From NCBI GenBank assembly GCA_964481195.1, contig CAYZTB010000005.1, forward strand, positions 10,138 to 74,137: DNA of 64,000 nucleotides, in the 5' to 3' direction. How positions within the stretch are numbered: position 1 is the first letter of the stretch; each line of letters opens with the position of its first letter. The notes beneath the pieces were generated by a model, which saw only the letters and a list, made by a program, of their open reading frames with translations, had not been told where the DNA came from and did no database searches. The translations under genes were made by a program, and so were the position numbers. Shown here one piece after another: positions 1 to 64,000 of the stretch. The stretch is from an uncultured Bacteroidia bacterium (lineage in GTDB: Bacteria > Bacteroidota > Bacteroidia > Palsa-948).

Positions 1-2025
1 GGTACTTCCATCTTCGAAATTTATTTTAATGTTGTTAAAGTAGGGCAACCCAATGTCAAAATAATTATTGCCCGGACAAACAGCATATAAACCCATGGAG
101 CTCATAACATACCAGGCACTCATTTGTCCGCAATCCTCATTTCCTATTAATCCATCGGGTGTAGGTTTGTAAAAATCATCTAAGATTTGCTTTACACGAT
201 ATTTAGTTTTTTCAGGCTTCCCAATGTAGTTATATAGATAAGCCATGTGATGGCTGGGCTCATTGCCATGAGCATACTGACCGATTAACCCAGTAATATC
301 TGCTTGTTCCCTGCCCGTAGTTTTACTGCTAGTCGAAAATAGTTCGTCCATTTTTTTTTCAAACTTATCGGCACCTCCCATTAATTTAATCATTGCCGGA
401 ATATTCTGTGGGACAAAAAAAGTATACTGCCAACTGTTTCCTTCGGTGAAATTATTATCCACCCGTTTGGGGTCAAAATTGTATTGCCAGCCACCGTTGC
501 TACGAGGCTGCATAAATCCAGTTTCTGGATTAAAAATATTTTTCCAGGATTGTGCTCTGCTGCTATACACTTTATAGAGGCTGTCTTTCCCCAAGGCATT
601 GGCAAACTGGGCTATACACCAATCATCGTAAGCATATTCCAACGTTTTCGAAACACTTTCCGATTCATCTTCCACTTCCAGAAATCCATTTTTTCGATAG
701 GAATTCAGCCCACGGTAATTATTTAAATTGCTCATATCAACCATCGCTTGCATAGCAAGTTCAGCATCAAAATCATTTATTCCTTTTGCGTAAGCATCTG
801 CAATAACGCTTACTGCATGGTAACCTATCATACAATCTGTTTCATTCGAGGAAAGCTCCCAAACAGGCAGCCTCCCTGTTTGTTTATACATTTCTAAAAA
901 TGTTTTAATTATATCTAGCACTCGATTTTGCTCTATCAAAGTAAGCAGCGGATGCAATGCCCGAAAGGTATCCCATAAAGAAAAAACAGAATAATAGTTA
1001 AACCCTACTGCCTTGTAAATTTTATTGTCCATGCCTCTATAACTGCCGTCAATATCGGAAGCGATACTAGGATGAATCATGCAATGATACAGAGCCGAGT
1101 AAAAAGTTTTTAGCTTACCTACCTGATCGCTAGAAACTTCAATTTCAGAAAGCTGCTTATCCCACGTTGCAGCTGCATCATTTTTTGTTTTATCAAAATT
1201 CCAATCTGGGATTTCTGCTTCAAGATTTTTCCATGCCCCTACTTCGCTTACAGAAGATATTCCAACTTTTGCATAAATAGTTTTGCCGCTTGATGTGTTA
1301 AAAGAAAAAATGGCCTTAACATTTGAGCCTTCGTATAAATTATTTTTTAAGACCTTACCTCGTACAGCCTCTTCCTCGTCAATAAAAATTTCAAATTCAA
1401 AAGACTGAGAAAATTCGATGGCATAAAAAACTGTTTGCTGTTGCGCCCAGGCTTGACTAATTCTGCATCCTTCAAGTTTGTGATTACCCAGCACTTTTAC
1501 ATAAGAGCCTGGTAATGTTTTATCTCTGTGTGTAAGATCCAAAACAACATTTTTATTACCTGAATTATTAAACACATATTTGTGAAATCCAGCCCTAGTT
1601 GTAGAGGTTAATTCTACCTCAATGTTGTCGTCTTCCAACTTTACTGCATAATATCCTGCATTTGCTTTTTCATTTTTATGTAAAAACTTTGACGAATATA
1701 TTTTTTTATCTACCGAATGTTCGGATGTTGGCATGAGTAGGATGTCTCCCCAGTCGCTAACGCCTGTACCACTTAAATGGGTATGAGAAAACCCATAGAT
1801 AACAGAATCCGAATAATGATAGCCACTACAACCATCCCAACTTCCATCTATGCGAGTATCTGGTGACAGCTGCACCATCCCAAACGGAAGTGTAGCGCCC
1901 GGAAACGTATGTCCATGTCCGCCTGTGCCAGTCATCGGATCTACATACTGAGAATAGTTTTTTTGCTGAGCATTACACAACAGAAAATTAAGTAGCGAAA
2001 AGAAAATTAAAAAAAACTGTTTCAT
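1..2025 (-). CDS. Glycoside hydrolase family 92 alpha-1,2-mannosidase; N-terminus and signal peptide are in the window, C-terminus runs off the window start
   Basis: The ATG at 2025-2023 gives MKQFFLIFFSLLNFLLCNAQ (signal peptide). This is followed by YVDPMTGTGGHGHTFPGATLPFGMVQLSPDT, the classic GH92 N-terminal motif, and later by the YDDW core. The frame stays open for 675 codons down to position 1. It is missing from the ORF track only because no stop lies inside the window. Confidence 0.8.
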   Translation of the reverse strand, partial: MKQFFLIFFSLLNFLLCNAQQKNYSQYVDPMTGTGGHGHTFPGATLPFGMVQLSPDTRIDGSWDGCSGYHYSDSVIYGFSHTHLSGTGVSDWGDILLMPTSEHSVDKKIYSSKFLHKNEKANAGYYAVKLEDDNIEVELTSTTRAGFHKYVFNNSGNKNVVLDLTHRDKTLPGSYVKVLGNHKLEGCRISQAWAQQQTVFYAIEFSQSFEFEIFIDEEEAVRGKVLKNNLYEGSNVKAIFSFNTSSGKTIYAKVGISSVSEVGAWKNLEAEIPDWNFDKTKNDAAATWDKQLSEIEVSSDQVGKLKTFYSALYHCMIHPSIASDIDGSYRGMDNKIYKAVGFNYYSVFSLWDTFRALHPLLTLIEQNRVLDIIKTFLEMYKQTGRLPVWELSSNETDCMIGYHAVSVIADAYAKGINDFDAELAMQAMVDMSNLNNYRGLNSYRKNGFLEVEDESESVSKTLEYAYDDWCIAQFANALGKDSLYKVYSSRAQSWKNIFNPETGFMQPRSNGGWQYNFDPKRVDNNFTEGNSWQYTFFVPQNIPAMIKLMGGADKFEKKMDELFSTSSKTTGREQADITGLIGQYAHGNEPSHHMAYLYNYIGKPEKTKYRVKQILDDFYKPTPDGLIGNEDCGQMSAWYVMSSMGLYAVCPGNNYFDIGLPYFNNIKINFEDGST

Positions 2026-2030
2026 GCTAA

Positions 2031-3473
2031 TTATTTTTGAGCTGAGCCGTAATCAATACCCTGTTTTAAAAGAATGCCTCTAGCTTTCCATCCATAAAAA
2101 GCCAAATAAAGAAAACAACATACTCCTACCAAGTAGCTAGCTTGAATGCCTAGTCTATTATCTCCAGCAAGATATCCCTGCAGCCAGCTTACCAACCCTC
2201 CACCCATTATCATCATAATTAAAAAACTGGAGGCATCGTTTGTATGTTTTCCTAATCCCGCAATTGAAAGTGTAAAAATGCAAGGCCACATGGTAGAACA
2301 AAATAATCCAACACTGATGAAAGCATAAACGCTTACAATGCCATTAGCGAAAATACCAATGAGAAGAGCCAATATTCCCAGCGAAGAGAAGATGATTAAT
2401 TGCTTTGCCGGATTTCCTCTACTGAAAATATCAGCCACAATTATTACTACAATTAGTACGGAATAAATGTAGAAAGGTGCTAAATCATGATTAGCTAAAT
2501 AATTTACAAGTAGAAAAATCCCAAAAGCGGCATAGGGTAAAATAAAATTTAATATGTGCCTAACTCCTTTTTTTACACGGAAGGCACCCACTGCACTAGT
2601 CCACCTGCCAATCATTAGGCTGGCCCAGAAAAGAGAAACGTATGGAGCTACCTCCCCAGTTTGAGTACCTAGGTGCTGACGCATAAACTCTGGGAGATTA
2701 GAAGCTGTGGAAACTTCCACTCCCACATAAAGAAAAATCCCCAGCATACCAAGTCGTAGCTGAGGATAGCTTAACGCAGAAGAATAAGTTGAGGTGTTTT
2801 TTATTTTTTCGAATTGTAATTCCTTTGCTTCTTCCTGATGAATAATTTTATTGGGAATGGAGGAGAATTTGAAAACAATGGCAGCTACAAAAAATGCAAC
2901 TCCTAAAATTAGATAAGGGGTTTTTACAGATTCTAAATTTTCTAATTTTTGACCTGCCGCAAGAGAGCCAAATATCGCTAAGCTTACCAATACTGGACCG
3001 ATGGTAGTACCCACATTATTAATTCCTCCAGCCAAACTTAATCGCTGAGCACCCATTTTGGGATCTCCCATATTGATGGCTAGCGGATTTGCAGCCGTTT
3101 GTTGTAGCGAAAATCCTAGGCCTACAATGAACAAGCCGCATATTATAAAACCAAATGATTCTGTCATAGCAGCAGAATAAAAGAATAATGTGCCCAAAGC
3201 TGAGATAACTAAACCGATGGCAATTCCATTTTTATAGCCAATTCTGTTTAGTAAATTTTCTTTTGTCATCTTGGATATTAAAAAATAAATAATAGAGCCC
3301 ACGGTGTATGCCACATAAAAGGCTACCGAAATCATTTGACTTTGCCACTGTTCCAGCCCTAGTTTTTCCTTAAATACAGGAATAAGAATATCGTTACTGG
3401 CTGCAACAAATCCCCAAAAAAAGAATACAGATATAAGCGTTATAAAAGGTGAAATGGGGGGCTTGTTATTCAT
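2031..3473 (-). CDS. MFS sugar:H+ symporter, FucP/GluP (fucose/glucose/galactose/mannose) family
   Basis: About 12 TM helices. The N-terminal FFWGFVAASNDILIPVFK motif is typical of FucP/GluP permeases. A 5-nt gap to the downstream GH92 gene indicates an operon. Confidence 0.8.
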   Translation of the reverse strand: MNNKPPISPFITLISVFFFWGFVAASNDILIPVFKEKLGLEQWQSQMISVAFYVAYTVGSIIYFLISKMTKENLLNRIGYKNGIAIGLVISALGTLFFYSAAMTESFGFIICGLFIVGLGFSLQQTAANPLAINMGDPKMGAQRLSLAGGINNVGTTIGPVLVSLAIFGSLAAGQKLENLESVKTPYLILGVAFFVAAIVFKFSSIPNKIIHQEEAKELQFEKIKNTSTYSSALSYPQLRLGMLGIFLYVGVEVSTASNLPEFMRQHLGTQTGEVAPYVSLFWASLMIGRWTSAVGAFRVKKGVRHILNFILPYAAFGIFLLVNYLANHDLAPFYIYSVLIVVIIVADIFSRGNPAKQLIIFSSLGILALLIGIFANGIVSVYAFISVGLFCSTMWPCIFTLSIAGLGKHTNDASSFLIMMIMGGGLVSWLQGYLAGDNRLGIQASYLVGVCCFLYLAFYGWKARGILLKQGIDYGSAQK

Positions 3474-3485
3474 GAAGAATGAATA

Positions 3486-4487
3486 CTATCTGATAATTAA
3501 ATTTACAGGCAATGTTATGCGTGTTTCGCTTGTTTTCTTTTCATCAAGTGCTTGCAATAACAGTTTTGCAGATTCTACACCTATCCTTTCTACCGGTTGC
3601 GCAATAGCTGTAATCGGTGGTGAAAAATGTTCGAAAATAGGAATGTCATCAAATGAGCAAAGAGTAAGATTATGATTTAGCTTCAATTCTTTCATACAAG
3701 AATAGGCGGCTAAAGCAAGAACATTATTTACTGTGAAAATGGCATCTGCGAATATTTTTTTAAGATAAATATCCTGAATGATTTTTTTAATTTCATCTTT
3801 CATGTTATCAAAATCCACCTCAATAATTTTGTAAAATGCAATTGATTTTGCATTTCTTTTACATGCTTCGACAAAACCATCCTTTCTTTCTGTGATTGGA
3901 CTAATTAAAGAATTAGAAAAAGTAATCATCGCAATGTGTTTCTTTCCCAGATCGACTAAATGCTTGACCATTAGTTGAGCACCTAGTTTATTTTCGACTG
4001 TAATAGAAACAAATTTTTTGTCTCGGAAAGTTCTATCAATTAGAATAAGAGGCTTTCCAGATTTATTAATTTTATCGTAATTTTTTGAAGAAGCAAAACA
4101 AGAAGCAACAATAAGACCATCAACGTTCCAATTCAGTAGCGTATCAATTAAATTAGACTCCTTTTTCTCCTCCTCGTTTGTATTACATACAATTAGATGA
4201 TACCCCCTTTTAGAAACAATTTCCTCAATTGTTTTTGCAATTACCGAATAAAATGAATTTGAAATATCTGGTATGACGAGCCCAATGATGTTAGTTTTTC
4301 CTGTACGTAAGCTTCTTGCAAAACGATTGGGTTGATAATTCAACTTTTTTACAATAGCAATTACCTTTTTTTGAGTTTCCTTGCTAATCTTATGCTCATC
4401 TCCTTTTCCATTCAATACTAAAGAAACTAAGGTTTTTGATAACCCTAATTTCTCTGCAACCATCTGTAAAGAGACCTTTTTGGACAT
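3486..4487 (-). CDS. LacI-family transcriptional regulator; the internal Met at 4487 is the likely true start (the ORF track starts at 4556)
   Basis: MSKKVSLQMVAEKLGLSKTLVSLVLNGK is a LacI HTH, followed by a periplasmic-binding-protein fold. A TACCTTTG -7 element lies 12 nt upstream of the 4487 ATG. That element would fall inside the longer ORF version. Confidence 0.85.
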   Translation of the reverse strand: MSKKVSLQMVAEKLGLSKTLVSLVLNGKGDEHKISKETQKKVIAIVKKLNYQPNRFARSLRTGKTNIIGLVIPDISNSFYSVIAKTIEEIVSKRGYHLIVCNTNEEEKKESNLIDTLLNWNVDGLIVASCFASSKNYDKINKSGKPLILIDRTFRDKKFVSITVENKLGAQLMVKHLVDLGKKHIAMITFSNSLISPITERKDGFVEACKRNAKSIAFYKIIEVDFDNMKDEIKKIIQDIYLKKIFADAIFTVNNVLALAAYSCMKELKLNHNLTLCSFDDIPIFEHFSPPITAIAQPVERIGVESAKLLLQALDEKKTSETRITLPVNLIIR

Positions 4488-4497
4488 ATTAATTGAG

Positions 4498-4505
4498 CAA
4501 AGGTA
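4498..4505 (-). promoter_or_regulatory. Bacteroidetes sigma-A -7 element TAnnTTTG (TACCTTTG on the minus strand) for the lacI-MFS-GH92 operon
   Basis: Exact TAnnTTTG match 12 nt upstream of the lacI ATG at 4487. Confidence 0.45.
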
Positions 4506-4564
4506 GGAGAATCTAATTAAAATCACATAAGATTTGGTGGTAATAAAATATTTCATACATTTGA

Positions 4565-4599
4565 CTAAATCAATTTAGTTGTTAATTAAATCGATTTAA
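4565..4599. promoter_or_regulatory. Two related palindromes, candidate LacI-family operators. CTAAATCaATTTAG is at 4565-4578 and TTAAATCGATTTAA (perfect, 14 bp, central CG) is at 4586-4599, with centres 21 bp apart.
   Basis: Read directly from the sequence. They sit in the divergent region between the lacI operon and the adhesin gene at 4631. A central CG within an AT-rich palindrome is typical of LacI-family operators. Confidence 0.4.
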
Positions 4600-4630
4600 A
4601 TACACTAGCTAACCCTAACACAACCATACA

Positions 4631-7540
4631 ATGAAAAACTGCATTGGGGAAAATTTCAAAGGAGCTTCGGCTATTACTTTATTACTTTTTTTTTCCTTCT
4701 TTAATTTGAATGGGCAAGTTTGTATTATTTCCCCAATAAATATTACAGCAAACACCACCCCTGCAACCTGTATTATTGGAGGATCAGCAACCGTTAATAT
4801 CACAAATGGTTTTCCACCCTACACCTATTCTTGGTTTCCTAATGTAAGCAGCACTAAATCAGCCAGCAATCTTGCGCCTGGCACCTATTCCGTTAATGTA
4901 ATGGACACGCGATGTCATTCTCAACCAGGTCAGGAACTGGTTGTGAATGGAAATTTTAGTAGTGGCAATACCGGCTTTACAAGTGGCTATACGTATTGCA
5001 ACACCTCTCAATGTCTATTCACTGAAGGATATTATAGTGTTGGATCCAATCCTCAGTTCTATCACTCAAACTTTTTTGGCACCGACCATACAACCGGAAA
5101 CGGGAACTTTATGATTATTAACGGGAACACCATTCAGGGCATTTCCATTTGGTGCCAAACTGTTAATGTTACTCCAAACACTAACTATATATTTTCAACC
5201 TGGCTTAGCGCCATGAATACAACCAGCCCTGCACAACTGCAATTTTCAATAAATGGAACAGCAATAGGGAATAATTTTTTTGCACCTTCCACTACTAATA
5301 GTTGGATTCAGTTTTGCACCGTATGGAATTCTGGCTCTAATACAACTGCAAATATTTGCATCGATAATCAAAGCATTATCCTGGCTGGAAATGATTTTGG
5401 GCTAGATGATATTTCATTTCGCCCCTGCTCTCCTGCTACTTTAACATTCACAATTGCACCTCCTCCACCTGTAGTAAGCGCAGCAAATTCTTCCAACGCG
5501 GTATGTGGAGGATTTGGAACAGCTAATGTTGCTGCTAGCGGAGGAACTCCAACCTATTCCTACTCTTGGAGTAACGGACAAAGTACTTCTTCAGTGGCCG
5601 GGCTGACAACAGGAATATATTCTGTCACAGTAACAGATGGTGCTGGCTGTACATCCACTAACACTGTATCAATTTTAAATACCGGAAGCCTCACAGCAAC
5701 TGCTGGACCAAATACAACAATTTGCTCCGGCTCATCGCAGTCTCTTATTCTCAATGCATCAGGTGGCAGTAATTATTTATGGTCCACTTCGGCTACAACC
5801 AGCTCTATCTCTGTTTCTCCTGCTACTACTACATCGTACTCTGTTATCGTGTCAAAAGGCAACTGCGCAGATACGGGATATGTTACAGTAACCGTTAATC
5901 CACAACCTACGGCAATCCCATCAGGCACAAATATTTGTTTTAATAATCAAACTAATTTTACTGATCTCTCAACAGGAAACAATTCAATTTCTAATTGGGC
6001 CTGGGATTTTGGCGATGGAAATAACTCCAGCATTCAAAACCCCGGGCATACTTATTCAAGCGCAGGACCTTTTACTGTTACATTAATTGTTACAAATAAT
6101 TTTGGATGTAAAGACACAAATTCAGTTGTAGTAAACGTATTTCCACTGCCGCTGGCCAATTTCACCTTCTCAAATGCTTGTTTTGGAAATCCCGTTTCAT
6201 TTACTAACTTATCAAGCGTTTCATCTGGCAGCATCACTGCATGGAGCTGGAATTTTGGTGATCCGAATTCAGGAACAAACAATATTTCAAATACGACATC
6301 CCCAACACATATTTTTTCTGCCGCAGGAAATTACGTTGTTGTTCTTACCGTAACATCCAGCGATGGATGTCAAAACACATTGAATCTTTCAATTGCAATT
6401 AGCTCGCCTCCAGTGGCAATGTTTACGAACATTTCTAGTTGCTTGAATAATCCAACTAGCTACACCAACAACTCTACATCACCTGCTATTGATCCCATAA
6501 ATGCATGGACTTGGAATTTTGGGGATGGCTCCACTAATTCGATATTGCAAACTCCTTCACATACGTACGCAACAGCTGGCACATTCACTACTACATTACT
6601 AGTAACAACGATTGCTGGGTGTAAAGACACCACTACTAACATCGTTACAGTATATAATTTGCCGGTAGTTAACTTTTCTGATTCAGCAAAGGGATGTTCT
6701 CCAGTTTGTGGAAAATTTACTGATCTTTCCTCCGCTACAAGTGGAACTATAAACTCCTGGCTGTGGAGTTTTCCAGGCGGGAATCCTTCCACATCAACCT
6801 CTTCCTCTCCATCCGTTTGCTGGACATCTCCCGGTTCTTATGCCGTACAATTGGTTGTCACTTCTTCAGTAGGTTGCACTGATTCTGTGATTAAACATCA
6901 ATACGTTCAGGTTTACCCCTGGCCTACTGCTGATTTCTGCGTAGCTCCGGATAAAGCACCTGCCACTAATCCAGTATTTAATTTCTGCGATTTATGGTCA
7001 AAGGATGTGGTTCAATGGACTTGGAATTTTGGAGATAACACAACAGATGTCACAAACACAGACCCAACACATTCTTACTTATCTGCAATTACGGGAAATG
7101 ATTTTTACAATTTCAATGTTTGCTTGCAAGTTCAAAATCAATACGGCTGCTGGGATACTACTTGCAAAACTGTGGAATTAATTCCCGAATATGTGTTCTA
7201 TATACCTAATACATTTACGCCAAACTCGGATATGACCAATGATTTTTTCTTTGGGAAAGGAAGGGGAATTAAGGAATATAGCATTTGGTTATTTGACCGA
7301 TGGGGAAATCAAATATGGGACTGCCATATTTCCGAAAATAATAAAGACCTAGATAACAATGGGAAGGATGGACTTTCATCACTTTGCCAATGGAATGGAA
7401 ATGTGGAAGGAGGCGGCATGGATATGGGTGGAAACACCAACAAACTTGCTCAAGAAGATGTGTATGTGTGGAAAGTAAATCTTACTGATATTTTTGATCG
7501 CAGGCATACATACGTTGGGCATGTAAACGTAATAAGGTAG
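4631..7540 (+). CDS. Secreted multidomain adhesin (paralogue A): signal peptide, two SprB repeats, a CBM4/9/22-like beta-sandwich, about five PKD domains, and a T9SS type-B C-terminal sorting domain
   Basis: The SprB-repeat pattern is GGSATVNITNGFPPYTYSW...GTYSVNVMD and ASGGTPTYSYSWSNGQ...GIYSVTVTDGAGC. The CBM-like stretch is LVVNGNFSSGNTGFTSGY...DDISF. The PKD pattern is WAWDFGDGNNSSIQNPGHTY. The type-B CTD is YIPNTFTPNSDMTNDFFFGKGRGIKEYSIWLFDRWGNQIW. Confidence 0.8.
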   Translation: MKNCIGENFKGASAITLLLFFSFFNLNGQVCIISPINITANTTPATCIIGGSATVNITNGFPPYTYSWFPNVSSTKSASNLAPGTYSVNVMDTRCHSQPGQELVVNGNFSSGNTGFTSGYTYCNTSQCLFTEGYYSVGSNPQFYHSNFFGTDHTTGNGNFMIINGNTIQGISIWCQTVNVTPNTNYIFSTWLSAMNTTSPAQLQFSINGTAIGNNFFAPSTTNSWIQFCTVWNSGSNTTANICIDNQSIILAGNDFGLDDISFRPCSPATLTFTIAPPPPVVSAANSSNAVCGGFGTANVAASGGTPTYSYSWSNGQSTSSVAGLTTGIYSVTVTDGAGCTSTNTVSILNTGSLTATAGPNTTICSGSSQSLILNASGGSNYLWSTSATTSSISVSPATTTSYSVIVSKGNCADTGYVTVTVNPQPTAIPSGTNICFNNQTNFTDLSTGNNSISNWAWDFGDGNNSSIQNPGHTYSSAGPFTVTLIVTNNFGCKDTNSVVVNVFPLPLANFTFSNACFGNPVSFTNLSSVSSGSITAWSWNFGDPNSGTNNISNTTSPTHIFSAAGNYVVVLTVTSSDGCQNTLNLSIAISSPPVAMFTNISSCLNNPTSYTNNSTSPAIDPINAWTWNFGDGSTNSILQTPSHTYATAGTFTTTLLVTTIAGCKDTTTNIVTVYNLPVVNFSDSAKGCSPVCGKFTDLSSATSGTINSWLWSFPGGNPSTSTSSSPSVCWTSPGSYAVQLVVTSSVGCTDSVIKHQYVQVYPWPTADFCVAPDKAPATNPVFNFCDLWSKDVVQWTWNFGDNTTDVTNTDPTHSYLSAITGNDFYNFNVCLQVQNQYGCWDTTCKTVELIPEYVFYIPNTFTPNSDMTNDFFFGKGRGIKEYSIWLFDRWGNQIWDCHISENNKDLDNNGKDGLSSLCQWNGNVEGGGMDMGGNTNKLAQEDVYVWKVNLTDIFDRRHTYVGHVNVIR

Positions 7541-7597
7541 TTAATCATTTATATTAAAAATACGAAACGCATAAAATATATAACTAAATATTAAACC

Positions 7598-8839
7598 ATG
7601 AAATTATTTCAAATCCTGTTTGTACTTATCATTTTCTCTTCTATCTGCAAAGCAGATACCACCATTACTGCATTTAACAATGTGCATCAAAAATTTGGAG
7701 GAGGTCTCGATACAAGAACCGTTGTAGATACATTTTTGTTCCCCACTAATTTAGATTCATCTAGTGCAATTAAAATGCACCTTACTTTGAATTGCCCTGC
7801 TGGTGGATGTGACCCATGGGATCGATTTGCGAAAATCCAAGCGTTTCACAACAACGAATGGTTTGAAATTGGTAGATACATGACTCCCTATAAAAAATCC
7901 TGCGGCTGGATATTGGATGTATCGGATTATCGTTCTATGCTTAGCGATACGGTCATCTTAAAATCGTTTATTGATACATGGGTAAATCCAGGCTGGCTTG
8001 TGCATATTGATTTTGAATTTATAAGCGGAACTCCCGCAAATAAAATAATAAAGGTCGAAAATCTTTGGGTAAGCGATAATGTAGTGTATGGCGACAACTC
8101 ACAACCTATTACACTACCGGCAATTACTAAAACAATAGATGCAAGTGCTACACTTGTAAAATTAAGAATGGTAAATACCGGTCATGGACAAGGTAACACA
8201 GATAATGCAGCAGAGTTCTCACAGAAAACTCATAACATACTGGTAAATGGAAGTACTGCTTTTTCACAATTACTATGGAGATCTAATTGCGGTTCAAACC
8301 CATGTTCGCCACAAAGCGGCACCTGGCAGTATAATCGAGCAGGATGGTGTCCTGGAGCAGATGTAATCCCAAACAATTATGATATAACTTCAAAAATTAC
8401 CCCAGGTCAGCCTGCTACGTTAGGGTACCAACTTCAAAACTATACGAATCAATGTAGTCCTAATAACCCCAGTTGTGTTACTGGCAGTACGTGTACCGAT
8501 TGTAAGTATAATTACAACGGACACACTGAACCTCATTATAAAATTTCAGCACAACTTATCTCTTACTTAAGCAACGCAACTGGGATTTCGGGATTACAAA
8601 AAGAAATTGCTCTATCCATATTTCCAAATCCTACAAATGGTTTATTTACCGTAAATCTATCAGAAAAAAACTTACTTGTTACGTTAGCTATTTTTAACGT
8701 GATTGGAAAAAGAATATGGCTTGAAGATTTATTGCCTGGGAACAATTACATAGACCTTTCCACACTGCCTAAAGGAATATATATTTTGTCTTTTAATTCT
8801 GAAAATTCTAATAGCATAAAAAAGCTCGTAATTGAGTAA
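7598..8839 (+). CDS. PNGase F (peptide-N4-(N-acetyl-beta-glucosaminyl)asparagine amidase F) homologue with a T9SS type-A C-terminal sorting domain
   Basis: Signal peptide. The blocks CDPWDRFAKIQAFHNNEWFEIGRYMTPY, ILDVSDYRSMLSD...DTW...IDFEFISGTP and NRAGWCPGADV align with Elizabethkingia PNGase F (CDEWDRYANVYV..GEWYEIGRFITPY; EIDVTDFKSLLSG; DRAGWCPGMAV). The C-terminus LSIFPNPTNGLFTVNL...KGIYILSF...KKLVIE is a Por secretion tail. Confidence 0.8.
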   Translation: MKLFQILFVLIIFSSICKADTTITAFNNVHQKFGGGLDTRTVVDTFLFPTNLDSSSAIKMHLTLNCPAGGCDPWDRFAKIQAFHNNEWFEIGRYMTPYKKSCGWILDVSDYRSMLSDTVILKSFIDTWVNPGWLVHIDFEFISGTPANKIIKVENLWVSDNVVYGDNSQPITLPAITKTIDASATLVKLRMVNTGHGQGNTDNAAEFSQKTHNILVNGSTAFSQLLWRSNCGSNPCSPQSGTWQYNRAGWCPGADVIPNNYDITSKITPGQPATLGYQLQNYTNQCSPNNPSCVTGSTCTDCKYNYNGHTEPHYKISAQLISYLSNATGISGLQKEIALSIFPNPTNGLFTVNLSEKNLLVTLAIFNVIGKRIWLEDLLPGNNYIDLSTLPKGIYILSFNSENSNSIKKLVIE

Positions 8840-8930
8840 TAATATTATTACTTACATCATTGATTCGCATTCAAAAAAACCATTAAAAAATACATATCAT
8901 TCGATATTGTATTCTTCCTACTTTTGATGC

Positions 8931-9842
8931 ATGTTATTATTAACTCCTACCAACTTTCCTGATTACGAACTAATAGACTGCGGTGATTTTGAAAAGTTGG
9001 AACGCTTTGGTAAATACATCACCATTCGCCCAGAGCCACAGGCAGTTTGGAGCAAAAAACTTTCAGCTCATGAATGGGAAAAAACAGCACATGTAAAGTT
9101 TGTTCCAAAAACTAGCAGTGCTGGCGATTGGAAAAAGTTTAAAGAGATGCCAGACCGCTGGACTATGCAGTATCAAGTCCAAAGTCTAAAGTCTAAAGTT
9201 GACCCTTCTACCTTAACCCTTAAGCTTTCCCTAACCTCATTTAAACATGTTGGAGTTTTTCCTGAGCAGGCAGTAAACTGGAATTATATTTACAACAACA
9301 TACGTGCGCTCTCCTCCCCTTCTGGGGGAGGTCGGGAGGGGGTGCCAAAATTCTTAAACCTCTTTGCTTATACTGGAGCAGCCTCTCTAGCTGCAAAAGC
9401 AGCAGGCGCAGATGTAACGCATCTGGATTCCATTAGGCAAGTAGTTACATGGGCTAGAGAAAACATGGAGCTTAGCGGACTAAAAGATATACGCTGGCTG
9501 GTAGAAGATGCTTTAAAATTTGTGAAGCGAGAAGTAAAGCGAGGTAATAAATACCATGGAATAATTTTGGACCCTCCTGCATACGGCAACGGACCAGATG
9601 GTGAAAAATGGAAGTTGGAAGATAACATCAAAGAAATGATGGATCTTGTTTTACAACTGCTTGATGAGAAAGAACATTTTATGATTTTAAATGCTTACTC
9701 CTTGGGCTTCTCCCCTATTGTTATTGAAAATTTATTGAAAGGTTTTGCAAAAAATAATCTTGAAACCGGAGAACTTTACCTTCAGTCAAAAACTGATTTA
9801 AAACTTCCTTTAGGGGTTTTTGGTAGGTTCAGAAATTTTTAA
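8931..9842 (+). CDS. Class I SAM-dependent (rRNA) methyltransferase, RlmI/RlmK-like PF10672 family
   Basis: The SAM-binding block is LNLFAYTGAASLAAKAAGADVTHLDS, with DPPAY downstream. It overlaps the convergent gene at 9810 by 33 nt. Confidence 0.65.
   Translation: MLLLTPTNFPDYELIDCGDFEKLERFGKYITIRPEPQAVWSKKLSAHEWEKTAHVKFVPKTSSAGDWKKFKEMPDRWTMQYQVQSLKSKVDPSTLTLKLSLTSFKHVGVFPEQAVNWNYIYNNIRALSSPSGGGREGVPKFLNLFAYTGAASLAAKAAGADVTHLDSIRQVVTWARENMELSGLKDIRWLVEDALKFVKREVKRGNKYHGIILDPPAYGNGPDGEKWKLEDNIKEMMDLVLQLLDEKEHFMILNAYSLGFSPIVIENLLKGFAKNNLETGELYLQSKTDLKLPLGVFGRFRNF
9311..9346 (+). repeat. GC-rich hairpin-forming insert (CTCCTCCCCTTCTGGGGGAGGTCGGGAGGGGGTGCC) inside the methyltransferase CDS, in frame (encodes SSPSGGGREGVP)
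   Basis: Read directly from the sequence. The CCTCCCC/GGGGAGG inverted repeat and the GGGAGGGGG run are anomalous against the 35% GC surroundings. Confidence 0.5.
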
Positions 9843-11735
9843 ACCCATTTTTTCATTTAGTTTTTCCAGCGCTTTGGGCGCTAAAGGATGACCAAGCTTT
9901 TCTAGTCTTATGTAATCAAGCTTAGCGCTGTCTAACTTTCCAACCACTTCATACACCCAACCGCGATTGAGTAAACAGATCTGACTTTTAGGATTAAGCT
10001 TCAAGCCAGAGCTAAAATCATTAATTGAATTTGCATAATCCTGATTAGTAAAATATGCCATGCCTCTCTTAATATAAGAATAGTCAGTAGCTGTATCACT
10101 TGTAATTTGAATCGAATACCCAATAATTTCATTTTGTAATTGCACTTTTCGCTTAGCATCCTCTTCAAAGTTTTTATCTACTTCGCCACCCATTTTTTTG
10201 TATTGCTGAATATCTATCAAAGCATTTTCAAATTTTCTCGAAAAATAAAAAGCCCTAGCTCTATCTTTATAAAACCCTGTATTTCCCGGCTCTAAAGTAA
10301 TAGCTACATTAAAACTTTCAATGGCTTTATCATACTGTTTCATCCCTAAATACACGGCTCCTTTATTAGCATACGGAATGGCGCTGTTTGTTCTTTTTTC
10401 AATGTAGGCATCGTACCATTTAATAGCTTCTTCGGGCAAATTATTGACTACACAAGCTCTACCAAGTATGATGTAATAATAAATGGAATGTGGAGCCTCT
10501 TCAATGCCTGTTGTTGCCAGCTGGTATGGGTTTTTGTAAACATCGGATCTAATAAAAGTTTTAACGAAAAACAGCAACGCTATAATCGAAAAAAATATCC
10601 AAGTAATTATTTTCTTATTAAAGAAATCAATCTTGGAAAAATTTATTTGCGAAAGCATAATAAAAACTCCTACCATAGGCAGATAGGCTCTCTGCTCGAA
10701 GTGCTCAGCACCGCTACGCATGGAACCTGCAATTAGAGGAATAATAATAAATGTGAAAAACCAAAATATCCCAAAGATTGTCAATCGCTTATTGCTGAAT
10801 TTAAAATAAAATACAATTGTTATTAGCAAAGCAATAACAAAATAAAATGGAAGCATGCTTGTTTCTGCCACCGTAGGTGCAACCGACTGATTAATCGGCA
10901 AAATGATTTTTCCAAAATACATTACTGTGGCTAAGGCCATATCTTGAAAAACATTGAAAAAACTAAGATTGTCTGCAGGTAAATAAACTGGAATTATCTG
11001 GTGACGAATAAAAAACCAAACACCAACAATAGCAACAAGTATTGCAAACAAATAAATAATTTCTTTTCGAATGGTCTTCTTGTTTATCAAGATATAATAA
11101 CCCGTAAAAAGTATCGGCAACACAATGGCATTCTCTTTTGTAAAAAGCGCAAGCACAGTAAATAATGTACAAAACAATAAGTTTTTAATTTTGAAGTTTT
11201 CTAGATAATTTAGAAAGAAAATAAATACAGAAAACGAAAAAATGGCCAGCAAAACATCCACCCTTCCCGGCACAAAAGCGACTGATTGAACATGCAAGGG
11301 ATGAACAGCAAATAAAAGTGAAAAACCAAAAGCAATATTCCTTTTAAGCCCAAGTTTTTGAAAAACAACAAAAAGCAGCACAGAAGCAATGGCATGATAA
11401 ACTATATTAAAAAAGTGAAAAACCATGGGGTTACTTCCACCTATCATAACATCGGGCATATAGGACACTACCCAAATAGGTCTGTAGTAGTTATCGAGTA
11501 TTGCCTCCGAAAAAAATACCTTCAAACTTGAAAGGTCACGATACAGATCAATCCTTTTTACAATAAGCCATTCATCATCCAGCGGAGAAAACGCGAAACT
11601 TAAAGTAGGCAGATATACAATTACAGCTGCTAGGATAATAAACAGATAGTTCCAATATTTCTGCACAACTTCAATAAAATTAAAAGAAGAAGTAAGATTT
11701 TTGTTTTCCAAATCCATAGGGTAAAAGTAAAACAA
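9810..11735 (-). CDS. PMT/TMTC-like (GT-C fold) multi-pass membrane protein with C-terminal TPR repeats; paralogue of 17223 and 19287
   Basis: About 10 N-terminal TM helices. An acidic loop motif FSPLDDEW and a YRP motif appear as in O-mannosyltransferase-like TMTC/PMT proteins. The C-terminal roughly 250 aa are TPR repeats. Confidence 0.55.
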   Translation of the reverse strand: MFYFYPMDLENKNLTSSFNFIEVVQKYWNYLFIILAAVIVYLPTLSFAFSPLDDEWLIVKRIDLYRDLSSLKVFFSEAILDNYYRPIWVVSYMPDVMIGGSNPMVFHFFNIVYHAIASVLLFVVFQKLGLKRNIAFGFSLLFAVHPLHVQSVAFVPGRVDVLLAIFSFSVFIFFLNYLENFKIKNLLFCTLFTVLALFTKENAIVLPILFTGYYILINKKTIRKEIIYLFAILVAIVGVWFFIRHQIIPVYLPADNLSFFNVFQDMALATVMYFGKIILPINQSVAPTVAETSMLPFYFVIALLITIVFYFKFSNKRLTIFGIFWFFTFIIIPLIAGSMRSGAEHFEQRAYLPMVGVFIMLSQINFSKIDFFNKKIITWIFFSIIALLFFVKTFIRSDVYKNPYQLATTGIEEAPHSIYYYIILGRACVVNNLPEEAIKWYDAYIEKRTNSAIPYANKGAVYLGMKQYDKAIESFNVAITLEPGNTGFYKDRARAFYFSRKFENALIDIQQYKKMGGEVDKNFEEDAKRKVQLQNEIIGYSIQITSDTATDYSYIKRGMAYFTNQDYANSINDFSSGLKLNPKSQICLLNRGWVYEVVGKLDSAKLDYIRLEKLGHPLAPKALEKLNEKMGLKISEPTKNP

Positions 11736-11782
11736 CTCTTCAATGCATAACCTACGTTAACCTACAATTAACTATTCCATGC

Positions 11783-11813
11783 AATAAAAGAGGGCGATTA
11801 AAAAAATCGCCCT
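11783..11813 (-). terminator. Rho-independent terminator downstream of tRNA-Pro: stem AGGGCGA/TCGCCCT, followed by a T-run on the minus strand
   Basis: Inverted repeat 11791-11797/11807-11813. The minus-strand tail reads CTTTTATTGC. Confidence 0.55.
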
Positions 11814-11818
11814 CTCTG

Positions 11819-11892
11819 TCGGGTAGACAAGATTTGAACTTGCGACCTCTCCCACCCCAAGGGAGTGCGCTACCGGGCTGCGCCACTACCCG
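11819..11892 (-). tRNA. tRNA-Pro (anticodon GGG), 74 nt, CCA not encoded
   Basis: A manual cloverleaf fits. Acceptor CGGGTAG/CTACCCG, D-stem GCGC/GCGC, anticodon stem CTCCC/GGGAG with loop TTGGGGT (GGG plus G37), T-stem GCAAG/CTTGT with loop TTCAAAT, discriminator A. Confidence 0.8.
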
Positions 11893-11959
11893 AACTAAAC
11901 TCTCGTTTGCCTCTATGAATTTTATAGATTTGCAAAAGTAAAAATAATCACTTGTCTGG

Positions 11960-14458
11960 ATGTTTCGCCTTAGTACATTTAAAATTGTTGTCCTGATTTT
12001 TTTTGGCTATTTTATTATCACAAATAGTAAAACTGCGAGCGCTCAAAAAAAATTCACTCTTAGCGGTTTTATAAAGGAAGAAGCAACTGGTGAATATTCG
12101 ATTGGAGCCAGCGTATATCTCAAAAAAAGTGGGGCTGAAGAAAAAAAGCTTGGCACTACCACAAACCAATATGGTTTTTACTCTATTACTCTAGAGCAAG
12201 GCACCTACAACTTAACCGTTTCTTACGTTGGCTTTGAGGATTATAACAAAGAGATAAAGCTAGAAAAGGATATTCGTCTCAACATGCAGATGAAAGAAAA
12301 GGGATATCTAGCTAACGAAGTTGAGATTTTGGGTGTGCGTCCAGATGAAAACATTAAAAGCACTGAGATGGGTGTGATGACACTAGACATGGAGCAAGTA
12401 AAACAGCTTCCTGCTTTTATGGGCGAGACAGATATTTTAAAAACCATTCAACTCCTACCCGGAGTTCAATCGGCTGGAGAAGGAAATGCTGGATTTTATG
12501 TTCGTGGAGGAGGACCTGATCAAAACTTAGTTCTTCTCGATGAAGCTGTGGTATATAATACCGGGCACTTATTTGGCTTCTTCTCCGTTTTTAATGGGGA
12601 TGCAATAAAAAATGTTGAGTTAATTAAAGGAAACATGCCTGCACAGTATGGGGGACGTCTTTCTTCGGTGCTTGATATATCCATGAAAGATGGTAACAGT
12701 CAAAAATTTCATGGCGAAGGGGGAATAGGAATTATTTCTTCACGCATAACGCTGGAAGGTCCCATAAAAAAAGACACCAGCTCCTTTATTGTTTCCGCTC
12801 GCAGAACGTATGCCGATGTACTTGCACAGCCATTTATAAAGAGTGGATCCAAAGGGTCTGCCTATTATTTTTATGACCTGAACACCAAATTAAATTATCG
12901 CATTTCCGATAAACATCGAATCTTTTTAAGCGGATATTTCGGACGAGATGTTTTTAGATACAGCAACAATAAAACATTTGGCTCAGCATTTAAAGTAGAT
13001 ATTCCTTGGGGTAATGCCACCACTTCCCTTCGCTGGAACTATTTAATAAATAAAAAACTATTTGTAAACACTACAGCTATTTTTAGCGATTATCAATTTG
13101 AATTTGGAGCAACACAAAGTGAATTTGAATTCAGGCTGTTCTCTGGAATACGTGACTGGAGTGGCAAATTGGATTTTAGCTATTACCCAAATACAAAAAA
13201 TAAAATAAAATTTGGCTCTAATTATATTTGGCACACGTTCACCCCAAGTCATGCCAGCGCAAAATCGGGCGATGTGCAGTTTGACTTAGGAGGAATCGTA
13301 AAACTATACGCGCACGAGGCTGCATTGTATTTTTCGGATGAATATGAGATTAGCAACCGCTTAAAAGTAAATGCAGGGATTAGATATTCTTATTTCCAGC
13401 AAGTTGGTCCGTTTAAACGCTACGTAAAAAGTACGGTAGGCAATTTAGTTACCGACTCTATCTTATTTAACAAAGGAGATAAAGTGGCCGAATACCATGG
13501 TCCAGAACCGCGACTCTCTGCACGATTTGAATTAAACAAAAACTCATCTATTAAGGCTGGCTTTGCACAGAACTACCAATACGTGCATCTTGCTTCTATC
13601 TCATCTGTATCACTTCCAACCGATGTTTGGATGCCTAGTACTTCTTCCATTAGGCCACAATTTAGCATTCAATATGCGTTGGGATATTTTAGAAATTTCA
13701 AAGAAGACATGTTCGAAACATCTGTAGAGGTATATTATAAAGACATGCGCAATATGTTGGATTACAAGGAAGGTTCGCTTCCGGATGATAACGTAAACGA
13801 TAACGTTGATAACGCTTTCACCTATGGACGAGGTTGGTCCTACGGTGCTGAATTCTTTGTAAAAAAACGAACAGGGAAATTTAATGGCTGGGTTGGCTAT
13901 ACGCTTTCTTGGAGTTGGAGGCAATTTGATTCTATTAATTTAGGAAGTAATTTTTTAGCGAAGTACGATCGTAGGCATGATGTTTCGGTGGCACTTACAT
14001 ACAACCTAAATAAAAAATGGACCTTTGGTTCTGTGTTTGTATTTGCGACTGGCAACAATGCAACACTTCCTGTTTCCTGGTATTTTATTGAAGGGCAAAT
14101 GGTTCCGGAATATGGAAAACGGAATGATTACCAAATGGCTCCATATCATCGCTTAGATTTATCGGCAACATACACGCCCGATAAACAAAAAAAGCTTGCA
14201 CATAAAAAACAAAAATGGGAAGAAAAAATGGCAAAAAAGAGAATTGATACCAAAGATTTAGAAATGCCTAAAAGAATAAATTCCAAAGTGCAAGGAAGCT
14301 GGAATTTCTCCATCTTTAATGCATATAACCGACATAATCCATTTTTTATATTTTTTGAAACGAATGGAGATCCGTTTGCCGGAACTTTAAATGTTAAAGC
14401 GATGCAAGTTTCATTATTTCCAATTCTTCCATCGGTAACATGGAATTTTAAATTTTGA
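11960..14458 (+). CDS. TonB-dependent outer-membrane receptor with an N-terminal carboxypeptidase-regulatory-like (CarbopepD_reg) domain
   Basis: Signal peptide. A CarbopepD_reg-like beta-sandwich (FTLSGFIKEEATGEYSIGASVYLK...GFYSI) precedes a plug and a large beta-barrel ending WNFKF. A TAGATTTG -7 element lies at 11925-11932. Confidence 0.7.
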   Translation: MFRLSTFKIVVLIFFGYFIITNSKTASAQKKFTLSGFIKEEATGEYSIGASVYLKKSGAEEKKLGTTTNQYGFYSITLEQGTYNLTVSYVGFEDYNKEIKLEKDIRLNMQMKEKGYLANEVEILGVRPDENIKSTEMGVMTLDMEQVKQLPAFMGETDILKTIQLLPGVQSAGEGNAGFYVRGGGPDQNLVLLDEAVVYNTGHLFGFFSVFNGDAIKNVELIKGNMPAQYGGRLSSVLDISMKDGNSQKFHGEGGIGIISSRITLEGPIKKDTSSFIVSARRTYADVLAQPFIKSGSKGSAYYFYDLNTKLNYRISDKHRIFLSGYFGRDVFRYSNNKTFGSAFKVDIPWGNATTSLRWNYLINKKLFVNTTAIFSDYQFEFGATQSEFEFRLFSGIRDWSGKLDFSYYPNTKNKIKFGSNYIWHTFTPSHASAKSGDVQFDLGGIVKLYAHEAALYFSDEYEISNRLKVNAGIRYSYFQQVGPFKRYVKSTVGNLVTDSILFNKGDKVAEYHGPEPRLSARFELNKNSSIKAGFAQNYQYVHLASISSVSLPTDVWMPSTSSIRPQFSIQYALGYFRNFKEDMFETSVEVYYKDMRNMLDYKEGSLPDDNVNDNVDNAFTYGRGWSYGAEFFVKKRTGKFNGWVGYTLSWSWRQFDSINLGSNFLAKYDRRHDVSVALTYNLNKKWTFGSVFVFATGNNATLPVSWYFIEGQMVPEYGKRNDYQMAPYHRLDLSATYTPDKQKKLAHKKQKWEEKMAKKRIDTKDLEMPKRINSKVQGSWNFSIFNAYNRHNPFFIFFETNGDPFAGTLNVKAMQVSLFPILPSVTWNFKF

Positions 14459-14459
14459 T

Positions 14460-15437
14460 ATGACTAATTATAATAAAATATTATCTATGAAATATTTTTC
14501 AATATTGGTTTTTGCAGTAGGTCTCTTTACCACTTCATGCCAAAAAGAAATACAGGTCGACTTACCAACTTACCCGCCAAAAATTGTTGTAGATGGTAAA
14601 ATTGAACCCGGGGTTCCACCTTATGTGATACTCACCTATAATATGCCTTACTTTGGATCAACAGATGTTAACGCAATCCAAAACTCATTCATACACAATG
14701 CATCTATTACCGTTTCGGACGGCTCAAACACTGCCACATTAGTTGAATACTGCTCTAAATCACTGCCCGATTCACTTCTGCCATTAATCGCCTCTTTCAC
14801 CGGCATCGATCCGCTTACCTTAAAAAATTTCGACTACTGCATTTACACAACCTTAAACCCAGCCCTCTTTGGTCAATCTGGAAAAACCTATACGTTAAAG
14901 ATTTTGGCTAATGGAAAAAATCTCACTTCCACTACATCTATCTTACCTGCAATACCCTTAGATACAGCATGGATCCGCTATGAAAAAGTGAATAAAACCG
15001 GAGATTCCCTTGGATTTATGTGGGGACACCTAACCGAGCCCGGCAATACATACAACGCATACCGCTGGTTGACTAAAAGAAATACCAAAGACTATTCTTT
15101 TATTGCTCCTCCGGGCGCAGCATCCGATGATAAATATTATAATGGGCAAAGCTTTGACTTCGCCTATAGCAGAGGATCTGCACAAAATTCAGACGCGAAG
15201 GATGACAATAACGAGGAACGAGGATATTTCAAATCGGGCGATACAGTTGTTATAAAATTTTGTACTATTGAACGAGCAACTTATAGTTTTTACCGAAGCT
15301 TGGATATCATACTAAATAATAACGGAAACCCTTTTGCTTCACCTTCATCAGTTGAATCAAATATTTACCCTAAAGAAGAAAGCTTGGGTATTTGGTGCGG
15401 CTATGGTGTTGCAACACATACTGTAATTTGTAAATAA
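14460..15437 (+). CDS. DUF4249-family lipoprotein, the usual partner of CarbopepD_reg-type TonB receptors
   Basis: The lipoprotein signal is LFTTSC. KIVVDGKIEPG is typical of DUF4249. A 1-nt gap from the upstream receptor gene indicates co-transcription. Confidence 0.55.
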   Translation: MTNYNKILSMKYFSILVFAVGLFTTSCQKEIQVDLPTYPPKIVVDGKIEPGVPPYVILTYNMPYFGSTDVNAIQNSFIHNASITVSDGSNTATLVEYCSKSLPDSLLPLIASFTGIDPLTLKNFDYCIYTTLNPALFGQSGKTYTLKILANGKNLTSTTSILPAIPLDTAWIRYEKVNKTGDSLGFMWGHLTEPGNTYNAYRWLTKRNTKDYSFIAPPGAASDDKYYNGQSFDFAYSRGSAQNSDAKDDNNEERGYFKSGDTVVIKFCTIERATYSFYRSLDIILNNNGNPFASPSSVESNIYPKEESLGIWCGYGVATHTVICK

Positions 15438-15454
15438 AATAATAAATACTTTTT

Positions 15455-16396
15455 ATGAGCGAACATGTAAAATGCCTTATCATCGGATCCGGACCTGCAG
15501 GATACACTGCTGCTATTTACGCTGCACGAGCAGATTTAAAACCATTAATGATTGCAGGTATGGAACCGGGCGGTCAATTAATGACAACTACTGAAGTTGA
15601 AAATTATCCAGGCTATCCGGATGGAATTCAAGGGCCGGAGATGATGGAACATTTTCGCAAACAAGCAGAGCGATTTAAAACTGATATCCGATATTCATTT
15701 GTCTCTTCAGTAGATTTTTCTTCAAAGCCATTTAAAGTAGTAGTGGACGAAAAAGAAACTATTCTATCAGACTCTATAATAATTTCTACTGGCGCTACGG
15801 CTAAGTGGTTGGGCTTGGAATCCGAACAGCGCTTAAGAAAATTAAGCGGTGGGGTTTCGGCATGTGCTGTTTGTGATGGATTTTTTTATAAAGGTCAAGA
15901 TGTTGTAATTGTTGGAGGGGGAGATACAGCTGCTGAAGAAGCTACTTACCTAGCTAAGCTTTGCAAAAAAGTATATATGTTGGTTCGAAAGGATCATTTT
16001 AAAGCTTCAAAAGCAATGCAACATAGAGTAGAAAACACTGCAAATATTGAATTACTTTATAACCACGAAACCAAAGAAGTATTAGGTGATGCAGGTGTTA
16101 CCGGAGTATTAGTTAAGAATGTTAAAACCGGAGAAGAAAGAACACTTATAGCAACCGGTTTTTTTGTTGCAATTGGACACAAGCCAAATACCGATATTTT
16201 TAAAGGGGCCCTTGACTTAGATGAACAAGGGTACATCAAAACTGTTCCCGGAACTACCAAAACTAATGTTGAGGGTGTTTTTGCTTCGGGCGATGTTCAA
16301 GACAAACACTACAGGCAAGCAGTTACTGCGGCAGGTAGTGGTTGTATGGCCGCTTTAGATGCAGAAAGGTACTTGAGTGCCAAGGGAATTCATTAA
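15455..16396 (+). CDS. trxB: Thioredoxin-disulfide reductase
   Basis: GSGPAGYTAA FAD motif, CAVCD redox-active site, and GGGDTAAEEA NADPH motif. Confidence 0.9.
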   Translation: MSEHVKCLIIGSGPAGYTAAIYAARADLKPLMIAGMEPGGQLMTTTEVENYPGYPDGIQGPEMMEHFRKQAERFKTDIRYSFVSSVDFSSKPFKVVVDEKETILSDSIIISTGATAKWLGLESEQRLRKLSGGVSACAVCDGFFYKGQDVVIVGGGDTAAEEATYLAKLCKKVYMLVRKDHFKASKAMQHRVENTANIELLYNHETKEVLGDAGVTGVLVKNVKTGEERTLIATGFFVAIGHKPNTDIFKGALDLDEQGYIKTVPGTTKTNVEGVFASGDVQDKHYRQAVTAAGSGCMAALDAERYLSAKGIH

Positions 16397-16462
16397 ATTT
16401 CTTATCGATTTTTTTACTAGTTTTAATGCTATAAATATGGCATTAATTTTGCAAATTTTACA

Positions 16463-17194
16463 TTGTTGAGATACATTCGACACATACTTGCTTCTTTACT
16501 ATTTCTATCGTTTTTCACCTCTGCATTCTCTCAGGTAAAAAAGGGTGATACTTTTGAATTTAATGCAGTTTATGATTCTACTTACGGCATAAATATTTAC
16601 GAGCCCTTAAATATGAATACAGGTGGCGACTCTACTCGTAGTGGCGCAAAAGGATATGCCCTTCAAGGATGGATTGAAGATTATTATCCTGGAGGAGAAG
16701 TATTGCATAAAGGATATTACATTGACGGGCAGTTAAAAGCCTATAAAAATTTTTATCCATCCGGTCAAGCGGAAAGAGAATTTAAAATGGTAAATCTTTC
16801 AAAAAGTGAACTCAACGTATATTATGATAACGGCAAACCGAGATCGATCATTTCTTACATTACCTCCAACGCAATAAAAGAAGAAGATTATTTTATTACT
16901 GGGCAGATAGAATACATAGAGGAATACGATAAAAATTGCGTCTATTACCTGCAAAGAAAATTTTTTAACGAAAATGGAAACCCAACTTCTACACTAGAAT
17001 TAGTTGACAGCAAAAAACTTATCTATAATAGTAAAGATTATCACGAAAATGGAAAGCTGAAAGAAGAAGGTCAGATGGTATTTAATGAAGGGATGGGCGA
17101 CTACCAAAAAAATGGTAAATGGAAATTTTATAAAGAAGACGGAAGCCTGAAAGAAGAAAAAACTTTTTCTAGAGGCGGTGATGAAGCGGAATAA
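16463..17194 (+). CDS. Secreted MORN-variant repeat protein (YwqK-like family)
   Basis: Signal peptide. Repeated G-rich units YYPGGEVLHKGYYIDGQLKAYKNFYPSGQ and YHENGKLKEEGQMVFNEGMGDYQKNGKWKFYKEDGSLKEE. A TAATTTTG -7 element lies at 16444-16451. Confidence 0.5.
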   Translation: MLRYIRHILASLLFLSFFTSAFSQVKKGDTFEFNAVYDSTYGINIYEPLNMNTGGDSTRSGAKGYALQGWIEDYYPGGEVLHKGYYIDGQLKAYKNFYPSGQAEREFKMVNLSKSELNVYYDNGKPRSIISYITSNAIKEEDYFITGQIEYIEEYDKNCVYYLQRKFFNENGNPTSTLELVDSKKLIYNSKDYHENGKLKEEGQMVFNEGMGDYQKNGKWKFYKEDGSLKEEKTFSRGGDEAE

Positions 17195-17222
17195 TTCCTT
17201 CTAGATATATTCTAATTTTTTA

Positions 17223-19277
17223 ATGCAGAAACGAGTCCATTATTTTTCGGTTTTCTTATTATTTTTTGGGTTGCTGTTAGTTTATTCTAACCACTTTCAC
17301 AATTCTTTTCATTTTGACGACTCGCATACCATCGTCAACAATATTTACATTAAAAAAATCAGCAACATCCCCTTGTTTTTTAAAGACGGGACTACCTTTA
17401 GCTCACTTCCCTCTAATCAGTCATACAGGCCAGTTGTCACAACCTCTTTAGCCATCGATTATTGGCTAGGGAATGGGTTGGATACCTACTATTTTCATCT
17501 TTCTACTTTTATACTTTTTATACTGCTGGGAATATTAATATTTTTTCTGTGTAAAAAAATATACTCGCATGCAGCGTCAGCCAAAAACGTATTTCTTGTT
17601 AGCATACTAACTACCGCTTGGTATCTCCTCCACCCAGCCAATGCAGAAACAATCAACTATGTGATAGCTCGTAGCGATTCACTCTCAACTCTTTTTGTAG
17701 TACTTGCATTTGTTATCTATGCTTACTCACCGCTTTCCAGAAGATATTACCTGTATGTAATTCCCATAGCTATTGGAATACTTGCAAAAATATCTGCCAT
17801 TATGTTTGCGCCCATCCTTTGGGTGTACATCCTACTTTTTGAAAAAGAGAAATCTTTTGTGGAATTAATGGAAAAGAAAAACATCAACCTTCTCTTCTCC
17901 TCAATGAAAGCTGTTATACCGATTTTTATTTTTTGTGGCGCTGCATACCTTTTCGTTCAAAAAATGGAATCGAGCACTTGGTCTCCAGGCGGCACTTCTA
18001 CTTACTTGTATATTATCACACAGCCATTTGTAATATGGCATTACTTTAAAACTTTTTTCTTCCCGCTTTGGCTATCGGCAGATACCGACTGGACTACGTT
18101 TGAATCGATATTAAACCTCAAAGCAATTGCAGGATTTATTTTTGTTGGATTGCTCCTTGTCATCGCGATTATTACTTCAAAAAAATCCATTCATAGACCC
18201 ATTTCTTTTGGGGTTTGCTGGTTTCTGCTTGCGCTAGTTCCTTCATCTAGTGTTATCCCACTTGCAGAAGTGATGAATGACCATCGAGTTTTTTTTCCTT
18301 ACATTGGATTAGCAATTGCCGTATGCTGGACTTTATACTTAGGTTATCTAGAAATTATTAAAAGAATATCTAAGCCTTTTGAAATAAAAGTTGCTGTATT
18401 TACAACCTCACTGTTATTTTTATCAGCTTATGGGTACGGCACTTTTCAGCGCAACGAAATCTGGAAAACGGATGAATCGCTTTGGTATGATGCTACAATA
18501 AAAAGTCCAAAAAATGCAAGAGCCTTAATGAATTACGGACTAAGCTTAATGGCAAAAGGCGATTACATAGGAGCAGAAAAATATTTTACCGATGCATTAA
18601 CTCTTTGGCCACAGTATGCTTACCTACATGTAAATATGGGAATATTAAAAAACGCCATTGGTGATGCTGCATCTGCCGAACAATATTATCGCACTGCGTT
18701 AACCTACCGCTCTGATATTCCCGAACTATATTTTTTTTATGCCGAGTTCCTTCATAAGCAACAACGAAATTCAGAAGCTATTGGGTTGTTAAAAAAATCG
18801 ATAGAACTCTACCGCGCTAACCCGCAATCACGCTATTTGCTTATGACCGTTTATGCAGAAAATAACGAGAATGAAAACCTAGTGGCATTAGCTCAAGAAA
18901 CACTACAAATTATTCCTGGCGATATAACAGCATTAGCTTTCTTAAACACACCAACAGGAAATAAATCCAAACTTGAAACTACTTTAGATTATGCAATAGC
19001 AAACCCTACTGCAGAAAATTATTTAAACTTATCACTCGAATATTATAATGCCGGTAAATTTCTTGAATGTGTTGCAGCTTGCGAAGAAGCCTTGAAGATA
19101 AATCCAAACTTTGATCTTGCCTATAACAATATTTGCAGTGCGTATAATATGCTATCCAACTGGGACAAGGCCATAGAAGCAGGACAAAAGGCAGTTGATA
19201 TTAACCCCAACAATCAATTAGTAAAAAATAATTTAGAATTCTCCAAAAAACAAAAAGCATCTCAGGCGACTAAATAA
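17223..19277 (+). CDS. PMT/TMTC-like (GT-C fold) multi-pass membrane protein with C-terminal TPR repeats
   Basis: FHFDDSHTIVNN acidic loop and SYRPVVTTSLAIDYW motif. About 11 TM helices are followed by a TPR array. The C-terminal TPR block (CVAACEEALKINPNFDLAYNNICSAYNM) is paralogous to that of 19287. Confidence 0.55.
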   Translation: MQKRVHYFSVFLLFFGLLLVYSNHFHNSFHFDDSHTIVNNIYIKKISNIPLFFKDGTTFSSLPSNQSYRPVVTTSLAIDYWLGNGLDTYYFHLSTFILFILLGILIFFLCKKIYSHAASAKNVFLVSILTTAWYLLHPANAETINYVIARSDSLSTLFVVLAFVIYAYSPLSRRYYLYVIPIAIGILAKISAIMFAPILWVYILLFEKEKSFVELMEKKNINLLFSSMKAVIPIFIFCGAAYLFVQKMESSTWSPGGTSTYLYIITQPFVIWHYFKTFFFPLWLSADTDWTTFESILNLKAIAGFIFVGLLLVIAIITSKKSIHRPISFGVCWFLLALVPSSSVIPLAEVMNDHRVFFPYIGLAIAVCWTLYLGYLEIIKRISKPFEIKVAVFTTSLLFLSAYGYGTFQRNEIWKTDESLWYDATIKSPKNARALMNYGLSLMAKGDYIGAEKYFTDALTLWPQYAYLHVNMGILKNAIGDAASAEQYYRTALTYRSDIPELYFFYAEFLHKQQRNSEAIGLLKKSIELYRANPQSRYLLMTVYAENNENENLVALAQETLQIIPGDITALAFLNTPTGNKSKLETTLDYAIANPTAENYLNLSLEYYNAGKFLECVAACEEALKINPNFDLAYNNICSAYNMLSNWDKAIEAGQKAVDINPNNQLVKNNLEFSKKQKASQATK

Positions 19278-19286
19278 AAGACCCTA

Positions 19287-21302
19287 ATGAATGTTGAAGT
19301 AAAATATATTAAAGAATGGAAGATTGCATTTATTGTACTGTCAGTAATCGTTGCTATTTTAATTCCATACCTGAGTTTTGACTACGGCATTACCGAGGAT
19401 GAACAAGCACATTGCCAGCACGGAAAAAGCATCTTAGATTACTTTACTGGAAAAAATAATATTGCTGCTCGTAGTCCGATAGATAGTACCGGAAAGCTTC
19501 AAATCATTTCTTTCGATGATAACATGAATGACATTTCCGGAGAAATGAATATTTATGGCGGCACCTTTGACTTGCTATGCGCCATCGCAAACGAATATGT
19601 TTTTTCTTTTGGAGAATACGAGACTAGGCACTTTATTAATTCTCTTTTTGGGGTATTACTTATAGTTTTTACCGGACTATTTACAACTTATTTAGGAGGC
19701 TGGAGAGCTGGAACAATCGCACTACTCTTAATGGCATTAACTCCACGCATTATTGCTCATTCCATGAACAATCCAAAGGACATTCCTTTTGCTGCTCTTT
19801 ACATCATCTGTTTGTATTTTATTTTTCGTTTTGTAGAGGAACTTCCAAAACCTAAATTAAAAACATGGCTTCCATTACTAATTTGCATTCCGCTAGCTGC
19901 TGACATACGGATATCAGGACTGCTACTTATCGTATATCTTATTTTATTTGTTTGCTACCGATGGAACAATTTGTTTTTTGAAAAAAATATAAATAAAGAA
20001 GAAGTAAGAATATTTTTTCGTTCCTTAACCTATGCTGTTGTGTTATCCGTTTGCAGTTACCTTCTTATTTCTATTTTATGGCCCTTTGCACAAACAAATC
20101 CACTTAAAGTTCCCTACTTAGCATTAAGCAAACTTTCAGATCTCGATATCACTTGGGATTCACACGATTTATTTGAAGGAAAATGGATTGTTAGGTCAGA
20201 GATGCCTTGGTACTTGGGATTAAAATGGTTGTTTATTGGAAACCCTCTTTTCCTACCACTTGGATTAGCAACATCAGTATTTATTTTTATTCACACCAGC
20301 AACATAGAAGATTCTTTTCCAATTAAAAAAATACTGATGCTTGTTTTCACTTTTGCATTTCCTGTTTTGTATGTTATTTTCAGAGGATCCTATTTGTATA
20401 ACGATACACGCCACATACTTTTTGTTGTTCCATGCATCTTGGCACTTTCTGCATTATCATTCGAAAACTTATTTCGGATACTTCCTAACAAATTCTTGAA
20501 ATATGGATTTGCAATACTAGTTTCACTTACAATGCTGCAGCCACTTATTTGGATGAATCGAAATCACCCACACGAAGTAGCATACTTCAGTCCACTTATT
20601 GGAGGCACCGATGGCGCCTGGAAAAAATACGAAACAGATTTTTGGGGCAACGCTGTAAGACATGCCGCAGAATGGATTCATGAAAACGTGCCTCCAGGCG
20701 ATGATAAAAACCCTGTTAAAGTTAGAATTTGGTATGGGAATTTCTTAAAAGGCTCTTATTATATTGAGAAGAAGAAAGGATATAAAGCAATGCGCGATTA
20801 TGAAAACTCTCCAAACTGGGATTATTATATCATGCAAACTACTGCCGCAAAAAATTTTCCTGATTGGCTTACTAATTGGCCACCTCCCGGCACGATACAT
20901 GAGATTAAAGCTGACAATATACCCTTATGTGCTATCATTAAAAATCCATGGAAAACCCAACCAATATTACTTACTCAAGAAGATAGTATCCTGATAGAAA
21001 AACAGAACTTACCAAAAAATCTCTCCTTTGATGATTATATGAATTTGAGTTTTAAAAAATATGAGTCTAAACAGTTTGAAGCATGTGTAGGAGCTTGCTT
21101 GCTTGCGCTACAACTAAACCCATCAAGCGATGTTGCATACAATAATATTTGCGCAGCGTACAATGAACTTAAAGAATGGGAAAAAGCAAAAAAAGCTTGT
21201 CAAGAAGCTCTACGAATAAATTCCGAATTTACATTAGCAAAAAATAATTTAAACTGGGCCAGCGATATGATTTCCAAACAATCAATCTCAGGTAAAAAAT
21301 AA
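19287..21302 (+). CDS. Divergent GT-C-like multi-pass membrane protein with C-terminal TPR repeats (tandem paralogue)
   Basis: N-terminal TM region with an acidic ITEDEQ loop. The C-terminal TPR block CVGACLLALQLNPSSDVAYNNICAAYNE is near-identical in pattern to that of 17223. Confidence 0.45.
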   Translation: MNVEVKYIKEWKIAFIVLSVIVAILIPYLSFDYGITEDEQAHCQHGKSILDYFTGKNNIAARSPIDSTGKLQIISFDDNMNDISGEMNIYGGTFDLLCAIANEYVFSFGEYETRHFINSLFGVLLIVFTGLFTTYLGGWRAGTIALLLMALTPRIIAHSMNNPKDIPFAALYIICLYFIFRFVEELPKPKLKTWLPLLICIPLAADIRISGLLLIVYLILFVCYRWNNLFFEKNINKEEVRIFFRSLTYAVVLSVCSYLLISILWPFAQTNPLKVPYLALSKLSDLDITWDSHDLFEGKWIVRSEMPWYLGLKWLFIGNPLFLPLGLATSVFIFIHTSNIEDSFPIKKILMLVFTFAFPVLYVIFRGSYLYNDTRHILFVVPCILALSALSFENLFRILPNKFLKYGFAILVSLTMLQPLIWMNRNHPHEVAYFSPLIGGTDGAWKKYETDFWGNAVRHAAEWIHENVPPGDDKNPVKVRIWYGNFLKGSYYIEKKKGYKAMRDYENSPNWDYYIMQTTAAKNFPDWLTNWPPPGTIHEIKADNIPLCAIIKNPWKTQPILLTQEDSILIEKQNLPKNLSFDDYMNLSFKKYESKQFEACVGACLLALQLNPSSDVAYNNICAAYNELKEWEKAKKACQEALRINSEFTLAKNNLNWASDMISKQSISGKK

Positions 21303-21315
21303 TTTAGCTACTTTT

Positions 21316-21657
21316 CTACTCCTTTTTCCCTTCCTTATTTTTTAATAATGCTAGCTCCTGAGCCAGAACTTTACTTTGCTTTTGCAACCTTGAAACGGTA
21401 ACTGATAAATGCAATAAATAAATTAACATTATAAAAATTGCTCCGGTAAAAATCATATTAGGAGGAGCAATAATGCCCAACATATTAGAAACAATATCTA
21501 TCCCCTCTCTCCAAAAAGAAAACAGAATGAGAACAAAGGTGGAAACAATCCATACAATTGCATACTCTTCACGAAGCTTGCCCTTTACAATAAGCCAAGC
21601 GATATAAAGTAAAAAAAGCAAGCTAGCTGCAATGGCAATAATTTGTATTCTTTCCAT
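21316..21657 (-). CDS. DUF2304-family small membrane protein, usually paired with polyprenyl-phosphate glycosyltransferases
   Basis: Three TM helices. It lies immediately downstream of the GT2 gene with a 4-nt gap. Family assignment is from memory of the conserved gene pair. Confidence 0.5.
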   Translation of the reverse strand: MERIQIIAIAASLLFLLYIAWLIVKGKLREEYAIVWIVSTFVLILFSFWREGIDIVSNMLGIIAPPNMIFTGAIFIMLIYLLHLSVTVSRLQKQSKVLAQELALLKNKEGKKE

Positions 21658-21661
21658 GATT

Positions 21662-22378
21662 TTATCTATTGTTGGTTCGTATAAATGTAAATATTATTCC
21701 CAAAGTAACTTTCCACATATAATAGATGCTGGAAAAAAAACCAATTGAAGAAACTCCTCCTTGTCGCTCACTCATACTAACGGGGAGCTCTCCTATTTTA
21801 ATTTTGTTCTTAGCAAATAATATTATGGATTCCGGCTCTGGGTATTCATCGGGGTAAGTTTCGCATACTAGCTCAAGTGATTTTCGATTTAACACCCTAA
21901 AGCCTGAAGTGCAATCATAAATACGTTGTCCGGTTAAGATCTTTAACAGCAAACTAAACCACACAATGCCTGCTCTACGAATAAAGGAAGATTGAAATCC
22001 TTTGTGAGTAATAAATCGGGACCCTATGATTATATCTAAATTGTATTTTATAAGCTCCGAAACCAGAGTTGGTATTTCCACCGAAGGGTGTTGTCCATCC
22101 CCATCTACTTGAACCGCATAGTCAAAGTCATTCTCTAAAGCATATTTGAAACCAGTTTGCATGGCACCACCTATACCTAAATTGACTGGAAGATGAAGTG
22201 AAACACAATTAAGACTATTTATAATCAAAGCAGTTGCATCAGTAGAACAATCATTAACAACAATTACGCTGACTTGAAATTCTTTGTATAAAGAAGTTGC
22301 TAAAACATCATTTACTACATTAGAGATAGATTTTTCTTCATTATAAGCAGGAATAATAATAGCGAGTGAATGGCTCAT
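21662..22378 (-). CDS. GT2-family polyprenyl-phosphate hexose (mannose/glucose) synthase, DPM1/ArnC-like
   Basis: IIIPAYNEE...VVNDCSTD...QVDGDGQHP are the hallmark GT2 DPM1-like motifs. It has a soluble catalytic domain of 238 aa. Confidence 0.75.
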   Translation of the reverse strand: MSHSLAIIIPAYNEEKSISNVVNDVLATSLYKEFQVSVIVVNDCSTDATALIINSLNCVSLHLPVNLGIGGAMQTGFKYALENDFDYAVQVDGDGQHPSVEIPTLVSELIKYNLDIIIGSRFITHKGFQSSFIRRAGIVWFSLLLKILTGQRIYDCTSGFRVLNRKSLELVCETYPDEYPEPESIILFAKNKIKIGELPVSMSERQGGVSSIGFFSSIYYMWKVTLGIIFTFIRTNNR

Positions 22379-22521
22379 CCTAAGAATGGGGAAATAATTT
22401 CAAAATATTTTGCAAAACTCTTTTTTGAGTGTTTAAATTTATTGTATATTCACTATAGAAAGAATAAAATAAAATAAATTTACTTTCCAAACAAAAGTAA
22501 TCCAAAATTCGTTAGTGTAAT

Positions 22522-24729
22522 ATGGCATCCGCTACGCAGCAACTCTCTCTAAAAGGTCACCTCAAAAAAATCTTTGGATTTTCAAAATTCAAAGGCGAGC
22601 AAGAGCAGATCATGGAGAATGTTTTAAACGGCAAAGATACATTCGTTATTATGCCTACTGGCGGTGGCAAATCGCTCTGCTACCAACTACCAGCATTAAT
22701 AAGTGAAGGAACTGCCATTGTAGTATCGCCATTAATAGCCTTGATGAAAAATCAAGTAGATCTTATCCGCGGATTTGGCACAAAAGATAATATTGCACAC
22801 TTTCTAAATTCTTCCTTAGCAAAAGCAGAGATAATAAAAGTAAAGGAAGAGCTAACAGCAGGAAAAACCAAGATTTTATATGTAGCTCCCGAATCCTTGG
22901 CAAAAGAGGCCAACGTAGAGTTTTTTAAAAATATTAAAATCTCTTTTATTGCAATTGACGAAGCACATTGCATTTCGGAATGGGGTCATGATTTCCGTCC
23001 TGAATATCGCAGAATAAGAGAGTTGATCGATGAAATTGGAAGAGTGCCTATCATTGCACTAACAGCTACTGCCACTCCTAAGGTGCAGCAAGATATTTTA
23101 AAAAATCTTTGCATTCCAGAAGCTACCGTATTCAAAGCTTCTTTTAATCGCCCGAATTTATATTACGAAGTACGATCTAAAATTGAAGCTCCTAGGCAAA
23201 TCATACAATACATTCGAAAAAACCAAGGCAAATCAGGAATTATTTATTGCCTGAGCAGAAAACAAACCGAGGCACTTGCCAGCACCCTTAATGTAAATGG
23301 AATTCGTGCAGTACCCTATCATGCCGGGTTAGAAAAAGATATTCGTTCAAAAACACAGGATCAGTTTTTAATGGAAGATGTGGAAGTAATTGTAGCTACG
23401 ATTGCTTTTGGAATGGGCATTGACAAACCGGATGTTCGTTTTGTGATGCACTACGATATTCCAAAATCGCTCGAAGGCTATTATCAGGAAACTGGTCGAT
23501 CTGGAAGAGATGGTGGTGAGGGGCATTGCATTGCTTTTTATAGCGAGGCTGATATTCAAAAGCTTGAAAAATTTCTGAAAGGAAAGCCAGTTGCTGAGCA
23601 GGAAATAAACAAACAACTTATACAGGAAGTAGTTACCTATTCTGAATCATCTGTTTGCAGAAGAAAAACGCTGCTTCATTATTTTGGAGAAAAATACGAA
23701 CAAGAAAATTGTGGCAACTGCGATAACTGTACAAATCCTAAGAAAAAGTTTGAAGGAAAAGACGATGTTGAGTTGTTGCTTGAAGCAATTATTGAGATGA
23801 AGGAAAAGTTTAAACCCAAGCACGTGGTGCAGGTTTTAACAGGCACATTAACTTCCTTCATCAAGCAATATAAGCACAACGATCTTGAAATATTTGGCAA
23901 AGGACTGGAAGATGGTAAAAACGAAAAATTTTGGAACGCTGTAATTCGACAAGCACACGTTGAAGGATTATTATCTAAAGACATCGACAACTATGGGCTT
24001 TTAAAAGTTACTAAAGCAGGAAGGAAGTTTTTAGAAAAACCTACTTCTTTTATGCTTACCAAGGATCATAGTTTTGACTTGTCGGAAAACGAAGCGGATG
24101 ATGTAATAGTTGCAGGAGGCCAAGGCGGTGCTGCATTGGATCAACCACTTTACAAAATGCTTAAAGACCTTGTTAAGCAAGTATCCAAGAAAGAAAAGCT
24201 TCAGCCATGGATTATATTCCAAGAGACTTGCTTATCAGAAATGGCAACTACCTACCCTACAACATTAGATGAAGTAGCAAAAGTATCGGGTGTTGGTCCG
24301 GGCAAAGCGCAGCGATACGGAAAGCCTTTTGCTGAATTGATTGCTAAATATGTAAAAGAAAATAAGATTGAACGTCCACAAGATTTAGTTGTTAAATCTA
24401 CTGTGAATAAATCTGGACTTAAAGTTTTCCTTATTCAAGCCATAGACAGAAAGTTAAGCTTGGAAGATATAGCAGATGCAAAAGGATTATCAATGAATGT
24501 ACTTATCGGAGAGCTTGAAAGCATTGTTTCGGCAGGTACCCGGGTTAATATTGAGCACTATATTGACGAAGTAATTGACGAAGATGTTCAAGATGATATT
24601 TACGAGCATTTTAAGAGTGCCGAATCTGACTCTGTTGAACTTGCCATGAAAGAACTTGGCGAAGACGAATACGATGAAGAAGATGTTAGGCTGGTGCGAA
24701 TCAAGTTTATATCCGAATTCGGGAACTAG
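22522..24729 (+). CDS. recQ: ATP-dependent DNA helicase RecQ
   Basis: FGFSKFKGEQEQI...PTGGGKSLCYQLPAL, a DEAH box, the RecQ zinc-binding Cys cluster, and C-terminal HRDC-like regions. Confidence 0.9.
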   Translation: MASATQQLSLKGHLKKIFGFSKFKGEQEQIMENVLNGKDTFVIMPTGGGKSLCYQLPALISEGTAIVVSPLIALMKNQVDLIRGFGTKDNIAHFLNSSLAKAEIIKVKEELTAGKTKILYVAPESLAKEANVEFFKNIKISFIAIDEAHCISEWGHDFRPEYRRIRELIDEIGRVPIIALTATATPKVQQDILKNLCIPEATVFKASFNRPNLYYEVRSKIEAPRQIIQYIRKNQGKSGIIYCLSRKQTEALASTLNVNGIRAVPYHAGLEKDIRSKTQDQFLMEDVEVIVATIAFGMGIDKPDVRFVMHYDIPKSLEGYYQETGRSGRDGGEGHCIAFYSEADIQKLEKFLKGKPVAEQEINKQLIQEVVTYSESSVCRRKTLLHYFGEKYEQENCGNCDNCTNPKKKFEGKDDVELLLEAIIEMKEKFKPKHVVQVLTGTLTSFIKQYKHNDLEIFGKGLEDGKNEKFWNAVIRQAHVEGLLSKDIDNYGLLKVTKAGRKFLEKPTSFMLTKDHSFDLSENEADDVIVAGGQGGAALDQPLYKMLKDLVKQVSKKEKLQPWIIFQETCLSEMATTYPTTLDEVAKVSGVGPGKAQRYGKPFAELIAKYVKENKIERPQDLVVKSTVNKSGLKVFLIQAIDRKLSLEDIADAKGLSMNVLIGELESIVSAGTRVNIEHYIDEVIDEDVQDDIYEHFKSAESDSVELAMKELGEDEYDEEDVRLVRIKFISEFGN

Positions 24730-24757
24730 ACAACCCATTAATCTGAAATATATCACA

Positions 24758-24793
24758 TAAAAAAAGCGCTGATATTATTCAGCGCTTTAAAAT
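24758..24793. terminator. Bidirectional rho-independent terminator between convergent recQ and the zinc-ribbon gene
   Basis: Stem AGCGCTGA/TCAGCGCT (24765-24772/24779-24786), flanked by an A-run upstream and a T-run downstream. Confidence 0.65.
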
Positions 24794-24807
24794 TTTGTGA
24801 GCTTTAA

Positions 24808-25584
24808 TTAAGCTTCTTCTTTCATTTTATCAGCAATGTCTGGAGCCACTAATACTCTTCCGCAATGCTCGCAAACTAATAGTTTTTTATGTGTTTTAAT
24901 ATCTAACTGGCGCTGTGGTGGTATCTTAGAAAAACATCCTCCGCAAGCATCACGCTCTACAGGAACAACAGCTAAGCCATTTCTGGTATTGGATCTAATT
25001 CTTTTATAAGAACTCAATAAACGTTCTTCGATTAATGCTTCAGCAGTTTGAGAACGCTTTAGTAAAGCAGTTTCTTCTTTTTCTGTTTCAGCAATAATCT
25101 CATCTAACTCACCTTGCTTTTCTTTAAGACGATTTTTTCTTTCTTTTAACTCCTCTTCAAGTTCTTTTAACTGTTCTTTTTTAGTTGCCAAAGAAGTTTT
25201 GAAATCTTTTATTTTTCGTTCAGCAAGTTGAATCTCCAATGTTTGGTATTCAATCTCTTTAGTTAGTGATTCGTATTCGCGGTTATTTCGAACTTTGCTC
25301 TGCTGCGTTTTGTATTTTTTAATCATCACTTCAGCTTCCTTCATCAAGTTCTTTTTCTCATTGATTACTTCTTCGCTGGCACGATAATCTTCGTTCATTT
25401 TTTCTAATCGGGTAGCTAGCGCTTCAACAGATTCTTCCAACTCTTTAATTTCCAAAGGAAGTTCTCCTCTAACAGTACGTATTTTGTCGATTTTAGAATC
25501 AATAAATTGAAGTTCGAAAAGAGCGCTTAGCTTTTTTTCTACTGACGAATCAATTTTCTCTCTTTCTGATAGTGTTTTTGCCAT
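24808..25584 (-). CDS. COG1579-type coiled-coil zinc-ribbon protein, the conserved partner of Nif3
   Basis: A long coiled coil is followed by a C-terminal CGGC...CEHCGR zinc ribbon. It is adjacent to the Nif3 gene. Confidence 0.7.
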   Translation of the reverse strand: MAKTLSEREKIDSSVEKKLSALFELQFIDSKIDKIRTVRGELPLEIKELEESVEALATRLEKMNEDYRASEEVINEKKNLMKEAEVMIKKYKTQQSKVRNNREYESLTKEIEYQTLEIQLAERKIKDFKTSLATKKEQLKELEEELKERKNRLKEKQGELDEIIAETEKEETALLKRSQTAEALIEERLLSSYKRIRSNTRNGLAVVPVERDACGGCFSKIPPQRQLDIKTHKKLLVCEHCGRVLVAPDIADKMKEEA

Positions 25585-25613
25585 ATTTATAAATATTGAT
25601 CGGAAGTTTAGAT

Positions 25614-26414
25614 TTACAAGTAATTTACCGGATTTGTATTAATTTTCGTCAAACGGGGCACGAAGATAGGAAATTTTTGCTTCAATAAATCACGTATTAG
25701 CTCTTTAGTATATTGCTCACTTTCATAGTGCCCAATATCGATGACAACTATTTGATTATCAGCATCAAAGAACTGATGATATTTGAAATCTGAAGTCACA
25801 AAAACATCTGCTCCAGAGGCAATTGCATCTTCCAAAAGGAAACTTCCAGAACCGCCACAAACTGCAACTTTGCCAACTTTTTTTCCAAGCAAAGGAGTGT
25901 ATCGTAAAGAGCCAACCTTCATTATTTTTTTAACCTTATTTAAAAAATCAATTTCAGACATTGGCTTTTGCAAAACACCAACCATCCCTGAACCCACTTT
26001 CTTTTTTGAAGAAGATAGCGCGTGATTTTTTTTCTCGGAAAGTATTTTACAATTTGATAATCCAAGCTTATCGCAAATCATTTTATTAACGCCAACAGGA
26101 ACATTATCCAAATTGGTGTGAATGGCATAAATGGAAATATTATTTTTTATTGCTTTCAGGATGACCCTTTCTACGTAAGTAAGGCCAGTAATTTTTTTTA
26201 ATCCGGAAAAAATAATGGGGTGATGAGAAATAATAAGATTACAATTAGTAGCTATTGCTTCATCTACAACGGCTTCGGTGCAGTCAATGCTGATTAGAGC
26301 TCCTGTAAGTTCGGAATCTTCTCCTCCAGTAATAAAACCAGCATTATCATAATCTTCTTGCAGTGATAATGGAGCAATACTTTCCAAATAGGATGTAATG
26401 ACTTTTATCTTCAT
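25614..26414 (-). CDS. Nif3-family dinuclear metal centre protein (YqfO/YbgI-like)
   Basis: N-terminal DYDNAGF and ISHHP motifs, plus C-terminal GHYESE. Confidence 0.8.
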   Translation of the reverse strand: MKIKVITSYLESIAPLSLQEDYDNAGFITGGEDSELTGALISIDCTEAVVDEAIATNCNLIISHHPIIFSGLKKITGLTYVERVILKAIKNNISIYAIHTNLDNVPVGVNKMICDKLGLSNCKILSEKKNHALSSSKKKVGSGMVGVLQKPMSEIDFLNKVKKIMKVGSLRYTPLLGKKVGKVAVCGGSGSFLLEDAIASGADVFVTSDFKYHQFFDADNQIVVIDIGHYESEQYTKELIRDLLKQKFPIFVPRLTKINTNPVNYL

Positions 26415-26459
26415 TGAGCAAAAAAGTATTTTCCTTTTTAAAACGAAAGGAATAAGGTT

Positions 26460-28259
26460 TTACTTCTTATCGTTACGCTTTCTTTCGTTCTCGTCAAGAA
26501 CAATTTTTCTCATACGAATATGCTTGGGCGTGATTTCCACCAGCTCGTCCTTTTGAATATATTCCATGGCTTCCTCAAGCGAAAATTTAATTTTAGGAGC
26601 AATGCGCATTTTATCCTCACTGCCTGTTGCACGCATATTAGTTAGCTTTTTTTCTGTGCAAATGTTAATAGTAAGATCATCTGGTCGAATGTGTTCGCCA
26701 ATAACTTGACCGGAATAAATTTCATCTCCTGGCTCTACAAAATATTTTCCTCTGTCTTGTAAACGATCGATCGAATAAGCAATAGCTGGACCTTTTTCTT
26801 TTGAAATTAATACACCTGATATTCTACCTGGAATATTTCCTTTCCAAGGCTCAAAACCTTTAAAACGGTGAGCCATAATTGCCTGTCCTGCTGTTGCTGT
26901 TAAAACGGCATTTCTCAAGCCAATTAATCCTCTTGCAGGAATATCAAACTCAAGTCTTGTTAAATCACCTTTAGGCTCCATGGAAAGCATTTCGCCTTTG
27001 CGCTGCGATACAAACTCAATAACTTTTCCTGAGTAATCTTGCGGAACATCAACAGTAAGCACCTCAATAGGTTCGTTCTTAGCTCCATCAATTTCTTTTA
27101 TGATTACTTGTGGTTGACCAATTTGCAATTCATATCCTTCTCTTCTCATGGTTTCAATAAGAATTGCTAGATGAAGAATTCCTCTTCCAAATACCATATA
27201 TGCATCTGGCGAGTTGGTAGGCTCTACACGTAATGCAAGATTTTTCTCTAACTCTTTATCCAGCCTTTCTTTTAAATGTCTGGAGGTTACAAATTTCCCG
27301 TCTTTACCAAAAAATGGAGAGGTATTAATTGTAAACAACATACTCATAGTAGGCTCATCAATTGCAATTGGCTTTAGGCCTTCTGGATTGTCAAAATCTG
27401 CAATGGTATCTCCAATATCAAAACCTTCAATTCCGGTTACTGCACAAATATCGCCTGACTTAACTACGGTTTCTTTTTTCTTTGCTAATCCATCAAAAGA
27501 AAACACTTCTCTAATTCTTGACTTTACAATTTTACCATCTCGTTTAACTAACGAGAAAGGCATATTCTCTTTTATTTCTCCTCTAAAAACTCTACCAACA
27601 GCAATACGACCAATAAAGGAAGAATAATCCAAAGAGGTAATTTGCATTTGCGGAGTTCCTTCACGAGATGGAGCAGAAGGAATGTGTTCAATAATTGCAT
27701 CTAATAATGGGAGAATATCAGTAGTAGCATCTTTCCAATCCGTACTCATCCACCCTTGCTTAGAAGACCCATAGATAGTAGGAAAATTAAGTTGCTCTTC
27801 GGTAGCGCCAAGGTTAAAAAAAAGTTCGAATACACCATCGTGCACTTCGTCTGGTCTGCAATTTGGTTTATCAACTTTATTGATTACAACAATTGCTTTA
27901 AGTCCATGTGATAATGCTTTTTGTAGCACGAAACGTGTTTGAGGCATAGGTCCTTCAAAAGCATCTACTAACAACAATACTCCATCAGCCATATTTAATA
28001 CACGCTCCACCTCTCCACCAAAATCTGCGTGACCGGGAGTGTCAATAATATTAATCTTAGTGTCTTTGTATTTTACCGAAACGTTCTTTGCTAGAATAGT
28101 GATTCCACGCTCTCTTTCTAAATCGTTGTTATCTAGAATAAGCTCTCCGGTTTCTTGGTTTTCTCTAAAAAGCTGACACTGATGTAAGATTTTATCAACC
28201 AAAGTTGTTTTGCCATGGTCAACGTGTGCAATAATGGCGATGTTTCTGATTTTTTGCAT
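26460..28259 (-). CDS. typA: Translational GTPase TypA/BipA
   Basis: IRNIAIIAHVDHGKTTLVD G1 motif, DTPGHADF, NKVD, and a 599-aa length. Confidence 0.9.
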   Translation of the reverse strand: MQKIRNIAIIAHVDHGKTTLVDKILHQCQLFRENQETGELILDNNDLERERGITILAKNVSVKYKDTKINIIDTPGHADFGGEVERVLNMADGVLLLVDAFEGPMPQTRFVLQKALSHGLKAIVVINKVDKPNCRPDEVHDGVFELFFNLGATEEQLNFPTIYGSSKQGWMSTDWKDATTDILPLLDAIIEHIPSAPSREGTPQMQITSLDYSSFIGRIAVGRVFRGEIKENMPFSLVKRDGKIVKSRIREVFSFDGLAKKKETVVKSGDICAVTGIEGFDIGDTIADFDNPEGLKPIAIDEPTMSMLFTINTSPFFGKDGKFVTSRHLKERLDKELEKNLALRVEPTNSPDAYMVFGRGILHLAILIETMRREGYELQIGQPQVIIKEIDGAKNEPIEVLTVDVPQDYSGKVIEFVSQRKGEMLSMEPKGDLTRLEFDIPARGLIGLRNAVLTATAGQAIMAHRFKGFEPWKGNIPGRISGVLISKEKGPAIAYSIDRLQDRGKYFVEPGDEIYSGQVIGEHIRPDDLTINICTEKKLTNMRATGSEDKMRIAPKIKFSLEEAMEYIQKDELVEITPKHIRMRKIVLDENERKRNDKK

Positions 28260-28363
28260 ATAAATTATACCTATAAATTTTGAGGCGCGAAGGTAGTCAA
28301 ATCGGGCTTACGACAATAGTTATTATTAAGCACTTAAAATATAGGCTTCAAGTTTTCTTTAAA

Positions 28364-28374
28364 GGGGGGGGGGG
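28364..28374. repeat. Homopolymeric G tract (11 G) in the divergent typA/lpxK promoter region
   Basis: Read directly from the sequence. It lies 105 nt upstream of the typA start and 91 nt upstream of the lpxK start. Confidence 0.9.
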
Positions 28375-28465
28375 TCCATAACAAAGCCAATATTAAAAGC
28401 ATCCAGTATCATGATAATTAAACTGATAGCAACACCCTTCGGGATACTATTCGTATTTTTATAAA

Positions 28466-29554
28466 ATGGAATTCTTGAAACTTTTTTTATTCCCTTTTGC
28501 ATTTATTTACGGGTTGGCTGTTTTTGTTCGCAATTGGCTGTATGACAGCGGCATTCTACCTTCAAAAGAATTTAGCAATTCAGTGATTTCTATTGGAAAT
28601 CTTTCTGCCGGAGGTACCGGAAAATCACCTATGACAGAATACCTTGTTCGATTAATTAAAAGCAAATACACAGTTGCTACGCTGAGCCGAGGATATAAAA
28701 GACAGACCAGCGGATTCATCATTGCTGATGCCAATTCTACTTCTAATCAGATAGGCGATGAGCCTCTCCAGTTCAAAAAAAAATTCCCTGATACTATTAT
28801 TTCGGTCGATGAAAACAGAAGACATGGAATTCAAAAGCTCCTACAAGCACATCCGGAGTTAGAGGTAATTCTACTGGACGATGCTTTTCAACACAGAAGA
28901 ATAAAACCTGGCATAAGCATTTTATTATCCGACTATGGTAAAATGTTTTACGATGATTATTTACTGCCTGTTGGTACGCTGCGCGAATGGCGTTCAGGTA
29001 AAAAAAGGGCCGATATTATTTTAGTCACAAAGTGTCCTGCAAATTTAACGCCTGTGGAAAAAAGAATTATTCTTAAAAAAATAAATCCCGACCCTCATCA
29101 ACACATCTACTATTCACACATTCGCTACGGTAATCCTATTGTTGTTTTCCCAGCCACTAGGCCACTTTTACTAAACGAAAAAGCAGAAAAAGATGAGACT
29201 GCTATTTTGCTAACTGGAATATCTAATCCAAGACCTTTGGAAGATTATTTGCTAAAGAAAAAAATAAATATTGTGTCTCTAACCTATCCCGATCACCACC
29301 AATATACGCTTGTTGACGCTAACGGGCTGATAGAAAAGTTTAACTCAATTACTAGCTCCAAGAAGTATATTATTACAACCGAGAAAGATGCAATGCGGCT
29401 AGACAAATTAGGCTTAATAGAAATATTAAATAAATTACCTATCTATTACATTCCTATAGAAACAGATTTTAATGAAAAAGAAAAAATAGATTTTGAAAAA
29501 TTAATTATCGACTATGTCCTTAGAACAAATCAAAAAAACAGCAGCATTCATTAA
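28466..29554 (+). CDS. lpxK: Tetraacyldisaccharide 4'-kinase
   Basis: SIGNLSAGGTGKSPMTEYL P-loop, and an N-terminal membrane anchor. Confidence 0.85.
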   Translation: MEFLKLFLFPFAFIYGLAVFVRNWLYDSGILPSKEFSNSVISIGNLSAGGTGKSPMTEYLVRLIKSKYTVATLSRGYKRQTSGFIIADANSTSNQIGDEPLQFKKKFPDTIISVDENRRHGIQKLLQAHPELEVILLDDAFQHRRIKPGISILLSDYGKMFYDDYLLPVGTLREWRSGKKRADIILVTKCPANLTPVEKRIILKKINPDPHQHIYYSHIRYGNPIVVFPATRPLLLNEKAEKDETAILLTGISNPRPLEDYLLKKKINIVSLTYPDHHQYTLVDANGLIEKFNSITSSKKYIITTEKDAMRLDKLGLIEILNKLPIYYIPIETDFNEKEKIDFEKLIIDYVLRTNQKNSSIH

Positions 29555-30326
29555 GGATAAAGTAACCTTTAGTCCAGAAGTAGGAATTGTTTTAGGAACT
29601 GGGCTTGGAGCACTTGCAAAAGAAATCGAAGTTCAACATACTATTCCTTACGAAGAAATTCCTTCCATGCCACTTTCTACGGTAGAAGGTCATTCTGGGA
29701 AATTATTATTTGGCATTTTAGGAGGGAAAAAGGTGATGGCTATGCAAGGCAGGTTTCATTTCTACGAAGGCTATACGATGGAGCAAGTTGTGTTTCCAAT
29801 TCGAGTAATGAAGCAACTGGGCATTCAAACACTGTTGGTTTCTAATGCAAGTGGAGGGGTTAATCCGGATTTCGAAATAGGCGACTTGATGATAATTACC
29901 GATCATATAAATTTAATGCCAAACCCTTTAATTGGAAAAAATGAAGAACAACTTGGAGTGCGCTTTCCGGATATGAGTGAAGCCTATGATAAATCATTGA
30001 TTCAAAAAGCAATTAACATTGCTACAAAACACAAAATACCCGTTCAACAGGGCGTATATATTGGGTTAACAGGTCCAACACTTGAAACTCCTGCCGAATA
30101 CAAATACATGCGTGCCATTGGCGGAGATACCGTAGGAATGAGCACTACATCTGAAGTAATTGCTGCTGTACATATGGGAATTCCAGTTTTTGCAATGAGT
30201 ATTATTACTGATCTTGGTGTTGAGGGTAAAATTAAAAAGGTGACTTTAAATGATATTTTAAGAACCGCTGAAAAATCAGAGCCAAAGATGACGGTTATAA
30301 TGAAAGAGCTACTAAAGGCGCTGTAA
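29514..30326 (+). CDS. Purine nucleoside phosphorylase (trimeric PNP/PunA-type)
   Basis: GIVLGTGLG...VEGHSGKLLFG...MQGRFHFYEGY...VSNASGGVN. It overlaps the lpxK 3' end by 41 nt. Confidence 0.85.
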   Translation: MSLEQIKKTAAFIKDKVTFSPEVGIVLGTGLGALAKEIEVQHTIPYEEIPSMPLSTVEGHSGKLLFGILGGKKVMAMQGRFHFYEGYTMEQVVFPIRVMKQLGIQTLLVSNASGGVNPDFEIGDLMIITDHINLMPNPLIGKNEEQLGVRFPDMSEAYDKSLIQKAINIATKHKIPVQQGVYIGLTGPTLETPAEYKYMRAIGGDTVGMSTTSEVIAAVHMGIPVFAMSIITDLGVEGKIKKVTLNDILRTAEKSEPKMTVIMKELLKAL

Positions 30327-30455
30327 AATCACTTCGACTTATCTCTGATATAATTCAAATTTTATAACATAAATTAACACTCATAAATTTGTCTGTTATT
30401 TATATTATTGTACTTTCGAAACCTCTTACTATTTAACACTTTTAGTTAACCAGCA

Positions 30456-31901
30456 ATGAAATATCGTTTAGCATTCATTTCATTTTTAAGCCTTTTTCTA
30501 TTTAATAAATCCGGCTCCGCCCAATATGCTTCTCAAGGCATTAGCCTTCTTTCTAAGTGGGATACGGTTGTTACTATTGCAGAACCAATTTACAGAATAC
30601 GTTACAATAGCGTTTGGGGTTGGGTAAATCCTACAGATAGTATAGAGTACGCCATTTTAGGTTCTTCCGATGGTACTTATTTTTTAAATCTGAGCAACCC
30701 TGTAAACCCCGTATTAAGTGATTATGTAAAAGGTAGGAGAGATTCTTGCATTTGGCGCGAATACAAAACGTACCAAAATTATTTATACACCGTGAGCGAT
30801 GATCAGGTTAATTCCTATAATCAAAACTCTTTACAAATAATTGACCTTAGCTATCTTCCTGATTCAGTTCATGTAGTGTATGACACAGATACACTTTTTG
30901 CGCGAGCTCACACACTTTATATAGAAGGAGACAAAATGTATTGCGGATATGTACATTCTACAACAGTAGCATTTTCAATGGCCGTATATAGCCTTACCAA
31001 TCCAGTTGCCCCAAAATATTTACGCGACTTAAATTCAGATTACCCATCCATTGGCACCGTACATGATATGTTTGTTAAAAACGATACAGTATACGCCTCT
31101 TGCGGATACGATGGATTACATATTTATAAATTCAACTCCAATAATAAGTTTACAGAAATTGGCTCCCTAACTAATTATGCAAATTTTGGTCAAGGATATA
31201 ATCATAGCAGCTACCTAACTGCAGATAGAAAAACATTAATTTTTGCAGATGAGGTTCCGGTAAATTTAGCTGTGAAGTCTCTGGATGTTTCCAATTTTGG
31301 AAACATTGCAATCGTAGATACCTTTCGTTCAACTCCTACAACTATTGCTACCCCACACAATGTATATATTCCGGAGGGAAGTAACTCTAGAGTTGTGGTT
31401 GCCTATTATCAAGATGGGGTACAAGTATTCGACATCAGTAATCCATCCAATGTAACTCGCACAGGTTTTTTTGATACGGCTCCGTTAAATTGCCCCACCT
31501 GCCCTAACCCAAACTATTCTGGCTGCTGGGGTGCTTATATTGATCTTCCTAGCGGAATCATGCTAGCAAGCGATATGCAAAATGGACTGTTTGTTTTAAA
31601 ATCTACGGGTGCGCTAGGGGTGAATGAATCAATAATAAACTCTCCTGTAACTATTGAAATATTTCCAAATCCATCTACTACAGATTTTAATGTTTCAATT
31701 TCATTAAAAACCCCAGAAAATATATTAATGACTTTAACAGATATGAATGGTAAAATAATATTAAACAATAACTATTCGTTTCAAAAAGGAAATTCTATCA
31801 TTATTATTAGCAGCTTAAATTTAAGTACTGGTATTTACTCTCTTACTGCGAAAGGAGAAAATTTCTCATTCACTAAAAAATTAATAAAACCAAACAAATA
31901 A
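30456..31901 (+). CDS. LVIVD-repeat beta-propeller (choice-of-anchor B-like) protein with a T9SS type-A C-terminal sorting domain
   Basis: Signal peptide. LVIVD-like repeats (LYIEGDKMYCGY, GLHIYKF, GVQVFDISNP). The C-terminus IEIFPNPSTTDFNVSI...GIYSLTAKGENFSFTKKLIK is a Por secretion tail. Confidence 0.55.
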   Translation: MKYRLAFISFLSLFLFNKSGSAQYASQGISLLSKWDTVVTIAEPIYRIRYNSVWGWVNPTDSIEYAILGSSDGTYFLNLSNPVNPVLSDYVKGRRDSCIWREYKTYQNYLYTVSDDQVNSYNQNSLQIIDLSYLPDSVHVVYDTDTLFARAHTLYIEGDKMYCGYVHSTTVAFSMAVYSLTNPVAPKYLRDLNSDYPSIGTVHDMFVKNDTVYASCGYDGLHIYKFNSNNKFTEIGSLTNYANFGQGYNHSSYLTADRKTLIFADEVPVNLAVKSLDVSNFGNIAIVDTFRSTPTTIATPHNVYIPEGSNSRVVVAYYQDGVQVFDISNPSNVTRTGFFDTAPLNCPTCPNPNYSGCWGAYIDLPSGIMLASDMQNGLFVLKSTGALGVNESIINSPVTIEIFPNPSTTDFNVSISLKTPENILMTLTDMNGKIILNNNYSFQKGNSIIIISSLNLSTGIYSLTAKGENFSFTKKLIKPNK

Positions 31902-31906
31902 ATCAC

Positions 31907-34771
31907 ATGAATTCAAAGTCAATCTTAACAGCAACGGTTGCAGCAATTTCATTATCATTTGCTACAACCCTATCTTTCTCCCAGCAAACTACACCTGGCG
32001 GATCTAAAATGATAGAAAAAATTACAAAAAAGCCGGGAGAACTTCTTATTCCATATGAGAAGTGGCTAATGGCTAACGGACTAACAATTGTTATTCATGA
32101 AGACCACTCAGATCCTATCGTTTATACAGATGTTACTTACCACGTAGGTTCAAACCGCGAACAAGTTGGAAGATCTGGGTTTGCACACTTTTTTGAACAC
32201 ATGATGTTTCAAGGCTCTGATAACGTTGCGGACGAAGAACATTTTAAAACAGTTTCTGAAGCCGGTGGGACACTAAACGGATCTACAAACTTTGATAGAA
32301 CAAATTATTTTGAAACAGCACCATCAAATTATTTAGAAAGAATGCTTTGGCTTGAAGCAGATCGCATGGGCTTTTTATTAGATGCCGTTACTCAACCAAA
32401 ATTTGAAGTACAACGCGCAACTGTAAAAAATGAAAGAGGACAGAATTACGATAACCGTCCGTATGGTTTAGTATTTGAAAAAACCTTAGAGGCTTTATAC
32501 CCTTATGGCCACCCCTACTCTTGGTCTACCATTGGATATTTGGAAGATTTAGATCGTGTAGATGTTGGAGATTTAAAAAGATTCTTCATGCGTTGGTACG
32601 GACCAAACAATGCAACACTTACTGTTGCCGGAGATGTAAAACCAGCCGATGTAGTTAAGCTGGCAGAAAAATATTTTGGCCCTATTCCTAGGGGTCCAGA
32701 AGTAAAAAATCTTGCCAAGCAAAATCCTGTTTTAGACAAAGACAGATACATTTCGTACGAAGACAACATTCGTTTTCCGATGCTAAGCATTACCTACCCT
32801 ACTGTCCCAGCCTACGATAAAGATGAAGCTGCAATAGATGTATTATGCTCCATCCTTGCTGAAGATAAAAATTCAATTTTTTATCAAAACTTTGTAAAAA
32901 AACAAGTTGCTTACGATGCAAGTGTTAGCAATTACTCTGCTGAAGTTGCCGGAATGCTATTCGTTTCTGTACGTGCCATGCCAGGAAAAACGCTGCCTCA
33001 AATGGACTCGTTGGTTCGTGCATCGTTTGTTGAATTCGAAAAGAGAGGAGTAAAAGATGAGGACCTAAAAAAGTACAAGGCAAACTACGAATCTAACACT
33101 GTAAATTCTTTAAGCAGCGTACGCGGGAAAGGGTCAAGCTTGGCTGCTTATCAAACTTATACCAACAACCCTAATCAAATGAAAGTTGATTGGGACAGGT
33201 ATATGAAAGTTTCAAAAGAAGATGTGATGCGAGTTTATAACCAATACATCAAAAACAAACATGCTGTATATTTAAGTGTAGTAGCTAAAGGAAAATCATC
33301 AGAAGTTGCTAAGCCAAATAATTTTGAAATTCCAAAACGAAATCCAGAAGACGGAAAAGAAAGTGCGGAGTACAAAAACCTTTCTTACAACAAAGCTAAA
33401 GATACTTTTGACCGAAGTAAAAAACCTGCAGGTGGACCTAACCCGGTTGTAAAGGTTCCCGACTATTGGACAGAGAATTTCCCTAATGGAATGAAAGCAA
33501 TTGGGATGAAGAGCGATGAAATTCCTACTGTGAATATTTCAATTACCATAGAAGGCGGTCATCGCACGGATGCCTTAGCAAAAACTGGGTTAGCAAATTT
33601 AACATCCAGCATGATGAATGAGGACACTGAAAATTATACTGCCGAACAAATTAGCGAAATGCTTAATTCCATTGGCAGCAGTGTTAGCATTTATACAGGA
33701 GAAGAAGATATCACTATGAATATCTCTTCCTTAACCAAAAACTTAGATGCTACACTTAAAATTGCGCAAGAGATGCTCTTCAAACCAAAATTTGAAAAAG
33801 CTGATTTTGACAGACTAAAAGAAGAGCAAATTCAAACGATTGACAATCAAGCTACTCAACCTAGAGTGATTGCCAGCAATGTGTATAGCAAGCTTCTTTA
33901 TGGAAATGGACATATTCTTTCCACTCCATTAATAGGAAACAAAAAATCTGTTGAGTCTATTACTTTGGATGACGTTAAAAATTTCTACAAAACATATTTT
34001 TCCCCATCCATTTCCAAAGTGGTTATTGTGGGCGATGTTAGCAAAGAGTCTATACTTCCTAAGTTAGATTTCTTGAAGACTTGGCCTGCAAAAGAAGTTA
34101 CATTGACAAATCAACCACCTACTCCTGCAATAAATAAAACTAAAATTTATTTTATCAATAAAGATAAAGCGCCACAATCTGAGGTTCGTATTGGGTATAT
34201 GTCTACCATGCCGTATGATGCAACTGGAGAATATTTCAAAACATCATTAACTAATTTTGTACTTGGTGGGGCTTTCAATAGCCGTATAAATATTAACCTT
34301 CGTGAGACCAAGGGCTGGACGTATGGAGCACGTAGTGGTTTCCGTAGCAGCAAATATGCAGGACCATTTACAGCAAGCGGAGGAATAAAAGGCGAAGCTA
34401 CAGATAGCTCTATAGTAGAATTTATGAAGGAAATAAAAACCTATGCCGAGTCGGGCATTAAAGACGATGAGTTATCATTCATGAAGAACTCTATTGGACA
34501 ACAAGATGCGCTTAAATATGAAACCGCAGGACAAAAAGCAGGTTTCATAGAGCGCATTTTAGATTACAACCTTTCTAAAGACTTTGTTGACAAACAACAA
34601 GAAATAATAAAAGGAATAACTACTCAAGAGGTAAATGCTTTGGCAAAAAAACATTATCCATACAATAATATGTCAATTGTAATTGTAGGAGATAAAGCCA
34701 AACTCTTTGAACGAGTTAAGGGCCTTGGCTATGAGGTAGTAGAATTAGATGCTGACGGAAATCAACTTTAA
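31907..34771 (+). CDS. M16 (pitrilysin/insulinase) family zinc peptidase, fused active plus inactive halves, secreted
   Basis: Signal peptide, HFFEHMMFQGS inverted zincin motif, 954 aa. Confidence 0.85.
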   Translation: MNSKSILTATVAAISLSFATTLSFSQQTTPGGSKMIEKITKKPGELLIPYEKWLMANGLTIVIHEDHSDPIVYTDVTYHVGSNREQVGRSGFAHFFEHMMFQGSDNVADEEHFKTVSEAGGTLNGSTNFDRTNYFETAPSNYLERMLWLEADRMGFLLDAVTQPKFEVQRATVKNERGQNYDNRPYGLVFEKTLEALYPYGHPYSWSTIGYLEDLDRVDVGDLKRFFMRWYGPNNATLTVAGDVKPADVVKLAEKYFGPIPRGPEVKNLAKQNPVLDKDRYISYEDNIRFPMLSITYPTVPAYDKDEAAIDVLCSILAEDKNSIFYQNFVKKQVAYDASVSNYSAEVAGMLFVSVRAMPGKTLPQMDSLVRASFVEFEKRGVKDEDLKKYKANYESNTVNSLSSVRGKGSSLAAYQTYTNNPNQMKVDWDRYMKVSKEDVMRVYNQYIKNKHAVYLSVVAKGKSSEVAKPNNFEIPKRNPEDGKESAEYKNLSYNKAKDTFDRSKKPAGGPNPVVKVPDYWTENFPNGMKAIGMKSDEIPTVNISITIEGGHRTDALAKTGLANLTSSMMNEDTENYTAEQISEMLNSIGSSVSIYTGEEDITMNISSLTKNLDATLKIAQEMLFKPKFEKADFDRLKEEQIQTIDNQATQPRVIASNVYSKLLYGNGHILSTPLIGNKKSVESITLDDVKNFYKTYFSPSISKVVIVGDVSKESILPKLDFLKTWPAKEVTLTNQPPTPAINKTKIYFINKDKAPQSEVRIGYMSTMPYDATGEYFKTSLTNFVLGGAFNSRININLRETKGWTYGARSGFRSSKYAGPFTASGGIKGEATDSSIVEFMKEIKTYAESGIKDDELSFMKNSIGQQDALKYETAGQKAGFIERILDYNLSKDFVDKQQEIIKGITTQEVNALAKKHYPYNNMSIVIVGDKAKLFERVKGLGYEVVELDADGNQL

Positions 34772-34789
34772 AATTAATTTTGTGTGGTT

Positions 34790-34826
34790 AAAAAAAAGCA
34801 GTAGGAAAAAACCTACTGCTTTTTTC
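34790..34826. terminator. Bidirectional rho-independent terminator overlapping the tadA stop codon
   Basis: Stem GCAGTAGG/CCTACTGC (34798-34805/34812-34819), A-run upstream, T-run downstream. Confidence 0.6.
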
Positions 34827-35280
34827 TTTTAGATCGAAAAAAATCTTGCATTAGCGCTGCACACTCTTCTGCCAAAACACCCGAAATTATTTTAGTTTTA
34901 GGATGAATAATACTAGGATTTAGTGTAGAGTAACCTCTTTTATCATCCTTTGCACCATAAACTATCTTTCCCAACTGTGTCCAAAATCCAGCACCGGCAC
35001 ACATCGCGCAAGGCTCCAAAGTAACATAGAGAGTACATTCATTTAAATACTTCCCTCCTAAATAGGACGATGCTGAAGTAAAAGCTTGCATCTCTGCGTG
35101 AGCAGTAGCGTCAGTTAGCCTTTCAGATAGGTTATGAGCACGCGCGATAATCTTTCCTGCACAAACTACCACAGCACCAACAGGCACTTCATCTGCATCA
35201 AAAGCCTTTCGAGCCTCTTTCAAAGCTTCTTGCATAAAAAATACAACTTCATTATTCTCCATATCAATACGAATGTACAA
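34813..35280 (-). CDS. tadA: tRNA adenosine(34) deaminase
   Basis: HAEMQAF and PCAMCAGA CDA zinc motifs. Confidence 0.9.
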   Translation of the reverse strand: MYIRIDMENNEVVFFMQEALKEARKAFDADEVPVGAVVVCAGKIIARAHNLSERLTDATAHAEMQAFTSASSYLGGKYLNECTLYVTLEPCAMCAGAGFWTQLGKIVYGAKDDKRGYSTLNPSIIHPKTKIISGVLAEECAALMQDFFRSKRKKQ

Positions 35281-35330
35281 ATATCATGTACCCAAAATGA
35301 CAATGAATATTCACATAAGCGTATTTTTGC

Positions 35331-35786
35331 ATGATGGAAATTCAATGGTCTTGTAAAGAATTTAGCAATCTTACAAAGGAAGAACTATGTGAGATTTTTC
35401 ACTTAAGAATAGCAGTATTTATTATTGAGCAAAATTGTCCCTATCAAGATGTGGATGGGAAGGATCTAAAATCGCTTCATGTGCAAGGCAGGTTAAATGG
35501 TAAATTAGTTGCATACACTAGAATTGTATTACCCGGAGTTTCTTATAAGGAAATATCCATAGGCCGGGTTCTAACATCCATCGATGTTAGAAGGAATGGC
35601 ACTGGCAAGGTTTTAATGAATAAATCAATGGAGTACATTAAAGAAAAATTTGGAGCACAGCCCATTCGCATAGGCGCACAAGAATATTTGAAGAAATTTT
35701 ATAAGAGTTTTGGCTTTATTAAGGAAGGTGATGGCTATTTGGAAGATGGAATTCCTCACATCATTATGCTTTATTCGCCAAAGTAA
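35331..35786 (+). CDS. GNAT-family N-acetyltransferase
   Basis: GNAT motif-A-like RRNGTGKVLM; size is right for the family. Confidence 0.65.
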   Translation: MMEIQWSCKEFSNLTKEELCEIFHLRIAVFIIEQNCPYQDVDGKDLKSLHVQGRLNGKLVAYTRIVLPGVSYKEISIGRVLTSIDVRRNGTGKVLMNKSMEYIKEKFGAQPIRIGAQEYLKKFYKSFGFIKEGDGYLEDGIPHIIMLYSPK

Positions 35787-35851
35787 AATTCTCTGCACTA
35801 AGTCTATAACTCACTAAAGCATTTTCTTACCTTCGCTCAACAAAAAAAATC

Positions 35852-37600
35852 ATGTTACGGACTCATACCTGTGGTGAATTAACCACAAAAAATATTGGAA
35901 ATTCTGTTACGCTTTGCGGATGGATGGCACGCTCACGCGACCTAGGTGGAATGACTTTCATTGATTTACGTGATAGATATGGAATTACTCAGTTGGTATT
36001 TAATATGGAAACCAACAAAGAGCTTTGCGAACAAGCCAGGAAATTAGGCAGGGAGTTTGTTTTAAAAGTTGGAGGAAAAGTTGCTGAACGAAGCAGCAAA
36101 AATTTAAAAATTAGCACTGGAGAAATCGAAATTATTGTAGCTAATTTAGAGATTCTAAATAAGTCCGAAACCCCACCTTTTACCATTGAAGATGACACCG
36201 ATGGCGGTGACGAGTTGCGAATGAAATACCGCTATTTGGATTTAAGGAGAAATTCTGTAAAGCAAAATTTATTGCAGCGCCATAAAGTAGGCCAAGCCGT
36301 AAGAGAATATTTTGACGCACAAGGCTTTGCAGATGTTGAAACACCTTTTTTAATAAAATCTACCCCTGAAGGTGCAAGAGATTTTGTTGTCCCTTCCAGG
36401 TTAAATCCTGGAGAATTTTATGCGCTACCTCAATCTCCTCAAACCTTTAAGCAGCTGCTAATGGTTTCTGGCTTTGATAGATATTATCAAATTGTTAGAT
36501 GTTTTAGAGATGAAGATTTACGAGCAGACAGACAACCAGAGTTTACGCAGATAGATTGTGAAATGAGTTTTGTAGAGCAAGAAGATGTCATGTCCATGTT
36601 TGAAGGTATGGTAAAGCATGTATTTAAAAAAGTACGGGGATTAGAACTTCCTACATTTTCCAGGATGACCTATGCCAATGCGATGAAATATTATGGCATT
36701 GACAAGCCAGATATTCGTTTTGAAATGAAAATTTCTGAGTTGAACGATGTTGTGAAAGGAAAAAAATTCAAGGTTTACGATGATGCTGAATTAATAGGTG
36801 GCATTTGCGCTAAAGGTTGTTCTGAATATACCCGCAAGCAGCTTGATGAACTTACTGAATGGGTGAAACGCCCTCAAATAGGAGCTGGCGGTTTAGGGTA
36901 CATTAAATACAATTCGGATGGAACTTTAAAATCATCCTTTGATAAATTTTTTGATGAGCCATCACTAAAAATAATAGCAGAAAAATTTTCGGCAGTTTCT
37001 GGAGATTTAATCTTGGTTCTTGCAGGAGCAGAAACAAAAACTCGCAAAGCACTAGGTGAATTACGTCTTGAGATGGGAAATAAATTAGGGCTTCGCGATA
37101 AAAATAAATTTGAATGCCTTTGGGTGCTTGACTTTCCGTTGCTTGAGTGGAACGAAGATGAAAAACGATGGTTCGCTATGCATCATCCATTTACATCGCC
37201 ACATAAAGACGATATTGGCTTGTTTAACTCCTTACCAGCTGGCAAGATTTCTCCTCGAGCAAATGCCTATGATGTAGTAATTAATGGTGTTGAAGTTGGT
37301 GGAGGCTCCATCCGAATTCATAATAAAGAGATGCAGCAGCAAATGTTTAAAGTGTTGGGGCTATCTAAGGAGGAAACGGAGCAAAAATTCAGTTTTATAC
37401 TTAATGCTTTTGAGTACGGAGCTCCTCCTCATGGAGGTATAGCTTTTGGCTTTGACCGCTTAAGCTCCATGGTTATTAATAATGAAGATTACATACGAGA
37501 TTACATAGCCTTTCCTAAGAATAATTCAGGGCGCGATGTGATGCTTGACTCTCCTTCTGCCATAGATGATTTACAGAAAAAAGAGTTGGGGTTGAAATAA
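35852..37600 (+). CDS. aspS: Aspartate--tRNA ligase
   Basis: N-terminal OB anticodon-binding fold, class II motifs ([18 protein letters not shown]; GGGSIRIH), 582 aa. Confidence 0.95.
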
Positions 37601-37723
37601 TTCCCTTACTCACTTTAGGTACCCTATAAATATTGCTTATAGCACAATATTCTTCATAAATTCGTGTTTAGTTTTTGGGCTAATTAACCTGAAACTTGTA
37701 ACTTTAAACCTGAAAAAAAATTT

Positions 37724-39562
37724 ATGTGCGGCATAGTAGCATACATCGGAAATAGGGAAGCATACCCCATATTAATTAAGGGCTTGCAACGGTTAGAATA
37801 CAGGGGTTATGACAGCGCTGGCGTTGCACTCTTAAATTCAAAACTAAATGTTTATAAGTGTAAAGGAAAGGTTTCCGATTTACAAAAGTTTATTGCAAAA
37901 AAAGATATTACTGGCAACATAGGTATTGGGCATACTCGCTGGGCTACACACGGCCCACCCAACGATGTGAACGCACATCCACATTTTTCACAAACAAAAA
38001 ATCTGGTAATTATCCACAATGGTATTATCGAAAATTATGCTCCTATTAAGAAGGAGATGCAAAAGAGAGGACATAAGTTTCAGAGCGATACAGATACTGA
38101 AGTACTGATTCACCTGATTGAGGATATTCAAAAAAATGAGAAAGTACCTCTTGCAGAAGCAGTACGTCAGGCATTAAATGAAGTAATTGGAGCCTATGCC
38201 ATAGTGGTTTTATCAAAAGATAATCCCGATGAATTAATAGCAGCTAAAAAATCAAGTCCCTTAGTTATTGGAATTGGGAAAGATGAATTTTTTGTTGCAT
38301 CAGATGCTACTCCAATTGTAGAGTACACCAAAAACGTAGTTTATTTGGGCGATGAAGAAGTTGCTATTATTCCTAGAAAAGGCAAACTAACTATTAAAAC
38401 TATTAAGAATAAAAAGAAGACTCCTTACATACAAGAGTTGGAATTAAAATTAGAAGCCCTTGAGAAAGGAGGCTTTCCACATTTTATGCTCAAAGAAATA
38501 TATGAGCAGCCGCGTTCTGTGAAAGACAGTATGCGCGGAAGATTAGTTGCCAAAGAAGGAAAAGTTATTTTGGGTGGAATAAAAGAATACGAACAGAAGA
38601 TTATCAACGCAAAGCGCATCATCATTGTTGCTTGCGGAACATCCTGGCACGCAGGTTTAGTTGGAGAGTATTTAATAGAAGATTTGGCTCGCATACCCGT
38701 AGAAGTAGAATATGCCTCTGAGTTTCGCTACAGAAATCCAATTATTGGAGAAGAAGATGTGGTGATTGCCATATCACAATCTGGCGAAACGGCAGATACG
38801 CTTGCAGCAATAGAGCTAGCAAAATCCAAAGGCGCAACTATTATTGGAATCTGCAATGTTGTTGGATCTACCATTCCAAGAACAACGCATGCTGGCTCGT
38901 ATACACATGCCGGTCCAGAAATTGGAGTTGCCTCTACAAAAGCATTTACAGCTCAAATAACACTTTTAACATTAATGGCATTACGCCTAGCCAAAAAGAA
39001 AGGTACTATTTCCCAAACTCGCTATTTTGAACTTTTAAATGAACTGGAAGAAATACCTTCTAAAATCGAAAAAGTTCTTAAGAAGAATGATGAAATAAAG
39101 AAACTTGCTAAAATATTTAAAAACGTACATCACTTTTTATACTTAGGAAGAGGTTATGCTTTCCCCGTTGCACTTGAGGGCGCATTAAAATTAAAAGAGA
39201 TCTCTTACATTCATGCCGAAGGGTATCCTGCTGCTGAAATGAAACATGGACCCATTGCTCTTATTGATAAGAATATGCCCGTAGTGGTAATTGCCACCAA
39301 AGGTGCATCGTATGAAAAAGTAATGAGCAATATTCAGGAAGTAAAAGCCAGAAAAGGAAAAGTAATTGCTATTGTTACTGAAAGAGATAAATCTGCAAAA
39401 CAATATGCAGACTATGTGATAGAAATCCCTGAGACAGACGAAATTCTTGTGCCTCTAATTTCAGTTGTTCCTTTACAACTTTTAGCATATCACATAGCAG
39501 TAATGCGAGGTTGTAATGTTGACCAGCCTCGCAACCTCGCCAAGTCAGTTACAGTTGAATAA
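37724..39562 (+). CDS. glmS: Glutamine--fructose-6-phosphate aminotransferase (isomerising)
   Basis: MCGIVAYIG N-terminal nucleophile, two SIS domains, and the canonical C-terminus CNVDQPRNLAKSVTVE. Confidence 0.95.
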   Translation: MCGIVAYIGNREAYPILIKGLQRLEYRGYDSAGVALLNSKLNVYKCKGKVSDLQKFIAKKDITGNIGIGHTRWATHGPPNDVNAHPHFSQTKNLVIIHNGIIENYAPIKKEMQKRGHKFQSDTDTEVLIHLIEDIQKNEKVPLAEAVRQALNEVIGAYAIVVLSKDNPDELIAAKKSSPLVIGIGKDEFFVASDATPIVEYTKNVVYLGDEEVAIIPRKGKLTIKTIKNKKKTPYIQELELKLEALEKGGFPHFMLKEIYEQPRSVKDSMRGRLVAKEGKVILGGIKEYEQKIINAKRIIIVACGTSWHAGLVGEYLIEDLARIPVEVEYASEFRYRNPIIGEEDVVIAISQSGETADTLAAIELAKSKGATIIGICNVVGSTIPRTTHAGSYTHAGPEIGVASTKAFTAQITLLTLMALRLAKKKGTISQTRYFELLNELEEIPSKIEKVLKKNDEIKKLAKIFKNVHHFLYLGRGYAFPVALEGALKLKEISYIHAEGYPAAEMKHGPIALIDKNMPVVVIATKGASYEKVMSNIQEVKARKGKVIAIVTERDKSAKQYADYVIEIPETDEILVPLISVVPLQLLAYHIAVMRGCNVDQPRNLAKSVTVE

Positions 39563-39571
39563 GATGGGTCT

Positions 39572-39639
39572 GTCAACCCTGAGCATGTCGAAGGGTTGAC
39601 CAGCCTAGTAATCTGGCAAAGAACGTTACTATGGAATAA
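39572..39639 (+). repeat. Hairpin (GTCAACCC/GGGTTGAC) followed by a degenerate in-frame duplicate of the glmS 3' end (encodes VDQPSNLAKNVTME-stop)
   Basis: Read directly from the sequence. Positions 39595-39639 match the last 45 nt of glmS (39518-39562) at about 30 of 45 positions, including an identical 12-mer GTTGACCAGCCT. The stop codon is retained. Confidence 0.6.
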
Positions 39640-39681
39640 AATTCCTTACTCTTTACATACAAAGAGCGTACTTTTTTACCT

Positions 39682-42126
39682 TTGCCCAATATGAAAATCT
39701 CATTTAACTGGCTTAAAAATCATCTTCCACTAGATATTTCTGCTGAAGAAACAGCAGTATTATTAACTGACTGCGGACTAGAAGTAGAAAGTGTAGAAAA
39801 GCACGAATCTGTAAAAGGCGGGTTAGCTGGTTGTGTTATAGGTGAAGTAAAAAGCAAAGAAAAACATCCTGATGCAGATAGATTAAACTTAACAACGGTA
39901 GATACCGGAACTGGCACGTTATTAAATATTGTTTGTGGTGCCGCTAATGTTGCAGTAGGACAAAAAGTTGTGGTTGCCACAGTAGGTAGCACAATCTATC
40001 CTTCAAAAGGCGAACCAATTACACTTAAAAAAGTAAAAATAAGAGGTGCAGTATCTGAAGGAATGATTTGCGCTGAAGATGAGCTGGGCTTAGGAGAATC
40101 TCACGAAGGCATTATGGTTCTTAGCCCTGATGCAAAAATTGGTTCTTCTGCAAAAGGTTATTTTAAAGTTGAGGAAGATTATACCATAGAAATTGGACTA
40201 ACGCCAAATCGTGGTGATGCAGCCTCTCACCGAGGAGTTGCTAGAGATTTGTTTACTGTGCTCAACTGGACATTACAGGAAAATAAATATTCACTAAATA
40301 TTCCATCCGTAGCGCAATTAAAGGTTGGAAATAAAACTGGTAGTATTCAAGTTACGGTTGAAGATGCTGAGGCTTGTCCTCGGTATTCTGGAGTTTCTAT
40401 TACGGGAATTACTGTTAAAGAATCTCCTGATTGGTTAAAGAAAAGATTGTTATCCATTGGGCTTAAACCAATTAATAACATTGTAGATGCAACAAACTTT
40501 ATTTTGCATGATCTTGGACAACCACTACATGCTTTTGATGCAGATAAAATTGCAGGAAATCACGTTATTGTAAAAAAACTAAAAGAAGGAACTAAATTTA
40601 TTTCTTTAGATGGGGTTGAGCGTAAGTTAAGTGCTGAAGATTTAATGATTTGCTCTGCAGAAGAGCCTATGTGTATTGCGGGCGTATTTGGAGGTTTACA
40701 TTCAGGAGTAAGTGGCGTAACAAAAAATATATTTTTAGAAAGCGCTTATTTCTCTTCTGTAACAATCCGAAGATCTTCCAAGCATCATTTGTTAAAAACA
40801 GATGCATCTTTTAGGTTTGAAAGAGGTACGGATCCAACTATTACAACCTATACACTAATGCGTGCCGCTTTGCTTATTCAGGAAATTGCTGGAGGCACCT
40901 TAGCACCAGAAATGATAGATATTTACCCAAATATTATAGAAAATAAAAAGGTGACTTTTTCTTTTTACAATTGCAATCGTCTCATCGGACAAGAAATAAA
41001 CAGAAATAAGATAAAACGAATTTTAGAATTATTAGACATTAACATTATTACCGAAGGCGGGGAAACATTACTGCTATCTATTCCAACCTGTAAATCAGAT
41101 ATTTCCATTGAGGAAGATATTATTGAAGAGATATTAAGAGTTTACGGTTGCAACAACATTGAAATTCCAACAGCTGTACACTCTTCATTATCATATATTT
41201 CAAAACCAGATACCGAAAAAATTAGAAATACAATTTCAGATCAACTATGCGCAAGTGGGTTTACCGAAATAATGTCGAACTCACTTACCAATTCAAAATA
41301 TACTGCTCTTGTTCAAACAGATACTGCAAACACAGTTGAATTACTTAATCCTCTTAGCCCGGAATTAAATGTTTTACGCACCACTCTTCTCTTTAGCGGA
41401 TTAGAAGCAATCGCATATAATCAAAACCGAAAAAATACTGACCTTAAGCTTTTTGAATTTGGAAAAATATATCAGAAATCTTCCAGCAATGGATTTTTTG
41501 AAGAAAACCATTTGGCACTATTTTTATACGGCTCTGCATCGGCAGAAAGATGGTCTGGCAAGCAAGAGCCGGTAAATTTTTATTTACTGAAGGCATTTGT
41601 AGATAATATTTTGGAAAGATTGGCTGTAAATGTTAGCCAAATCTCCGAAATGAGTTCCGATTTTTTTTCATCAGGACTAAGTTACCACGTTAAAAAGAAA
41701 AAAGTTGTTGAGTTCGGATTTGTTAAAAAACAACTTTCAAAATCATTAGATGTAAAGCAAGAAGTTTTTTATGCAGATTTTAACTGGGATGCTGTTGTTG
41801 AGCTAACAAAAGATTCTAAAATAAAATATAAAGAAATTTCTAAATTTCCTGACGTAAGAAGAGACTTAGCTTTGGTAGTTGATAAAAACATAAAGTATGA
41901 TCAACTGGAAAAATTAGCTTTCCAATCAGAAAAAAATCTACTCAAAAAAGTAAATCTATTTGATGTGTACGAAGGGGATAAAATAGAACAAGGCAAAAAA
42001 TCATACGCACTAAGCTTCATCATTCAAAACAACAACGCTACGCTGACCGATTCTGAGGTAGATAAAGTAATACAGAAGCTAATAAAAGTTTATCAGGATC
42101 AAGCTGGAGCAGTCATTCGCTCTTAA
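39682..42126 (+). CDS. pheT: Phenylalanine--tRNA ligase beta subunit
   Basis: N-terminal tRNA-binding domain, B3/B4, B5 and FDX-ACB domains, 814 aa. Confidence 0.95.
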   Translation: MPNMKISFNWLKNHLPLDISAEETAVLLTDCGLEVESVEKHESVKGGLAGCVIGEVKSKEKHPDADRLNLTTVDTGTGTLLNIVCGAANVAVGQKVVVATVGSTIYPSKGEPITLKKVKIRGAVSEGMICAEDELGLGESHEGIMVLSPDAKIGSSAKGYFKVEEDYTIEIGLTPNRGDAASHRGVARDLFTVLNWTLQENKYSLNIPSVAQLKVGNKTGSIQVTVEDAEACPRYSGVSITGITVKESPDWLKKRLLSIGLKPINNIVDATNFILHDLGQPLHAFDADKIAGNHVIVKKLKEGTKFISLDGVERKLSAEDLMICSAEEPMCIAGVFGGLHSGVSGVTKNIFLESAYFSSVTIRRSSKHHLLKTDASFRFERGTDPTITTYTLMRAALLIQEIAGGTLAPEMIDIYPNIIENKKVTFSFYNCNRLIGQEINRNKIKRILELLDINIITEGGETLLLSIPTCKSDISIEEDIIEEILRVYGCNNIEIPTAVHSSLSYISKPDTEKIRNTISDQLCASGFTEIMSNSLTNSKYTALVQTDTANTVELLNPLSPELNVLRTTLLFSGLEAIAYNQNRKNTDLKLFEFGKIYQKSSSNGFFEENHLALFLYGSASAERWSGKQEPVNFYLLKAFVDNILERLAVNVSQISEMSSDFFSSGLSYHVKKKKVVEFGFVKKQLSKSLDVKQEVFYADFNWDAVVELTKDSKIKYKEISKFPDVRRDLALVVDKNIKYDQLEKLAFQSEKNLLKKVNLFDVYEGDKIEQGKKSYALSFIIQNNNATLTDSEVDKVIQKLIKVYQDQAGAVIRS

Positions 42127-42498
42127 TCAAATAAAATTTCTGGAAGAGTAATGTGACGAATGTCTGGTAAATCGTTCACACAGGCGAGTATCTGAAAAAT
42201 CTACTTTGATATTTTTTTTTGCTGGCATAGCTGCTTCATGCCTGTTAATCTTTTTAAACAAAACACTTTTTAGGTTTGTTGACTGCAACACCGTTCGGGA
42301 AACATTTTTAAAATACTTTTTTGCGGCCTTAACACGTGTTGTTTGCAAACTCATTGATCGTAGCTTTTTAATTATTCAAAGGTAATTAGCTGAATGCCAA
42401 AGTCAAATATTCATTCGAATAGTTATTAACCAAATACATTCAAAAATAACCCTCGGACAGCAATCTCTGTAAGGTGAGCAAAGTATAGAGAATCCAAA

Positions 42499-45400
42499 CT
42501 ACCTAACTACATTTACATTTCCAACATAAATAAACTGTTGGCTAAACACATCTACTAAGCTTACTTTCCAAACATATACGTCTTCTTGCATTAAAATTCC
42601 ACTTTGTCCATTCATATCAGACCCACCAGGTTTAACTATGCCATCCCATTGACAATAAGAAGATAAACCATCTTGACCAGGGCTGTCCCAATCTGTATTT
42701 TTTCCTGTATGATGACAATCCCAAATCATATTTCCCCATCTATCAAATATCCAAATATCGTATTCTTTTATTCCTCTACCCTTTCCAAAGAACATATCAT
42801 TAGTTCCGTCTTTATTGGGTGTAAAGGTGTTAGGTATATAAAAAGTAACTTCTGGCAAGATCTCAATTACTTTAGAAATTGTATCCCAGCAACCATAAAT
42901 GTTTTGAACAGTTAATGTAACCGTATAAGAGTAAAAATTATTCGTAGTGGTGGTTGCTGAATAACTATGAATTGGATCCGTATGCGTACTGTCTAATGAT
43001 GATCCATCGCCAAAATTCCACATCCAATTTGTAACATTGGTTGACCATAAATCACAAAAATTAAATGTTGGGTCTGTGATACTTGCAAAATTTGGAGTCA
43101 CACAAAATTGAGCATCGGGCCAGTCATAAATAGTAATGTATAGTGGAGCAGATATTGAATCTACACAACCATAAGTAGAAGTAACAATTAATGAGGCGTT
43201 GTAACTTCCTGGCTTGCTCCAACAAATTGTAGGATTTTGAGAAGTAGAAAAACTTGGATTACCTCCCGGGAATGACCATTGCCAGCTTGTTATAGTACCG
43301 TCAACTGACGTAGACAAATCAGAAAAAGTTGCGCAGGATGGAGCACATCCTTTTACTGAATCAGAAAATAATGCAATGGGTGACTGGTATATTGTAATTG
43401 CACTTGTTGTAGTATCCTTACAGCCGTTTATGGTTGTTACAATAAGTGTGACCGTATAGGCGCCAGAAGATACATACGTATGAGTTGGATGTTGATTTAT
43501 ATCGTTGGGTGAGCCATCGCCAAAATTCCAATTCCAAGCATTGATAGCATTTCCTGCTTGCGTTGTAGAAGCATCAGTAAAATTAGTTGGCGCATTCAAA
43601 CATCCGCTTTGAGAAACAATTGCAGCAGCAGGAATTGGATATACCTGAATAGGAATAGAAGTAACATTTTGACAACCACTATCAGATGTAACTGTTAAAA
43701 TCACAGAAAAAGTTCCTGATAAACTAAATGCATGACATGGGCTTTGCAATGCAGAAGTATTTGCAATTCCGGTGCTAGGATCACCAAAATTCCAACTCCA
43801 AGAAATAATATTGCCTGGATTTACTGTTGAATTATCTGTAAAACATGTCTGCGATCCAAAACAAACTGACGTAGAAGTAAACAATGCAGTGGGCAAAGGA
43901 TTTACAATTGCAAGAAGTTGAATGGAATCCGAACATCCTTCAGCATTGGACACTGTAAGACTTACAGAAAAAGTACCCGGATTATTATATGTATGTGTTG
44001 GATTTTGTATTGAAGAAGTGTTTCCATCGCCAAAATTCCAGCTCCACTGGATTGGAGCACCTGTTGATAAATCCATAAATACAGTAGGATTATTGAAACA
44101 AACAATGGATGAAGAAAAATTAGCAACCGGACTTGGATTTACTGTAACAGTTTGGCTTATAGTATCTGCACATCCGGTGATTGTTGTTACTATTAAAGTA
44201 ACAGAGTAAGTTCCAGGTGAAGCAAAAATATGAGATGGATTCTGTAGCGTATCGAGCGCACTTCCATCGCCAAAATTCCAGCTCCAAGTAGCAATTGGGT
44301 CGCCTATTTGAGCAACAGTTGAATCAATAAAAAAAGTTGTAGCTCCTATACATACTGGGCCAGATCCAAATGCAGCTGCAGGTGTCAATCCTCCAACACC
44401 TCCAGTAACAGCAACTGTTGCTGTATAAGCAACATTGCAACTAGTTGATGCTGTCACAGTATAATTCCCTGGACATAAACCTGTAATCGTTTGAGTGGTT
44501 TGCCCACCAGGAGACCACATTAACAAATAGTTAACCTGATTACAACAAGCTATAATATTCGCAGTAGCAGTACCATTGCAAGTACCACCACAACCCGTAT
44601 TAGAAGGAGTTGAAGTAACAGTAAAATTTTGAACAACAGTAATTGGAGGTATATCAATTTCAGTTACAAAAGCAGTTCCACATGCATACAATTTATTATT
44701 GGGGCCAAGCTTAACATCTGCACAAGTGTTTGAAAGTGAATAGCTAGCTAACGCCACAAGTGAAGAATCATAAACCTGAACATTACTCCCTATACCAACA
44801 TACACTTTGTCGCATTTATCCACGGATAAACCACCTGAGGAAAACATAATACCTCCCGTATTTACTTGGCTTTTAAATGCTCCGGTATTTTTATTCCATT
44901 TCTTAAGTACGTTACCGTCATAGCTATATAAATTACAATAGCTGCAAGTCATTCCGTTGTACCCATTAGCACGATTTGCAACTCCTCCTACATATGTTAC
45001 GCTGTTCCACTCATAAAAAGAATATCCTGTAGGAACTAAAAAAGTATACGGAGCAAGTGCAGGTATAGGAACTTTAAACATTTCATTACTAAACTGTAAG
45101 CCATGAACCAAGCTACGAGCAGTTGACATGTATGCAAAAGTTCCTAATGGATCGATTGTCAATAATACAATATCATGATAACCAATATTTGTTGTAGCAA
45201 TTGAATTAACTGGAGAAATACTTAATAAATTTGTATCAAGCATACAAGTTTGATTGGAAGTATTTGTTCCTCCTCCCCCAATAACAATTTTATTTGTGCA
45301 ACTATTGTATTCAGCACGCCACATTTCTACAAAAGTAGTTGAACCAGGAAATATTGCAGTTTGTATACCGAGTGTATTCACTTTTAATGCTCTAGATCCA

Positions 45401-46407
45401 ACACCGGCATTGTACCCTTCAACTAAATAACTTGTACCTGTATTTTCATCCACTGTAAAATCTCCATATTGCAGTGGACCTAAACCTGCTGCATTAAACA
45501 CCCATAATAGCGCACCTGCAGGACTAAATTTTGCAAGCTTAAAGGGCGTGTGTGATCCATAAGCGTAAACATTTCCATTCTTATCAAAGTTTACATCATA
45601 AGCAACATTGTATCCAGCAAAAGTTGGGTTTGTAACCCAAGGGTCAATTACTATTGTCTTCTTGTTGTTATAACTATCAACATAAAAAAATAATTCATTT
45701 CCTTTTAGAATATAATTTGACTTTAGAATGGTTTTTTCATTTTCATATGTTGTAATTGGTGCATGATCAACAAAATCGCCAAATAAACTTTTTGAAATAA
45801 TGTCGCCATTTGAATTCAAAACCATTCCTGTGGTATTGGGTAATTGTAATCTAACTTTTGATATATCCGCTCCCGGCCTTACAATTATATTATACTTTAT
45901 GCCCTCCTTATTTTTTGGAAAAAAATATTCTACGTCAATGTTTTTGTAAATATTTTTGTAAATTATTTTACTATAGCCTTTAGCTTTTATTGGATTTCCT
46001 AACGAATCAGCATAGGAATAATAATGCGAAACCTCTTCTTCTGCAATAATGTTTACAGCTGGATTTGCGCCTATCCAATGAGCGCTGTAAAAAAATACTT
46101 CAGAATTAGTTTCAGCCTGCTCATTCTCTTCTTGGTTATCTTCCTTTTTTCTTACAGAGGCTTTATCATATCTGTATGTAATTTCTTCTCTGGTAAAAAA
46201 CACTTCAACGCCCGAACTATTAGTAGAAAATAATATTTGCGAAGAGCCTGTATTGCTTTTTCCATCAAACTGTCCTTTATTTTCTATAAATACCTTATGC
46301 CCAAAAGGATTAGTAGCATCCCATCGTTCCTGACTAATGCCCACCAAAGAAAGTAGGAAGCTTCCAATAAATAAAAAAGACTTGCCATGGAGGTTAATTA
46401 CTCTCAT
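42499..46407 (-). CDS. Large secreted adhesin (paralogue B): signal peptide, beta-propeller-like head of about 600 aa, an SprB-like repeat, five PKD domains, and a T9SS type-B CTD
   Basis: The PKD pattern WSWNFGDG... appears five times. The C-terminus YIPNTFTPNKDGTNDMFFGKGRGIKEYDIWIFDRWGN is a type-B CTD. The last 450 aa are about 75% identical to paralogue C. Confidence 0.8.
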   Translation of the reverse strand: MRVINLHGKSFLFIGSFLLSLVGISQERWDATNPFGHKVFIENKGQFDGKSNTGSSQILFSTNSSGVEVFFTREEITYRYDKASVRKKEDNQEENEQAETNSEVFFYSAHWIGANPAVNIIAEEEVSHYYSYADSLGNPIKAKGYSKIIYKNIYKNIDVEYFFPKNKEGIKYNIIVRPGADISKVRLQLPNTTGMVLNSNGDIISKSLFGDFVDHAPITTYENEKTILKSNYILKGNELFFYVDSYNNKKTIVIDPWVTNPTFAGYNVAYDVNFDKNGNVYAYGSHTPFKLAKFSPAGALLWVFNAAGLGPLQYGDFTVDENTGTSYLVEGYNAGVGSRALKVNTLGIQTAIFPGSTTFVEMWRAEYNSCTNKIVIGGGGTNTSNQTCMLDTNLLSISPVNSIATTNIGYHDIVLLTIDPLGTFAYMSTARSLVHGLQFSNEMFKVPIPALAPYTFLVPTGYSFYEWNSVTYVGGVANRANGYNGMTCSYCNLYSYDGNVLKKWNKNTGAFKSQVNTGGIMFSSGGLSVDKCDKVYVGIGSNVQVYDSSLVALASYSLSNTCADVKLGPNNKLYACGTAFVTEIDIPPITVVQNFTVTSTPSNTGCGGTCNGTATANIIACCNQVNYLLMWSPGGQTTQTITGLCPGNYTVTASTSCNVAYTATVAVTGGVGGLTPAAAFGSGPVCIGATTFFIDSTVAQIGDPIATWSWNFGDGSALDTLQNPSHIFASPGTYSVTLIVTTITGCADTISQTVTVNPSPVANFSSSIVCFNNPTVFMDLSTGAPIQWSWNFGDGNTSSIQNPTHTYNNPGTFSVSLTVSNAEGCSDSIQLLAIVNPLPTALFTSTSVCFGSQTCFTDNSTVNPGNIISWSWNFGDPSTGIANTSALQSPCHAFSLSGTFSVILTVTSDSGCQNVTSIPIQVYPIPAAAIVSQSGCLNAPTNFTDASTTQAGNAINAWNWNFGDGSPNDINQHPTHTYVSSGAYTVTLIVTTINGCKDTTTSAITIYQSPIALFSDSVKGCAPSCATFSDLSTSVDGTITSWQWSFPGGNPSFSTSQNPTICWSKPGSYNASLIVTSTYGCVDSISAPLYITIYDWPDAQFCVTPNFASITDPTFNFCDLWSTNVTNWMWNFGDGSSLDSTHTDPIHSYSATTTTNNFYSYTVTLTVQNIYGCWDTISKVIEILPEVTFYIPNTFTPNKDGTNDMFFGKGRGIKEYDIWIFDRWGNMIWDCHHTGKNTDWDSPGQDGLSSYCQWDGIVKPGGSDMNGQSGILMQEDVYVWKVSLVDVFSQQFIYVGNVNVVR

Positions 46408-46455
46408 TAATTATTGTTTAAAAAAATAGTACTCAAAAAAAGTAATCCGCAATAA

Positions 46456-49400
46456 TTACCTTACCACATTAACATGTCCGATGTATGCATGTCGTTTATT
46501 AAACACATCTATTAATCTTACTTTCCAAACATATACGTCTTCCTGCATTAGTTGGCCGCTTTGTCCGCTCATGTCCATGCCGCCTCCTACTACTTTGCCA
46601 TCCCATTTACAAAATGAACTTAATCCATCTTGTCCGGGGCTGTCAAAATCTGTATTCTTTCCTGTATGTTCACAGTTCCAAAGTAAATTGCCCCAACGAT
46701 CGAATACCCATATTTCATATTCTTTAATACCTCGACCTTTACCAAAAAACAATTCATTCATACCATCTTGGTTGGGAGTAAATGTATTGGGAATGTAAAA
46801 TGTAAACTCTGGTAAAATCTCTATTGTCTTGCTTATGGTATCCCAACATCCATAAATATTTTGTACTGCCAATGAAATAGTAAAATAATAAAAATCATTA
46901 TTTAGTACAGAAAGAGAATAAGAGTGTGCTGGGTCTGTATTGATGCTATCTTTTGGAGAGCCATCACCAAAATCCCACATCCAACTTGTTACACTATTTG
47001 ACCAAAGATCGCAGAAAACAAAATTAGGATCTGTAATTGAAGCAACAGTAGGAGCTACACAGAAATTTGCAACCGGCCAATCATATACCGTTATATAAAG
47101 TGGGGTAGCTACGGAATCTACACATCCGTAGCTTGAAGTAACAATTAAGGAAGCACCATATACTCCGGGTTTGTTCCAACAAACTTTTGGATTTTGTAAT
47201 CCTGAAATTGCTGGGTTTCCTCCAGGGAATGACCATTGCCAAGACGCGATGGTTCCATCTATCGAAGTAGATAAATCATTAAAGGTTGCACAAACAGGAG
47301 CGCATCCTTTTACTGAATCCGAATAAAGTGCAATGGGTGGATTGTATATTACTGCTGTGCTTGTGGTTGTGTCTTTACAGCCCTGTACGGTAGTTACAAT
47401 TAAGGTAATGGTATAAGTTCCTAGCGTTGAGTATGTATGAGATGGATTTTGATTTACATCATTGGGTGATCCATCGCCAAAATTCCAGCTCCAAGCATTT
47501 ATTGGACTGCCTGCAGGAGAAGTAGATGCATCAGTAAATGGTGTTAAAGCATTTAAACAAACATTCTTTGGTGTGATAGCAGCTGTTGGCAATGGATATA
47601 CATTGGCAGGCAACATCGTTGTGCTTTGACATCCGCTATCGGTAGTGGCTGTTAAAATTACGGTGAATGTGCCAGGGCCCGAAAATGTATGACATGGGTT
47701 TTGTGCTGTAGATATATTTGCTGCACCGGATGTTGGATCTCCAAAATTCCAACTCCAACCTGTGATGGTGCCAGGTGTTACAGTGGAAGCATCCGTAAAG
47801 CAAGACTGATTGCCTACGCATACGGGCGTGGAGCTAAATAATGCTAAGGGTAAAGGATTAATTATAGCTAATAAATTTACAGTGTCAACACAACTCGAAG
47901 TGTTAGTAATAATTAAAGTTACCGAATAAGTTCCTGGTGCTCCGTAGGTATGTGATGGGTTTTGCGAAGTTGAAGTGCTGCCATCGCCAAAATTCCAATT
48001 CCATTGTGCAACAGTAGGATTCCCTACAGATTGATCAGTAAATAGAGTTGGGTTATTAAAACAAACAGGTGCAGTTATTGCAGCAGCAACGGGGTCAATT
48101 CCTGCTGACACTATAATTGGTATTATAACCGTATCAATACATCCTTGCTGGGATGTAACAATTAAAGAAACCGAATAAGTTCCTGGAGAATATATAATGC
48201 CAGATGGATTTTGCGATATTGAACTTGTTGGTGATCCTCCAGGGAAACTCCAATTCCATACTACAATTGGAGTACCATTGGGAGTGTAGCTTGAATCTGT
48301 AAATGATACAACTCCACTTCCACAAGTCCCTAAAGGTGTGTAATTAAAATTTGATGTTACTTGCATCGGGGTAGGAACATAAGTAATGTAAAACGGACAG
48401 CCAGATGGTTGTGAAACAAGTACAGCAAAAGTATCGCCTGGCTGAGGGAAAGGAATAATAGTTTGTGAGGTAGAATTTGGAGCACCAGTATATGGTTGTC
48501 CGTTATGAGACCACTGATATGTGTAATTAATTATCGGATCGGTAGGTGCAGTAATTGTTACAGAATTTCCTACACAGTATGATGCAGGATTTGTAGAAAG
48601 TGAACCACATGAGAAATCCCAATATGAATAGCAGTAGTGTCCGCCTAACGCACAATCTGAATTTGTAATTACAACAGTCAAATTTTGACCAACAAAAGCC
48701 GATAGATTTACCCCTTCCAAAGTCCACGGCTTATAAGAAACAATCATGCCAGCCGGAGGATATCCCGGATTTAGCGAACCAGCACAAGATGCTTGAAAAA
48801 AACCATTTCCTACTCCTCCATTTAAGTCCGCAATGTATTTTCTATGACTACAGGGAACAGTATCTCCATTGGCTTTTAAAATATAAATTTCTGAAAATGG
48901 CGCTTCTGCTGCCGTATGCCCACCAGGTGGATTCTCAAGCACTAAAGCATATGCATAAATAAAATTTGTATCCTGTGGTCCAACAGTTAGCGGGTATCGA
49001 AGTTGCTCCGAACATCCGTTTCCAGCTGCACCAACGCCCGGAGGTGGGTATGGCAAACTATTGGCACATCCCCCGTTTAAGCCACTTGTATTTGGTTGCC
49101 CTAATTGAATTGATGCATTTCCAAAACCAGGACAAACTAGAGGTATTGGTGGGCCTGTTGTTCCTTGAGTGCAAGGATCTACTCCGGCACCACTAGTAAG
49201 ATTAAACCGAGGTGTAACAGGTGCAACGGGTGCAAAAAATGTAGGATCAGGTGAGCCTCCTTTCTGGTGAAACCCTGTAGCTGCTGTGTAGCTACTCCAT
49301 CCATTTTCTCCGCCTAAATCACTACATGCTGCAAACGGACTTACAGGTATATTTTTTTTTACGATTGGATTTGTACCAGGAGCACTCTCACCATTTTGTA

Positions 49401-49518
49401 TTTGAATTTTATTAGAAGTAGCTTTGTTAGTAGATTGCGCAAATAAAGTTTGTGTACAAAAAAATGTTACACCAACAATAAAAACAAAGAAAATCCAGTT
49501 TCTGTAATACTTATTCAT
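46456..49518 (-). CDS. Large secreted adhesin (paralogue C): signal peptide, MAM-like head domain, PKD domains, and a T9SS type-B CTD
   Basis: The head contains CSDLGGENGWS...RFNLTSGAGVDPCT...PGFGNASIQLGQP...YKPWTLEGVNL...SYWDFSCG, shared with D and E. The C-terminal cassette is shared with B. Confidence 0.8.
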   Translation of the reverse strand: MNKYYRNWIFFVFIVGVTFFCTQTLFAQSTNKATSNKIQIQNGESAPGTNPIVKKNIPVSPFAACSDLGGENGWSSYTAATGFHQKGGSPDPTFFAPVAPVTPRFNLTSGAGVDPCTQGTTGPPIPLVCPGFGNASIQLGQPNTSGLNGGCANSLPYPPPGVGAAGNGCSEQLRYPLTVGPQDTNFIYAYALVLENPPGGHTAAEAPFSEIYILKANGDTVPCSHRKYIADLNGGVGNGFFQASCAGSLNPGYPPAGMIVSYKPWTLEGVNLSAFVGQNLTVVITNSDCALGGHYCYSYWDFSCGSLSTNPASYCVGNSVTITAPTDPIINYTYQWSHNGQPYTGAPNSTSQTIIPFPQPGDTFAVLVSQPSGCPFYITYVPTPMQVTSNFNYTPLGTCGSGVVSFTDSSYTPNGTPIVVWNWSFPGGSPTSSISQNPSGIIYSPGTYSVSLIVTSQQGCIDTVIIPIIVSAGIDPVAAAITAPVCFNNPTLFTDQSVGNPTVAQWNWNFGDGSTSTSQNPSHTYGAPGTYSVTLIITNTSSCVDTVNLLAIINPLPLALFSSTPVCVGNQSCFTDASTVTPGTITGWSWNFGDPTSGAANISTAQNPCHTFSGPGTFTVILTATTDSGCQSTTMLPANVYPLPTAAITPKNVCLNALTPFTDASTSPAGSPINAWSWNFGDGSPNDVNQNPSHTYSTLGTYTITLIVTTVQGCKDTTTSTAVIYNPPIALYSDSVKGCAPVCATFNDLSTSIDGTIASWQWSFPGGNPAISGLQNPKVCWNKPGVYGASLIVTSSYGCVDSVATPLYITVYDWPVANFCVAPTVASITDPNFVFCDLWSNSVTSWMWDFGDGSPKDSINTDPAHSYSLSVLNNDFYYFTISLAVQNIYGCWDTISKTIEILPEFTFYIPNTFTPNQDGMNELFFGKGRGIKEYEIWVFDRWGNLLWNCEHTGKNTDFDSPGQDGLSSFCKWDGKVVGGGMDMSGQSGQLMQEDVYVWKVRLIDVFNKRHAYIGHVNVVR

Positions 49519-49533
49519 TTTTTTGTATAAATT

Positions 49534-52155
49534 TTACCTTACCACATTAACATGCCCAATATACATGTGTTTTTTATCAAAAATATCAACTAATCTAACT
49601 TTCCAAACATAAACGTCTTCCTGTGCTAGTTGATTGCTACCTCCGCCCATATCAACACCACCTTTTACAACCTTGCCATCCCACTTACAAAACGAAGGCA
49701 ATCCTTCTTGTTTTGGATTAGTGGCATCGTTATCCCAGTTTGTGTTTTTATCTTCGTGATGACAATCCCAAATTTGATTTCCCCATCTATCGAACAACCA
49801 GATATTATATTCTTTAATGCCTCTTCCTTTACCATAAAATAACTCGTTTACAAAATCGCCATTAGGCGTGAATGTATTTGGAATATAAAATGTAAACTCA
49901 GGCATCAACTCTACTATTTTACAAATAGTATCCCAACATCCATACTGATCCTCTACCCTTAAGCACACGTTGAAAGCATAGAAGTCATTTTGCGTAGCTG
50001 TTGCTGAGTAACTATGAATTGGGTCTGTGTTTACATAGTCAGAATCATTATCTCCAAAATTCCAAGACCACGATATTACATTTGAAGTCCACAGGTCACA
50101 AAAATTAAATACCGGATTGGTTACAGGCTGCATAGTCGGAGTTACACAAAAATTTGCTTTAGGACCTGGTACTGTAGAAATCATAGGAAGAGTAAGCGTG
50201 TCCTTACAACCATAGTTAGTTGTAACCAATAAAGTTGCATTATAATTTCCTGGCGTGTAGTAACAAATATTAATAGGATTTTGAGCGGCAGAACCAGTAG
50301 GTGTGCCTCCAGGGAATGTCCATTGCCAATTAACAATATTGCCATCTACTGGCTGAGATAAATCTGTGTAATCATTACAAATTACACCGCAGCCACTATC
50401 AGGAGCAGAGAAATTAGCAAGAGGAGGATTGTAAACAACTACCTGTTGAACTACAGTATCTATACAACCATTTTTAGATGTTACCACTAAAGTAACCATA
50501 TGAGTACCAGCTGTTAAATAGCTGGTAGCTGTATTTTGAGAAGTAGCAGAAGTTGGAGTACCACCCGGCATTGACCAGTTCCAAGCTGTTATCGGATCTC
50601 CTTGCAATCCAACAGAACCATCTGTTAATGATGTAGCATTTCCTAAACATGGCGTTGATGGGGTAAGTGCTGCGGTAGGAAATCCTCCCGTTGTGACAGA
50701 ATGGGTAACATTAGCTGAACACCCATTCGATGCTGTGATAGTTAACGATGCAGTATAATTACCCGGAGGGTATGTTACATTAACAGTAGGCGTAGTTGCT
50801 GTTGCTGGTGAACCGCCAGGAAACGACCAACTATATCCGGTAATATTTGCAGATCCTTGAGGTGAAACAAAGCTGCTATCTTTAAAAATATAATTACCAC
50901 AAACACCCGTAAAATTAAAGTTAGGCAATGCTAGTCCTGGGGCATAAGTAAGATAAAAATTACAACCTGATGGTTGAATAACTTGAAGCTGAAACGTATC
51001 TCCTTGTACTGGGTTAACAACATAGGTTTGGTTAGTTTGACCCGGTACAACTACACCATTATGATACCATTGATAAGTAAATGGATTATTGGGGTCAGAG
51101 ATAGGGCCTGTCATTGTGGAAGTACCACCTATACAGCCTAGAGAAAGAGGTACAGGACCACACTTGAAATCCCAATAGGAGTGAGCATAATGACCACATT
51201 GTGCACAATCCACGTTTGTAATAATAATAGTTAAATTTTGTCCTACATATTGTTTAAGATTTACTCCAACTGTAGTCCAAGGTTTGTATGACGTACTAGT
51301 ACCTCCAAGACATCCTCCTGTTCCTGCAGCAGTAAAAAATCCTGGGAGTGGGCCAGAACCTCCAGGGGCTACATATTTTTGGTAAGAACAATCCACTGTG
51401 TCTCCATTTGGAGCAAGAATTAAAAATTCTGCAAATGGGCGCTGGGTTTGAGAATGCGAAGATCCTGGATCGAATAATACAACCGCATAAGCGTAAACAA
51501 AGTTTGTATCTTGTACAGTAGGAACAAAATTATAAGTCATTTGTTCTACCCAACATCCAGTTTTTTGAGGACATCCAAGTTGCAACGATGCGTTACCAAA
51601 ACCAGGAGCAACTAATGGAATTGTTGGACCAGGGCCACCTCCAATAGGATTAGTTCCGGGAGTACAAGGATCTATTCCAGTACCTGAAGTCATTGTAAAA
51701 CAAGTAGTAGTAGAGTTTGTATTTACAGGAGGGGATACAGAAGCACTCATGGTAGGAATACCTGTAGTACCATTTGTAGTACCCGGTGCACCTGCCCACG
51801 TACTCCATCCGTTTTCAAATCCAACATCACCGCAAGCCATTACAGATGGAGGGTTGCCGGACTTATCTTTTAGCACACTTAGATCTTCTTTGTGTACATT
51901 TTTAAAGTCTTTAAAAAATTGCTTTCTATTGGCTATTAACTTATCAATAACTACAGATGGAACTCCATCTTTTTTCATAACCTCTCTCTCTTTTGCTTCA
52001 TTAAAATATTGGGGAGAAATTCTGTAGTCCCCTAAAAGCTTAGGCTCATTTGATGGATTTGTCTGAGCGTTTGTTGTAGTCGAAATTAACATCGCTACGG
52101 TAAATGCTCCAACAATAATTGAAGCAAACGATAATTTGTTTTTTAATGTATTCAT
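49534..52155 (-). CDS. Large secreted adhesin (paralogue D): signal peptide, MAM-like head, PKD domains, and a T9SS type-B CTD
   Basis: It has the same head-domain motifs as C and E (MACGDVGFENGWSTW; RFN-like; SYWDFKCG). The CTD is YIPNTFTPNGDFVNELFYGKGRGIKEYNIWLFDRWGNQIW. An 11-nt gap to the upstream gene indicates an operon. Confidence 0.8.
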   Translation of the reverse strand: MNTLKNKLSFASIIVGAFTVAMLISTTTNAQTNPSNEPKLLGDYRISPQYFNEAKEREVMKKDGVPSVVIDKLIANRKQFFKDFKNVHKEDLSVLKDKSGNPPSVMACGDVGFENGWSTWAGAPGTTNGTTGIPTMSASVSPPVNTNSTTTCFTMTSGTGIDPCTPGTNPIGGGPGPTIPLVAPGFGNASLQLGCPQKTGCWVEQMTYNFVPTVQDTNFVYAYAVVLFDPGSSHSQTQRPFAEFLILAPNGDTVDCSYQKYVAPGGSGPLPGFFTAAGTGGCLGGTSTSYKPWTTVGVNLKQYVGQNLTIIITNVDCAQCGHYAHSYWDFKCGPVPLSLGCIGGTSTMTGPISDPNNPFTYQWYHNGVVVPGQTNQTYVVNPVQGDTFQLQVIQPSGCNFYLTYAPGLALPNFNFTGVCGNYIFKDSSFVSPQGSANITGYSWSFPGGSPATATTPTVNVTYPPGNYTASLTITASNGCSANVTHSVTTGGFPTAALTPSTPCLGNATSLTDGSVGLQGDPITAWNWSMPGGTPTSATSQNTATSYLTAGTHMVTLVVTSKNGCIDTVVQQVVVYNPPLANFSAPDSGCGVICNDYTDLSQPVDGNIVNWQWTFPGGTPTGSAAQNPINICYYTPGNYNATLLVTTNYGCKDTLTLPMISTVPGPKANFCVTPTMQPVTNPVFNFCDLWTSNVISWSWNFGDNDSDYVNTDPIHSYSATATQNDFYAFNVCLRVEDQYGCWDTICKIVELMPEFTFYIPNTFTPNGDFVNELFYGKGRGIKEYNIWLFDRWGNQIWDCHHEDKNTNWDNDATNPKQEGLPSFCKWDGKVVKGGVDMGGGSNQLAQEDVYVWKVRLVDIFDKKHMYIGHVNVVR

Positions 52156-52166
52156 CTTTGTTTAAT

Positions 52167-53432
52167 TTAATCTGTAATTGTAATTAAGCCTTGTTGGTAA
52201 ATATCTCTTCCATTTTTGTTTTTTACTACTGCTTTCCATAAATAAGTTTCTCCTTTTCTTGTGTTATTTCCTTCCCATACTAGATTTTTATCTGATGTTT
52301 TATATACGATGTTCCCTTGTGCATCTGAGATAGTAATTGTAAATTCATAATCTCCCGACTGAAGAGTAATAGGCATCCAAGTATCATTAATCCCGTTTCC
52401 ATCTGGGCTAAATGCATTAGGGGCTAACAAGTCTAATTCGTTTTTCAGATTCACTTCTTTTACTACAACACCCACACATCCAATTTGATTTTTTACATAT
52501 AAAGTAACTTTGTACGATCCATACTTTTTATACGAGTGACTAGGGCTTGGCATGAAAGAAGTTTGCTTATCTCCAAAATCCCATTTCCAATCTGCAGCAT
52601 CGCTATAGTCAGAATCAAAATTAACCAGTAACTCATTTTCTGCCGAAACCAATGTGTTTATTCTTGGATCTGGAGCAGCAGAAACAATAATATTGTTTTT
52701 CTCCTCTGCTTTTTTTCTGTCTACTTCCGAAATGATTTGAAGTTTTACTGTAAAGGAACCTGCCTCTTTATAGATATGTTTGGGGCTTGCTTCTGTAGAT
52801 GATTGACCATCGCCAAAATACCATTTGTAGGAGCAAACAGCCTCATTTTTTGCAGGCAAAAACTGCACTTCTTCTCCTTCGCAAATTGCACGCTTGCTTG
52901 TTTGGAAAGAAGCCGATAAGACAACCGGAATAGTTTCTTGTTTCTGCGCAGTGGTTGTTTGAGTAGGAACAGTAGGAGTGTTTTTGTTATCTGAAACTAA
53001 AACTTCATTTTTCTTTTGATTATTTTCTACTTCAGGAGATTTTCCCAAAACCACATTATTGTTTTCTACTTTTCTAGTCTCCTCTTTATTAGAATTCACT
53101 GCAGCATGCTGATTGTTTAAATTTATTTTTCTATTAGAAGGATCAGCATTTTGAATTTGTGTGTTTTCTTCAGAAACAACTGGCATACTTGTTTTCTCAA
53201 CAACATCTTTTGGTGCATTAACCGAATTGCTTTCAGTACTAAAGTAATAGAATAGCCCAGATGCTAAAATAACTGAGGCAGCAATTAAAATATTTCTTGT
53301 AATTTTTGATGTAGGATTACTAACCGCAGCAGTGTCAAGTTTACGTTCTAGCGCTTTCCAATCCGCTGCATTATAATCCACCTCGAAGTTTTCAAGCGAC
53401 TCTTTAATGTGTTTATCTAACTGGCCTTTCAT
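52167..53432 (-). CDS. Signal-anchored (N-in, single TM) protein with a low-complexity linker, two PKD domains and a T9SS type-B CTD; candidate anti-sigma factor or sensor for the adjacent ECF sigma
   Basis: A 44-aa hydrophilic N-terminus precedes one TM helix (ILIAASVILASGLFYYF). The PKD patterns are KWYFGDGQSS...HIY and WKWDFGDKQTS...HSY. The CTD is LLAPNAFSPDGNGINDTWMPI. A 1-nt gap to the sigma stop codon indicates translational coupling. The anti-sigma role is inferred from position and topology only. Confidence 0.45.
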   Translation of the reverse strand: MKGQLDKHIKESLENFEVDYNAADWKALERKLDTAAVSNPTSKITRNILIAASVILASGLFYYFSTESNSVNAPKDVVEKTSMPVVSEENTQIQNADPSNRKINLNNQHAAVNSNKEETRKVENNNVVLGKSPEVENNQKKNEVLVSDNKNTPTVPTQTTTAQKQETIPVVLSASFQTSKRAICEGEEVQFLPAKNEAVCSYKWYFGDGQSSTEASPKHIYKEAGSFTVKLQIISEVDRKKAEEKNNIIVSAAPDPRINTLVSAENELLVNFDSDYSDAADWKWDFGDKQTSFMPSPSHSYKKYGSYKVTLYVKNQIGCVGVVVKEVNLKNELDLLAPNAFSPDGNGINDTWMPITLQSGDYEFTITISDAQGNIVYKTSDKNLVWEGNNTRKGETYLWKAVVKNKNGRDIYQQGLITITD

Positions 53433-53433
53433 T

Positions 53434-54015
53434 TTATTTTTGATGTGCTGTTACTATCTTTTCGAGATCTTTTTTTAAGTGTGCTTTTGCTTTAGACAAA
53501 TTAGATTTTGAAGTGCCTATATTAATTCCTAACTGATCTGCAATTTCCTGATGCGAAAAACCGTCAACAACAAATAAGTTGAAAACTGTTCGGTAGGCCT
53601 CTGGTAATTGTTGAACTGCTTGCATGATTTCTTTAGTGCTTAACTGTAAATATTCGCTTTCGTCTGTTGTTTCGTCTGCTTTATCTTCTATAAAATCCGA
53701 ACTTGTATGATTAATAAATTGCTTATTCTTTCTTATATAATCTAGTGCTGTATTAACAATAATTTTTCTTACCCAACCTTCAAATGATCCTTTTCCTTGA
53801 TATGATTTAATACTTGTGAATACTTTTAAAAACCCATCTTGTAATATATCTTTTGCTTCTTCATTATTAGCTGAGTATCTCAAACAAGCTCCCATCATTT
53901 TGCCATACAATTTCTGATATACTAATTGCTGGTATTTTCTTTCCCCTTTAATACAACCTTCAATTATGTCAAAAAACGGATCTTTTTTATCTTCACTCAT
54001 CACATCTGTACTCAT
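53434..54015 (-). CDS. ECF (sigma-70 family group IV) RNA polymerase sigma factor; the true start is probably the second ATG at 54000
   Basis: Region 2 is DILQDGFLKVF...W..I..N...D. Region 4 is AYRTVFNLFVVDGFSHQEIADQLGINIGTSKSNLSKA. The promoter motif overlaps the first ATG. Confidence 0.85.
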   Translation of the reverse strand: MSTDVMSEDKKDPFFDIIEGCIKGERKYQQLVYQKLYGKMMGACLRYSANNEEAKDILQDGFLKVFTSIKSYQGKGSFEGWVRKIIVNTALDYIRKNKQFINHTSSDFIEDKADETTDESEYLQLSTKEIMQAVQQLPEAYRTVFNLFVVDGFSHQEIADQLGINIGTSKSNLSKAKAHLKKDLEKIVTAHQK

Positions 54016-54045
54016 AAGACGTTAATATTACAAAAGGTTGCCTTA
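54016..54045 (-). promoter_or_regulatory. ECF-type promoter on the minus strand: TAAGGCAACC-N15-CGTCTT followed by a conserved AGTACA box; a candidate autoregulatory promoter of the sigma operon
   Basis: The minus-strand reading is ATAAGGCAACCTTTTGTAATATTAACGTCTTATGAGTACAGAT. The identical architecture recurs at 56790-56820. GGAAC/CGTC-like spacing is typical of ECF sigma promoters. Confidence 0.5.
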
Positions 54046-54131
54046 TTACCTATCCAAAATCAATGATTATTACAAAAAAAGACGAAAATTCATAAATACT
54101 TGAAAATAAATTAAATAAAACACAATACTTC

Positions 54132-54167
54132 AAAAAAAAACCCGTAAGAGAACTTACGGGTTTTTTT
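54132..54167. terminator. Bidirectional rho-independent terminator separating paralogue E from the sigma operon
   Basis: A9 run, then CCCGTAAG-AGAA-CTTACGGG, then T7 run (54141-54160 stem-loop). Confidence 0.75.
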
Positions 54168-54183
54168 ATTGATAGTCAAACAA

Positions 54184-56745
54184 TTACTTTACAATGTTAA
54201 CGTGACCTATATAAAGGTGTTTTTTATCAAATATATCAGTCAGTCTAACTTTCCATACATAAACATCCTCTTGAGCAAGTTGGTTGCTACCACCTCCCAT
54301 ATCTACTCCTCCTTTTACAACTTTTCCGTCCCATTTGCAATAGGATGAAAGTCCATCTTGTTTAGGATTTGTAGCATCATTATCCCAATTGGTATTTTTA
54401 TCTTCTACATGACAATCCCAAATTTGATTTCCCCATCTGTCAAAAAGCCAGATGTTATATTCTTTCACACCACGACTTTTCCCAAAAAACATTTCATTAA
54501 TAAAATCGCCATTAGGAGTAAATGTGTTAGGTATATAGAATGTAAACTCAGGAATAAGCTCCACAATTTTACAGGTTGTATCCCAACATCCGTATTGATT
54601 CTGAACATTAATACAAATTTTATAAGAATAAAAATCATTTGATGTTGCAGTTGCAGAATACGAATGTGAAGGATCTGTATTAATGATATCAGTCGTGTTA
54701 TCGCCAAAATCCCAAGTCCACTGAACTACATCCGTTGACCAAAGGTCACAAAAATAAAATACTGGGTTAGTAGTTGGCGCTATAGTTGGAGTAACACAAA
54801 AATCTGCATTAGGCCATGGGTATACTTCAACCATTGGAAGCTGAATGGAAGCCTTACAGCCAAAGTTTGTAGTCACACTAAGTGAAACGCTATAGGATCC
54901 AGGAGTATAATAACAAATATTAGTTGGGTTTTGAGATGAAGATGAAGATGGTGTTCCTCCAGGAAAAGACCAAGACCAAGAATTTACTGTTCCATCAACA
55001 GCTTGTGATAAATCAGTATAGTTAGCGCACACTGGAGAACAGCCACTATCTGGCGCAGAAAAATTAGCAATAGGAAGATTGTAAACCAATACCTGCTGAA
55101 TAATCGTATCAATACATCCAGCGACAGAAGTAACAATCAAAGAGACGGTATGCGTTCCCGCTATATTGTAAGTTGTTGAGGTATTTTGACTGGTAGCTGA
55201 AGCAGGATTTCCGCCAGGCATATTCCAATTCCAAGATGCAATGGGATCCCCTTGAACAGCCACAGATCCATCTGTTAATGTAGTAGCAACTCCTAAACAA
55301 GGAATAGTAGGAACAACTGCAGCTGTTGGAAACCCACCTACAGTAAGTGGTTGAGAAATAGTTGCCGTACATCCTTCAGATGAAGTAACTGTAATAGATG
55401 CTGTATAATTTCCAGGCGGGTATGTCACATTGGCTGTTTGGGTATTTGCCGTTGATGGACTGCCACCCGGAAAGCTCCAATTCCAATTAGTTATAGTTGA
55501 AGAAGTTGATGGAGTAACAATGCTATTATCTACAAACACATAGTTGCCGCAATTGCCTGTGTAAGTAAAGTTGGGTTGTACAACCGCAGGTGCATATTTC
55601 AAAAAGAAATTACAACCTGATGGCTGGATTACTTGAACAGCAAAAGTATCATTGGGAGTTGGTGTAACTAATAATGTTTGATTTGTTGCACCTGGCATTA
55701 AGGTGCCATTTTGATACCATTGATAATTATAGGGTACAGTAGAAGTCGAAGCTGGTCCAACAATAGAAGATTGGTTTCCAACACAACCCGCTGCTAAAGG
55801 CACTGGGCCACATTGCACATCCCAATAAGAGTGCGCATAGTGTCCACAGAATACACAATCATGATTATCAATTACACAAGTCAATTGCTGTCCTACATAT
55901 GCAGATAGATTTACGCCAACAATTGTCCAAGGCTTGTAAAAAGTACTATTTCCACCTAGGCATCCTGCAGCTGCTGTATACCATCCCGGTAAATTTGGGT
56001 CACTAATATAACGCTGAAAAGAGCAAGGAACTGTATCTCCATTTTGGTCTAATATTTTAAACTCTACATAAGGCTTTTCATTAAATGCATGTCCACTGGA
56101 AGGATCATAAAGTACAGCTGCAAATGCATAAACTAAATTTGTATCCTGTGCAGTTGGAGTGAAGGGAAACGTAAGTTGTTCTGTCATGCAACCAGTAGTT
56201 TGTGGTTGACCTAATTGAATAGAAGAGTTTCCAAACCCTGGAGCAACAACAGGTATTGTTGGAGCTCCTGCTGCAGCTCCTGGCGTACACGGATCTATTC
56301 CCGCTCCTGTTGTTATATTAAATCGAGGTGCTGGTGGATTAGGTACTGCTGGTTGTAATGTGCCGGGATTTCCTCCACTGTTCGAACCTATTGCTCCTAC
56401 CCATTGACTCCAACCATTTTCTACGCCTAAATCAGTACATGCTAAAGGAACAGGATTAGGATCTTTCTTTTTTGAGAATTGGGTAGAAGAAACAATTGAC
56501 TTATACTTTTGAAGATATAATTTTCTATCTGCTAATACTCTATCAATTTCCGGATCTGATAATCCGTCTTTTTTCATCATTTTTCTAAGCTCTTCATCGC
56601 TGGTACCAGTAACTATTGTTGCCTTTTCAGGAGAGTTTTTGCTAATAGTTTGTTGAGCAAACAACTCATTAAAAAAAAATGGTGAACAAAAAAAAGCAGT
56701 GATAAAAAAAATTACAGATAATCTAGCTGTTGTTTGGTTTTTCAT
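54184..56745 (-). CDS. Large secreted adhesin (paralogue E): signal peptide, MAM-like head, PKD domains, and a T9SS type-B CTD; monocistronic
   Basis: LACTDLGVENGWSQW, RFNITTGAGIDPCT, SYWDVQCG. The CTD is YIPNTFTPNGDFINEMFFGKSRGVKEYNIWLFDRWGNQIW. The DNA is about 80% identical to D over the 3' 400 nt. Confidence 0.8.
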   Translation of the reverse strand: MKNQTTARLSVIFFITAFFCSPFFFNELFAQQTISKNSPEKATIVTGTSDEELRKMMKKDGLSDPEIDRVLADRKLYLQKYKSIVSSTQFSKKKDPNPVPLACTDLGVENGWSQWVGAIGSNSGGNPGTLQPAVPNPPAPRFNITTGAGIDPCTPGAAAGAPTIPVVAPGFGNSSIQLGQPQTTGCMTEQLTFPFTPTAQDTNLVYAFAAVLYDPSSGHAFNEKPYVEFKILDQNGDTVPCSFQRYISDPNLPGWYTAAAGCLGGNSTFYKPWTIVGVNLSAYVGQQLTCVIDNHDCVFCGHYAHSYWDVQCGPVPLAAGCVGNQSSIVGPASTSTVPYNYQWYQNGTLMPGATNQTLLVTPTPNDTFAVQVIQPSGCNFFLKYAPAVVQPNFTYTGNCGNYVFVDNSIVTPSTSSTITNWNWSFPGGSPSTANTQTANVTYPPGNYTASITVTSSEGCTATISQPLTVGGFPTAAVVPTIPCLGVATTLTDGSVAVQGDPIASWNWNMPGGNPASATSQNTSTTYNIAGTHTVSLIVTSVAGCIDTIIQQVLVYNLPIANFSAPDSGCSPVCANYTDLSQAVDGTVNSWSWSFPGGTPSSSSSQNPTNICYYTPGSYSVSLSVTTNFGCKASIQLPMVEVYPWPNADFCVTPTIAPTTNPVFYFCDLWSTDVVQWTWDFGDNTTDIINTDPSHSYSATATSNDFYSYKICINVQNQYGCWDTTCKIVELIPEFTFYIPNTFTPNGDFINEMFFGKSRGVKEYNIWLFDRWGNQIWDCHVEDKNTNWDNDATNPKQDGLSSYCKWDGKVVKGGVDMGGGSNQLAQEDVYVWKVRLTDIFDKKHLYIGHVNIVK

Positions 56746-56789
56746 TTTGTTTATATTATTGGGGATTAAAAAATCTGATTTGTACTTTA

Positions 56790-56820
56790 AAGACGTAGTT
56801 ATTGCAAAAGGGTTGCCTTA
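56790..56820 (-). promoter_or_regulatory. Second copy of the ECF-type promoter (TTAAGGCAACCC-N16-CGTCTTTAAAGTACAAAT on the minus strand), 45 nt upstream of the paralogue E start codon
   Basis: Read directly from the sequence. It is near-identical to the motif at 54016-54045, including the downstream AGTACA.AT box. Confidence 0.5.
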
Positions 56821-56912
56821 AATTTCAAAATAATAATCAACCAAAGAAGTGAATTTTAAACAAAAAATTGAGCTTTATTACAGAAAACCCATTTTTAAAC
56901 AAATCAGATGCT

Positions 56913-58532
56913 TTAATTTTTAACCATTTTAGATGTAACAACTCCATTCTTAAATTTAAATTGAAGAAAATAAACTCCAGCAGGCTGTTTTGTTAAATTT
57001 AATTCTGATATTTCATTTTGAGAAGAGACTTGCTGCACCTTTCTTCCAAAAACATCAAATACTTCTACAGAAAATATTTTCTCATTTTGGGAATTTAACA
57101 GCACTTTTCCAGAAGACGGATTAGGTGTGATTTGTACAAAATTCATGTTACTATAATCTTCATAAACACTTGTATTCCAGCAATTCCCAGGCATATTTGC
57201 ATCCATCCAAACAAGACGTTTACCAATCCAAGTTTTTAAATTATTTACTTCTGTTTGATAGTTAAGAGTTAAATTAAATTGTGAGTAATGCCTTGCGCTA
57301 GCTACAGAAACATAATTGGCAACGCTATCCATTATATGATAAATGTTTGCGTTACTCAATACTGTTGAGCGTAGCTGTGTCCACCTGCATTTCATATCGC
57401 GCGTATAAACCGTATCCTGCAATAATCGTTTCCACCAAAATGGGACTGGAAACGATGCATTTACCCAGCAAGTTAGAGGATAGGTCCATCCCGTATCTGT
57501 CGCAAAGGGTTCACAGCCACCAACTTTTACTTCCCAAGCTGAATTATAATCCCAGTGTGGGCTAGCCATCAATTTACCTCCTTTGTTGATTCTGTCTTTT
57601 GTTAAATATGAGCTACGTTTATACGCGTCAATATTTTTACTCATCTCCTGAATAAAAAAGAAATCCATAAAGGTTGTAGACTCCATGTATTTTCTGTAAC
57701 CGTTTATTGGATCGGCAAAATTTGTACTTGACAACGCATTCTCAAAGCTATCTACATATGCTTGAATATATTTTTTTTGCTGCAAAGTAATATCAGCCCC
57801 TTTAGGATATTTATACGTTAGAAATAAATTTGCACTTTGAGGATGTGCTGAAAACCAACCACTATCCGATGCGTTTATATTTTGATCTACAGCAATAATA
57901 TAACCTCCTGTGAGTGAATCTCCGGCATTGTCATCGAAATCCAATTTTGAAATATCCACACGGTTTTTGTCTTTTTTAATTTTTTCCATCATTACATACA
58001 CCCCATTATATTTCCAAGTGAATCCTGTTTTAAGCATTACTTCACAATATTTAGTTCTGGAAACCCAATATCCTAACTCACGAACTAATTGATAGGTAAG
58101 AACATTTTTCATCAAGGTCGATTCGTTAAAAGGACCGTAAAGAATCCAATCATTTTCTTTAGGCATACCTAAAATGCTAACGTTGGTATCAATGTTTAAT
58201 GGATTTCTAGTTTCAAAACCATAACTTTTCTGTGTCCACCACCATTGCTGCGATATGGAACCACGTTGCTCTATTCCAATTTTTCCGTTGTACTTATAAC
58301 TGACATCTGTAACATGATTCATCAGATTGTAACCTTTATCCAAGATTGCCATGTTAGCATCAATCTTTGGCTCATCTACAATTGCCTGAAAGTTTGTATT
58401 AATGAAAACTATTGGTAGCCTTGTTGAATCCAATGTGGCAAGTGGTAAATGTCCATCTCCCTGCTTTTGAATGCTTTGAGCATTGGAAAAAATTGTGCTT
58501 AAAAAGAAAAGACCAAGTAAATATTTCTTCAT
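56913..58532 (-). CDS. CotH kinase-family protein with a T9SS type-A C-terminal sorting domain
   Basis: Signal peptide. The CotH-like core is LTYQLVRELGYWVSRTKYCEVMLKTGFTWKYNGVYVMMEKI. The C-terminus ITPNPSSGKVLLNS...GVYFLQFKFKNGVVTSKMVK is a Por secretion tail. Confidence 0.5.
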   Translation of the reverse strand: MKKYLLGLFFLSTIFSNAQSIQKQGDGHLPLATLDSTRLPIVFINTNFQAIVDEPKIDANMAILDKGYNLMNHVTDVSYKYNGKIGIEQRGSISQQWWWTQKSYGFETRNPLNIDTNVSILGMPKENDWILYGPFNESTLMKNVLTYQLVRELGYWVSRTKYCEVMLKTGFTWKYNGVYVMMEKIKKDKNRVDISKLDFDDNAGDSLTGGYIIAVDQNINASDSGWFSAHPQSANLFLTYKYPKGADITLQQKKYIQAYVDSFENALSSTNFADPINGYRKYMESTTFMDFFFIQEMSKNIDAYKRSSYLTKDRINKGGKLMASPHWDYNSAWEVKVGGCEPFATDTGWTYPLTCWVNASFPVPFWWKRLLQDTVYTRDMKCRWTQLRSTVLSNANIYHIMDSVANYVSVASARHYSQFNLTLNYQTEVNNLKTWIGKRLVWMDANMPGNCWNTSVYEDYSNMNFVQITPNPSSGKVLLNSQNEKIFSVEVFDVFGRKVQQVSSQNEISELNLTKQPAGVYFLQFKFKNGVVTSKMVKN

Positions 58533-58623
58533 GATGGAGAATTAAAGTTGAGTACACAAGGTGAATCACCTTGTGACGCTACACAAATATAAAAAGTTAC
58601 AGGGGAATAGAGAAATAATTACC

Positions 58624-59793
58624 CTATATCAGCTTTTGATAGGACTGCCACCAACGATCTGGCACTTCTTCCCTGGTTGCTGCTTCATAATCGGAATAGG
58701 AGCATGGAACGAGGCAATGTCTTTCAAATTTTAACTTTTTCTGCGTTGGATAAGGCACTTCCATCCACCAGCGATCAGAGCGTTTGGATTTATAAAATAC
58801 AATTTCGTTTTTGTGATCTTTGATAGAAACTCGATATTTTATATAATCCGATTTTTTTCTGAAAGGGAAATCCTGGTAACGCTTATAGTATCCTTCAATA
58901 AAATACCAAATCATTTGGGCTACTAAGTGCGCTGTTTGTCCATGTTTATCTTTCGAAGGATTAATTTCAAAAAATCCGATTGCACTTAGTTTATCGCTAA
59001 GTCCAGCGTAACGTGTAATCTGGCATGCTTCTTCGCCATAAAATCCGTTGGGTGTTGCGTTTCCATTTCCAGGAGCATCGCTCATTCGAATAGCAGAGAT
59101 ATCGAACGATAACATATCGGCACTGCGCACAATGGGCTCCACCTCTTCCATCTTACTTCTTACTTCTCCTAATCTATACGCATCAAAATACAATTTATGA
59201 AAAAGTTCAATTTCTTTTTGTGCTACAAAATAAGTTTGATAACCAATGTTACTATAGTTAAATAATATGTTTGGCTGATGTAAAATTATTTTACCCACGT
59301 AGGCCGAAGAATTGAATTCAGAATCCGGTCCGCCTATATCAAACTTTGCATCCACATCAACTAAATTAATAGTCGGTTCAATTTTATTAAATGCTTTGTA
59401 AATTGGAAAAGTCAGGTCTTGTCCGCCACCAATAACAATCGGAAGTATTTTATTTTTTATTAACTCATGGCAAACACTAGTCAATGCAAAATAGGAATCT
59501 TTAACAGTATGCCCTTGCTTGATATTCCCTAGGTCAACTATTCTTGCTTTATATTTTCCTTTAAATAAATTATATAAGTACGGCCTCACTGCATTGGCTG
59601 CTTCACCGGCACCTTCGTTATTTACTGCTCGCCTGTCTTCTTCCACCCCAACGATAGCCAAGTGCACGCCCTTCAACTCCGGGAATTGTTTGCCTGAAAG
59701 ATATTTACGAATGGCTGCCCCCAGTGTATTTTCCGGAAATTTTACTTCTCCTTCTAACTCAATGGGTGAAAAAAATTGGGATATGTCTTCCAT
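58624..59793 (-). CDS. Arginase/agmatinase/formiminoglutamase (ureohydrolase) family protein with a C-terminal extension
   Basis: GGGQDLTF (a GGDHS variant), DVDAKFD, and SFDISAIRMSDAPG (S.D.D..DP) manganese-binding motifs. Confidence 0.55.
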   Translation of the reverse strand: MEDISQFFSPIELEGEVKFPENTLGAAIRKYLSGKQFPELKGVHLAIVGVEEDRRAVNNEGAGEAANAVRPYLYNLFKGKYKARIVDLGNIKQGHTVKDSYFALTSVCHELIKNKILPIVIGGGQDLTFPIYKAFNKIEPTINLVDVDAKFDIGGPDSEFNSSAYVGKIILHQPNILFNYSNIGYQTYFVAQKEIELFHKLYFDAYRLGEVRSKMEEVEPIVRSADMLSFDISAIRMSDAPGNGNATPNGFYGEEACQITRYAGLSDKLSAIGFFEINPSKDKHGQTAHLVAQMIWYFIEGYYKRYQDFPFRKKSDYIKYRVSIKDHKNEIVFYKSKRSDRWWMEVPYPTQKKLKFERHCLVPCSYSDYEAATREEVPDRWWQSYQKLI

Positions 59794-59948
59794 AGATTAC
59801 AAATAACTAAGCAATTACAGATTTACTGTTGGTTAATGTGTACACAAAAATAAAGTGAAACACTCTGATAACAGAGCCCTAAAATCTCAGTTATCAACAG
59901 AGTTTTGAGTACTTAAGAAATAAACTTGTAAAATGAAGTGTAAAAGAA

Positions 59949-62573
59949 TTACTTCTTCTTAGCATACTTCTTCTTAGCCTTAATTATTTTCAATTTAGGC
60001 GTTTTGGTTTTCGCTGCAGTTTTTACTTTGGGCGCAGGAGCTTTCATTTCAGATATAGTCGCTTTGGGTTCTGCCTTTTTTGATTTTGCAGTTTTAGACT
60101 TCTTCCCTTTGCTGGCTTTCTTAAATCCTGCAATTTGCAAACACTCTTCAAGCTCTAGCTCTTGCGGATCTTTGCCGGCTGGTATGCTGAAATATTTTTT
60201 ACCCGACTGAATAGAAGGCTTGCCCCAACGATTAAAAACCACTTTCACTCTTCGTTCCCCTTCCCAGGATTTAATGTGCTTTTCTTTATCTTTTTGAATT
60301 TTTGCTGCTAATATTGGAATCGCCTCTTCAAGCGTTATCGTAAAAGGATCAAATACTTTAGGCATGGAAGCATTGGTGTTTCCGTGTTTGATATAATTTC
60401 CAAAAAAACCCTTAGCTGCCATTATATCCTGTCCTTCATACTGCCCTATTGTTCTTGGCAAACGAGGCCCATCCATAATTTCTGTAGCCCGTTCAAGCGT
60501 AATATTATATGGGTCTTCAGTTTTGGGAAGTGAAGTGAATGCTTCTTTATGCTTGATGTATGGACCAAACCTTCCTATGCTAATTATCAAATCCTCTCCT
60601 TGATATTTTCCAAGTGTTCGAGGAAGTTTAAATAAATCTAATGCTTCTTCTAAAGAAATGGTATCAATGCGTTGTCCTTTTCTGAGTGAAGCAAATTTCT
60701 GCTTCTCTTCTTCGTCCTGTCTGCCAATTTGTGCCATGGGACCAAACCTTCCAACACGAACCAAAATATCTCTTCCGCTTTTAGGGTCTTTCCCAAGTAC
60801 CCGTTCACCAGAGGCACGCTCCGAATCTTGTGTAGTAGTTTCTACAGTTTTATGAAAAGGAGTATAAAACTCTCTGAGCATATCCTTCCAAGATAATTTC
60901 CCTTCAGCAATAATATCAAACTCCTCCTCTACCTTTGCTGTAAAATGGTAGTCCATTATTTGAGGAAAATATTTTTCTAGAAAATCATTTACCACAATTC
61001 CAATATCTGTTGGGTATAACTTTCCCTTTTCAGCTCCTGTAATTTCTGTTTTTATTTCGGAAGTGATCTTTGTCTCTTTTAACAAGATAACGTTGTAATT
61101 TCTTTCTCTTCCTTCTCTCAATTCCTTATCAACATACAAACGTTTTATAATAGTAGATATAGTAGGAGCATAGGTAGAAGGCCTGCCTATTCCAAGAGAT
61201 TCTAATTTTTTTACCAAGCTAGCTTCCGTGAAACGTGCAGGAGGCAATGTAAAACGTTGGGTGGCAGAAATCTCTTGCATGCCCACGTCCTGTCCTACGG
61301 TAACTGCCGGAAGAATACCTTCTTCTTTTTCTTCTTCCTCATCTGTGCTTTCCATGTACACTTTCAAAAATCCATCAAATAAAATAATTTCTCCTAAAGC
61401 AAGAAAAATATTTTCTGTTTTATTTTGAGAAATAGTAATGGTAGTTTTCTCGAGTTCAGCATCTGCCATTTGGGAGGCAACCGTTCTTTTCCAAATTAGC
61501 TCATATAATTTTCTTTCACGATCATCTTCCGCTTCAATTGTTTTTGCATTCAAAAAAGTTGGTCGAATTGCTTCGTGTGCCTCTTGAGCATTTGCAGATT
61601 TGGTAGTGTATTGTCTTTTTTTCCAATATCCATCACCAAACAAGCGCTGAATTTCATTTCTTGCTGCGTTCAATGCAAATCCCGAAAGATTCACGGAATC
61701 AGTACGCATGTAAGTAATCTTACCTGCCTCGTATAAAGTTTGTGCAACACGCATAGTTTGCGATACCGAAAATCCAAGTTTCCTACTTGCTTCTTGCTGT
61801 AATGTAGAGGTAGTAAATGGAGCTGCGGGAGTACGTTTAGATGGCTTCTTTTCAATATTTTTTATTGAGAAGATTGCCCCGTTTAGCTTCTCCAACAAAT
61901 CATTTGCTTCTTTTTCAGATTTTAACTTATCTGATAAATCTGCCTTCAGTATCGTATCCTTTCCTTTTTCGTCTTTTACAGTAAACAAGCCTGTTACCTT
62001 ATAATAGGAAGAAACTTCAAATACGTTAATCTCTCTTTCGCGTTCCACTAGCAATCTTACCGATACGGATTGTACTCTGCCTGCCGAAAGTGATGGCTTA
62101 ACTTTTTTCCAAAGAATTGGCGACAGTTCGTATCCAACTAATCTATCCAACACCCTACGTGCCTGCTGGGCATCTACTAAATTCCTATCTATGGTGCGAG
62201 GGTTTCCAAACGCTTCCTGAATGGCAGTCTTTGTAATCTCGTGATACACAATACGTCTTGTTTTCTTTTCATCTAGACCCAACGCTTCCAACAAGTGCCA
62301 AGCAATGGCTTCGCCTTCTCGGTCTTCGTCCGTTGCTAGCCATACTATTTCAGATGCTTTTGCTAATTTTTTTAGCTCACTAACTACCTGCTTTTTTTCG
62401 GGAGATATTTCATAGGCTGGCTCAAAGTTGTTTTCTACATCAACGCCCATGTTCTTTTTAGGAAGATCGCGTATGTGGCCTATACTGGATTTTACAATAT
62501 AGTCATCGCCCAAAAACTTTCCAATGGTTTTGGCTTTGGCTGGTGACTCGACTATTACTAGATTTTTTGCCAT
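59949..62573 (-). CDS. topA: DNA topoisomerase I with a lysine-rich C-terminal tail
   Basis: MAKNLVIVESPAKAKTIGKFLG Toprim N-terminus, an active-site Tyr region, repeated C-terminal zinc-ribbon-like/Topo_C repeats, and a KKAKK-rich tail. Confidence 0.9.
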   Translation of the reverse strand: MAKNLVIVESPAKAKTIGKFLGDDYIVKSSIGHIRDLPKKNMGVDVENNFEPAYEISPEKKQVVSELKKLAKASEIVWLATDEDREGEAIAWHLLEALGLDEKKTRRIVYHEITKTAIQEAFGNPRTIDRNLVDAQQARRVLDRLVGYELSPILWKKVKPSLSAGRVQSVSVRLLVEREREINVFEVSSYYKVTGLFTVKDEKGKDTILKADLSDKLKSEKEANDLLEKLNGAIFSIKNIEKKPSKRTPAAPFTTSTLQQEASRKLGFSVSQTMRVAQTLYEAGKITYMRTDSVNLSGFALNAARNEIQRLFGDGYWKKRQYTTKSANAQEAHEAIRPTFLNAKTIEAEDDRERKLYELIWKRTVASQMADAELEKTTITISQNKTENIFLALGEIILFDGFLKVYMESTDEEEEKEEGILPAVTVGQDVGMQEISATQRFTLPPARFTEASLVKKLESLGIGRPSTYAPTISTIIKRLYVDKELREGRERNYNVILLKETKITSEIKTEITGAEKGKLYPTDIGIVVNDFLEKYFPQIMDYHFTAKVEEEFDIIAEGKLSWKDMLREFYTPFHKTVETTTQDSERASGERVLGKDPKSGRDILVRVGRFGPMAQIGRQDEEEKQKFASLRKGQRIDTISLEEALDLFKLPRTLGKYQGEDLIISIGRFGPYIKHKEAFTSLPKTEDPYNITLERATEIMDGPRLPRTIGQYEGQDIMAAKGFFGNYIKHGNTNASMPKVFDPFTITLEEAIPILAAKIQKDKEKHIKSWEGERRVKVVFNRWGKPSIQSGKKYFSIPAGKDPQELELEECLQIAGFKKASKGKKSKTAKSKKAEPKATISEMKAPAPKVKTAAKTKTPKLKIIKAKKKYAKKK

Positions 62574-62752
62574 AATGAAAACTGAAATTCAAACTGCATT
62601 TAATTAACAACCATACTTATAAAGATGCAAAAACTTGAAAATCGGTTGCAAAGGAAAACAATTTTTTAGTACAAAAAATATTGTGGACTTTTTTAAACTC
62701 AGTTTCTGCTATGAAAAAATGGGGGTAAAATAATTTTTAAAAGCACCCCAAA

Positions 62753-64000
62753 TTATTTCAAAACGAGTTTTACAACACTTTCTACATGTGCGGTGTGCGG
62801 AAACATATCAACCGGCTGAATTTTTTCAACGCGATACTTTTCGCTCATCCAAGCTATGTCCCTTGCCTGTGTTGCGGGGTTGCAACTTACATACACTATT
62901 GTTTGTGGCGCTAACTCCACAATTTTCTTTACAACATCTTCATGCATCCCTGCGCGAGGAGGATCAGTAATAATTACGTTGGGCGTTCCGTGCGTTGCAA
63001 TGAATTCGTTTGTCAATATGTCTTTAATATCTCCAGCAAAGAATTTTGTATTTGAAATTCCATTGATTTGAGAGTTAATTTTAGCGTCTTCAATGGCTGC
63101 TTCAATGTATTCTATACCAATAATCTTACTTGCTTTTTTGGCTATGAAATTCGCGATAGTGCCTGTGCCAGTATAAAGATCATAAACCACTTCGTTTCCT
63201 TTGAAAGCTGCAAAATCTATCGCTACCTTATATAACTCAAGTGCCTGACTAGAATTAGTCTGAAAAAAAGATTTGGCACTAATGCGGAACTTTAAGCCCT
63301 CCATCTCCTCGCTTATAAAATCTGAGCCTTTATAAAGCTTTACCTCTTGATCAAAAATACTATCGTTCTTTTTAGCATTAATCACATAAAGCAATGAAGT
63401 TATTTCCGGAAATGTTTTAGCAAGGTGTGCTAATAGATTTTCTCTGGCCTCAACGTCTTCATAAAAAAAACAAACTACCACCATCCACTCTCCCGTACTG
63501 GTGCTGCGCAGAATAAGATTACGCAGGAACCCGTTTTGCTTTCGGATATCAAAAAAAGTGAGTTTGTTTTCTACCGCATATTTTCTAACCTCCAACCTAA
63601 TTTTATTGGAGGGCTCTTTCTGTAAATAACATTCATTGATGTCCAGCACCTTATCAAATAATTTAGGAATATGGAAACCTAAAGCATAAGCAGCACTCCC
63701 AAGATCTTCGCCAATGTTTAATATTTTGAAATCCTCTTGCGTTAGCCATCTTTTGTTTGAAAAAGTGTACTCTAGTTTATTTCGATAATGAAATTGCTCT
63801 TTCGAAGGAATAATAGGCAGCAACTCAAGCGTGCTTCCGCTTGCTACCGAAAGTGGAATATGTCCTATTCGTTCAATGGCATCGGTCACGTATTTCTGTT
63901 TAAAAAAAAGTTGAGAGTCGTAACTCATATTTTGCCACCTACAACCTCCACAAACTCCAAAATGAGAACATACTGGGATTGTACGTTTTGCAGATAACGT
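62753..64000 (-). CDS. rlmD: 23S rRNA (uracil-5-)-methyltransferase RlmD/RumA family; N-terminus runs off the window end (the Met at 63928 in the ORF track is internal)
   Basis: The frame stays open upstream of the 63928 Met through the window end. It encodes TLSAKRTIPVCSHFGVCGGCRWQN, the TRAM/Fe-S cysteine cluster. The C-terminus carries the SAM-MTase motifs DLYTGTGTIA and DPPRAG. Confidence 0.8.
   Translation of the reverse strand, partial: TLSAKRTIPVCSHFGVCGGCRWQNMSYDSQLFFKQKYVTDAIERIGHIPLSVASGSTLELLPIIPSKEQFHYRNKLEYTFSNKRWLTQEDFKILNIGEDLGSAAYALGFHIPKLFDKVLDINECYLQKEPSNKIRLEVRKYAVENKLTFFDIRKQNGFLRNLILRSTSTGEWMVVVCFFYEDVEARENLLAHLAKTFPEITSLLYVINAKKNDSIFDQEVKLYKGSDFISEEMEGLKFRISAKSFFQTNSSQALELYKVAIDFAAFKGNEVVYDLYTGTGTIANFIAKKASKIIGIEYIEAAIEDAKINSQINGISNTKFFAGDIKDILTNEFIATHGTPNVIITDPPRAGMHEDVVKKIVELAPQTIVYVSCNPATQARDIAWMSEKYRVEKIQPVDMFPHTAHVESVVKLVLK

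What the first reader, a model, noticed from the sequence alone, without database searches (positions are those of the whole stretch)
39563..39639. Degenerate in-frame duplicate of the conserved glmS 3' end just downstream of glmS: possible footprint of site-specific integration at the glmS terminus
Thirty-two nt after the glmS stop there is a second, stop-terminated copy of the last 15 codons of glmS. It reads GTT GAC CAG CCT AGT AAT CTG GCA AAG AAC GTT ACT ATG GAA TAA, encoding VDQPSNLAKNVTME-stop against the authentic VDQPRNLAKSVTVE-stop. About two-thirds of the nucleotides are identical and there is a perfect 12-mer. An 8-bp-stem hairpin (39572-39600) bridges the two copies. The extreme 3' end of glmS is the conserved recognition region for Tn7-like TnsD-directed insertion (attTn7). 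Elements that integrate into gene 3' ends typically carry a replacement end and leave the displaced original end as a remnant. No element is present now; pheT follows at 39682. The remnant therefore suggests an ancient insertion and excision, or a deleted element. Alternatively it is a local tandem duplication.
Basis: seen in the sequence. Interest (0 to 1): 0.55.

Follow-up and report, generated by a model that had tools for sequence, protein, structure and literature searches.

The report
Displaced original end of glmS gene
Just after the essential gene glmS lies the gene's own original last 15 codons, pushed out of use by a 77-base piece of foreign DNA that supplied a substitute gene end plus a small hairpin repeat; similar scars occur independently in two other bacteria, but no mobile element or Tn7 is involved here.

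Summary
Copy B (39595-39639) matches the glmS tail A (39518-39562) at 34/45 nt; the next best 45-mer in the window scores 25/45. Six independent assemblies carry it identically.

It is not a local duplication. B carries the codons typical of this clade (Arg AGR, Ser AGY) and sits in the native context before pheT. The functional tail A uses CGC and TCA instead. Seven single-tail relative lineages all have a B-type tail.

So a 77-nt insertion brought a substitute terminus and a 32-nt spacer. The spacer is 56% GC and holds a REP-like motif, CCCTGAGC..GTCGAAGG, that is otherwise absent from the window. The native tail became an untranslated, decaying relic.

The same architecture (tail, stop, REP-like motif, displaced tail) arose independently in relative L109. 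It also occurs in L155, which belongs to a different phylum.

No integrase, transposase or Tn7 genes or ends are present. The Tn7 link and the vanished large element are not.

The most likely mechanism is short-patch acquisition of foreign glmS-end DNA. The conserved tail would give short homology on one side, and the REP-like element an illegitimate joint on the other. A tiny tail-carrying mobile cassette remains possible.

The parts
37724..39562 (+). glmS (glutamine--fructose-6-phosphate transaminase), 612 aa, functional gene
   Evidence: NCBIfam TIGR01135 E=1.8e-253. An identical protein occurs on 8 contigs.
39518..39562 (+). Tail A: the present functional 3' end (VDQPRNLAKSVTVE*). From 39530 onward (CGC AAC CTC GCC AAG TCA GTT ACA GTT GAA TAA) it is of foreign ancestry.
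   Evidence: Arg603 is CGC and Ser608 is TCA, against AGR and AGY in all 7 single-tail relatives. There is no Ser-family switch at the 19 other conserved Ser positions. CGC, CTC and GCC are minor codons in the window (16%, 4% and 15%).
39518..39529 (+). First copy of the 12-nt direct repeat GTTGACCAGCCT (codons V-D-Q-P). This is the probable left crossover region.
   Evidence: It is identical to 39595-39606 and to the native head of relative L169.
39563..39594 (+). 32-nt foreign non-coding spacer, 56% GC in a 37% GC genome. It contains a REP-like repeat unit whose core CCCTGAGCATGTCGAAGGG spans 39577-39595.
   Evidence: GC content. The motif occurs once in the 64-kb window and in none of the clade relatives' loci. 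The same family lies downstream of glmS in many GC-rich metagenome contigs. The window segment aligns over 89 nt with the L123 tail plus REP.
39572..39600 (+). Hairpin with a 9-bp stem, GTCAACCCT/AGGGTTGAC. Its 3' arm is the head of the displaced tail.
   Evidence: Fold gives dG -18.9 kcal/mol and z -2.9. No comparable hairpin is found in L109 or L155.
39595..39639 (+). Copy B: the displaced native glmS 3' end. It is now an untranslated relic (VDQPSNLAKNVTME*) with three single-base changes away from the invariant peptide.
   Evidence: It matches the functional tail of L169 at 39/45 and those of L167, L110 and L113 at 37/45, whereas tail A matches them at 33-35/45. Only 3 changes restore the coding sequence although B differs from A at 11 positions; P = 2.5e-4 under neutral decay of a local copy.
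39649..39677 (+). Native downstream hairpin CTCTTT/AAAGAG followed by a T-run. This is the probable original glmS terminator.
   Evidence: Fold z -3.2. It was not reported by the consensus terminator scan, so the assignment is inferred.
39677..39684 (+). TACCTTTG, a Bacteroidota-type -7 promoter motif (TAnnTTTG) for pheT. It marks the native context that follows B.
   Evidence: The block ttttttacctttgc followed by ATGaaaat is conserved after the single tails of L167 and L173. Identifying it as the -7 promoter motif rests on my own knowledge.
39691..42126 (+). pheT (phenylalanine--tRNA ligase beta subunit)
   Evidence: NCBIfam TIGR00472 E=1.1e-241. The 811-aa gene call on L081-L084 maps its start to 39691.

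Best explanation
**What it is.** Copy B (39595-39639) is the original, native 3' end of glmS. A 77-nt insertion placed a substitute terminus in front of it. The insertion carries the last 11 codons plus the stop (39530-39562), 32 nt of non-coding DNA with a REP-like repeat unit, and a second copy of the 12-nt head GTTGACCAGCCT. glmS now ends at the substitute stop. The native tail lies in the 3' untranslated region and is decaying.

**Where the inserted DNA came from.** It has a different ancestry from the rest of the gene. It derives from another glmS locus in which this REP-like unit sits directly after the stop codon.

**Most likely mechanism (inferred).** Incoming foreign glmS-end DNA recombined with the resident gene.
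- The left joint used the nearly universal tail sequence as short homology.
- The right joint formed at the 3' arm of the REP-like hairpin. In the window, that position now reads the same as the first tail codons, G(T)TGACCAGCC. The joint was therefore an illegitimate or short-homology joint that landed just upstream of the resident tail.
- Selection explains the outcome. GlmS needs its invariant C-terminus, so only events that bring a substitute tail survive.

**Shown versus inferred.**
- Shown: two tails of different ancestry; B is native; the insertion is absent in relatives; the event recurs in other lineages; no mobile-element genes are present.
- Inferred: horizontal origin from a cellular donor, and the recombination route.
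For: **B is native and A is a replacement.**
- All seven single-tail relative lineages examined (GlmS 88-91% identical) encode the tail as AGA AAY CTN GCN AAR AGY. B fits this pattern and A does not.
- The Ser codon family is unchanged at all 19 other conserved Ser positions in 9 sequences. It differs only at Ser608, and only in the two double-tail genomes.
- After B comes the conserved pre-pheT block that directly follows the single tail in L167 and L173.

**The two tails have different ancestry.**
- A and B are as different from each other (34/45) as tails of unrelated Bacteroidota are (mean 33/45).
- Eight of the 11 A/B differences are of synonymous type.
- Neutral decay of a local copy is rejected at P = 2.5e-4.

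**The patch looks foreign.**
- The spacer is 56% GC.
- A uses the minor codons CGC, CTC and GCC.
- The REP-like core is the only copy in 64 kb and is absent from the clade relatives' loci.
- The core is common downstream of glmS in GC-rich contigs.
- The window patch aligns along 89 nt with the tail plus REP of L123, a 68% GC contig. The match includes the non-coding GA..GGTCTGT and ACCAGCC flanks.

**Short homology exists at the right joint.** The window hairpin's 5' arm implies a donor 3' arm of about GGGTTGACAGACC, against the resident head GTTGACCAGCC. L123 and L121 carry ...CCAGCC at that position.

**The event recurred independently.**
- L109 has its own double tail, while its nearest relatives L112, L165 and L110 (24-32 aa differences) have a single tail.
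- B and B' differ at only 12/45 positions although 4-fold sites differ at 66% (P = 1e-7). Eight of those 12 differences are at third codon positions (my tally from the sequences; divergence figures).
- L155 belongs to another phylum (GlmS 53% identical). All its A''/B'' differences are synonymous.

**No mobile-element genes** occur in the window or around L109. The neighbours of L155 were only listed as ORFs, not scanned against families.
Against: - No donor was identified.
- The left boundary of the patch cannot be resolved, because the clade is about 23% diverged at the nucleotide level. There is no mosaic signal in the GlmS C-terminus.
- In all three cases the foreign part ends at the same place, just after GTCGAAGG(G). 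In the window and L109 the resident part starts at the same codon. This precision is more typical of a site-specific process than of illegitimate recombination.
- Clear microhomology is seen only in the window. It is weak in L155 and not evident in L109.
- The patches of the window and L109 share spacer similarity beyond the REP core (9/14 nt plus TCAA). This suggests a common source family, which a mobile cassette would also explain.
- For L155 the direction (which tail is native) could not be established.
- A second glmS paralogue elsewhere in the same genome, acting as the source of A, cannot be excluded from a 64-kb window.
Confidence: 0.5

Rival explanations
1. A tiny non-autonomous mobile cassette of about 65-100 nt. 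It would consist of a surrogate glmS terminus plus a REP-like unit and would insert specifically at the start of the conserved glmS tail. Mobilisation would be in trans, for example by a REP-associated HUH/Y1 transposase, or the cassette would integrate as a unit through its two head-like ends.
For: - Three occurrences share one architecture: tail, stop, 14-22 nt, CCCTGAGC..GTCGAAGG, displaced tail. The displaced tail abuts the motif every time.
- The window and L109 events are independent, yet their patches share A-type codons (CGC, AAC, TCA, ACA) and spacer similarity.
- The same tail-plus-REP arrangement, starting 2-3 nt after the stop, occurs in the unrelated high-GC contig L123.
Against: - No transposase gene is in the window.
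- The REP-like motif is single-copy in the window.
- In the window the A head equals the B head 12/12, which fits a crossover within resident sequence better than a cassette with its own head.
- The junction in L155 is offset by about 5 nt, and the L109 heads differ.
- The hairpin is not conserved among the three cases.
- L155 was found with a search that required the motif, which is an ascertainment bias.
Confidence: 0.2
2. Remnant (attL/attR scar) of an integrative element that entered the glmS tail by site-specific recombination at a core within GTTGACCAGCCT. The element would have brought a replacement end and later lost almost all of its DNA by deletion.
For: - A replacement end plus a displaced native end flanked by a 12-nt direct repeat is the classic signature.
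- Elements of this kind exist at the glmS end. Viral contigs L091 and L105 carry a roughly 10.6-kb element. It has a resolvase next to glmS and a large serine recombinase at the far end. It supplies ...GTGGAATAA and leaves a displaced ...ACNGTNGAGTAA at its far end. L101 shares the glmS-side junction sequence.
- The glmS-pheT interval is a variable hotspot in this clade.
Against: - Only 32, 57 and about 36 nt lie between the tails in three cases. Three near-total internal deletions that each end at the same motif are implausible.
- No recombinase gene is in the window.
- No second tail was found at a distance in 80 GTDB loci (6-kb flanks) or in the relatives (3-10 kb flanks).
- The repeat is not conserved: the L109 heads share only 7 contiguous nt, and L155 has no clear core.
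- There is no similarity to the L105-type attachment site.
Confidence: 0.15
3. Footprint of a Tn7-like, TnsD-directed insertion at attTn7.
For: The duplicated stretch coincides with the glmS region that TnsD recognises. This rests on established knowledge of Tn7, not on a test here.
Against: - Tn7 inserts about 25 bp downstream of the stop, makes a 5-bp duplication, and neither replaces nor duplicates the tail.
- Excision leaves no such scar.
- No Tn7-like ends or tnsABCD genes are in the window.
Confidence: 0.03
4. Local tandem duplication of the glmS end, followed by drift of the downstream copy.
For: The two copies are adjacent and begin with a perfect 12-mer.
Against: - The differences are overwhelmingly of synonymous type: 3 changes to coding against 11 differences, P = 2.5e-4, and <1e-5 in L109 and L155.
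- The Ser608 TCA versus AGY switch cannot arise by drift of the functional copy while 19 other Ser positions stay fixed across the clade.
- B, not A, matches the relatives.
Confidence: 0.01
5. A conserved functional structure, such as a terminator, attenuator or regulatory RNA, built from the tail repeat and hairpin.
For: The hairpin is stable. Its 5' arm could pair with either the A head or the B head.
Against: - It is absent from all seven single-tail relative lineages examined and from 80 GTDB representatives.
- The hairpin is not conserved in L109 or L155.
- There is no Rfam match.
- B shows inactivating changes at invariant residues.
Confidence: 0.03

Closest known systems
att-site duplications of integrative elements that target the 3' ends of genes. 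Examples from my own knowledge: ICESt1/ICESt3 and their CIME remnants at fda, SGI1 at trmE, SCCmec at rlmH. Example seen here: the serine-recombinase element at the glmS end in L091 and L105, with L101 sharing its junction sequence.
   Same: The target gene keeps a functional end because the incoming DNA supplies a substitute. The original end is displaced downstream as a non-functional relic. A short direct repeat marks the joints.
   Different: Here there is no element and no recombinase. Only 32 nt of non-coding DNA separate the two ends. The displaced piece is 45 nt, against about 14 nt in L105. The repeat is not a conserved core in the other two cases.
Homology-facilitated illegitimate recombination and short-patch double illegitimate recombination, both described in naturally transformable bacteria (de Vries & Wackernagel 2002; Harms et al. 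2016; cited from memory, not read here).
   Same: A short foreign segment is integrated with homology or microhomology at one side and an illegitimate, microhomology-based joint at the other. The result is a small insertion or substitution of foreign ancestry.
   Different: Those are laboratory events at arbitrary loci. Here the scar is natural and fixed, and it sits at an essential gene's invariant terminus. It recurs with nearly the same junction next to a REP-like element.
REP/REPIN-type extragenic palindromic repeats and their role as hot spots of illegitimate recombination (Shyamala et al. 1990; from memory).
   Same: A short conserved motif sits just after a stop codon. It occurs in multiple direct and inverted copies in some genomes (L123, L011). 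It lies exactly at a recombination joint.
   Different: The motif is single-copy in this window and absent from the clade relatives' loci. This motif family was not found in the searchable literature or in Rfam. No RAYT gene was seen.
attTn7 (TnsD-directed Tn7 insertion downstream of glmS)
   Same: It exploits the same extremely conserved glmS terminus.
   Different: Tn7 inserts after the gene without replacing or duplicating the tail. No Tn7 features are present here.

Membership tests
Tn7-like element / attTn7 footprint | Insertion about 23-25 bp downstream of the glmS stop, with a 5-bp target duplication and TGT...ACA ends carrying TnsB-binding repeats | tested here: not met
   The sequence between and after the tails has no such ends. 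The extra DNA begins inside the coding tail.
Tn7-like element / attTn7 footprint | tnsA/B/C/D (or tniQ) genes adjacent to glmS | tested here: not met
   All long ORFs of the window are housekeeping, T9SS-cargo or similar genes. No transposase was found.
Integrative element scar (attL/attR, CIME-like) | Replacement gene end supplied by incoming DNA, with the native end displaced | tested here: met
   Codon-family and context tests.
Integrative element scar (attL/attR, CIME-like) | Element DNA with an integrase or recombinase between the repeats, now or in relatives | tested here: not met
   Only 32 nt lie between the tails. Relatives have single tails, or unrelated cargo without a second tail.
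Integrative element scar (attL/attR, CIME-like) | The same identical core sequence at both joints in independent integrations | tested here: inconclusive
   Identity at the two joints is 12/12 in the window. L109 has a contiguous run of only 7 nt (GATCAGC). L155 has no clear core.
REP/REPIN repeat family | Many copies per genome in extragenic positions, often as inverted pairs | tested here: not met
   One copy in the 64-kb window, even allowing up to 3 mismatches. None in the relatives' loci. The feature is met in L123 (3 copies in 120 nt) and partly in L011.
REP/REPIN repeat family | A cognate RAYT (Y1 transposase) gene in the genome | not testable with these tools
   Only 64 kb of the genome is available, and none was found in it.
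Horizontally acquired short patch (HFIR/SPDIR-type scar) | The inserted segment has a different ancestry from the flanking gene | tested here: met
   The Ser608 and Arg603 codon families, minor codons, a 56% GC spacer, and a REP-like unit foreign to the clade.
Horizontally acquired short patch (HFIR/SPDIR-type scar) | Microhomology at the illegitimate joint | tested here: inconclusive
   Good in the window: the hairpin 3' arm against the head GTTGACCAGCC, with L123 reading GGGTCACCAGCC. Weak in L155 and unclear in L109.
Local tandem duplication | Copies descend from one another, and the differences are random with respect to codon position | tested here: not met
   Simulations give P = 2.5e-4 for the window and <1e-5 for L109 and L155.

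The most novel reading that the evidence does not exclude
A cross-phylum, non-autonomous mini-cassette of about 65-100 nt. It would carry a surrogate end of the essential gene glmS together with a REP-like unit. It would spread by inserting at the start of the invariant glmS tail and would survive because it restores the protein's C-terminus. In effect it would use the conserved gene end as both address and payload.
Probability: 0.2. Interest if true: 0.75.

Novelty: new variant of a known kind. Interest (0 to 1): 0.45.

Why it matters
The finding shows that even the invariant terminus of an essential housekeeping gene can be overwritten by a very short stretch of foreign DNA. The old end stays behind as a datable relic.

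- The relic gives a clean natural marker of short-patch horizontal exchange, a process otherwise almost invisible in genomes.
- Recurrence in independent lineages, each time beside one REP-like repeat family, points in one of two directions. Either these repeats promote illegitimate joints, or there is a previously undescribed minimal mobile unit that targets the glmS end.
- For annotation, the result warns against reading such duplicates as Tn7 or prophage scars.
- The double tail also presents two candidate recognition sites for any glmS-end-targeting element.

Tried and rejected
**Searches that found nothing relevant**
- Rfam search of the whole window at gathering thresholds and of 39450-39750 at E<=10: nothing relevant.
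- tRNA scan: only a distant tRNA-Pro.
- Second tails in 80 GTDB relatives with 6-kb flanks: none.
- glmS tails in IMG/VR: 22 loci and no double tail with a REP-like unit. The scan did reveal a serine-recombinase element at the glmS end.
- BLAST of the patch against plasmids and phages: only glmS tails match, and nothing extends into the spacer.
- Literature search for integrases that target glmS and for the REP-like motif as a text string: nothing useful.

**Tests that were uninformative**
- Mosaic test of GlmS (unique residues and GC3 by segment): no signal, so the left boundary of the patch is unresolved.
- Direction test for L155 using its nearest relatives (83-85% identical): too divergent to decide which tail is native.

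**Ideas considered and rejected**
- Integron attC-type site. The GTTGACC/GTCAAC arms only loosely fit GTTRRRY/RYYYAAC, and the structure is far too short.
- Xer/dif-like site: no similarity.
- Stop-codon read-through into B: the frames differ, and in-frame stops lie in the spacer.
- Assembly chimera: six identical independent assemblies argue against it.

Full report
**1. The observation**

glmS occupies 37724-39562 (612 aa; NCBIfam glmS E=1.8e-253). It lies between aspS (35852-37600) and pheT.
- Its last 45 nt (tail A, 39518-39562) encode VDQPRNLAKSVTVE*.
- After a 32-nt spacer, 39595-39639 (copy B) reads GTTGACCAGCCTAGTAATCTGGCAAAGAACGTTACTATGGAATAA and encodes VDQPSNLAKNVTME*.
- A and B share 34/45 nt, including the first 12. 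The best other 45-mer in the window, on either strand, reaches 25/45.
- The hairpin is real: a 9-bp stem, 39572-39580 pairing with 39592-39600, dG -18.9 kcal/mol, z -2.9.
- The copy is offset by 77 nt, so it is not in frame with glmS.
- pheT most likely starts at ATG 39691.
- The same 221 nt are identical in six independent assemblies of the same population, so this is not an assembly artefact.

**2. Not a recent local duplication**

The C-terminal peptide of GlmS is almost invariant. As a result, any two unrelated Bacteroidota glmS tails share 28-39 of 45 nt, with a mean of 33. A and B are therefore as far apart as tails from different orders.

Their 11 differences fall 3/1/7 on codon positions 1/2/3. 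Only three single-base changes separate B from a sequence that encodes the invariant peptide.

I simulated 11 random substitutions placed in a copy of A. A result that coding-like has P = 2.5e-4. B must have diverged from A while both were being translated as glmS ends, that is, in different genomes.

**3. Which tail is native**

The source genome has no close GTDB relative; the best is 81% GlmS identity, and none of 80 loci has a second tail. A protein search found relatives at 86-92% identity, and I fetched nine of their lineages.
- Seven single-tail relatives encode the tail as AGA AAY CTN GCN AAR AGY GTN ACN GTN GAR TAA.
- B (AGT AAT CTG GCA AAG AAC GTT ACT ATG GAA TAA) fits this pattern. 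It matches L169 at 39/45 and L167, L110 and L113 at 37/45.
- A (CGC AAC CTC GCC AAG TCA ...) matches these relatives at only 30-35/45, which is the background level.

The serine codon family gives the sharpest test.
- At the 19 other Ser positions conserved in all nine sequences, the family (TCN or AGY) never changes.
- At Ser608 the seven single-tail relatives have AGY. The window and L109 have TCA.
- The displaced copies keep AGT (L109) or AAC (window), and AAC is one step from AGC.

Context agrees. After B comes the block ttttttacctttgc..ATGaaaat, which directly follows the single tail in L167 and L173.

So B and everything downstream of it is the original arrangement. The window carries a 77-nt insertion whose coding part replaces the terminus.

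**4. The inserted DNA looks foreign**
- The spacer is 56% GC in a 37% GC genome.
- The first replaced codons (CGC, AAC, CTC, GCC) are minor codons here: 16%, 32%, 4% and 15%.
- The spacer contains CCCTGAGCATGTCGAAGGG. This motif occurs once in the window, even allowing three mismatches, and not at all in the relatives' loci.
- A metagenome scan for a glmS tail followed within 10-40 nt by CCTGAGC...GAAGG returned 51 contigs, mostly GC-rich organisms of other phyla. There the motif behaves as a REP-like repeat, with multiple direct and inverted copies in L123 and degenerate arrays in L011/L122.
- The window segment (tail A, spacer and B head) aligns over all 89 nt with the glmS tail and downstream repeat of L123 (68% GC). 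The match includes the non-coding flanks GA..GGTCTGT and ACCAGCC.
- No Rfam family and no paper in the searchable library matches the motif.

**5. Recurrence**

L109, the closest relative (92% identical), has its own double tail.
- A' reads CGC AAC TTA GCA AAA TCA GTA ACA GTG GAA TGA.
- A 57-nt spacer follows, containing TCAACCCTGAGC...GTCGAAGG.
- B' encodes MDQLRNLAKSVTVE* (AGG AAT CTC GCG AAG AGT ...).

The L109 event is independent of the one in the window.
- L109's nearest GlmS relatives (L112, L165 and L110; 24-32 aa differences) have single tails. The window is 50 differences away.
- Four-fold degenerate sites differ at 66% between the window and L109. B and B' differ at only 12/45 positions (P = 1e-7), and 8 of those 12 are third positions (my tally from the sequences; divergence and P).
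- Each B copy resembles the native tails of its own sub-lineage.
- The two displacements were therefore separate and recent relative to the lineage split.

A third case is L155, which belongs to a Margulisbacteria/Saganbacteria-like lineage (GlmS 53% identical).
- It reads tail, TAA, then 36 nt ending in gCCCTGAGCTTGTCGAAGG, and then GTCAACCGAGAAAT...GAATAA, which encodes QPRNLAKSVTVE*.
- All eight differences between its two tails are synonymous (P < 1e-5).
- Its relatives have single tails but are too divergent to show which tail is native.

In all three cases the displaced tail directly abuts the REP-like motif.

**6. What is not there**

No integrase, transposase, Tn7 gene or Tn7-like end occurs in the window, and none was called around L109. 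The neighbours of L155 were listed only as ORFs. Tn7-type insertion would lie downstream of the stop and would not replace the tail.

Integrative elements that do target the extreme glmS end exist elsewhere.
- In viral contigs L091, L101 and L105, from three different hosts, glmS ends ...GTGGAATAA and is followed by the same sequence.
- In L105 that sequence belongs to a roughly 10.6-kb element. It has a resolvase next to glmS and a large serine recombinase at its far end.
- At the far ends of L091 and L105 lies a displaced ...ATCACNGTNGAGTAA, preceded by the inverted copy of the left junction.
Its anatomy differs from the window in three ways: kilobases of cargo, a 14-nt relic, and a palindromic attachment site.

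**7. Mechanism**

*Shown.* The terminus was replaced by DNA of other ancestry, the native tail was displaced, and the event recurred.

*Inferred.* I favour (about 0.5) recombinational capture of a short piece of a foreign glmS locus.
- The nearly universal tail sequence supplies short homology on the left. The A head equals the native head 12/12, which suggests the crossover lay at or after it.
- The right joint formed at the 3' arm of the REP-like hairpin.
- In the window, the hairpin's 5' arm implies a donor 3' arm of about GGGTTGACAGACC, against the resident head GTTGACCAGCC. L123 and L121 carry ...CCAGCC at that position.
- Selection for an intact GlmS C-terminus filters for events that bring a substitute tail.

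*Against this reading.*
- The foreign part ends at the same motif position in all three cases.
- The window and L109 share the same resident junction codon.
- Their patches share similarity beyond the REP core.

These three points keep alive a tail-carrying mini-cassette (about 0.2). A deleted integrative element is less likely (about 0.15), because three independent near-total deletions ending at the same motif are implausible. Tn7, a tandem duplication and a conserved regulatory structure are each effectively excluded.

**8. Verdict**

The finding is real and well supported as a displaced native gene end created by a short foreign replacement. It is a new variant of a known kind of scar: gene-end replacement with a displaced relic. 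What is unusual is that there is no element, the event recurs, and it is associated with one REP-like repeat family. Interest is moderate. It would be high if the cassette reading proved right.

Noticed in passing
L091:59-200 and the last 200 nt; L105:93-260 and the last 200 nt; L101 (far end not inspected): Three IMG/VR contigs from different hosts share the same sequence directly after the glmS stop. In L105 it belongs to an element of about 10.6 kb carrying a small resolvase, DNA methyltransferases and, at the far end, a large serine recombinase. The far ends of L091 and L105 carry a displaced ...ATCACNGTNGAGTAA preceded by the inverted copy of the left junction (CGAAATTTATTCCA). This looks like a serine-recombinase element that integrates into the last codons of glmS.
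   Followed up: partly
L110:3017-4186; L112:5051-5904; L113:11839 onward; L165:7839-8130; L169:7839 onward: The glmS-pheT interval is a variable hotspot in this clade. L110 has a PIN-domain toxin pair and GC-rich repeats. L112 has a 212-aa ORF with no Pfam hit. L113 has a sigma-54 regulator plus a kdp operon. L165 has small ORFs whose sequence looks RelE/ParE-like by eye. In L169 glmS is followed by a different set of genes. None of these carries a second glmS tail.
   Followed up: partly
window 39677-39693: TACCTTTG, a Bacteroidota -7 promoter motif (TAnnTTTG), lies only 6 nt before the pheT ATG at 39691 and is conserved in L167 and L173. This suggests a leaderless or nearly leaderless pheT mRNA.
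   Followed up: no
L154, L141, L123, L143 and others among L114-L164: The repeat family CCCTGAGC(NN)GTCGAAGGG (and GTCATCCTGAGC..GCGAAGGA) has a constant core flanked in some copies by variable but mutually complementary arms. In other contigs it forms long inverted pairs. It occurs across GC-rich phyla directly after stop codons. I found no Rfam family or paper for it.
   Followed up: partly
L096:270-311 and 13936-13977: A viral contig whose two ends are inverted copies of the same glmS tail and flank. This is probably a fold-back assembly artefact.
   Followed up: no
window 42499-56745 (minus strand) and 4631-7540: A cluster of very large PKD-domain proteins with CHU_C/T9SS type B sorting domains (1302, 1020, 873, 421 and 853 aa). 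An ECF sigma factor gene is embedded at 53434-54015. A further 969-aa PKD/SprB protein lies at 4631-7540.
   Followed up: no
plasmid NZ_CP134388.1:21026-21070 (hit H8): A 28-kb E. coli plasmid record carries an unannotated match to the glmS tail. It may be a cloned or captured attTn7 region.
   Followed up: no
L155:5836-5857 versus L155:5917-5938: In L155 the similarity between the two copies continues about 19 nt past the stop codons (13/19 by my own count). This suggests that donor and recipient were related there, unlike in the window.
   Followed up: no

What the first reader, a model, noticed from the sequence alone, without database searches (positions are those of the whole stretch)
42499..56826. 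ECF sigma factor operon dedicated to a five-member family of T9SS type-B/PKD adhesins
On the minus strand the gene order is ECF sigma (53434-54015), a translationally coupled signal-anchored PKD/type-B-CTD protein (52167-53432), paralogue D, paralogue C and paralogue B. The gaps are 1, 11, 15 and 48 nt, so this reads as one roughly 11.5 kb operon. Paralogue E lies immediately upstream as a separate unit, bounded by a perfect bidirectional terminator at 54132-54167. Both units are preceded by the same ECF-type promoter. T9SS type-B cargo is normally described with a co-transcribed PorP/SprF-type partner. No such gene is present here. Instead the family is wired to its own sigma/anti-sigma pair. 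I am not aware of a described ECF circuit that specifically controls a T9SS adhesin family in this way.
Basis: partly seen in the sequence, partly recalled or inferred. Interest (0 to 1): 0.85.

Follow-up and report, generated by a model that had tools for sequence, protein, structure and literature searches.

The report
Envelope-spanning anti-sigma switch for T9SS adhesins
An uncultured Bacteroidota genome carries a small regulatory gene pair (sigma factor plus membrane-anchored partner) that appears to switch on a cluster of large surface-protein genes; the partner resembles the recently discovered regulators that reach from the inner to the outer membrane, except that its outer end is an export signal for the type IX secretion system rather than a membrane barrel.

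Summary
Gene coordinates, gaps (1/11/15/48 nt), the hairpin at 54132-54167 and the two promoter copies are all present. The motif GGCAACC-N14/15-CGTCTT occurs twice in 64 kb, with 0 expected. The sigma / anchor / PKD-CHU_C gene order and the promoter recur in at least 8 divergent Bacteroidota metagenome loci.

The interpretation needs revising. The 421-aa "paralogue" is not a member of the adhesin family. Its N-terminal ~35-aa motif defines a large family (712 cluster representatives), and its members lay directly after an ECF sigma gene in 16 of 16 contexts examined. The C-termini in this family are outer-membrane beta-barrels (37 of 90), PKD plus type-B CTD (22-24 of 90) or PorP/SprF barrels (3 of 90). 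[quoted passage not shown] This locus is therefore a Dma-like anti-sigma whose barrel is replaced by a T9SS type-B signal, wired to type-B cargo genes.

A further close paralogue (4631-7540) lies outside the circuit, without the motif. The lack of a PorP/SprF neighbour is not anomalous, because orphan type-B substrates are known. Sigma binding, sigma dependence and the signal are all inferred; there are no expression data. Verdict: a new variant of a known kind, and fairly interesting.

The parts
56790..56817 (-). ECF-type promoter of paralogue E: GGCAACC-N15-CGTCTT, ending 44 nt before the ATG at 56745
   Evidence: One of only 2 matches in the window, 0 expected. The same motif lies before the E-like gene in L003 and before a stand-alone paralogue in L001.
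54184..56745 (-). Paralogue E (853 aa): signal peptide, PKD repeats, type-B CTD carrying a Cys-containing insert. It is a separate transcription unit.
   Evidence: Pfam PKD_4 and CHU_C. 60% identical to D. Bounded by its own promoter and by the hairpin at 54132-54167.
54132..54167 (.). Bidirectional intrinsic terminator between E and the sigma promoter
   Evidence: Sequence read. RNAfold gives -21.9 kcal/mol, with a 15-bp stem counting the A/T arms.
54016..54042 (-). Autoregulatory ECF-type promoter of the sigma operon: GGCAACC-N14-CGTCTT
   Evidence: GCAACC and the C of the CGTC block are invariant and G, T, C are >=90% conserved in 12 aligned promoters, with variable flanks. A strict match lies upstream of the sigma orthologue in 9 independent loci.
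53434..54000 (-). ECF sigma factor, 188 aa from the ATG at 54000 (the ORF extends to 54015)
   Evidence: Sigma70_r2 plus r4_2, and TIGR02937 at 100 bits; no NCBIfam subfamily or equivalog cutoff is reached. 45-52% identical to sigmas paired with OMP-barrel (Dma-like) partners.
53301..53432 (-). Anti-sigma-like partner, residues 1-44: cytoplasmic helical hairpin with the motif FExxIKxSLExFExxYNxxDWxxhxxxL (putative sigma-binding module)
   Evidence: 44% identity among 24 homologues, against 14% in the linker. The profile finds 712 cluster representatives with 1-7 tandem copies. 16 of 16 contexts lie right after an ECF sigma gene.
53235..53300 (-). Partner, residues 45-66: single transmembrane helix (N-in by the positive-inside rule)
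   Evidence: Sequence. AF2 helix at 44-59.
52923..53234 (-). Partner, residues 67-170: low-complexity disordered tether
   Evidence: pLDDT below 30. 14% identity among homologues.
52443..52922 (-). Partner, residues 171-330: two PKD domains
   Evidence: PKD_4 at 98 bits. pLDDT above 90.
52170..52442 (-). Partner, residues 331-421: T9SS type-B CTD (CHU_C) without the insert seen in the cargo CTDs
   Evidence: CHU_C matches profile positions 3-86 of 86, 34.8 bits against a gathering threshold of 27. TIGR04131 scores 28.2, below its cutoff of 35. It is the most conserved part of the protein (58%). The model shows a four-strand sheet. The conserved blocks align with the cargo CTDs.
49534..52155 (-). 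Paralogue D (873 aa), type-B CTD/PKD cargo, 11 nt after the partner gene
46456..49518 (-). Paralogue C (1020 aa), 15 nt after D
42499..46407 (-). Paralogue B (1302 aa, with an N-terminal DUF7948 domain), 48 nt after C; last gene of the unit, convergent with pheT
   Evidence: No hairpin in the intergenic gaps.
4631..7540 (+). Additional close paralogue (969 aa) outside the circuit, with no ECF motif; divergent from a LacI-family gene at 3486-4556
   Evidence: 50-55% identical to B-E, including the Cys-insert CTD. Pfam PKD_4, SprB and CHU_C. No motif match there.

Best explanation
This is a sigma/anti-sigma module of the Bacteroidota class whose anti-sigma factors reach from the cytoplasm to the outer membrane (Dma-like). 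Here it is wired to type IX secretion cargo.

Proposed mechanism:
1. The 188-aa ECF sigma transcribes its own operon (sigma, partner, D, C, B) from GGCAACC-N14-CGTCTT. It transcribes the stand-alone gene E from a second copy of that promoter.
2. The 421-aa partner holds the sigma at the inner membrane through its conserved ~40-residue N-terminal hairpin.
3. A transmembrane helix and a ~105-residue disordered tether carry two PKD domains and a type-B CTD across the periplasm.
4. The CTD is taken up by the T9SS, or docks on a PorP/SprF-type outer-membrane barrel encoded elsewhere. The protein then bridges both membranes, as the barrel-ended relatives do.
5. A change at the outer end (secretion activity, surface contact or envelope damage) leads to cleavage of the tether and release of the sigma. 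Production of the PKD/type-B-CTD surface proteins then rises.

Shown by sequence: gene order, domains, the promoter pair and its conservation, and the strict association of the N-terminal module with ECF sigma genes.
Inferred: sigma binding, membrane topology, engagement with the T9SS, the nature of the signal, the proteolytic release, and the adhesin function of the cargo.
For: - Structure of the locus and its domains.
- The motif occurs twice in the window with 0 expected. It is conserved as two blocks, GCAACC and CGTC, with variable flanks, before every sigma orthologue and before separate paralogues in L001 and L003.
- Sigma, partner and large PKD/CHU_C genes are syntenic in L001, L003, L006, L007, L052 and L065. 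Sigma identity is 42-71% and partner identity 28-46%.
- In the partner, the N-terminus, the TM helix and the CTD are conserved while the linker is not.
- The N-terminal profile finds 712 cluster representatives. Of 90 scanned, 37 carry OMP_b-brl_2, 22-24 carry PKD plus CHU_C, and 3 carry PorP_SprF.
- Every context examined puts these proteins directly after an ECF sigma gene.
- One PorP/SprF-fused member is followed by an abutting 214-aa CHU_C gene.
- The window sigma is 45-52% identical to the sigmas of barrel-type partners, and one of those (L091) has the same promoter type.
- Published: residues 1-40 of Dma1 suffice to bind Das1, and Dma1 spans both membranes through a disordered tether (PMC10927553).
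- The AF2 model shows hairpin, TM helix, disordered 60-167, two confident PKD domains and a four-strand CTD. That matches the published description of type-B CTD predictions (PMC12618676).
Against: - There are no expression or binding data, and every sequence comes from metagenomes.
The link to Dma rests on shared architecture and on homology to barrel-ended sigma partners.
- Known T9SS substrates are released into the periplasm by signal-peptide cleavage. An inner-membrane-tethered substrate has no precedent.
- The TIGR04131 score is below its cutoff.
- The partner's CTD is only about 25-30% identical to the cargo CTDs and lacks their insert, so it probably does not use the same shuttle.
- Relatives of the partner in Fluviicola-like genomes have no adjacent cargo genes.
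- A close paralogue of the cargo lacks the promoter.
- The AF2 run on a sigma/N-terminus fusion was uninformative.
Confidence: 0.6

Rival explanations
1. The partner is a conventional single-pass anti-sigma factor. It binds the sigma as proposed, but its PKD and CHU_C-like domains stay in the periplasm as an ordinary sensor (for example of cargo build-up or a ligand). The CTD fold is reused and is not handled by the T9SS.
For: T9SS cargo normally has a cleavable signal peptide, whereas this protein has a 46-residue N-terminal region followed by an anchor. TIGR04131 is below its cutoff. The partner's CTD differs from the cargo CTDs.
Against: The CTD is the most conserved region, it passes Pfam's threshold over its full length, and it sits at the extreme C-terminus. 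Sister architectures end in outer-membrane barrels, including PorP/SprF, which is the known receptor of type-B CTDs. The disordered tether of about 105 residues matches the Dma design (PMC10927553).
Confidence: 0.25
2. The adhesin genes only neighbour the sigma pair. They are transcribed from their own housekeeping-type promoters, and the real regulon of the sigma lies elsewhere, for example an envelope-stress regulon like that of EcfO/Das1.
For: TAnnTTTG boxes lie 50-80 nt before the starts of C and B, inside conserved coding sequence. Fluviicola-like relatives have the sigma pair without adjacent cargo. One close paralogue has no ECF motif.
Against: The gaps are 11-48 nt with no hairpins. 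The gene order is conserved across genomes whose partner proteins are only 28-46% identical. A second copy of the promoter sits before a stand-alone paralogue in three genomes.
Confidence: 0.1
3. The 421-aa protein is not an anti-sigma factor. It is simply the first cargo or anchor protein of the operon with an uncleaved signal anchor, and the sigma is controlled in some other way.
For: No Pfam or NCBIfam anti-sigma domain matches it. In L001 a DUF4382 gene sits between the sigma and this protein.
Against: The N-terminal 35 residues have invariant positions while the linker has drifted. The same module is attached to unrelated C-termini, and always right after an ECF sigma gene (16 of 16 contexts). 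The published 40-residue sigma-binding N-terminus of Dma1 sets a precedent (PMC10927553).
Confidence: 0.05

Closest known systems
[quoted passage not shown]
   Same: Encoded directly after an ECF sigma gene. A short N-terminal cytoplasmic region precedes one TM helix and a long disordered periplasmic tether. The C-terminal module is destined for the outer membrane. Restricted to Bacteroidota. The N-terminal module here is homologous to that of OMP_b-brl_2-ended sigma partners, and the sigmas are 45-52% identical.
   Different: The C-terminus is two PKD domains plus a T9SS type-B CTD rather than an eight-stranded beta-barrel. The linked genes are type-B-CTD surface proteins, not nigD or vesiculation genes. 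Homology to Dma1 itself was not tested.
PorXY-SigP-PorA cascade of Porphyromonas gingivalis (PMC4800418, PMC7712824, PMC12152298)
   Same: An ECF sigma is tied to the T9SS, and a CTD-bearing protein (PorA) takes part in signalling.
   Different: SigP is activated by a two-component system and controls T9SS machinery genes. PorA is a separate type-A CTD surface protein and is not fused to an anti-sigma factor. No cargo operon is involved.
Type-B CTD substrates and their PorP/SprF shuttles in Flavobacterium johnsoniae (PMC12618676, PMC9143113)
   Same: B-E and the partner carry CHU_C/type-B CTDs with the conserved blocks. Substrates without an adjacent shuttle gene ('orphans') are documented.
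   Different: No ECF regulation has been described for them. Here one CTD-bearing protein is anchored in the inner membrane and paired with a sigma. In relatives the shuttle-type barrel itself is fused to the sigma partner.
FecA-FecR-FecI cell-surface signalling (PMC9249621, PMC11637429)
   Same: A signal at the outer membrane is relayed through a single-pass inner-membrane anti-sigma or sigma regulator to an ECF sigma.
   Different: In that system the receptor and the anti-sigma are separate proteins, and the sensor is a TonB-dependent transducer. Here the outer element is part of, or directly bound by, the anti-sigma polypeptide.
FlgM/sigma-28 secretion checkpoint (from my own knowledge; not checked with the tools here)
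   Same: Conceptually, an anti-sigma factor that is itself a substrate of the secretion machine whose cargo genes its sigma controls.
   Different: FlgM is soluble and fully exported by the flagellar type III system. There is no sequence or structural relationship.

Membership tests
[quoted passage not shown] | Short N-terminal cytoplasmic region that binds the cognate sigma (Dma1 residues 1-40 suffice) | tested here: inconclusive
   A conserved 35-44-residue helical hairpin is present. It is homologous to the N-termini of OMP_b-brl_2-ended sigma partners.
[quoted passage not shown] | Single transmembrane helix after the N-terminal region | tested here: met
   A hydrophobic stretch at residues 48-64 preceded by K/R. 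AF2 helix at 44-59.
[quoted passage not shown] | Long intrinsically disordered tether | tested here: met
   Residues 60-167 have pLDDT below 30. The region is low-complexity, with 14% identity among homologues.
[quoted passage not shown] | C-terminal eight-stranded outer-membrane beta-barrel (OMP_b-brl_2) | tested here: not met
   The C-terminus is PKD x2 plus CHU_C, with no barrel match.
[quoted passage not shown] | Encoded next to an ECF21-type sigma factor | tested here: inconclusive
   It is adjacent to, and translationally coupled with, an ECF sigma. That sigma is 45-52% identical to the sigmas of barrel-type partners.
ECF (group 4) sigma factors | Only the sigma-2 and sigma-4 domains are present, and the promoter has an AAC-containing -35 element and a CGT-containing -10 element before its own gene | tested here: met
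   Sigma70_r2 and r4_2; TIGR02937 at 100 bits against a cutoff of 42.9. GGCAACC-N14-CGTCTT lies before the gene and is conserved.
T9SS type-B CTD proteins (Pfam CHU_C / TIGR04131) | Type-B CTD at the extreme C-terminus | tested here: met
   CHU_C is above Pfam's gathering score for the partner (34.8) and for B, C, D and E (37.2, 32.5, 30.5, 28.5). All are below the stricter TIGR04131 cutoff (24.7-30.6 against 35). The conserved blocks align.
T9SS type-B CTD proteins (Pfam CHU_C / TIGR04131) | Cleavable Sec signal peptide that releases the protein into the periplasm | tested here: not met
   This verdict applies to the partner, which has 46 conserved residues before a TM helix. For B-E the feature is met by inspection: hydrophobic N-termini ending in AQ or SQ. 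No signal-peptide predictor was available.
T9SS type-B CTD proteins (Pfam CHU_C / TIGR04131) | Cognate PorP/SprF gene directly downstream (common but not obligatory) | tested here: not met
   No PF11751 match in the 36 window ORFs scanned, nor in the gene lists of L001, L003 and L005. Orphan substrates are documented (PMC12618676).
Class I anti-sigma factors (ASD / zf-HC2, RskA, FecR) | Recognisable anti-sigma domain | tested here: not met
   No Pfam or NCBIfam match in residues 1-170 at E <= 0.01. No PDB relative of the N-terminal profile.

The most novel reading that the evidence does not exclude
The anti-sigma factor is itself a tethered substrate or ligand of the type-B branch of the T9SS. 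When the secretion machine (or a PorP/SprF shuttle) captures or pulls its C-terminal domain, the tether is cut and the sigma is freed. Synthesis of type-B surface proteins would then be gated by secretion capacity or surface contact. This would be a FlgM-like checkpoint for the T9SS. It would also extend the Dma principle to a whole set of anti-sigma factors fused either to a type-B CTD or to the PorP/SprF barrel that receives such CTDs.
Probability: 0.3. Interest if true: 0.9.

Novelty: new variant of a known kind. Interest (0 to 1): 0.68.

Why it matters
Very little is known about how T9SS cargo genes are regulated outside the PorXY-SigP control of the machinery genes in Porphyromonas. The Dma anti-sigma family was described only in 2024 and has so far been linked only to vesiculation and envelope stress in gut Bacteroides.

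This locus and its relatives suggest that the same N-terminal sigma-binding module has been joined repeatedly to elements of the type-B secretion pathway. In some proteins it is joined to the signal domain, and in others to the PorP/SprF receptor barrel. If so, there is a direct physical line from the secretion or adhesion apparatus at the cell surface to transcription, and a concrete system in which to test it. The same data supply a sequence signature (the ~33-residue repeat) for finding this class of anti-sigma factors, for which no curated model matched in Pfam or NCBIfam.

Tried and rejected
- A profile search of the N-terminal region through the search for homologous proteins returned only 4 fragments, because of its word prefilter. 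The exhaustive representative search replaced it.
P0111 was identified.
- I tried to tie the family to Bt Dma1/Das1 or Bf Reo/EcfO directly and could not:
  - no supplements are held for the Dma paper or the ECF reclassification paper;
  - Staron 2009 and Ndamukong 2013 are not held;
  - the cluster look-ups gave no organism names;
  - the sigma profile search saturated at 8000 hits with no Bacteroides among the 120 listed.
- NCBIfam has no model for the barrel-type partners.
- The PDB holds no relative of the N-terminal module.
- AF2 on a direct fusion of the sigma with partner residues 1-47, without an alignment, gave mean pLDDT 58 and pTM 0.42. The sigma's last helix ran straight into the partner's first helix, so the model is uninformative.
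- The idea that the partner is a recently anchored copy of the adhesins is rejected. It is only 21-35% identical to them, it has its own orthologue family, and it occurs without adhesins in Fluviicola-like genomes.
- The idea that the missing PorP/SprF gene is itself anomalous is rejected (PMC12618676).
- Motif matches elsewhere in the 1.44 Mb of fetched loci number about what chance predicts (roughly 7, my estimate), and most lie inside coding sequence. Only L050, L009 and L061 look like possible extra targets, and I did not pursue them.

Full report
**Observation**

The gaps are 1, 11, 15 and 48 nt.

Pfam and NCBIfam give the following:
- The sigma is an ECF sigma: Sigma70_r2 plus r4_2, and TIGR02937 at 100 bits. 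No subfamily or equivalog cutoff is reached.
- B to E each have 4-6 PKD domains and a C-terminal CHU_C (type-B T9SS) domain. These pass Pfam's threshold but fall below the stricter TIGR04131 cutoff.
- The 421-aa protein has no match in its first 170 residues. It then has two PKD domains and a full-length CHU_C domain at the very C-terminus.

GGCAACC-N14-CGTCTT (54016-54042) and GGCAACC-N15-CGTCTT (56790-56817) are the only matches in 64 kb, with none in 100 shuffles. The hairpin at 54132-54167 is real: -21.9 kcal/mol, with A- and T-runs on either side. No hairpins lie in the intergenic gaps of the unit.

One correction concerns the sigma start. The -10 element touches the ATG at 54015, so the true start is almost certainly the ATG at 54000. 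That start is conserved in the orthologues, and a 188-aa form is on record.

**Origin and reality of the locus**

The sigma, the partner, E and topA occur as identical proteins on a 95,390-bp contig held by NCBI, with further copies in JGI, ENA or Logan assemblies. The closest named glmS relative is from an uncultured 'Bacteroidia bacterium'. Type-A CTD proteins in the window (CotH at 56913-58532, a PNGase-like protein at 7598-8839, and 30456-31901) imply that the organism has a T9SS.

**Conservation**

The partner has about 24 full-length homologues at 37-48% identity. Their contexts are:
- L001: sigma, a DUF4382 gene, the partner, then three to four PKD/CHU_C genes.
- L003: arginase, CotH, an E-like gene, sigma, partner, then PKD/CHU_C genes, which is the same layout as the window.
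- L005: an E-like gene, sigma, partner.

A scan of representative genomes plus tblastn added L006, L007, L008, L052 and L065, which include Flavobacteriales and Crocinitomicaceae MAGs. In these the sigma is 42-65% identical and the partner 28-39%. Large PKD/CHU_C genes lie downstream wherever sequence is available.

The two-block motif lies 2-25 nt before the first start codon downstream of it in every sigma orthologue locus. It also lies before stand-alone paralogues in L001 and L003. In an alignment of 12 promoters only GCAACC and the CGTC block are conserved. In the 1.44 Mb of fetched loci about 7 chance matches are expected (my estimate), and roughly that many unexplained matches were found.

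**What the 421-aa protein is**

It is not a fifth paralogue. B to E share 50-62% identity over their C-terminal halves. The partner matches them only at 21-35%, and only over generic PKD/CTD blocks.

Among its homologues, identity to the window protein varies by region:
- N-terminal residues 1-44: 44%, with invariant I9, K10, L13, E17, D24 and W25
- TM helix: 48%
- residues 67-170: 14%
- PKD domains: 49%
- CTD: 58%

AF2 with the 24-sequence alignment gives a helical hairpin (2-14, 22-38), a TM helix (44-59) and a disordered stretch at 60-167 (pLDDT below 30). Two confident PKD domains follow, then a CTD with a four-strand sheet facing a less ordered segment. That last feature is how type-B CTD predictions are described in PMC12618676.

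A profile of the N-terminus plus TM helix, searched exhaustively against 1.84 billion representatives, found 712 proteins at E <= 1e-3. The ~33-residue motif F(E/D)xxIKxxLxx(F/Y)ExP(Y/F)NxxDWxxMxxxL occurs in 1-7 tandem copies before a TM helix.

Of 90 members scanned with Pfam:
- 37 end in OMP_b-brl_2
- 24 have PKD_4 and 22 have CHU_C
- 3 have PorP_SprF; P0111 was confirmed at 70.7 bits, and at 74 bits against TIGR03519

Every context I looked up places these proteins directly after, and often overlapping, an ECF sigma gene:
- P0079, P0070 and P0134 (barrel type)
- P0089, P0090 and the L092 Fluviicola protein (Ig plus CTD-like type)
- P0111 (PorP/SprF type, followed by an abutting 214-aa CHU_C gene)

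Together with the nine orthologous loci this makes 16 of 16 contexts.

**Comparison with what is known**

[quoted passage not shown] That architecture is an N-terminal sigma-binding region (Dma1 residues 1-40 suffice to bind Das1), a TM helix, a long disordered tether and a C-terminal OMP_b-brl_2 barrel in the outer membrane. Dma proteins are encoded next to ECF21 sigmas and occur only in Bacteroidota (PMC10927553; also PMC13088901 and PMC13114119 for Reo/EcfO).

The window sigma is 45-52% identical to the sigmas paired with barrel-type partners in L086, L088 and L091. L091 carries the same promoter type, GGCAACC-N16-CGTT.

None of the Dma papers I read mentions T9SS, CTD or PorP variants. Searches combining anti-sigma with T9SS, SprF or dual membrane-spanning terms found no such description.

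I could not obtain the Dma1/Das1 or Reo/EcfO sequences. Membership in the Dma family proper and in ECF21 is therefore untested, and the defining C-terminal barrel is absent here. I file the partner as Dma-like in mechanism and as a new architectural variant.

**Mechanism**

The best-supported reading runs as follows.
1. The sigma autoregulates its operon and drives E from the second promoter.
2. The partner sequesters the sigma through its N-terminal hairpin.
3. The tether plus the PKD domains are long enough to cross the periplasm. This is inference: about 105 disordered residues could extend to over 30 nm.
4. The type-B CTD connects the protein to the outer membrane, either through the T9SS itself or through a PorP/SprF-type barrel encoded elsewhere.
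5. An event at that end triggers proteolysis and release of the sigma, as proposed for Dma1.

The strongest indirect support for an outer-membrane connection is that every alternative C-terminus in the family is outer-membrane-directed. These include PorP/SprF, the known receptor class for type-B CTDs.

Several points weigh against this reading:
- A tethered T9SS substrate has no precedent.
- The partner's CTD lacks the Cys-containing inserts of the cargo CTDs and is only distantly similar to them, so it probably uses a different receptor.
- Relatives in Fluviicola-like genomes (an Ldh, sigma, partner locus) have no adjacent cargo genes.

An AF2 attempt on a sigma/N-terminus fusion without an alignment was uninformative.

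1. The adhesin family has at least five close members in the window: B, C, D, E and a 969-aa gene at 4631-7540. The last has the same CTD type but no ECF motif, and it is divergent from a LacI-family gene. The circuit therefore does not cover the whole family.
2. The absence of PorP/SprF is confirmed for the window but is not anomalous. 3 of the 12 type-B substrates in F. johnsoniae are orphans served by the unlinked shuttle Fjoh_1677 (PMC12618676).
3. The sigma belongs to a very large group (at least 8000 relatives at E <= 1e-20) that includes partners of Dma-like proteins. That criterion is partly triggered. Regulons in this group differ between species, however, so it does not argue against control of the adjacent genes.

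**Verdict**

The feature is real and conserved. It is a Dma-like sigma/anti-sigma pair in which the outer-membrane barrel is replaced by PKD domains and a T9SS type-B signal, joined to an operon of type-B-CTD surface proteins and to a second promoter copy.

The class is known, but the architecture and its link to the T9SS appear to be undescribed. All functional steps are inferred from sequence. Interest 0.68; novelty: a new variant of a known kind.

Noticed in passing
window 3486-7540: A further close paralogue of the adhesin family (4631-7540, plus strand, 969 aa) is 50-55% identical to B-E and has SprB repeats. It is divergent from a LacI-family regulator gene (3486-4556, minus strand). The 75-nt gap contains a perfect 14-bp palindrome, TTAAATCGATTTAA, which looks like a LacI-type operator. 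It has no ECF motif.
   Followed up: partly
window 42499-42880, 46456-46830, 49534-49910, 54184-54560, 7160-7540 (C-terminal ~125 residues of B, C, D, E and the paralogue at 4631-7540): The cargo CTDs carry three insertions, about 30-35 residues in all, relative to the partner's CTD and to the Pfam model (CHU_C matches only profile positions 3 to 54-60 of 86). The insertions include a conserved Cys pair (WDC...SxC(K/Q)W(D/N)G), possibly a disulfide-bonded sub-domain.
   Followed up: partly
P0111, P0131, P0143 (contig of ERZ27296333, no DNA held): In these sigma partners the N-terminal repeats, TM helix and tether are fused to a PorP/SprF barrel. P0111 is followed by an abutting 214-aa gene whose only match is a weak CHU_C hit, which amounts to a minimal CTD/shuttle pair attached to an ECF sigma. 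For P0131 and P0143 the PorP_SprF assignment is inferred from their similarity to P0111, not confirmed by Pfam.
   Followed up: partly
P0070, P0079, P0083 and other hits: The ~33-residue sigma-partner motif is repeated up to 7 times in tandem before the TM helix in barrel-type members. The distribution among 108 full-length members is 0 copies: 1; 1 copy: 37; 2: 39; 3: 22; 4: 5; 5: 3; 7: 1. It is unexplained why an anti-sigma would need several copies (several sigmas per tether, or avidity?).
   Followed up: partly
L001 9450-9998: A DUF4382 gene (182 aa) is inserted between the sigma and the partner in one orthologous locus, overlapping the end of the sigma gene.
   Followed up: no
L087 5416-5998: The sigma gene is split into two ORFs (r2 and r4) in this contig. 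This is either a frameshift/pseudogene or an assembly error.
   Followed up: no
L050 5130; L009 1031; L061 5760: Strict promoter-motif matches with AT-rich spacers lie 46-81 nt upstream of signal-peptide-bearing genes in unrelated Bacteroidota MAGs. The genes are a 724-aa PKD/CHU_C-like protein and two small secreted proteins. They may be regulon members of related sigmas, or chance matches.
   Followed up: partly
L003 710-735: A motif-like sequence, GCAACC-N16-CGTCTT, lies about 30 nt before the topoisomerase I gene in the closest syntenic locus. The window's topA upstream region has no such match.
   Followed up: no
window 53434-54015: The longest ORF for the sigma starts 15 nt upstream of the likely true start. 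Gene callers disagree, with both 193-aa and 188-aa forms in the public collection.
   Followed up: yes
window 9810-11735 and 17223-21302; 11960-15437: Three TPR proteins, two of which also carry a PMT_2 (glycosyltransferase family 39-like) domain, lie near a TonB-dependent receptor/DUF4249 pair. They are unrelated to the finding.
   Followed up: no

What the first reader, a model, noticed from the sequence alone, without database searches (positions are those of the whole stretch)
42499..47900. Modular adhesin family: variable heads on a conserved PKD/type-B-CTD 3' cassette, a possible substrate for domain shuffling
Paralogues A (4631-7540), B and C share a nearly collinear C-terminal block of about 450 aa. 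It holds four PKD domains plus the CTD and is about 75% identical in protein between B and C. Their 3' 1.4 kb (42499-43900 versus 46456-47860) is about 75-80% identical in DNA, with exact runs of 15-25 nt. D and E form a second, tighter pair with exact runs up to 30 nt such as ATGACAATCCCAAATTTGATTTCCCCATCT. The heads differ completely. A has SprB repeats plus a CBM-like domain, B has a beta-propeller-like head, and C, D and E have a MAM-like domain. Tandem arrangement of B, C and D with conserved 3' ends is the classic layout for recombinational head-swapping or gene conversion that generates surface variation.
Basis: partly seen in the sequence, partly recalled or inferred. Interest (0 to 1): 0.55.

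Follow-up and report, generated by a model that had tools for sequence, protein, structure and literature searches.

The report
Old modular surface-protein family, heads occasionally re-paired
An uncultured Bacteroidota genome carries six old paralogous secreted surface proteins that share a PKD-stalk and secretion-signal tail; comparison with sister species shows heads and tails were re-paired by rare past recombination, but nothing indicates active switching today, so it is a well-documented but ordinary case of modular protein evolution.

Summary
Each has a signal peptide, a variable head, 2-6 PKD domains and a type-B T9SS C-terminal domain (CTD). The quoted identities were somewhat high: the B/C and D/E tails are 71% identical in protein and about 70% in DNA.

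The DNA similarity is fully explained by protein constraint. Synonymous sites are saturated, and codon choice at conserved residues matches chance. The longest exact runs (26 and 30 nt) are not significant after correction. There are no near-identical repeats, silent cassettes or inverted repeats. The array is collinear and at least 99.97% identical in four samples. Ongoing gene conversion or head-swapping is therefore not supported.

The modular-shuffling idea does hold over evolutionary time. In sister species (L035, L003, L037) the head and tail trees conflict with 92-100% bootstrap support. C pairs the head of L35c with the tail of the neighbouring gene L35d, and the switch maps to the WxFGDG motif of PKD2. 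E pairs an L37a-type head with a D/L35a-type tail.

Verdict: a new member of a known kind of modular T9SS cargo family that evolves by duplication, loss and rare recombination in the PKD stalk. Interest is modest.

The parts
4631..7540 (+). Paralogue A: signal peptide, head with SprB repeat (aa 1-421), 5 PKD domains (aa 422-845), type-B CTD. It lies apart from the array.
42499..46407 (-). Paralogue B: signal peptide, DUF7948 plus beta-propeller head (aa 1-673; nt 44389-46407), 6 PKD domains (aa 674-1178; nt 42874-44388), type-B CTD (nt 42499-42873).
46456..49518 (-). Paralogue C: signal peptide, MAM/CBM-like jelly-roll plus Ig head (aa 1-386; nt 48361-49518), 6 PKD domains (nt 46831-48360), type-B CTD (nt 46456-46830). 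Chimeric relative to L35c (head) and L35d (tail).
47983..48012 (-). Inferred ancient recombination breakpoint in C (aa ~503-512), at the W-N-F-G-D-G motif of PKD2. N-terminal to it C follows L35c. C-terminal to it C follows L35d, including a shared one-residue deletion.
   Evidence: it coincides with repeat family D6, copy 47980-48011
49534..52155 (-). Paralogue D: signal peptide, MAM-like head (nt 50935-52155), 4 PKD domains (nt 49921-50934), type-B CTD (nt 49534-49920). Its head is orthologous to L35a and L3a.
52167..53432 (-). Sixth member F (421 aa): conserved 45-aa N-terminal segment, one transmembrane helix (aa ~47-66), low-complexity linker, 2 PKD domains, type-B CTD. It starts 1 nt after the sigma gene.
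53434..54015 (-). ECF-type sigma-70 factor heading the co-directional run sigma-F-D-C-B (intergenic gaps of 1, 11, 15 and 48 nt).
54184..56745 (-). Paralogue E: signal peptide, MAM-like head of a distinct (L37a-type) lineage (nt 55588-56745), 4 PKD domains (nt 54571-55587), type-B CTD (nt 54184-54570). The head/tail breakpoint lies roughly at aa 371-460 (nt ~55368-55635).
49759..49788 (.). 30-nt exact match with 54409-54438, in the CTD-coding part of D and E. It is the longest identical tract in the family.

Best explanation
The locus encodes an old paralogous family of type IX secretion (T9SS) cargo proteins. Each has a Sec signal peptide, a variable ligand-binding head, a stalk of 2-6 PKD domains and a type-B C-terminal domain of about 125 aa. 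The head types are a SprB-repeat region, DUF7948 plus a beta-propeller, and a MAM/CBM-like jelly roll.

By analogy with characterised type-B cargo, the CTD would direct export through the T9SS and attachment to a PorP/SprF-like outer-membrane partner, and the PKD stalk would hold the head away from the cell surface. This step is inferred, not shown.

The shared 3' 'cassette' is conserved because the stalk-CTD protein module is under purifying selection, most strongly in the CTD. At the DNA level the copies are as diverged as they can be at silent sites.

The family diversifies slowly, by gene gain, loss and relocation and by rare recombination inside or at the edge of the PKD array that re-pairs heads with tails. 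C most likely arose when a c-type gene and its downstream neighbour (d-type) recombined at the conserved WxFGDG motif of a PKD repeat, fusing the c head to the d tail. E carries a head from a different lineage than its tail. These events date to around or before the split from the sister species, not to the present population.
For: Architecture:
- PKD and CHU_C Pfam hits lie above the cut-offs in all six proteins. TIGR04131 hits are sub-threshold. PKD maps are and signal peptides.

Old age and absence of conversion:
- pS is 0.70-0.80 and dS exceeds 2 for all tail pairs.
- Same-codon use at conserved residues equals chance.
- The run-length permutation test is not significant after correction.
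- There are no near-identical repeats.
- Off-register PKD repeats are only 24-37% identical, so there is no homogenisation between repeat positions.

Stability:
- Four assemblies from separate samples are collinear and 99.97-100% identical.

Historical reassortment:
- The syntenic loci L035, L003 and L005 share topA (82-84% aa identity; L035, L005) and arginase (89-94%; all three) with the window, but gene content differs within the array.
- Head clades are (C, L35c, L3c, L4a) 100%, (D, L35a, L3a) 100% and (E, L37a) 92-100%.
- Tail clades are (B, C, L35d) 100% and (D, E, L35a) 98%.
- For C, 145 of 165 informative sites follow L35c before about residue 509, and 97 of 126 follow L35d after it. 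Max chi2 is 125, against 3-12 in control triplets.
- Residue-level mapping places the switch at the WxFGDG motif.

The same heads occur elsewhere with other stalks and CTDs:
- C-type heads occur with type-A CTDs.
- DUF7948 heads occur mostly with SprB repeats plus CHU_C, or with type-A CTDs.

The function of type-B CTDs is taken from PMC9143113 and PMC12618676.
Against: - The relatives are single MAG or metagenome contigs. Only species-level comparisons were available, not strain-level ones.
- Trees are NJ on simple distances, not ML with site-heterogeneous models.
- The direction of each event (which lineage is the recombinant) rests on parsimony with few taxa.
- Transfer of segments between genomes, rather than recombination between tandem neighbours, cannot be excluded.
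- Consensus assemblies cannot reveal low-frequency recombinants.
- No PorP/SprF-like gene lies in the window.
- No T9SS core gene was seen here, so secretion and surface anchoring are inferred. 'Adhesin' is a guess based on the folds.
Confidence: 0.7

Rival explanations
1. Active diversity-generating system: the tandem genes currently exchange 3' or 5' segments by gene conversion or unequal crossing-over and so produce surface variation within populations.
For: The copies are tandem and co-directional with a shared 3' block. Isolated exact runs of 26 and 30 nt reach the minimal length usually quoted for RecA-type recombination (own knowledge). Past chimeras show that such exchange is possible.
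Against: Silent sites are saturated and codon identity is at chance level. The run-length test is not significant after correction. The maximum is 80% identity over 300 nt, and there are no inverted repeats or silent cassettes. The Pfam/NCBIfam scans of the window's ORFs of 200 aa or more returned no recombinase or invertase family. The array is identical and collinear in four samples. About 30% DNA divergence is expected to suppress homologous recombination by many orders of magnitude (established knowledge).
Confidence: 0.05
2. Plain divergent paralogues with no recombination at all. The head/tail conflict would be an artefact of rate differences (fast heads, constrained tails) and differential loss of ancient duplicates.
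For: Tails, and especially CTDs, are more constrained than heads in the D/E group, and a moderate max-chi2 signal (8-15) appears even in control triplets. Gene content clearly changes by gain and loss.
Against: Rate variation cannot make C's tail significantly closer to L35d (97 sites) than to L35c (29 sites) while its head is 76% identical to L35c and 43% to L35d. The switch is sharp and includes a shared indel. Differential loss still requires that the same head once existed on two different tails. E's tail nests inside (D, E, L35a) at 98% while its head lies outside (D, L35a, L3a) at 100%.
Confidence: 0.12
3. The mosaics arose by horizontal replacement: segments imported from other strains or species by transformation or allelic exchange, as in Porphyromonas gingivalis surface genes. 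They would not come from recombination between neighbouring paralogues of the same chromosome.
For: Allelic exchange generating mosaic surface genes is documented in Bacteroidota (PMC5266723). E's head is closest (69%) to a gene from a different organism in a sister sample (L037). B's DUF7948 head has no counterpart in the syntenic loci.
Against: C's two parents are adjacent genes in L035, and their divergence from C is equal (head 75-76%, tail 75%). This fits a single intrachromosomal event after vertical descent. GC content is uniform across the array.
Confidence: 0.13

Closest known systems
Type-B CTD cargo of the type IX secretion system (SprB and other Flavobacterium johnsoniae type-B substrates; P. 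gingivalis PG1035)
   Same: C-terminal CHU_C/TIGR04131-type domain, N-terminal signal peptide, large repetitive extracellular stalk and a Bacteroidota host. Several type-B proteins lack an adjacent shuttle gene, as described for the 'orphan' substrates of F. johnsoniae (PMC12618676, PMC9143113).
   Different: The stalk is built of PKD domains rather than long SprB-repeat arrays. The proteins are 850-1300 aa, not the giant SprB. No PorP/SprF-like gene was found in 64 kb. The TIGR04131 scores are below NCBI's cut-off. Secretion has not been tested.
P. gingivalis gingipain/HagA adhesin-domain rearrangements (Dashper et al. 2017, PMC5266723)
   Same: T9SS surface proteins of a Bacteroidota species whose paralogues share C-terminal adhesin or stalk modules. 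Domain rearrangement and mosaicism do not follow the species tree.
   Different: In P. gingivalis the variants form a mosaic among strains of one species. Here the copies are about 70% identical in DNA with saturated silent sites, and the events are visible only between species. The CTD there is type A.
Gene-conversion antigenic variation systems (Neisseria pilE/pilS, Borrelia vlsE, Mycoplasma surface-protein families; own knowledge)
   Same: Clustered paralogous surface-protein genes with conserved and variable segments.
   Different: There are no silent or truncated cassettes and no highly identical flanking tracts. There is no population-level variation, and all copies are complete, signal-peptide-bearing genes.
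General modular evolution of PKD/Ig-stalk surface proteins by domain shuffling and repeat-mediated unequal crossing-over
   Same: Variable numbers of PKD repeats (2, 4, 5, 6, 7). The breakpoint lies in the most conserved repeat motif. The same head families are joined to different stalks and sorting signals in other genomes.
   Different: Nothing essential; this is the category it belongs to.

Membership tests
T9SS type-B CTD cargo protein | C-terminal domain matching PF13585 (CHU_C) / TIGR04131 | tested here: met
   PF13585 scores are 27.9-37.2 bits against a cut-off of 27 for all six proteins. TIGR04131 matches the same region but scores 20-31 bits, below its cut-off of 35. In A-E only the first ~55 of 86 profile positions are matched.
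T9SS type-B CTD cargo protein | N-terminal Sec signal peptide | tested here: met
   A-E have a hydrophobic N-terminal segment ending in AQ, GQ or SQ (judged by eye and hydropathy, with no dedicated predictor). F instead has a 45-aa N-terminal segment followed by one transmembrane helix.
T9SS type-B CTD cargo protein | Host encodes a T9SS | not testable with these tools
   No T9SS core gene lies in the window. Indirect support comes from three type-A CTD (Por_Secre_tail) proteins at 7598-8839, 30456-31901 and 56913-58532 and from Bacteroidota relatives.
T9SS type-B CTD cargo protein | Cognate PorP/SprF-like shuttle or anchor gene (often adjacent) | tested here: not met
   No PorP/SprF family hit was found in any of the window's 33 ORFs of 200 aa or more. 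Adjacency is frequent but not obligatory, as orphan type-B substrates exist (PMC12618676).
T9SS type-B CTD cargo protein | T9SS-dependent secretion and surface localisation | not testable with these tools
   This needs experiments.
Gene-conversion / cassette-type surface variation system | Long, near-identical DNA tracts shared by donor and acceptor copies | tested here: not met
   The best matches are 80% over 300 nt and 71% over 1.4 kb, and the longest exact runs are 26 and 30 nt. Silent sites are saturated.
Gene-conversion / cassette-type surface variation system | Silent or partial donor cassettes, or a dedicated recombinase or invertible element | tested here: not met
   All copies are complete ORFs with start codons and signal peptides. 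There are no significant inverted repeats. The family scans of the window's ORFs returned no recombinase or invertase domain.
Gene-conversion / cassette-type surface variation system | Sequence or arrangement variation among members of one population | tested here: not met
   Four assemblies (Ga0163149, Ga0163152, SRR6448211, SRR6448212) are collinear with 0-5 SNPs over 10-26 kb. Consensus assemblies cannot exclude rare variants.
SprB-type gliding adhesin | Long arrays of SprB repeats with an adjacent sprF | tested here: not met
   Only A has SprB repeat hits (2 stretches). There is no sprF-like gene.
MAM domain (PF00629) proteins | Sequence match to the MAM profile | tested here: not met
   No Pfam hit was found for the C, D or E heads even at E <= 5. 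The similarity is at fold level only and is shared with many CBM jelly rolls.

The most novel reading that the evidence does not exclude
The PKD-stalk/type-B-CTD module may act as a lineage-wide recombination scaffold. Under this reading, crossovers recur at the invariant WxFGDG motif and re-pair binding heads within an ECF-sigma-headed operon. The operon's second gene (F) would be a membrane-anchored, anti-sigma-like protein that itself carries a T9SS type-B CTD, and so could couple secretion status to expression of the adhesin set. This would be a slow 'evolutionary shufflon' with a secretion-sensing regulator.
Probability: 0.12. Interest if true: 0.6.

Novelty: new member of a known kind. 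Interest (0 to 1): 0.3.

Why it matters
The case gives a clean, quantified example of how T9SS surface proteins of environmental Bacteroidota acquire new head and stalk combinations. It includes a breakpoint mapped to a conserved PKD motif. It also shows that 70% DNA similarity between tandem paralogues can be wholly a by-product of protein constraint and should not be read as a sign of ongoing gene conversion. For annotation, the five tandem genes should be treated as distinct, long-lived surface proteins with different binding heads, not as variants of one antigen. The link to an ECF sigma factor, conserved in four species, suggests how the set may be regulated.

Tried and rejected
1. Recent gene conversion was tested and rejected:
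   - Sliding-window pS/pN showed no window of low pS.
   - A permutation test of the longest identical runs was not significant after correction.
   - An identical-codon test at conserved residues gave chance-level values.
2. Specialised variation machinery was looked for. The repeat and inverted-repeat scan of 41500-58800 found nothing above 80% over 300 nt, and only three weak inverted repeats of chance quality.
3. An early tree suggested within-genome concerted evolution of tails, with (D,E) sister at 97%. This dissolved when the closer relative L35a was added: E-L35a 77% exceeds D-E 71%, and (D,E) support fell to 15%.
4. PDB sequence searches with the three head types found nothing. A Pfam search for MAM or CBM by sequence found nothing.
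5. A homologue search with the N-terminal 70 aa of F returned no candidates. Pfam gave only a sub-threshold DUF3379 hit (E = 0.12).
6. The promoter/terminator scan was uninformative: fewer promoter-like sites than in shuffles, and Bacteroidota promoters are not covered.
7. A literature search for domain shuffling in T9SS families found no direct precedent beyond P. gingivalis.
8. Strain-level comparison was not possible. The only close sequences are near-clonal copies of the same population.
Full report
**What is there**

The window is identical to JGI metagenome contig Ga0163149_10000129. It comes from an uncultured Bacteroidota organism with about 37% GC.

Six ORFs carry PKD_4/PKD domains and a C-terminal CHU_C domain, which is the type-B T9SS sorting signal:
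- A, 4631-7540(+)
- B, 42499-46407(-)
- C, 46456-49518(-)
- D, 49534-52155(-)
- F, 52167-53432(-)
- E, 54184-56745(-)

CHU_C passes Pfam's cut-off in all six. TIGR04131 matches the same place but below its cut-off.

A home-made PKD HMM gives these domain maps:

| Protein | Head (aa) | PKD domains | Then |
|---|---|---|---|
| A | 1-421 | 5 | CTD |
| B | 1-673 | 6 | CTD |
| C | 1-386 | 6 | CTD |
| D | 1-407 | 4 | CTD |
| E | 1-386 | 4 | CTD |
| F | none | 2 | CTD |

A-E start with typical signal peptides. F has a conserved 45-aa N-terminal segment, one transmembrane helix and a low-complexity linker before its PKD domains.

An ECF sigma gene (53434-54015) precedes F by 1 nt. F, D, C and B follow with gaps of 11, 15 and 48 nt. 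This run is probably one operon, which is an inference.

The flanking genes are housekeeping genes: pheT, glmS, aspS, arginase and topA.

**Checking the observation**

The shared C-terminal block is real (BLASTP E = 0).
- B/C are 71.1% and D/E 71.6% identical in protein over the last 450 aa.
- The two 1.4-kb 3' regions of B and C are 70.8% identical in DNA.
- The exact runs are 26, 18, 17, 17 and 17 nt.
- The quoted 30-mer occurs exactly at 49759 and 54409.

Identity rises towards the C terminus in all pairs.

The heads:
- B's head is DUF7948 followed by a beta-propeller. The AF2 model has pLDDT 87 and pTM 0.86, and its Foldseek hits are WD40-type propellers with target-normalised TM of about 0.7.
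- The C, D and E heads are homologous to each other (45-52% identity). The C head models (pLDDT 82) as a jelly-roll beta-sandwich plus an Ig-like domain.
- A's SprB repeat is confirmed. Its 'CBM-like' part was not tested.

**Is the 3' similarity a sign of ongoing recombination?**

No.
- Nei-Gojobori analysis gives pS of about 0.70-0.80 (dS above 2) for every pair and every 60-codon window of the tail. This includes the CTD of D/E, where pN falls to 0.05.
- At positions where two paralogues have the same amino acid, they use the same codon exactly as often as pooled codon usage predicts. For B/C this is 156 observed against 148.5 expected (z = 0.88). For D/E it is 147 against 146.3 (z = 0.08).
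- The 70% DNA identity is therefore entirely a consequence of protein conservation plus codon bias.
- Shuffling codon columns gives P = 0.054 (B/C, 26 nt) and 0.015 (D/E, 30 nt) for the longest exact run. Neither is significant after correcting for ten pairs.
- The repeat scan finds nothing better than 80% over 300 nt and no meaningful inverted repeats.
- PKD repeats at different positions are only 24-37% identical, whereas positional counterparts are 60-77% identical. There is no homogenisation between repeat positions.
- The same array is found in assemblies of four samples (Ga0163149, Ga0163152, SRR6448211, SRR6448212). It is collinear, with 0-5 SNPs over 10-26 kb.

**Comparison with sister species**

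Three syntenic loci were recovered:
- L035 (JADMIO011283372): topA 84%, arginase 89% amino-acid identity.
- L003 (JAHEYK010000030): arginase 94%.
- L005 (PLUL01000010): topA 82% (global alignment; 85% in the local BLAST match).

Two short contigs from a sister sample were also recovered (L036, L037).

Silent sites between these species are also saturated, so relative timing has to come from protein trees.

The gene orders are:
- Window: CotH-E-sigma-F-D-C-B
- L035: CotH-L35a-sigma-F-L35c-L35d-L35e
- L003: CotH-sigma-F-L3a-L3b-L3c-L3d-L3e

The sigma-F pair is constant. The PKD/CTD genes around it change in number, position and head type.

**Head and tail trees disagree**

The head clades are:
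- (C, L35c, L3c, L4a), 100%
- (D, L35a, L3a), 100%
- (E, L37a), 92-100%

The tail clades are:
- (B, C, L35d), 100%
- (D, E, L35a), 98%, with L3a outside
- (L36a, L37a), 98%, inside the A/B/C-type group

For C, the head is 76% identical to L35c and 43% to L35d. Its tail is 75% identical to L35d and 62% to L35c.

In the triplet test, 145 of 165 informative sites before about residue 509 follow L35c, and 97 of 126 after it follow L35d. Max chi2 is 125 (permutation P < 0.0005). Control triplets of presumed orthologues give 3-12.

Residue-level inspection places the switch at the W-N-F-G-D-G motif of PKD2 (C aa ~503-512, nt ~47983-48012). Downstream of it C and L35d share a one-residue deletion. 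This motif is the most conserved DNA stretch among all PKD repeats in the locus (family D6).

L35c and L35d are adjacent genes, and L35d has one PKD more. A single unequal crossover between PKD2 of a c-type gene and PKD3 of its d-type neighbour therefore explains C. Parsimony with L3c, which has a c head on a non-Y tail (Y being the tail clade B, C, L35d), suggests that the window lineage is the derived one. This is an inference.

E has an L37a-type head (69% identity) on a tail nested among D and L35a (77% to L35a, which occupies the same position next to CotH). In L037 the same head type sits on a seven-PKD, A/B/C-type tail.

B joins a DUF7948-propeller head, absent from the syntenic loci, to a Y-type tail. 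A is weakly mosaic as well: its last ~300 aa are closer to E than to B (chi2 = 22).

More distantly:
- C-type heads occur on short proteins with type-A CTDs.
- DUF7948 heads occur mostly with SprB repeats plus CHU_C, or with type-A CTDs, and only occasionally with PKD plus CHU_C.

**Interpretation**

Heads and tails have indeed been re-paired by recombination in or next to the PKD array. But the events are old. They are comparable in age to the divergence of species whose housekeeping proteins are 82-94% identical. The present copies are too diverged to be efficient recombination substrates, and nothing in the sequence or in four population samples points to an active variation mechanism.

Recombination between these direct repeats would fuse or delete genes, as inferred for C, rather than reversibly swap heads.

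Functionally, the proteins are best read as T9SS-exported surface proteins that display different binding modules on PKD stalks. In this reading the type-B CTD is recognised by a PorP/SprF-type shuttle or anchor encoded elsewhere in the genome (PMC9143113, PMC12618676). This part is inferred from family knowledge. No PorP/SprF gene lies in the window.

**Comparison with known systems and verdict**

The closest documented analogue in the phylum is the domain rearrangement among the gingipain/HagA adhesin modules of P. gingivalis (PMC5266723). There the variants form a mosaic among strains of a single species, which is not the case here. Cassette-type antigenic variation systems are excluded by three failed defining features (see the membership table).

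This is a new member of a known kind. The breakpoint at the WxFGDG motif and the conserved ECF-sigma/F pair are the only mildly unusual aspects. Interest is 0.3.

Noticed in passing
window 52167-54015 (-); also L035 8925-10750, L003 2653-4480, L005 6807-8666: An ECF sigma gene is followed 1 nt later by F. F has a conserved 45-aa N-terminal segment (HIKxSLxxFExxYNPADW...), one transmembrane helix, a variable low-complexity linker, two PKD domains and a type-B T9SS CTD. The pair is conserved in four species. The layout resembles a sigma/anti-sigma pair, but an inner-membrane-anchored protein carrying a T9SS secretion signal is odd.
   Followed up: partly
window 56913-58532 (-): A CotH kinase-like protein with a type-A T9SS CTD lies immediately upstream of the array. 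It is conserved in L035 (70-71% identity) and L003 (55%) but absent from L005.
   Followed up: no
window 7598-8839 (+): A peptide-N-glycosidase F-like protein (N-glycanase_N/C domains) with a type-A CTD lies directly downstream of paralogue A.
   Followed up: no
window 30456-31901 (+): A 481-aa protein whose only recognisable domain is a type-A T9SS CTD. Together with the others this makes at least nine T9SS cargo genes in 64 kb.
   Followed up: no
whole window: No PorP/SprF-like gene was found in any of the window's 33 ORFs of 200 aa or more, although the window holds six type-B CTD proteins. All six would be 'orphan' type-B substrates.
   Followed up: yes
L003 13623-18033; L035 17837-21163: A further head type occurs on the same tail family (L3d, L3e, L35e). 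It is rich in a repeated 'DGGY' motif and has no counterpart in the window, where B with its DUF7948-propeller head occupies the terminal position.
   Followed up: no
window 4631-7540 (A), aa ~670-969: A's last ~300 aa are closer to E (up to 73% identity in 60-aa windows) than to B or C, although its PKD1-3 region groups with B/C. Max chi2 is 22. This may be another old exchange between the two tail types.
   Followed up: partly
window 52156 (F-D intergenic), 47423, 54274, 56999: These four positions are the only differences between four assemblies of this population. The C>T change at 52156, in the 11-nt gap between F and D, recurs in three of the loci fetched from the other assemblies (L055, L056, L058).
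   Followed up: partly
window 9810-11735 (-), 17223-19277 (+), 19287-21302 (+): Two PMT_2 (dolichyl-phosphate-mannose mannosyltransferase-like) plus TPR proteins and a TPR-only protein. They flank a TonB-dependent receptor/DUF4249 pair (11960-15437) and a MORN-repeat protein.
   Followed up: no
(database behaviour): The large protein search did not return the window's own proteins or the 70-76% identical orthologues found by the contig scans. Absence of close hits in that tool is therefore not evidence that close relatives are absent.
   Followed up: no
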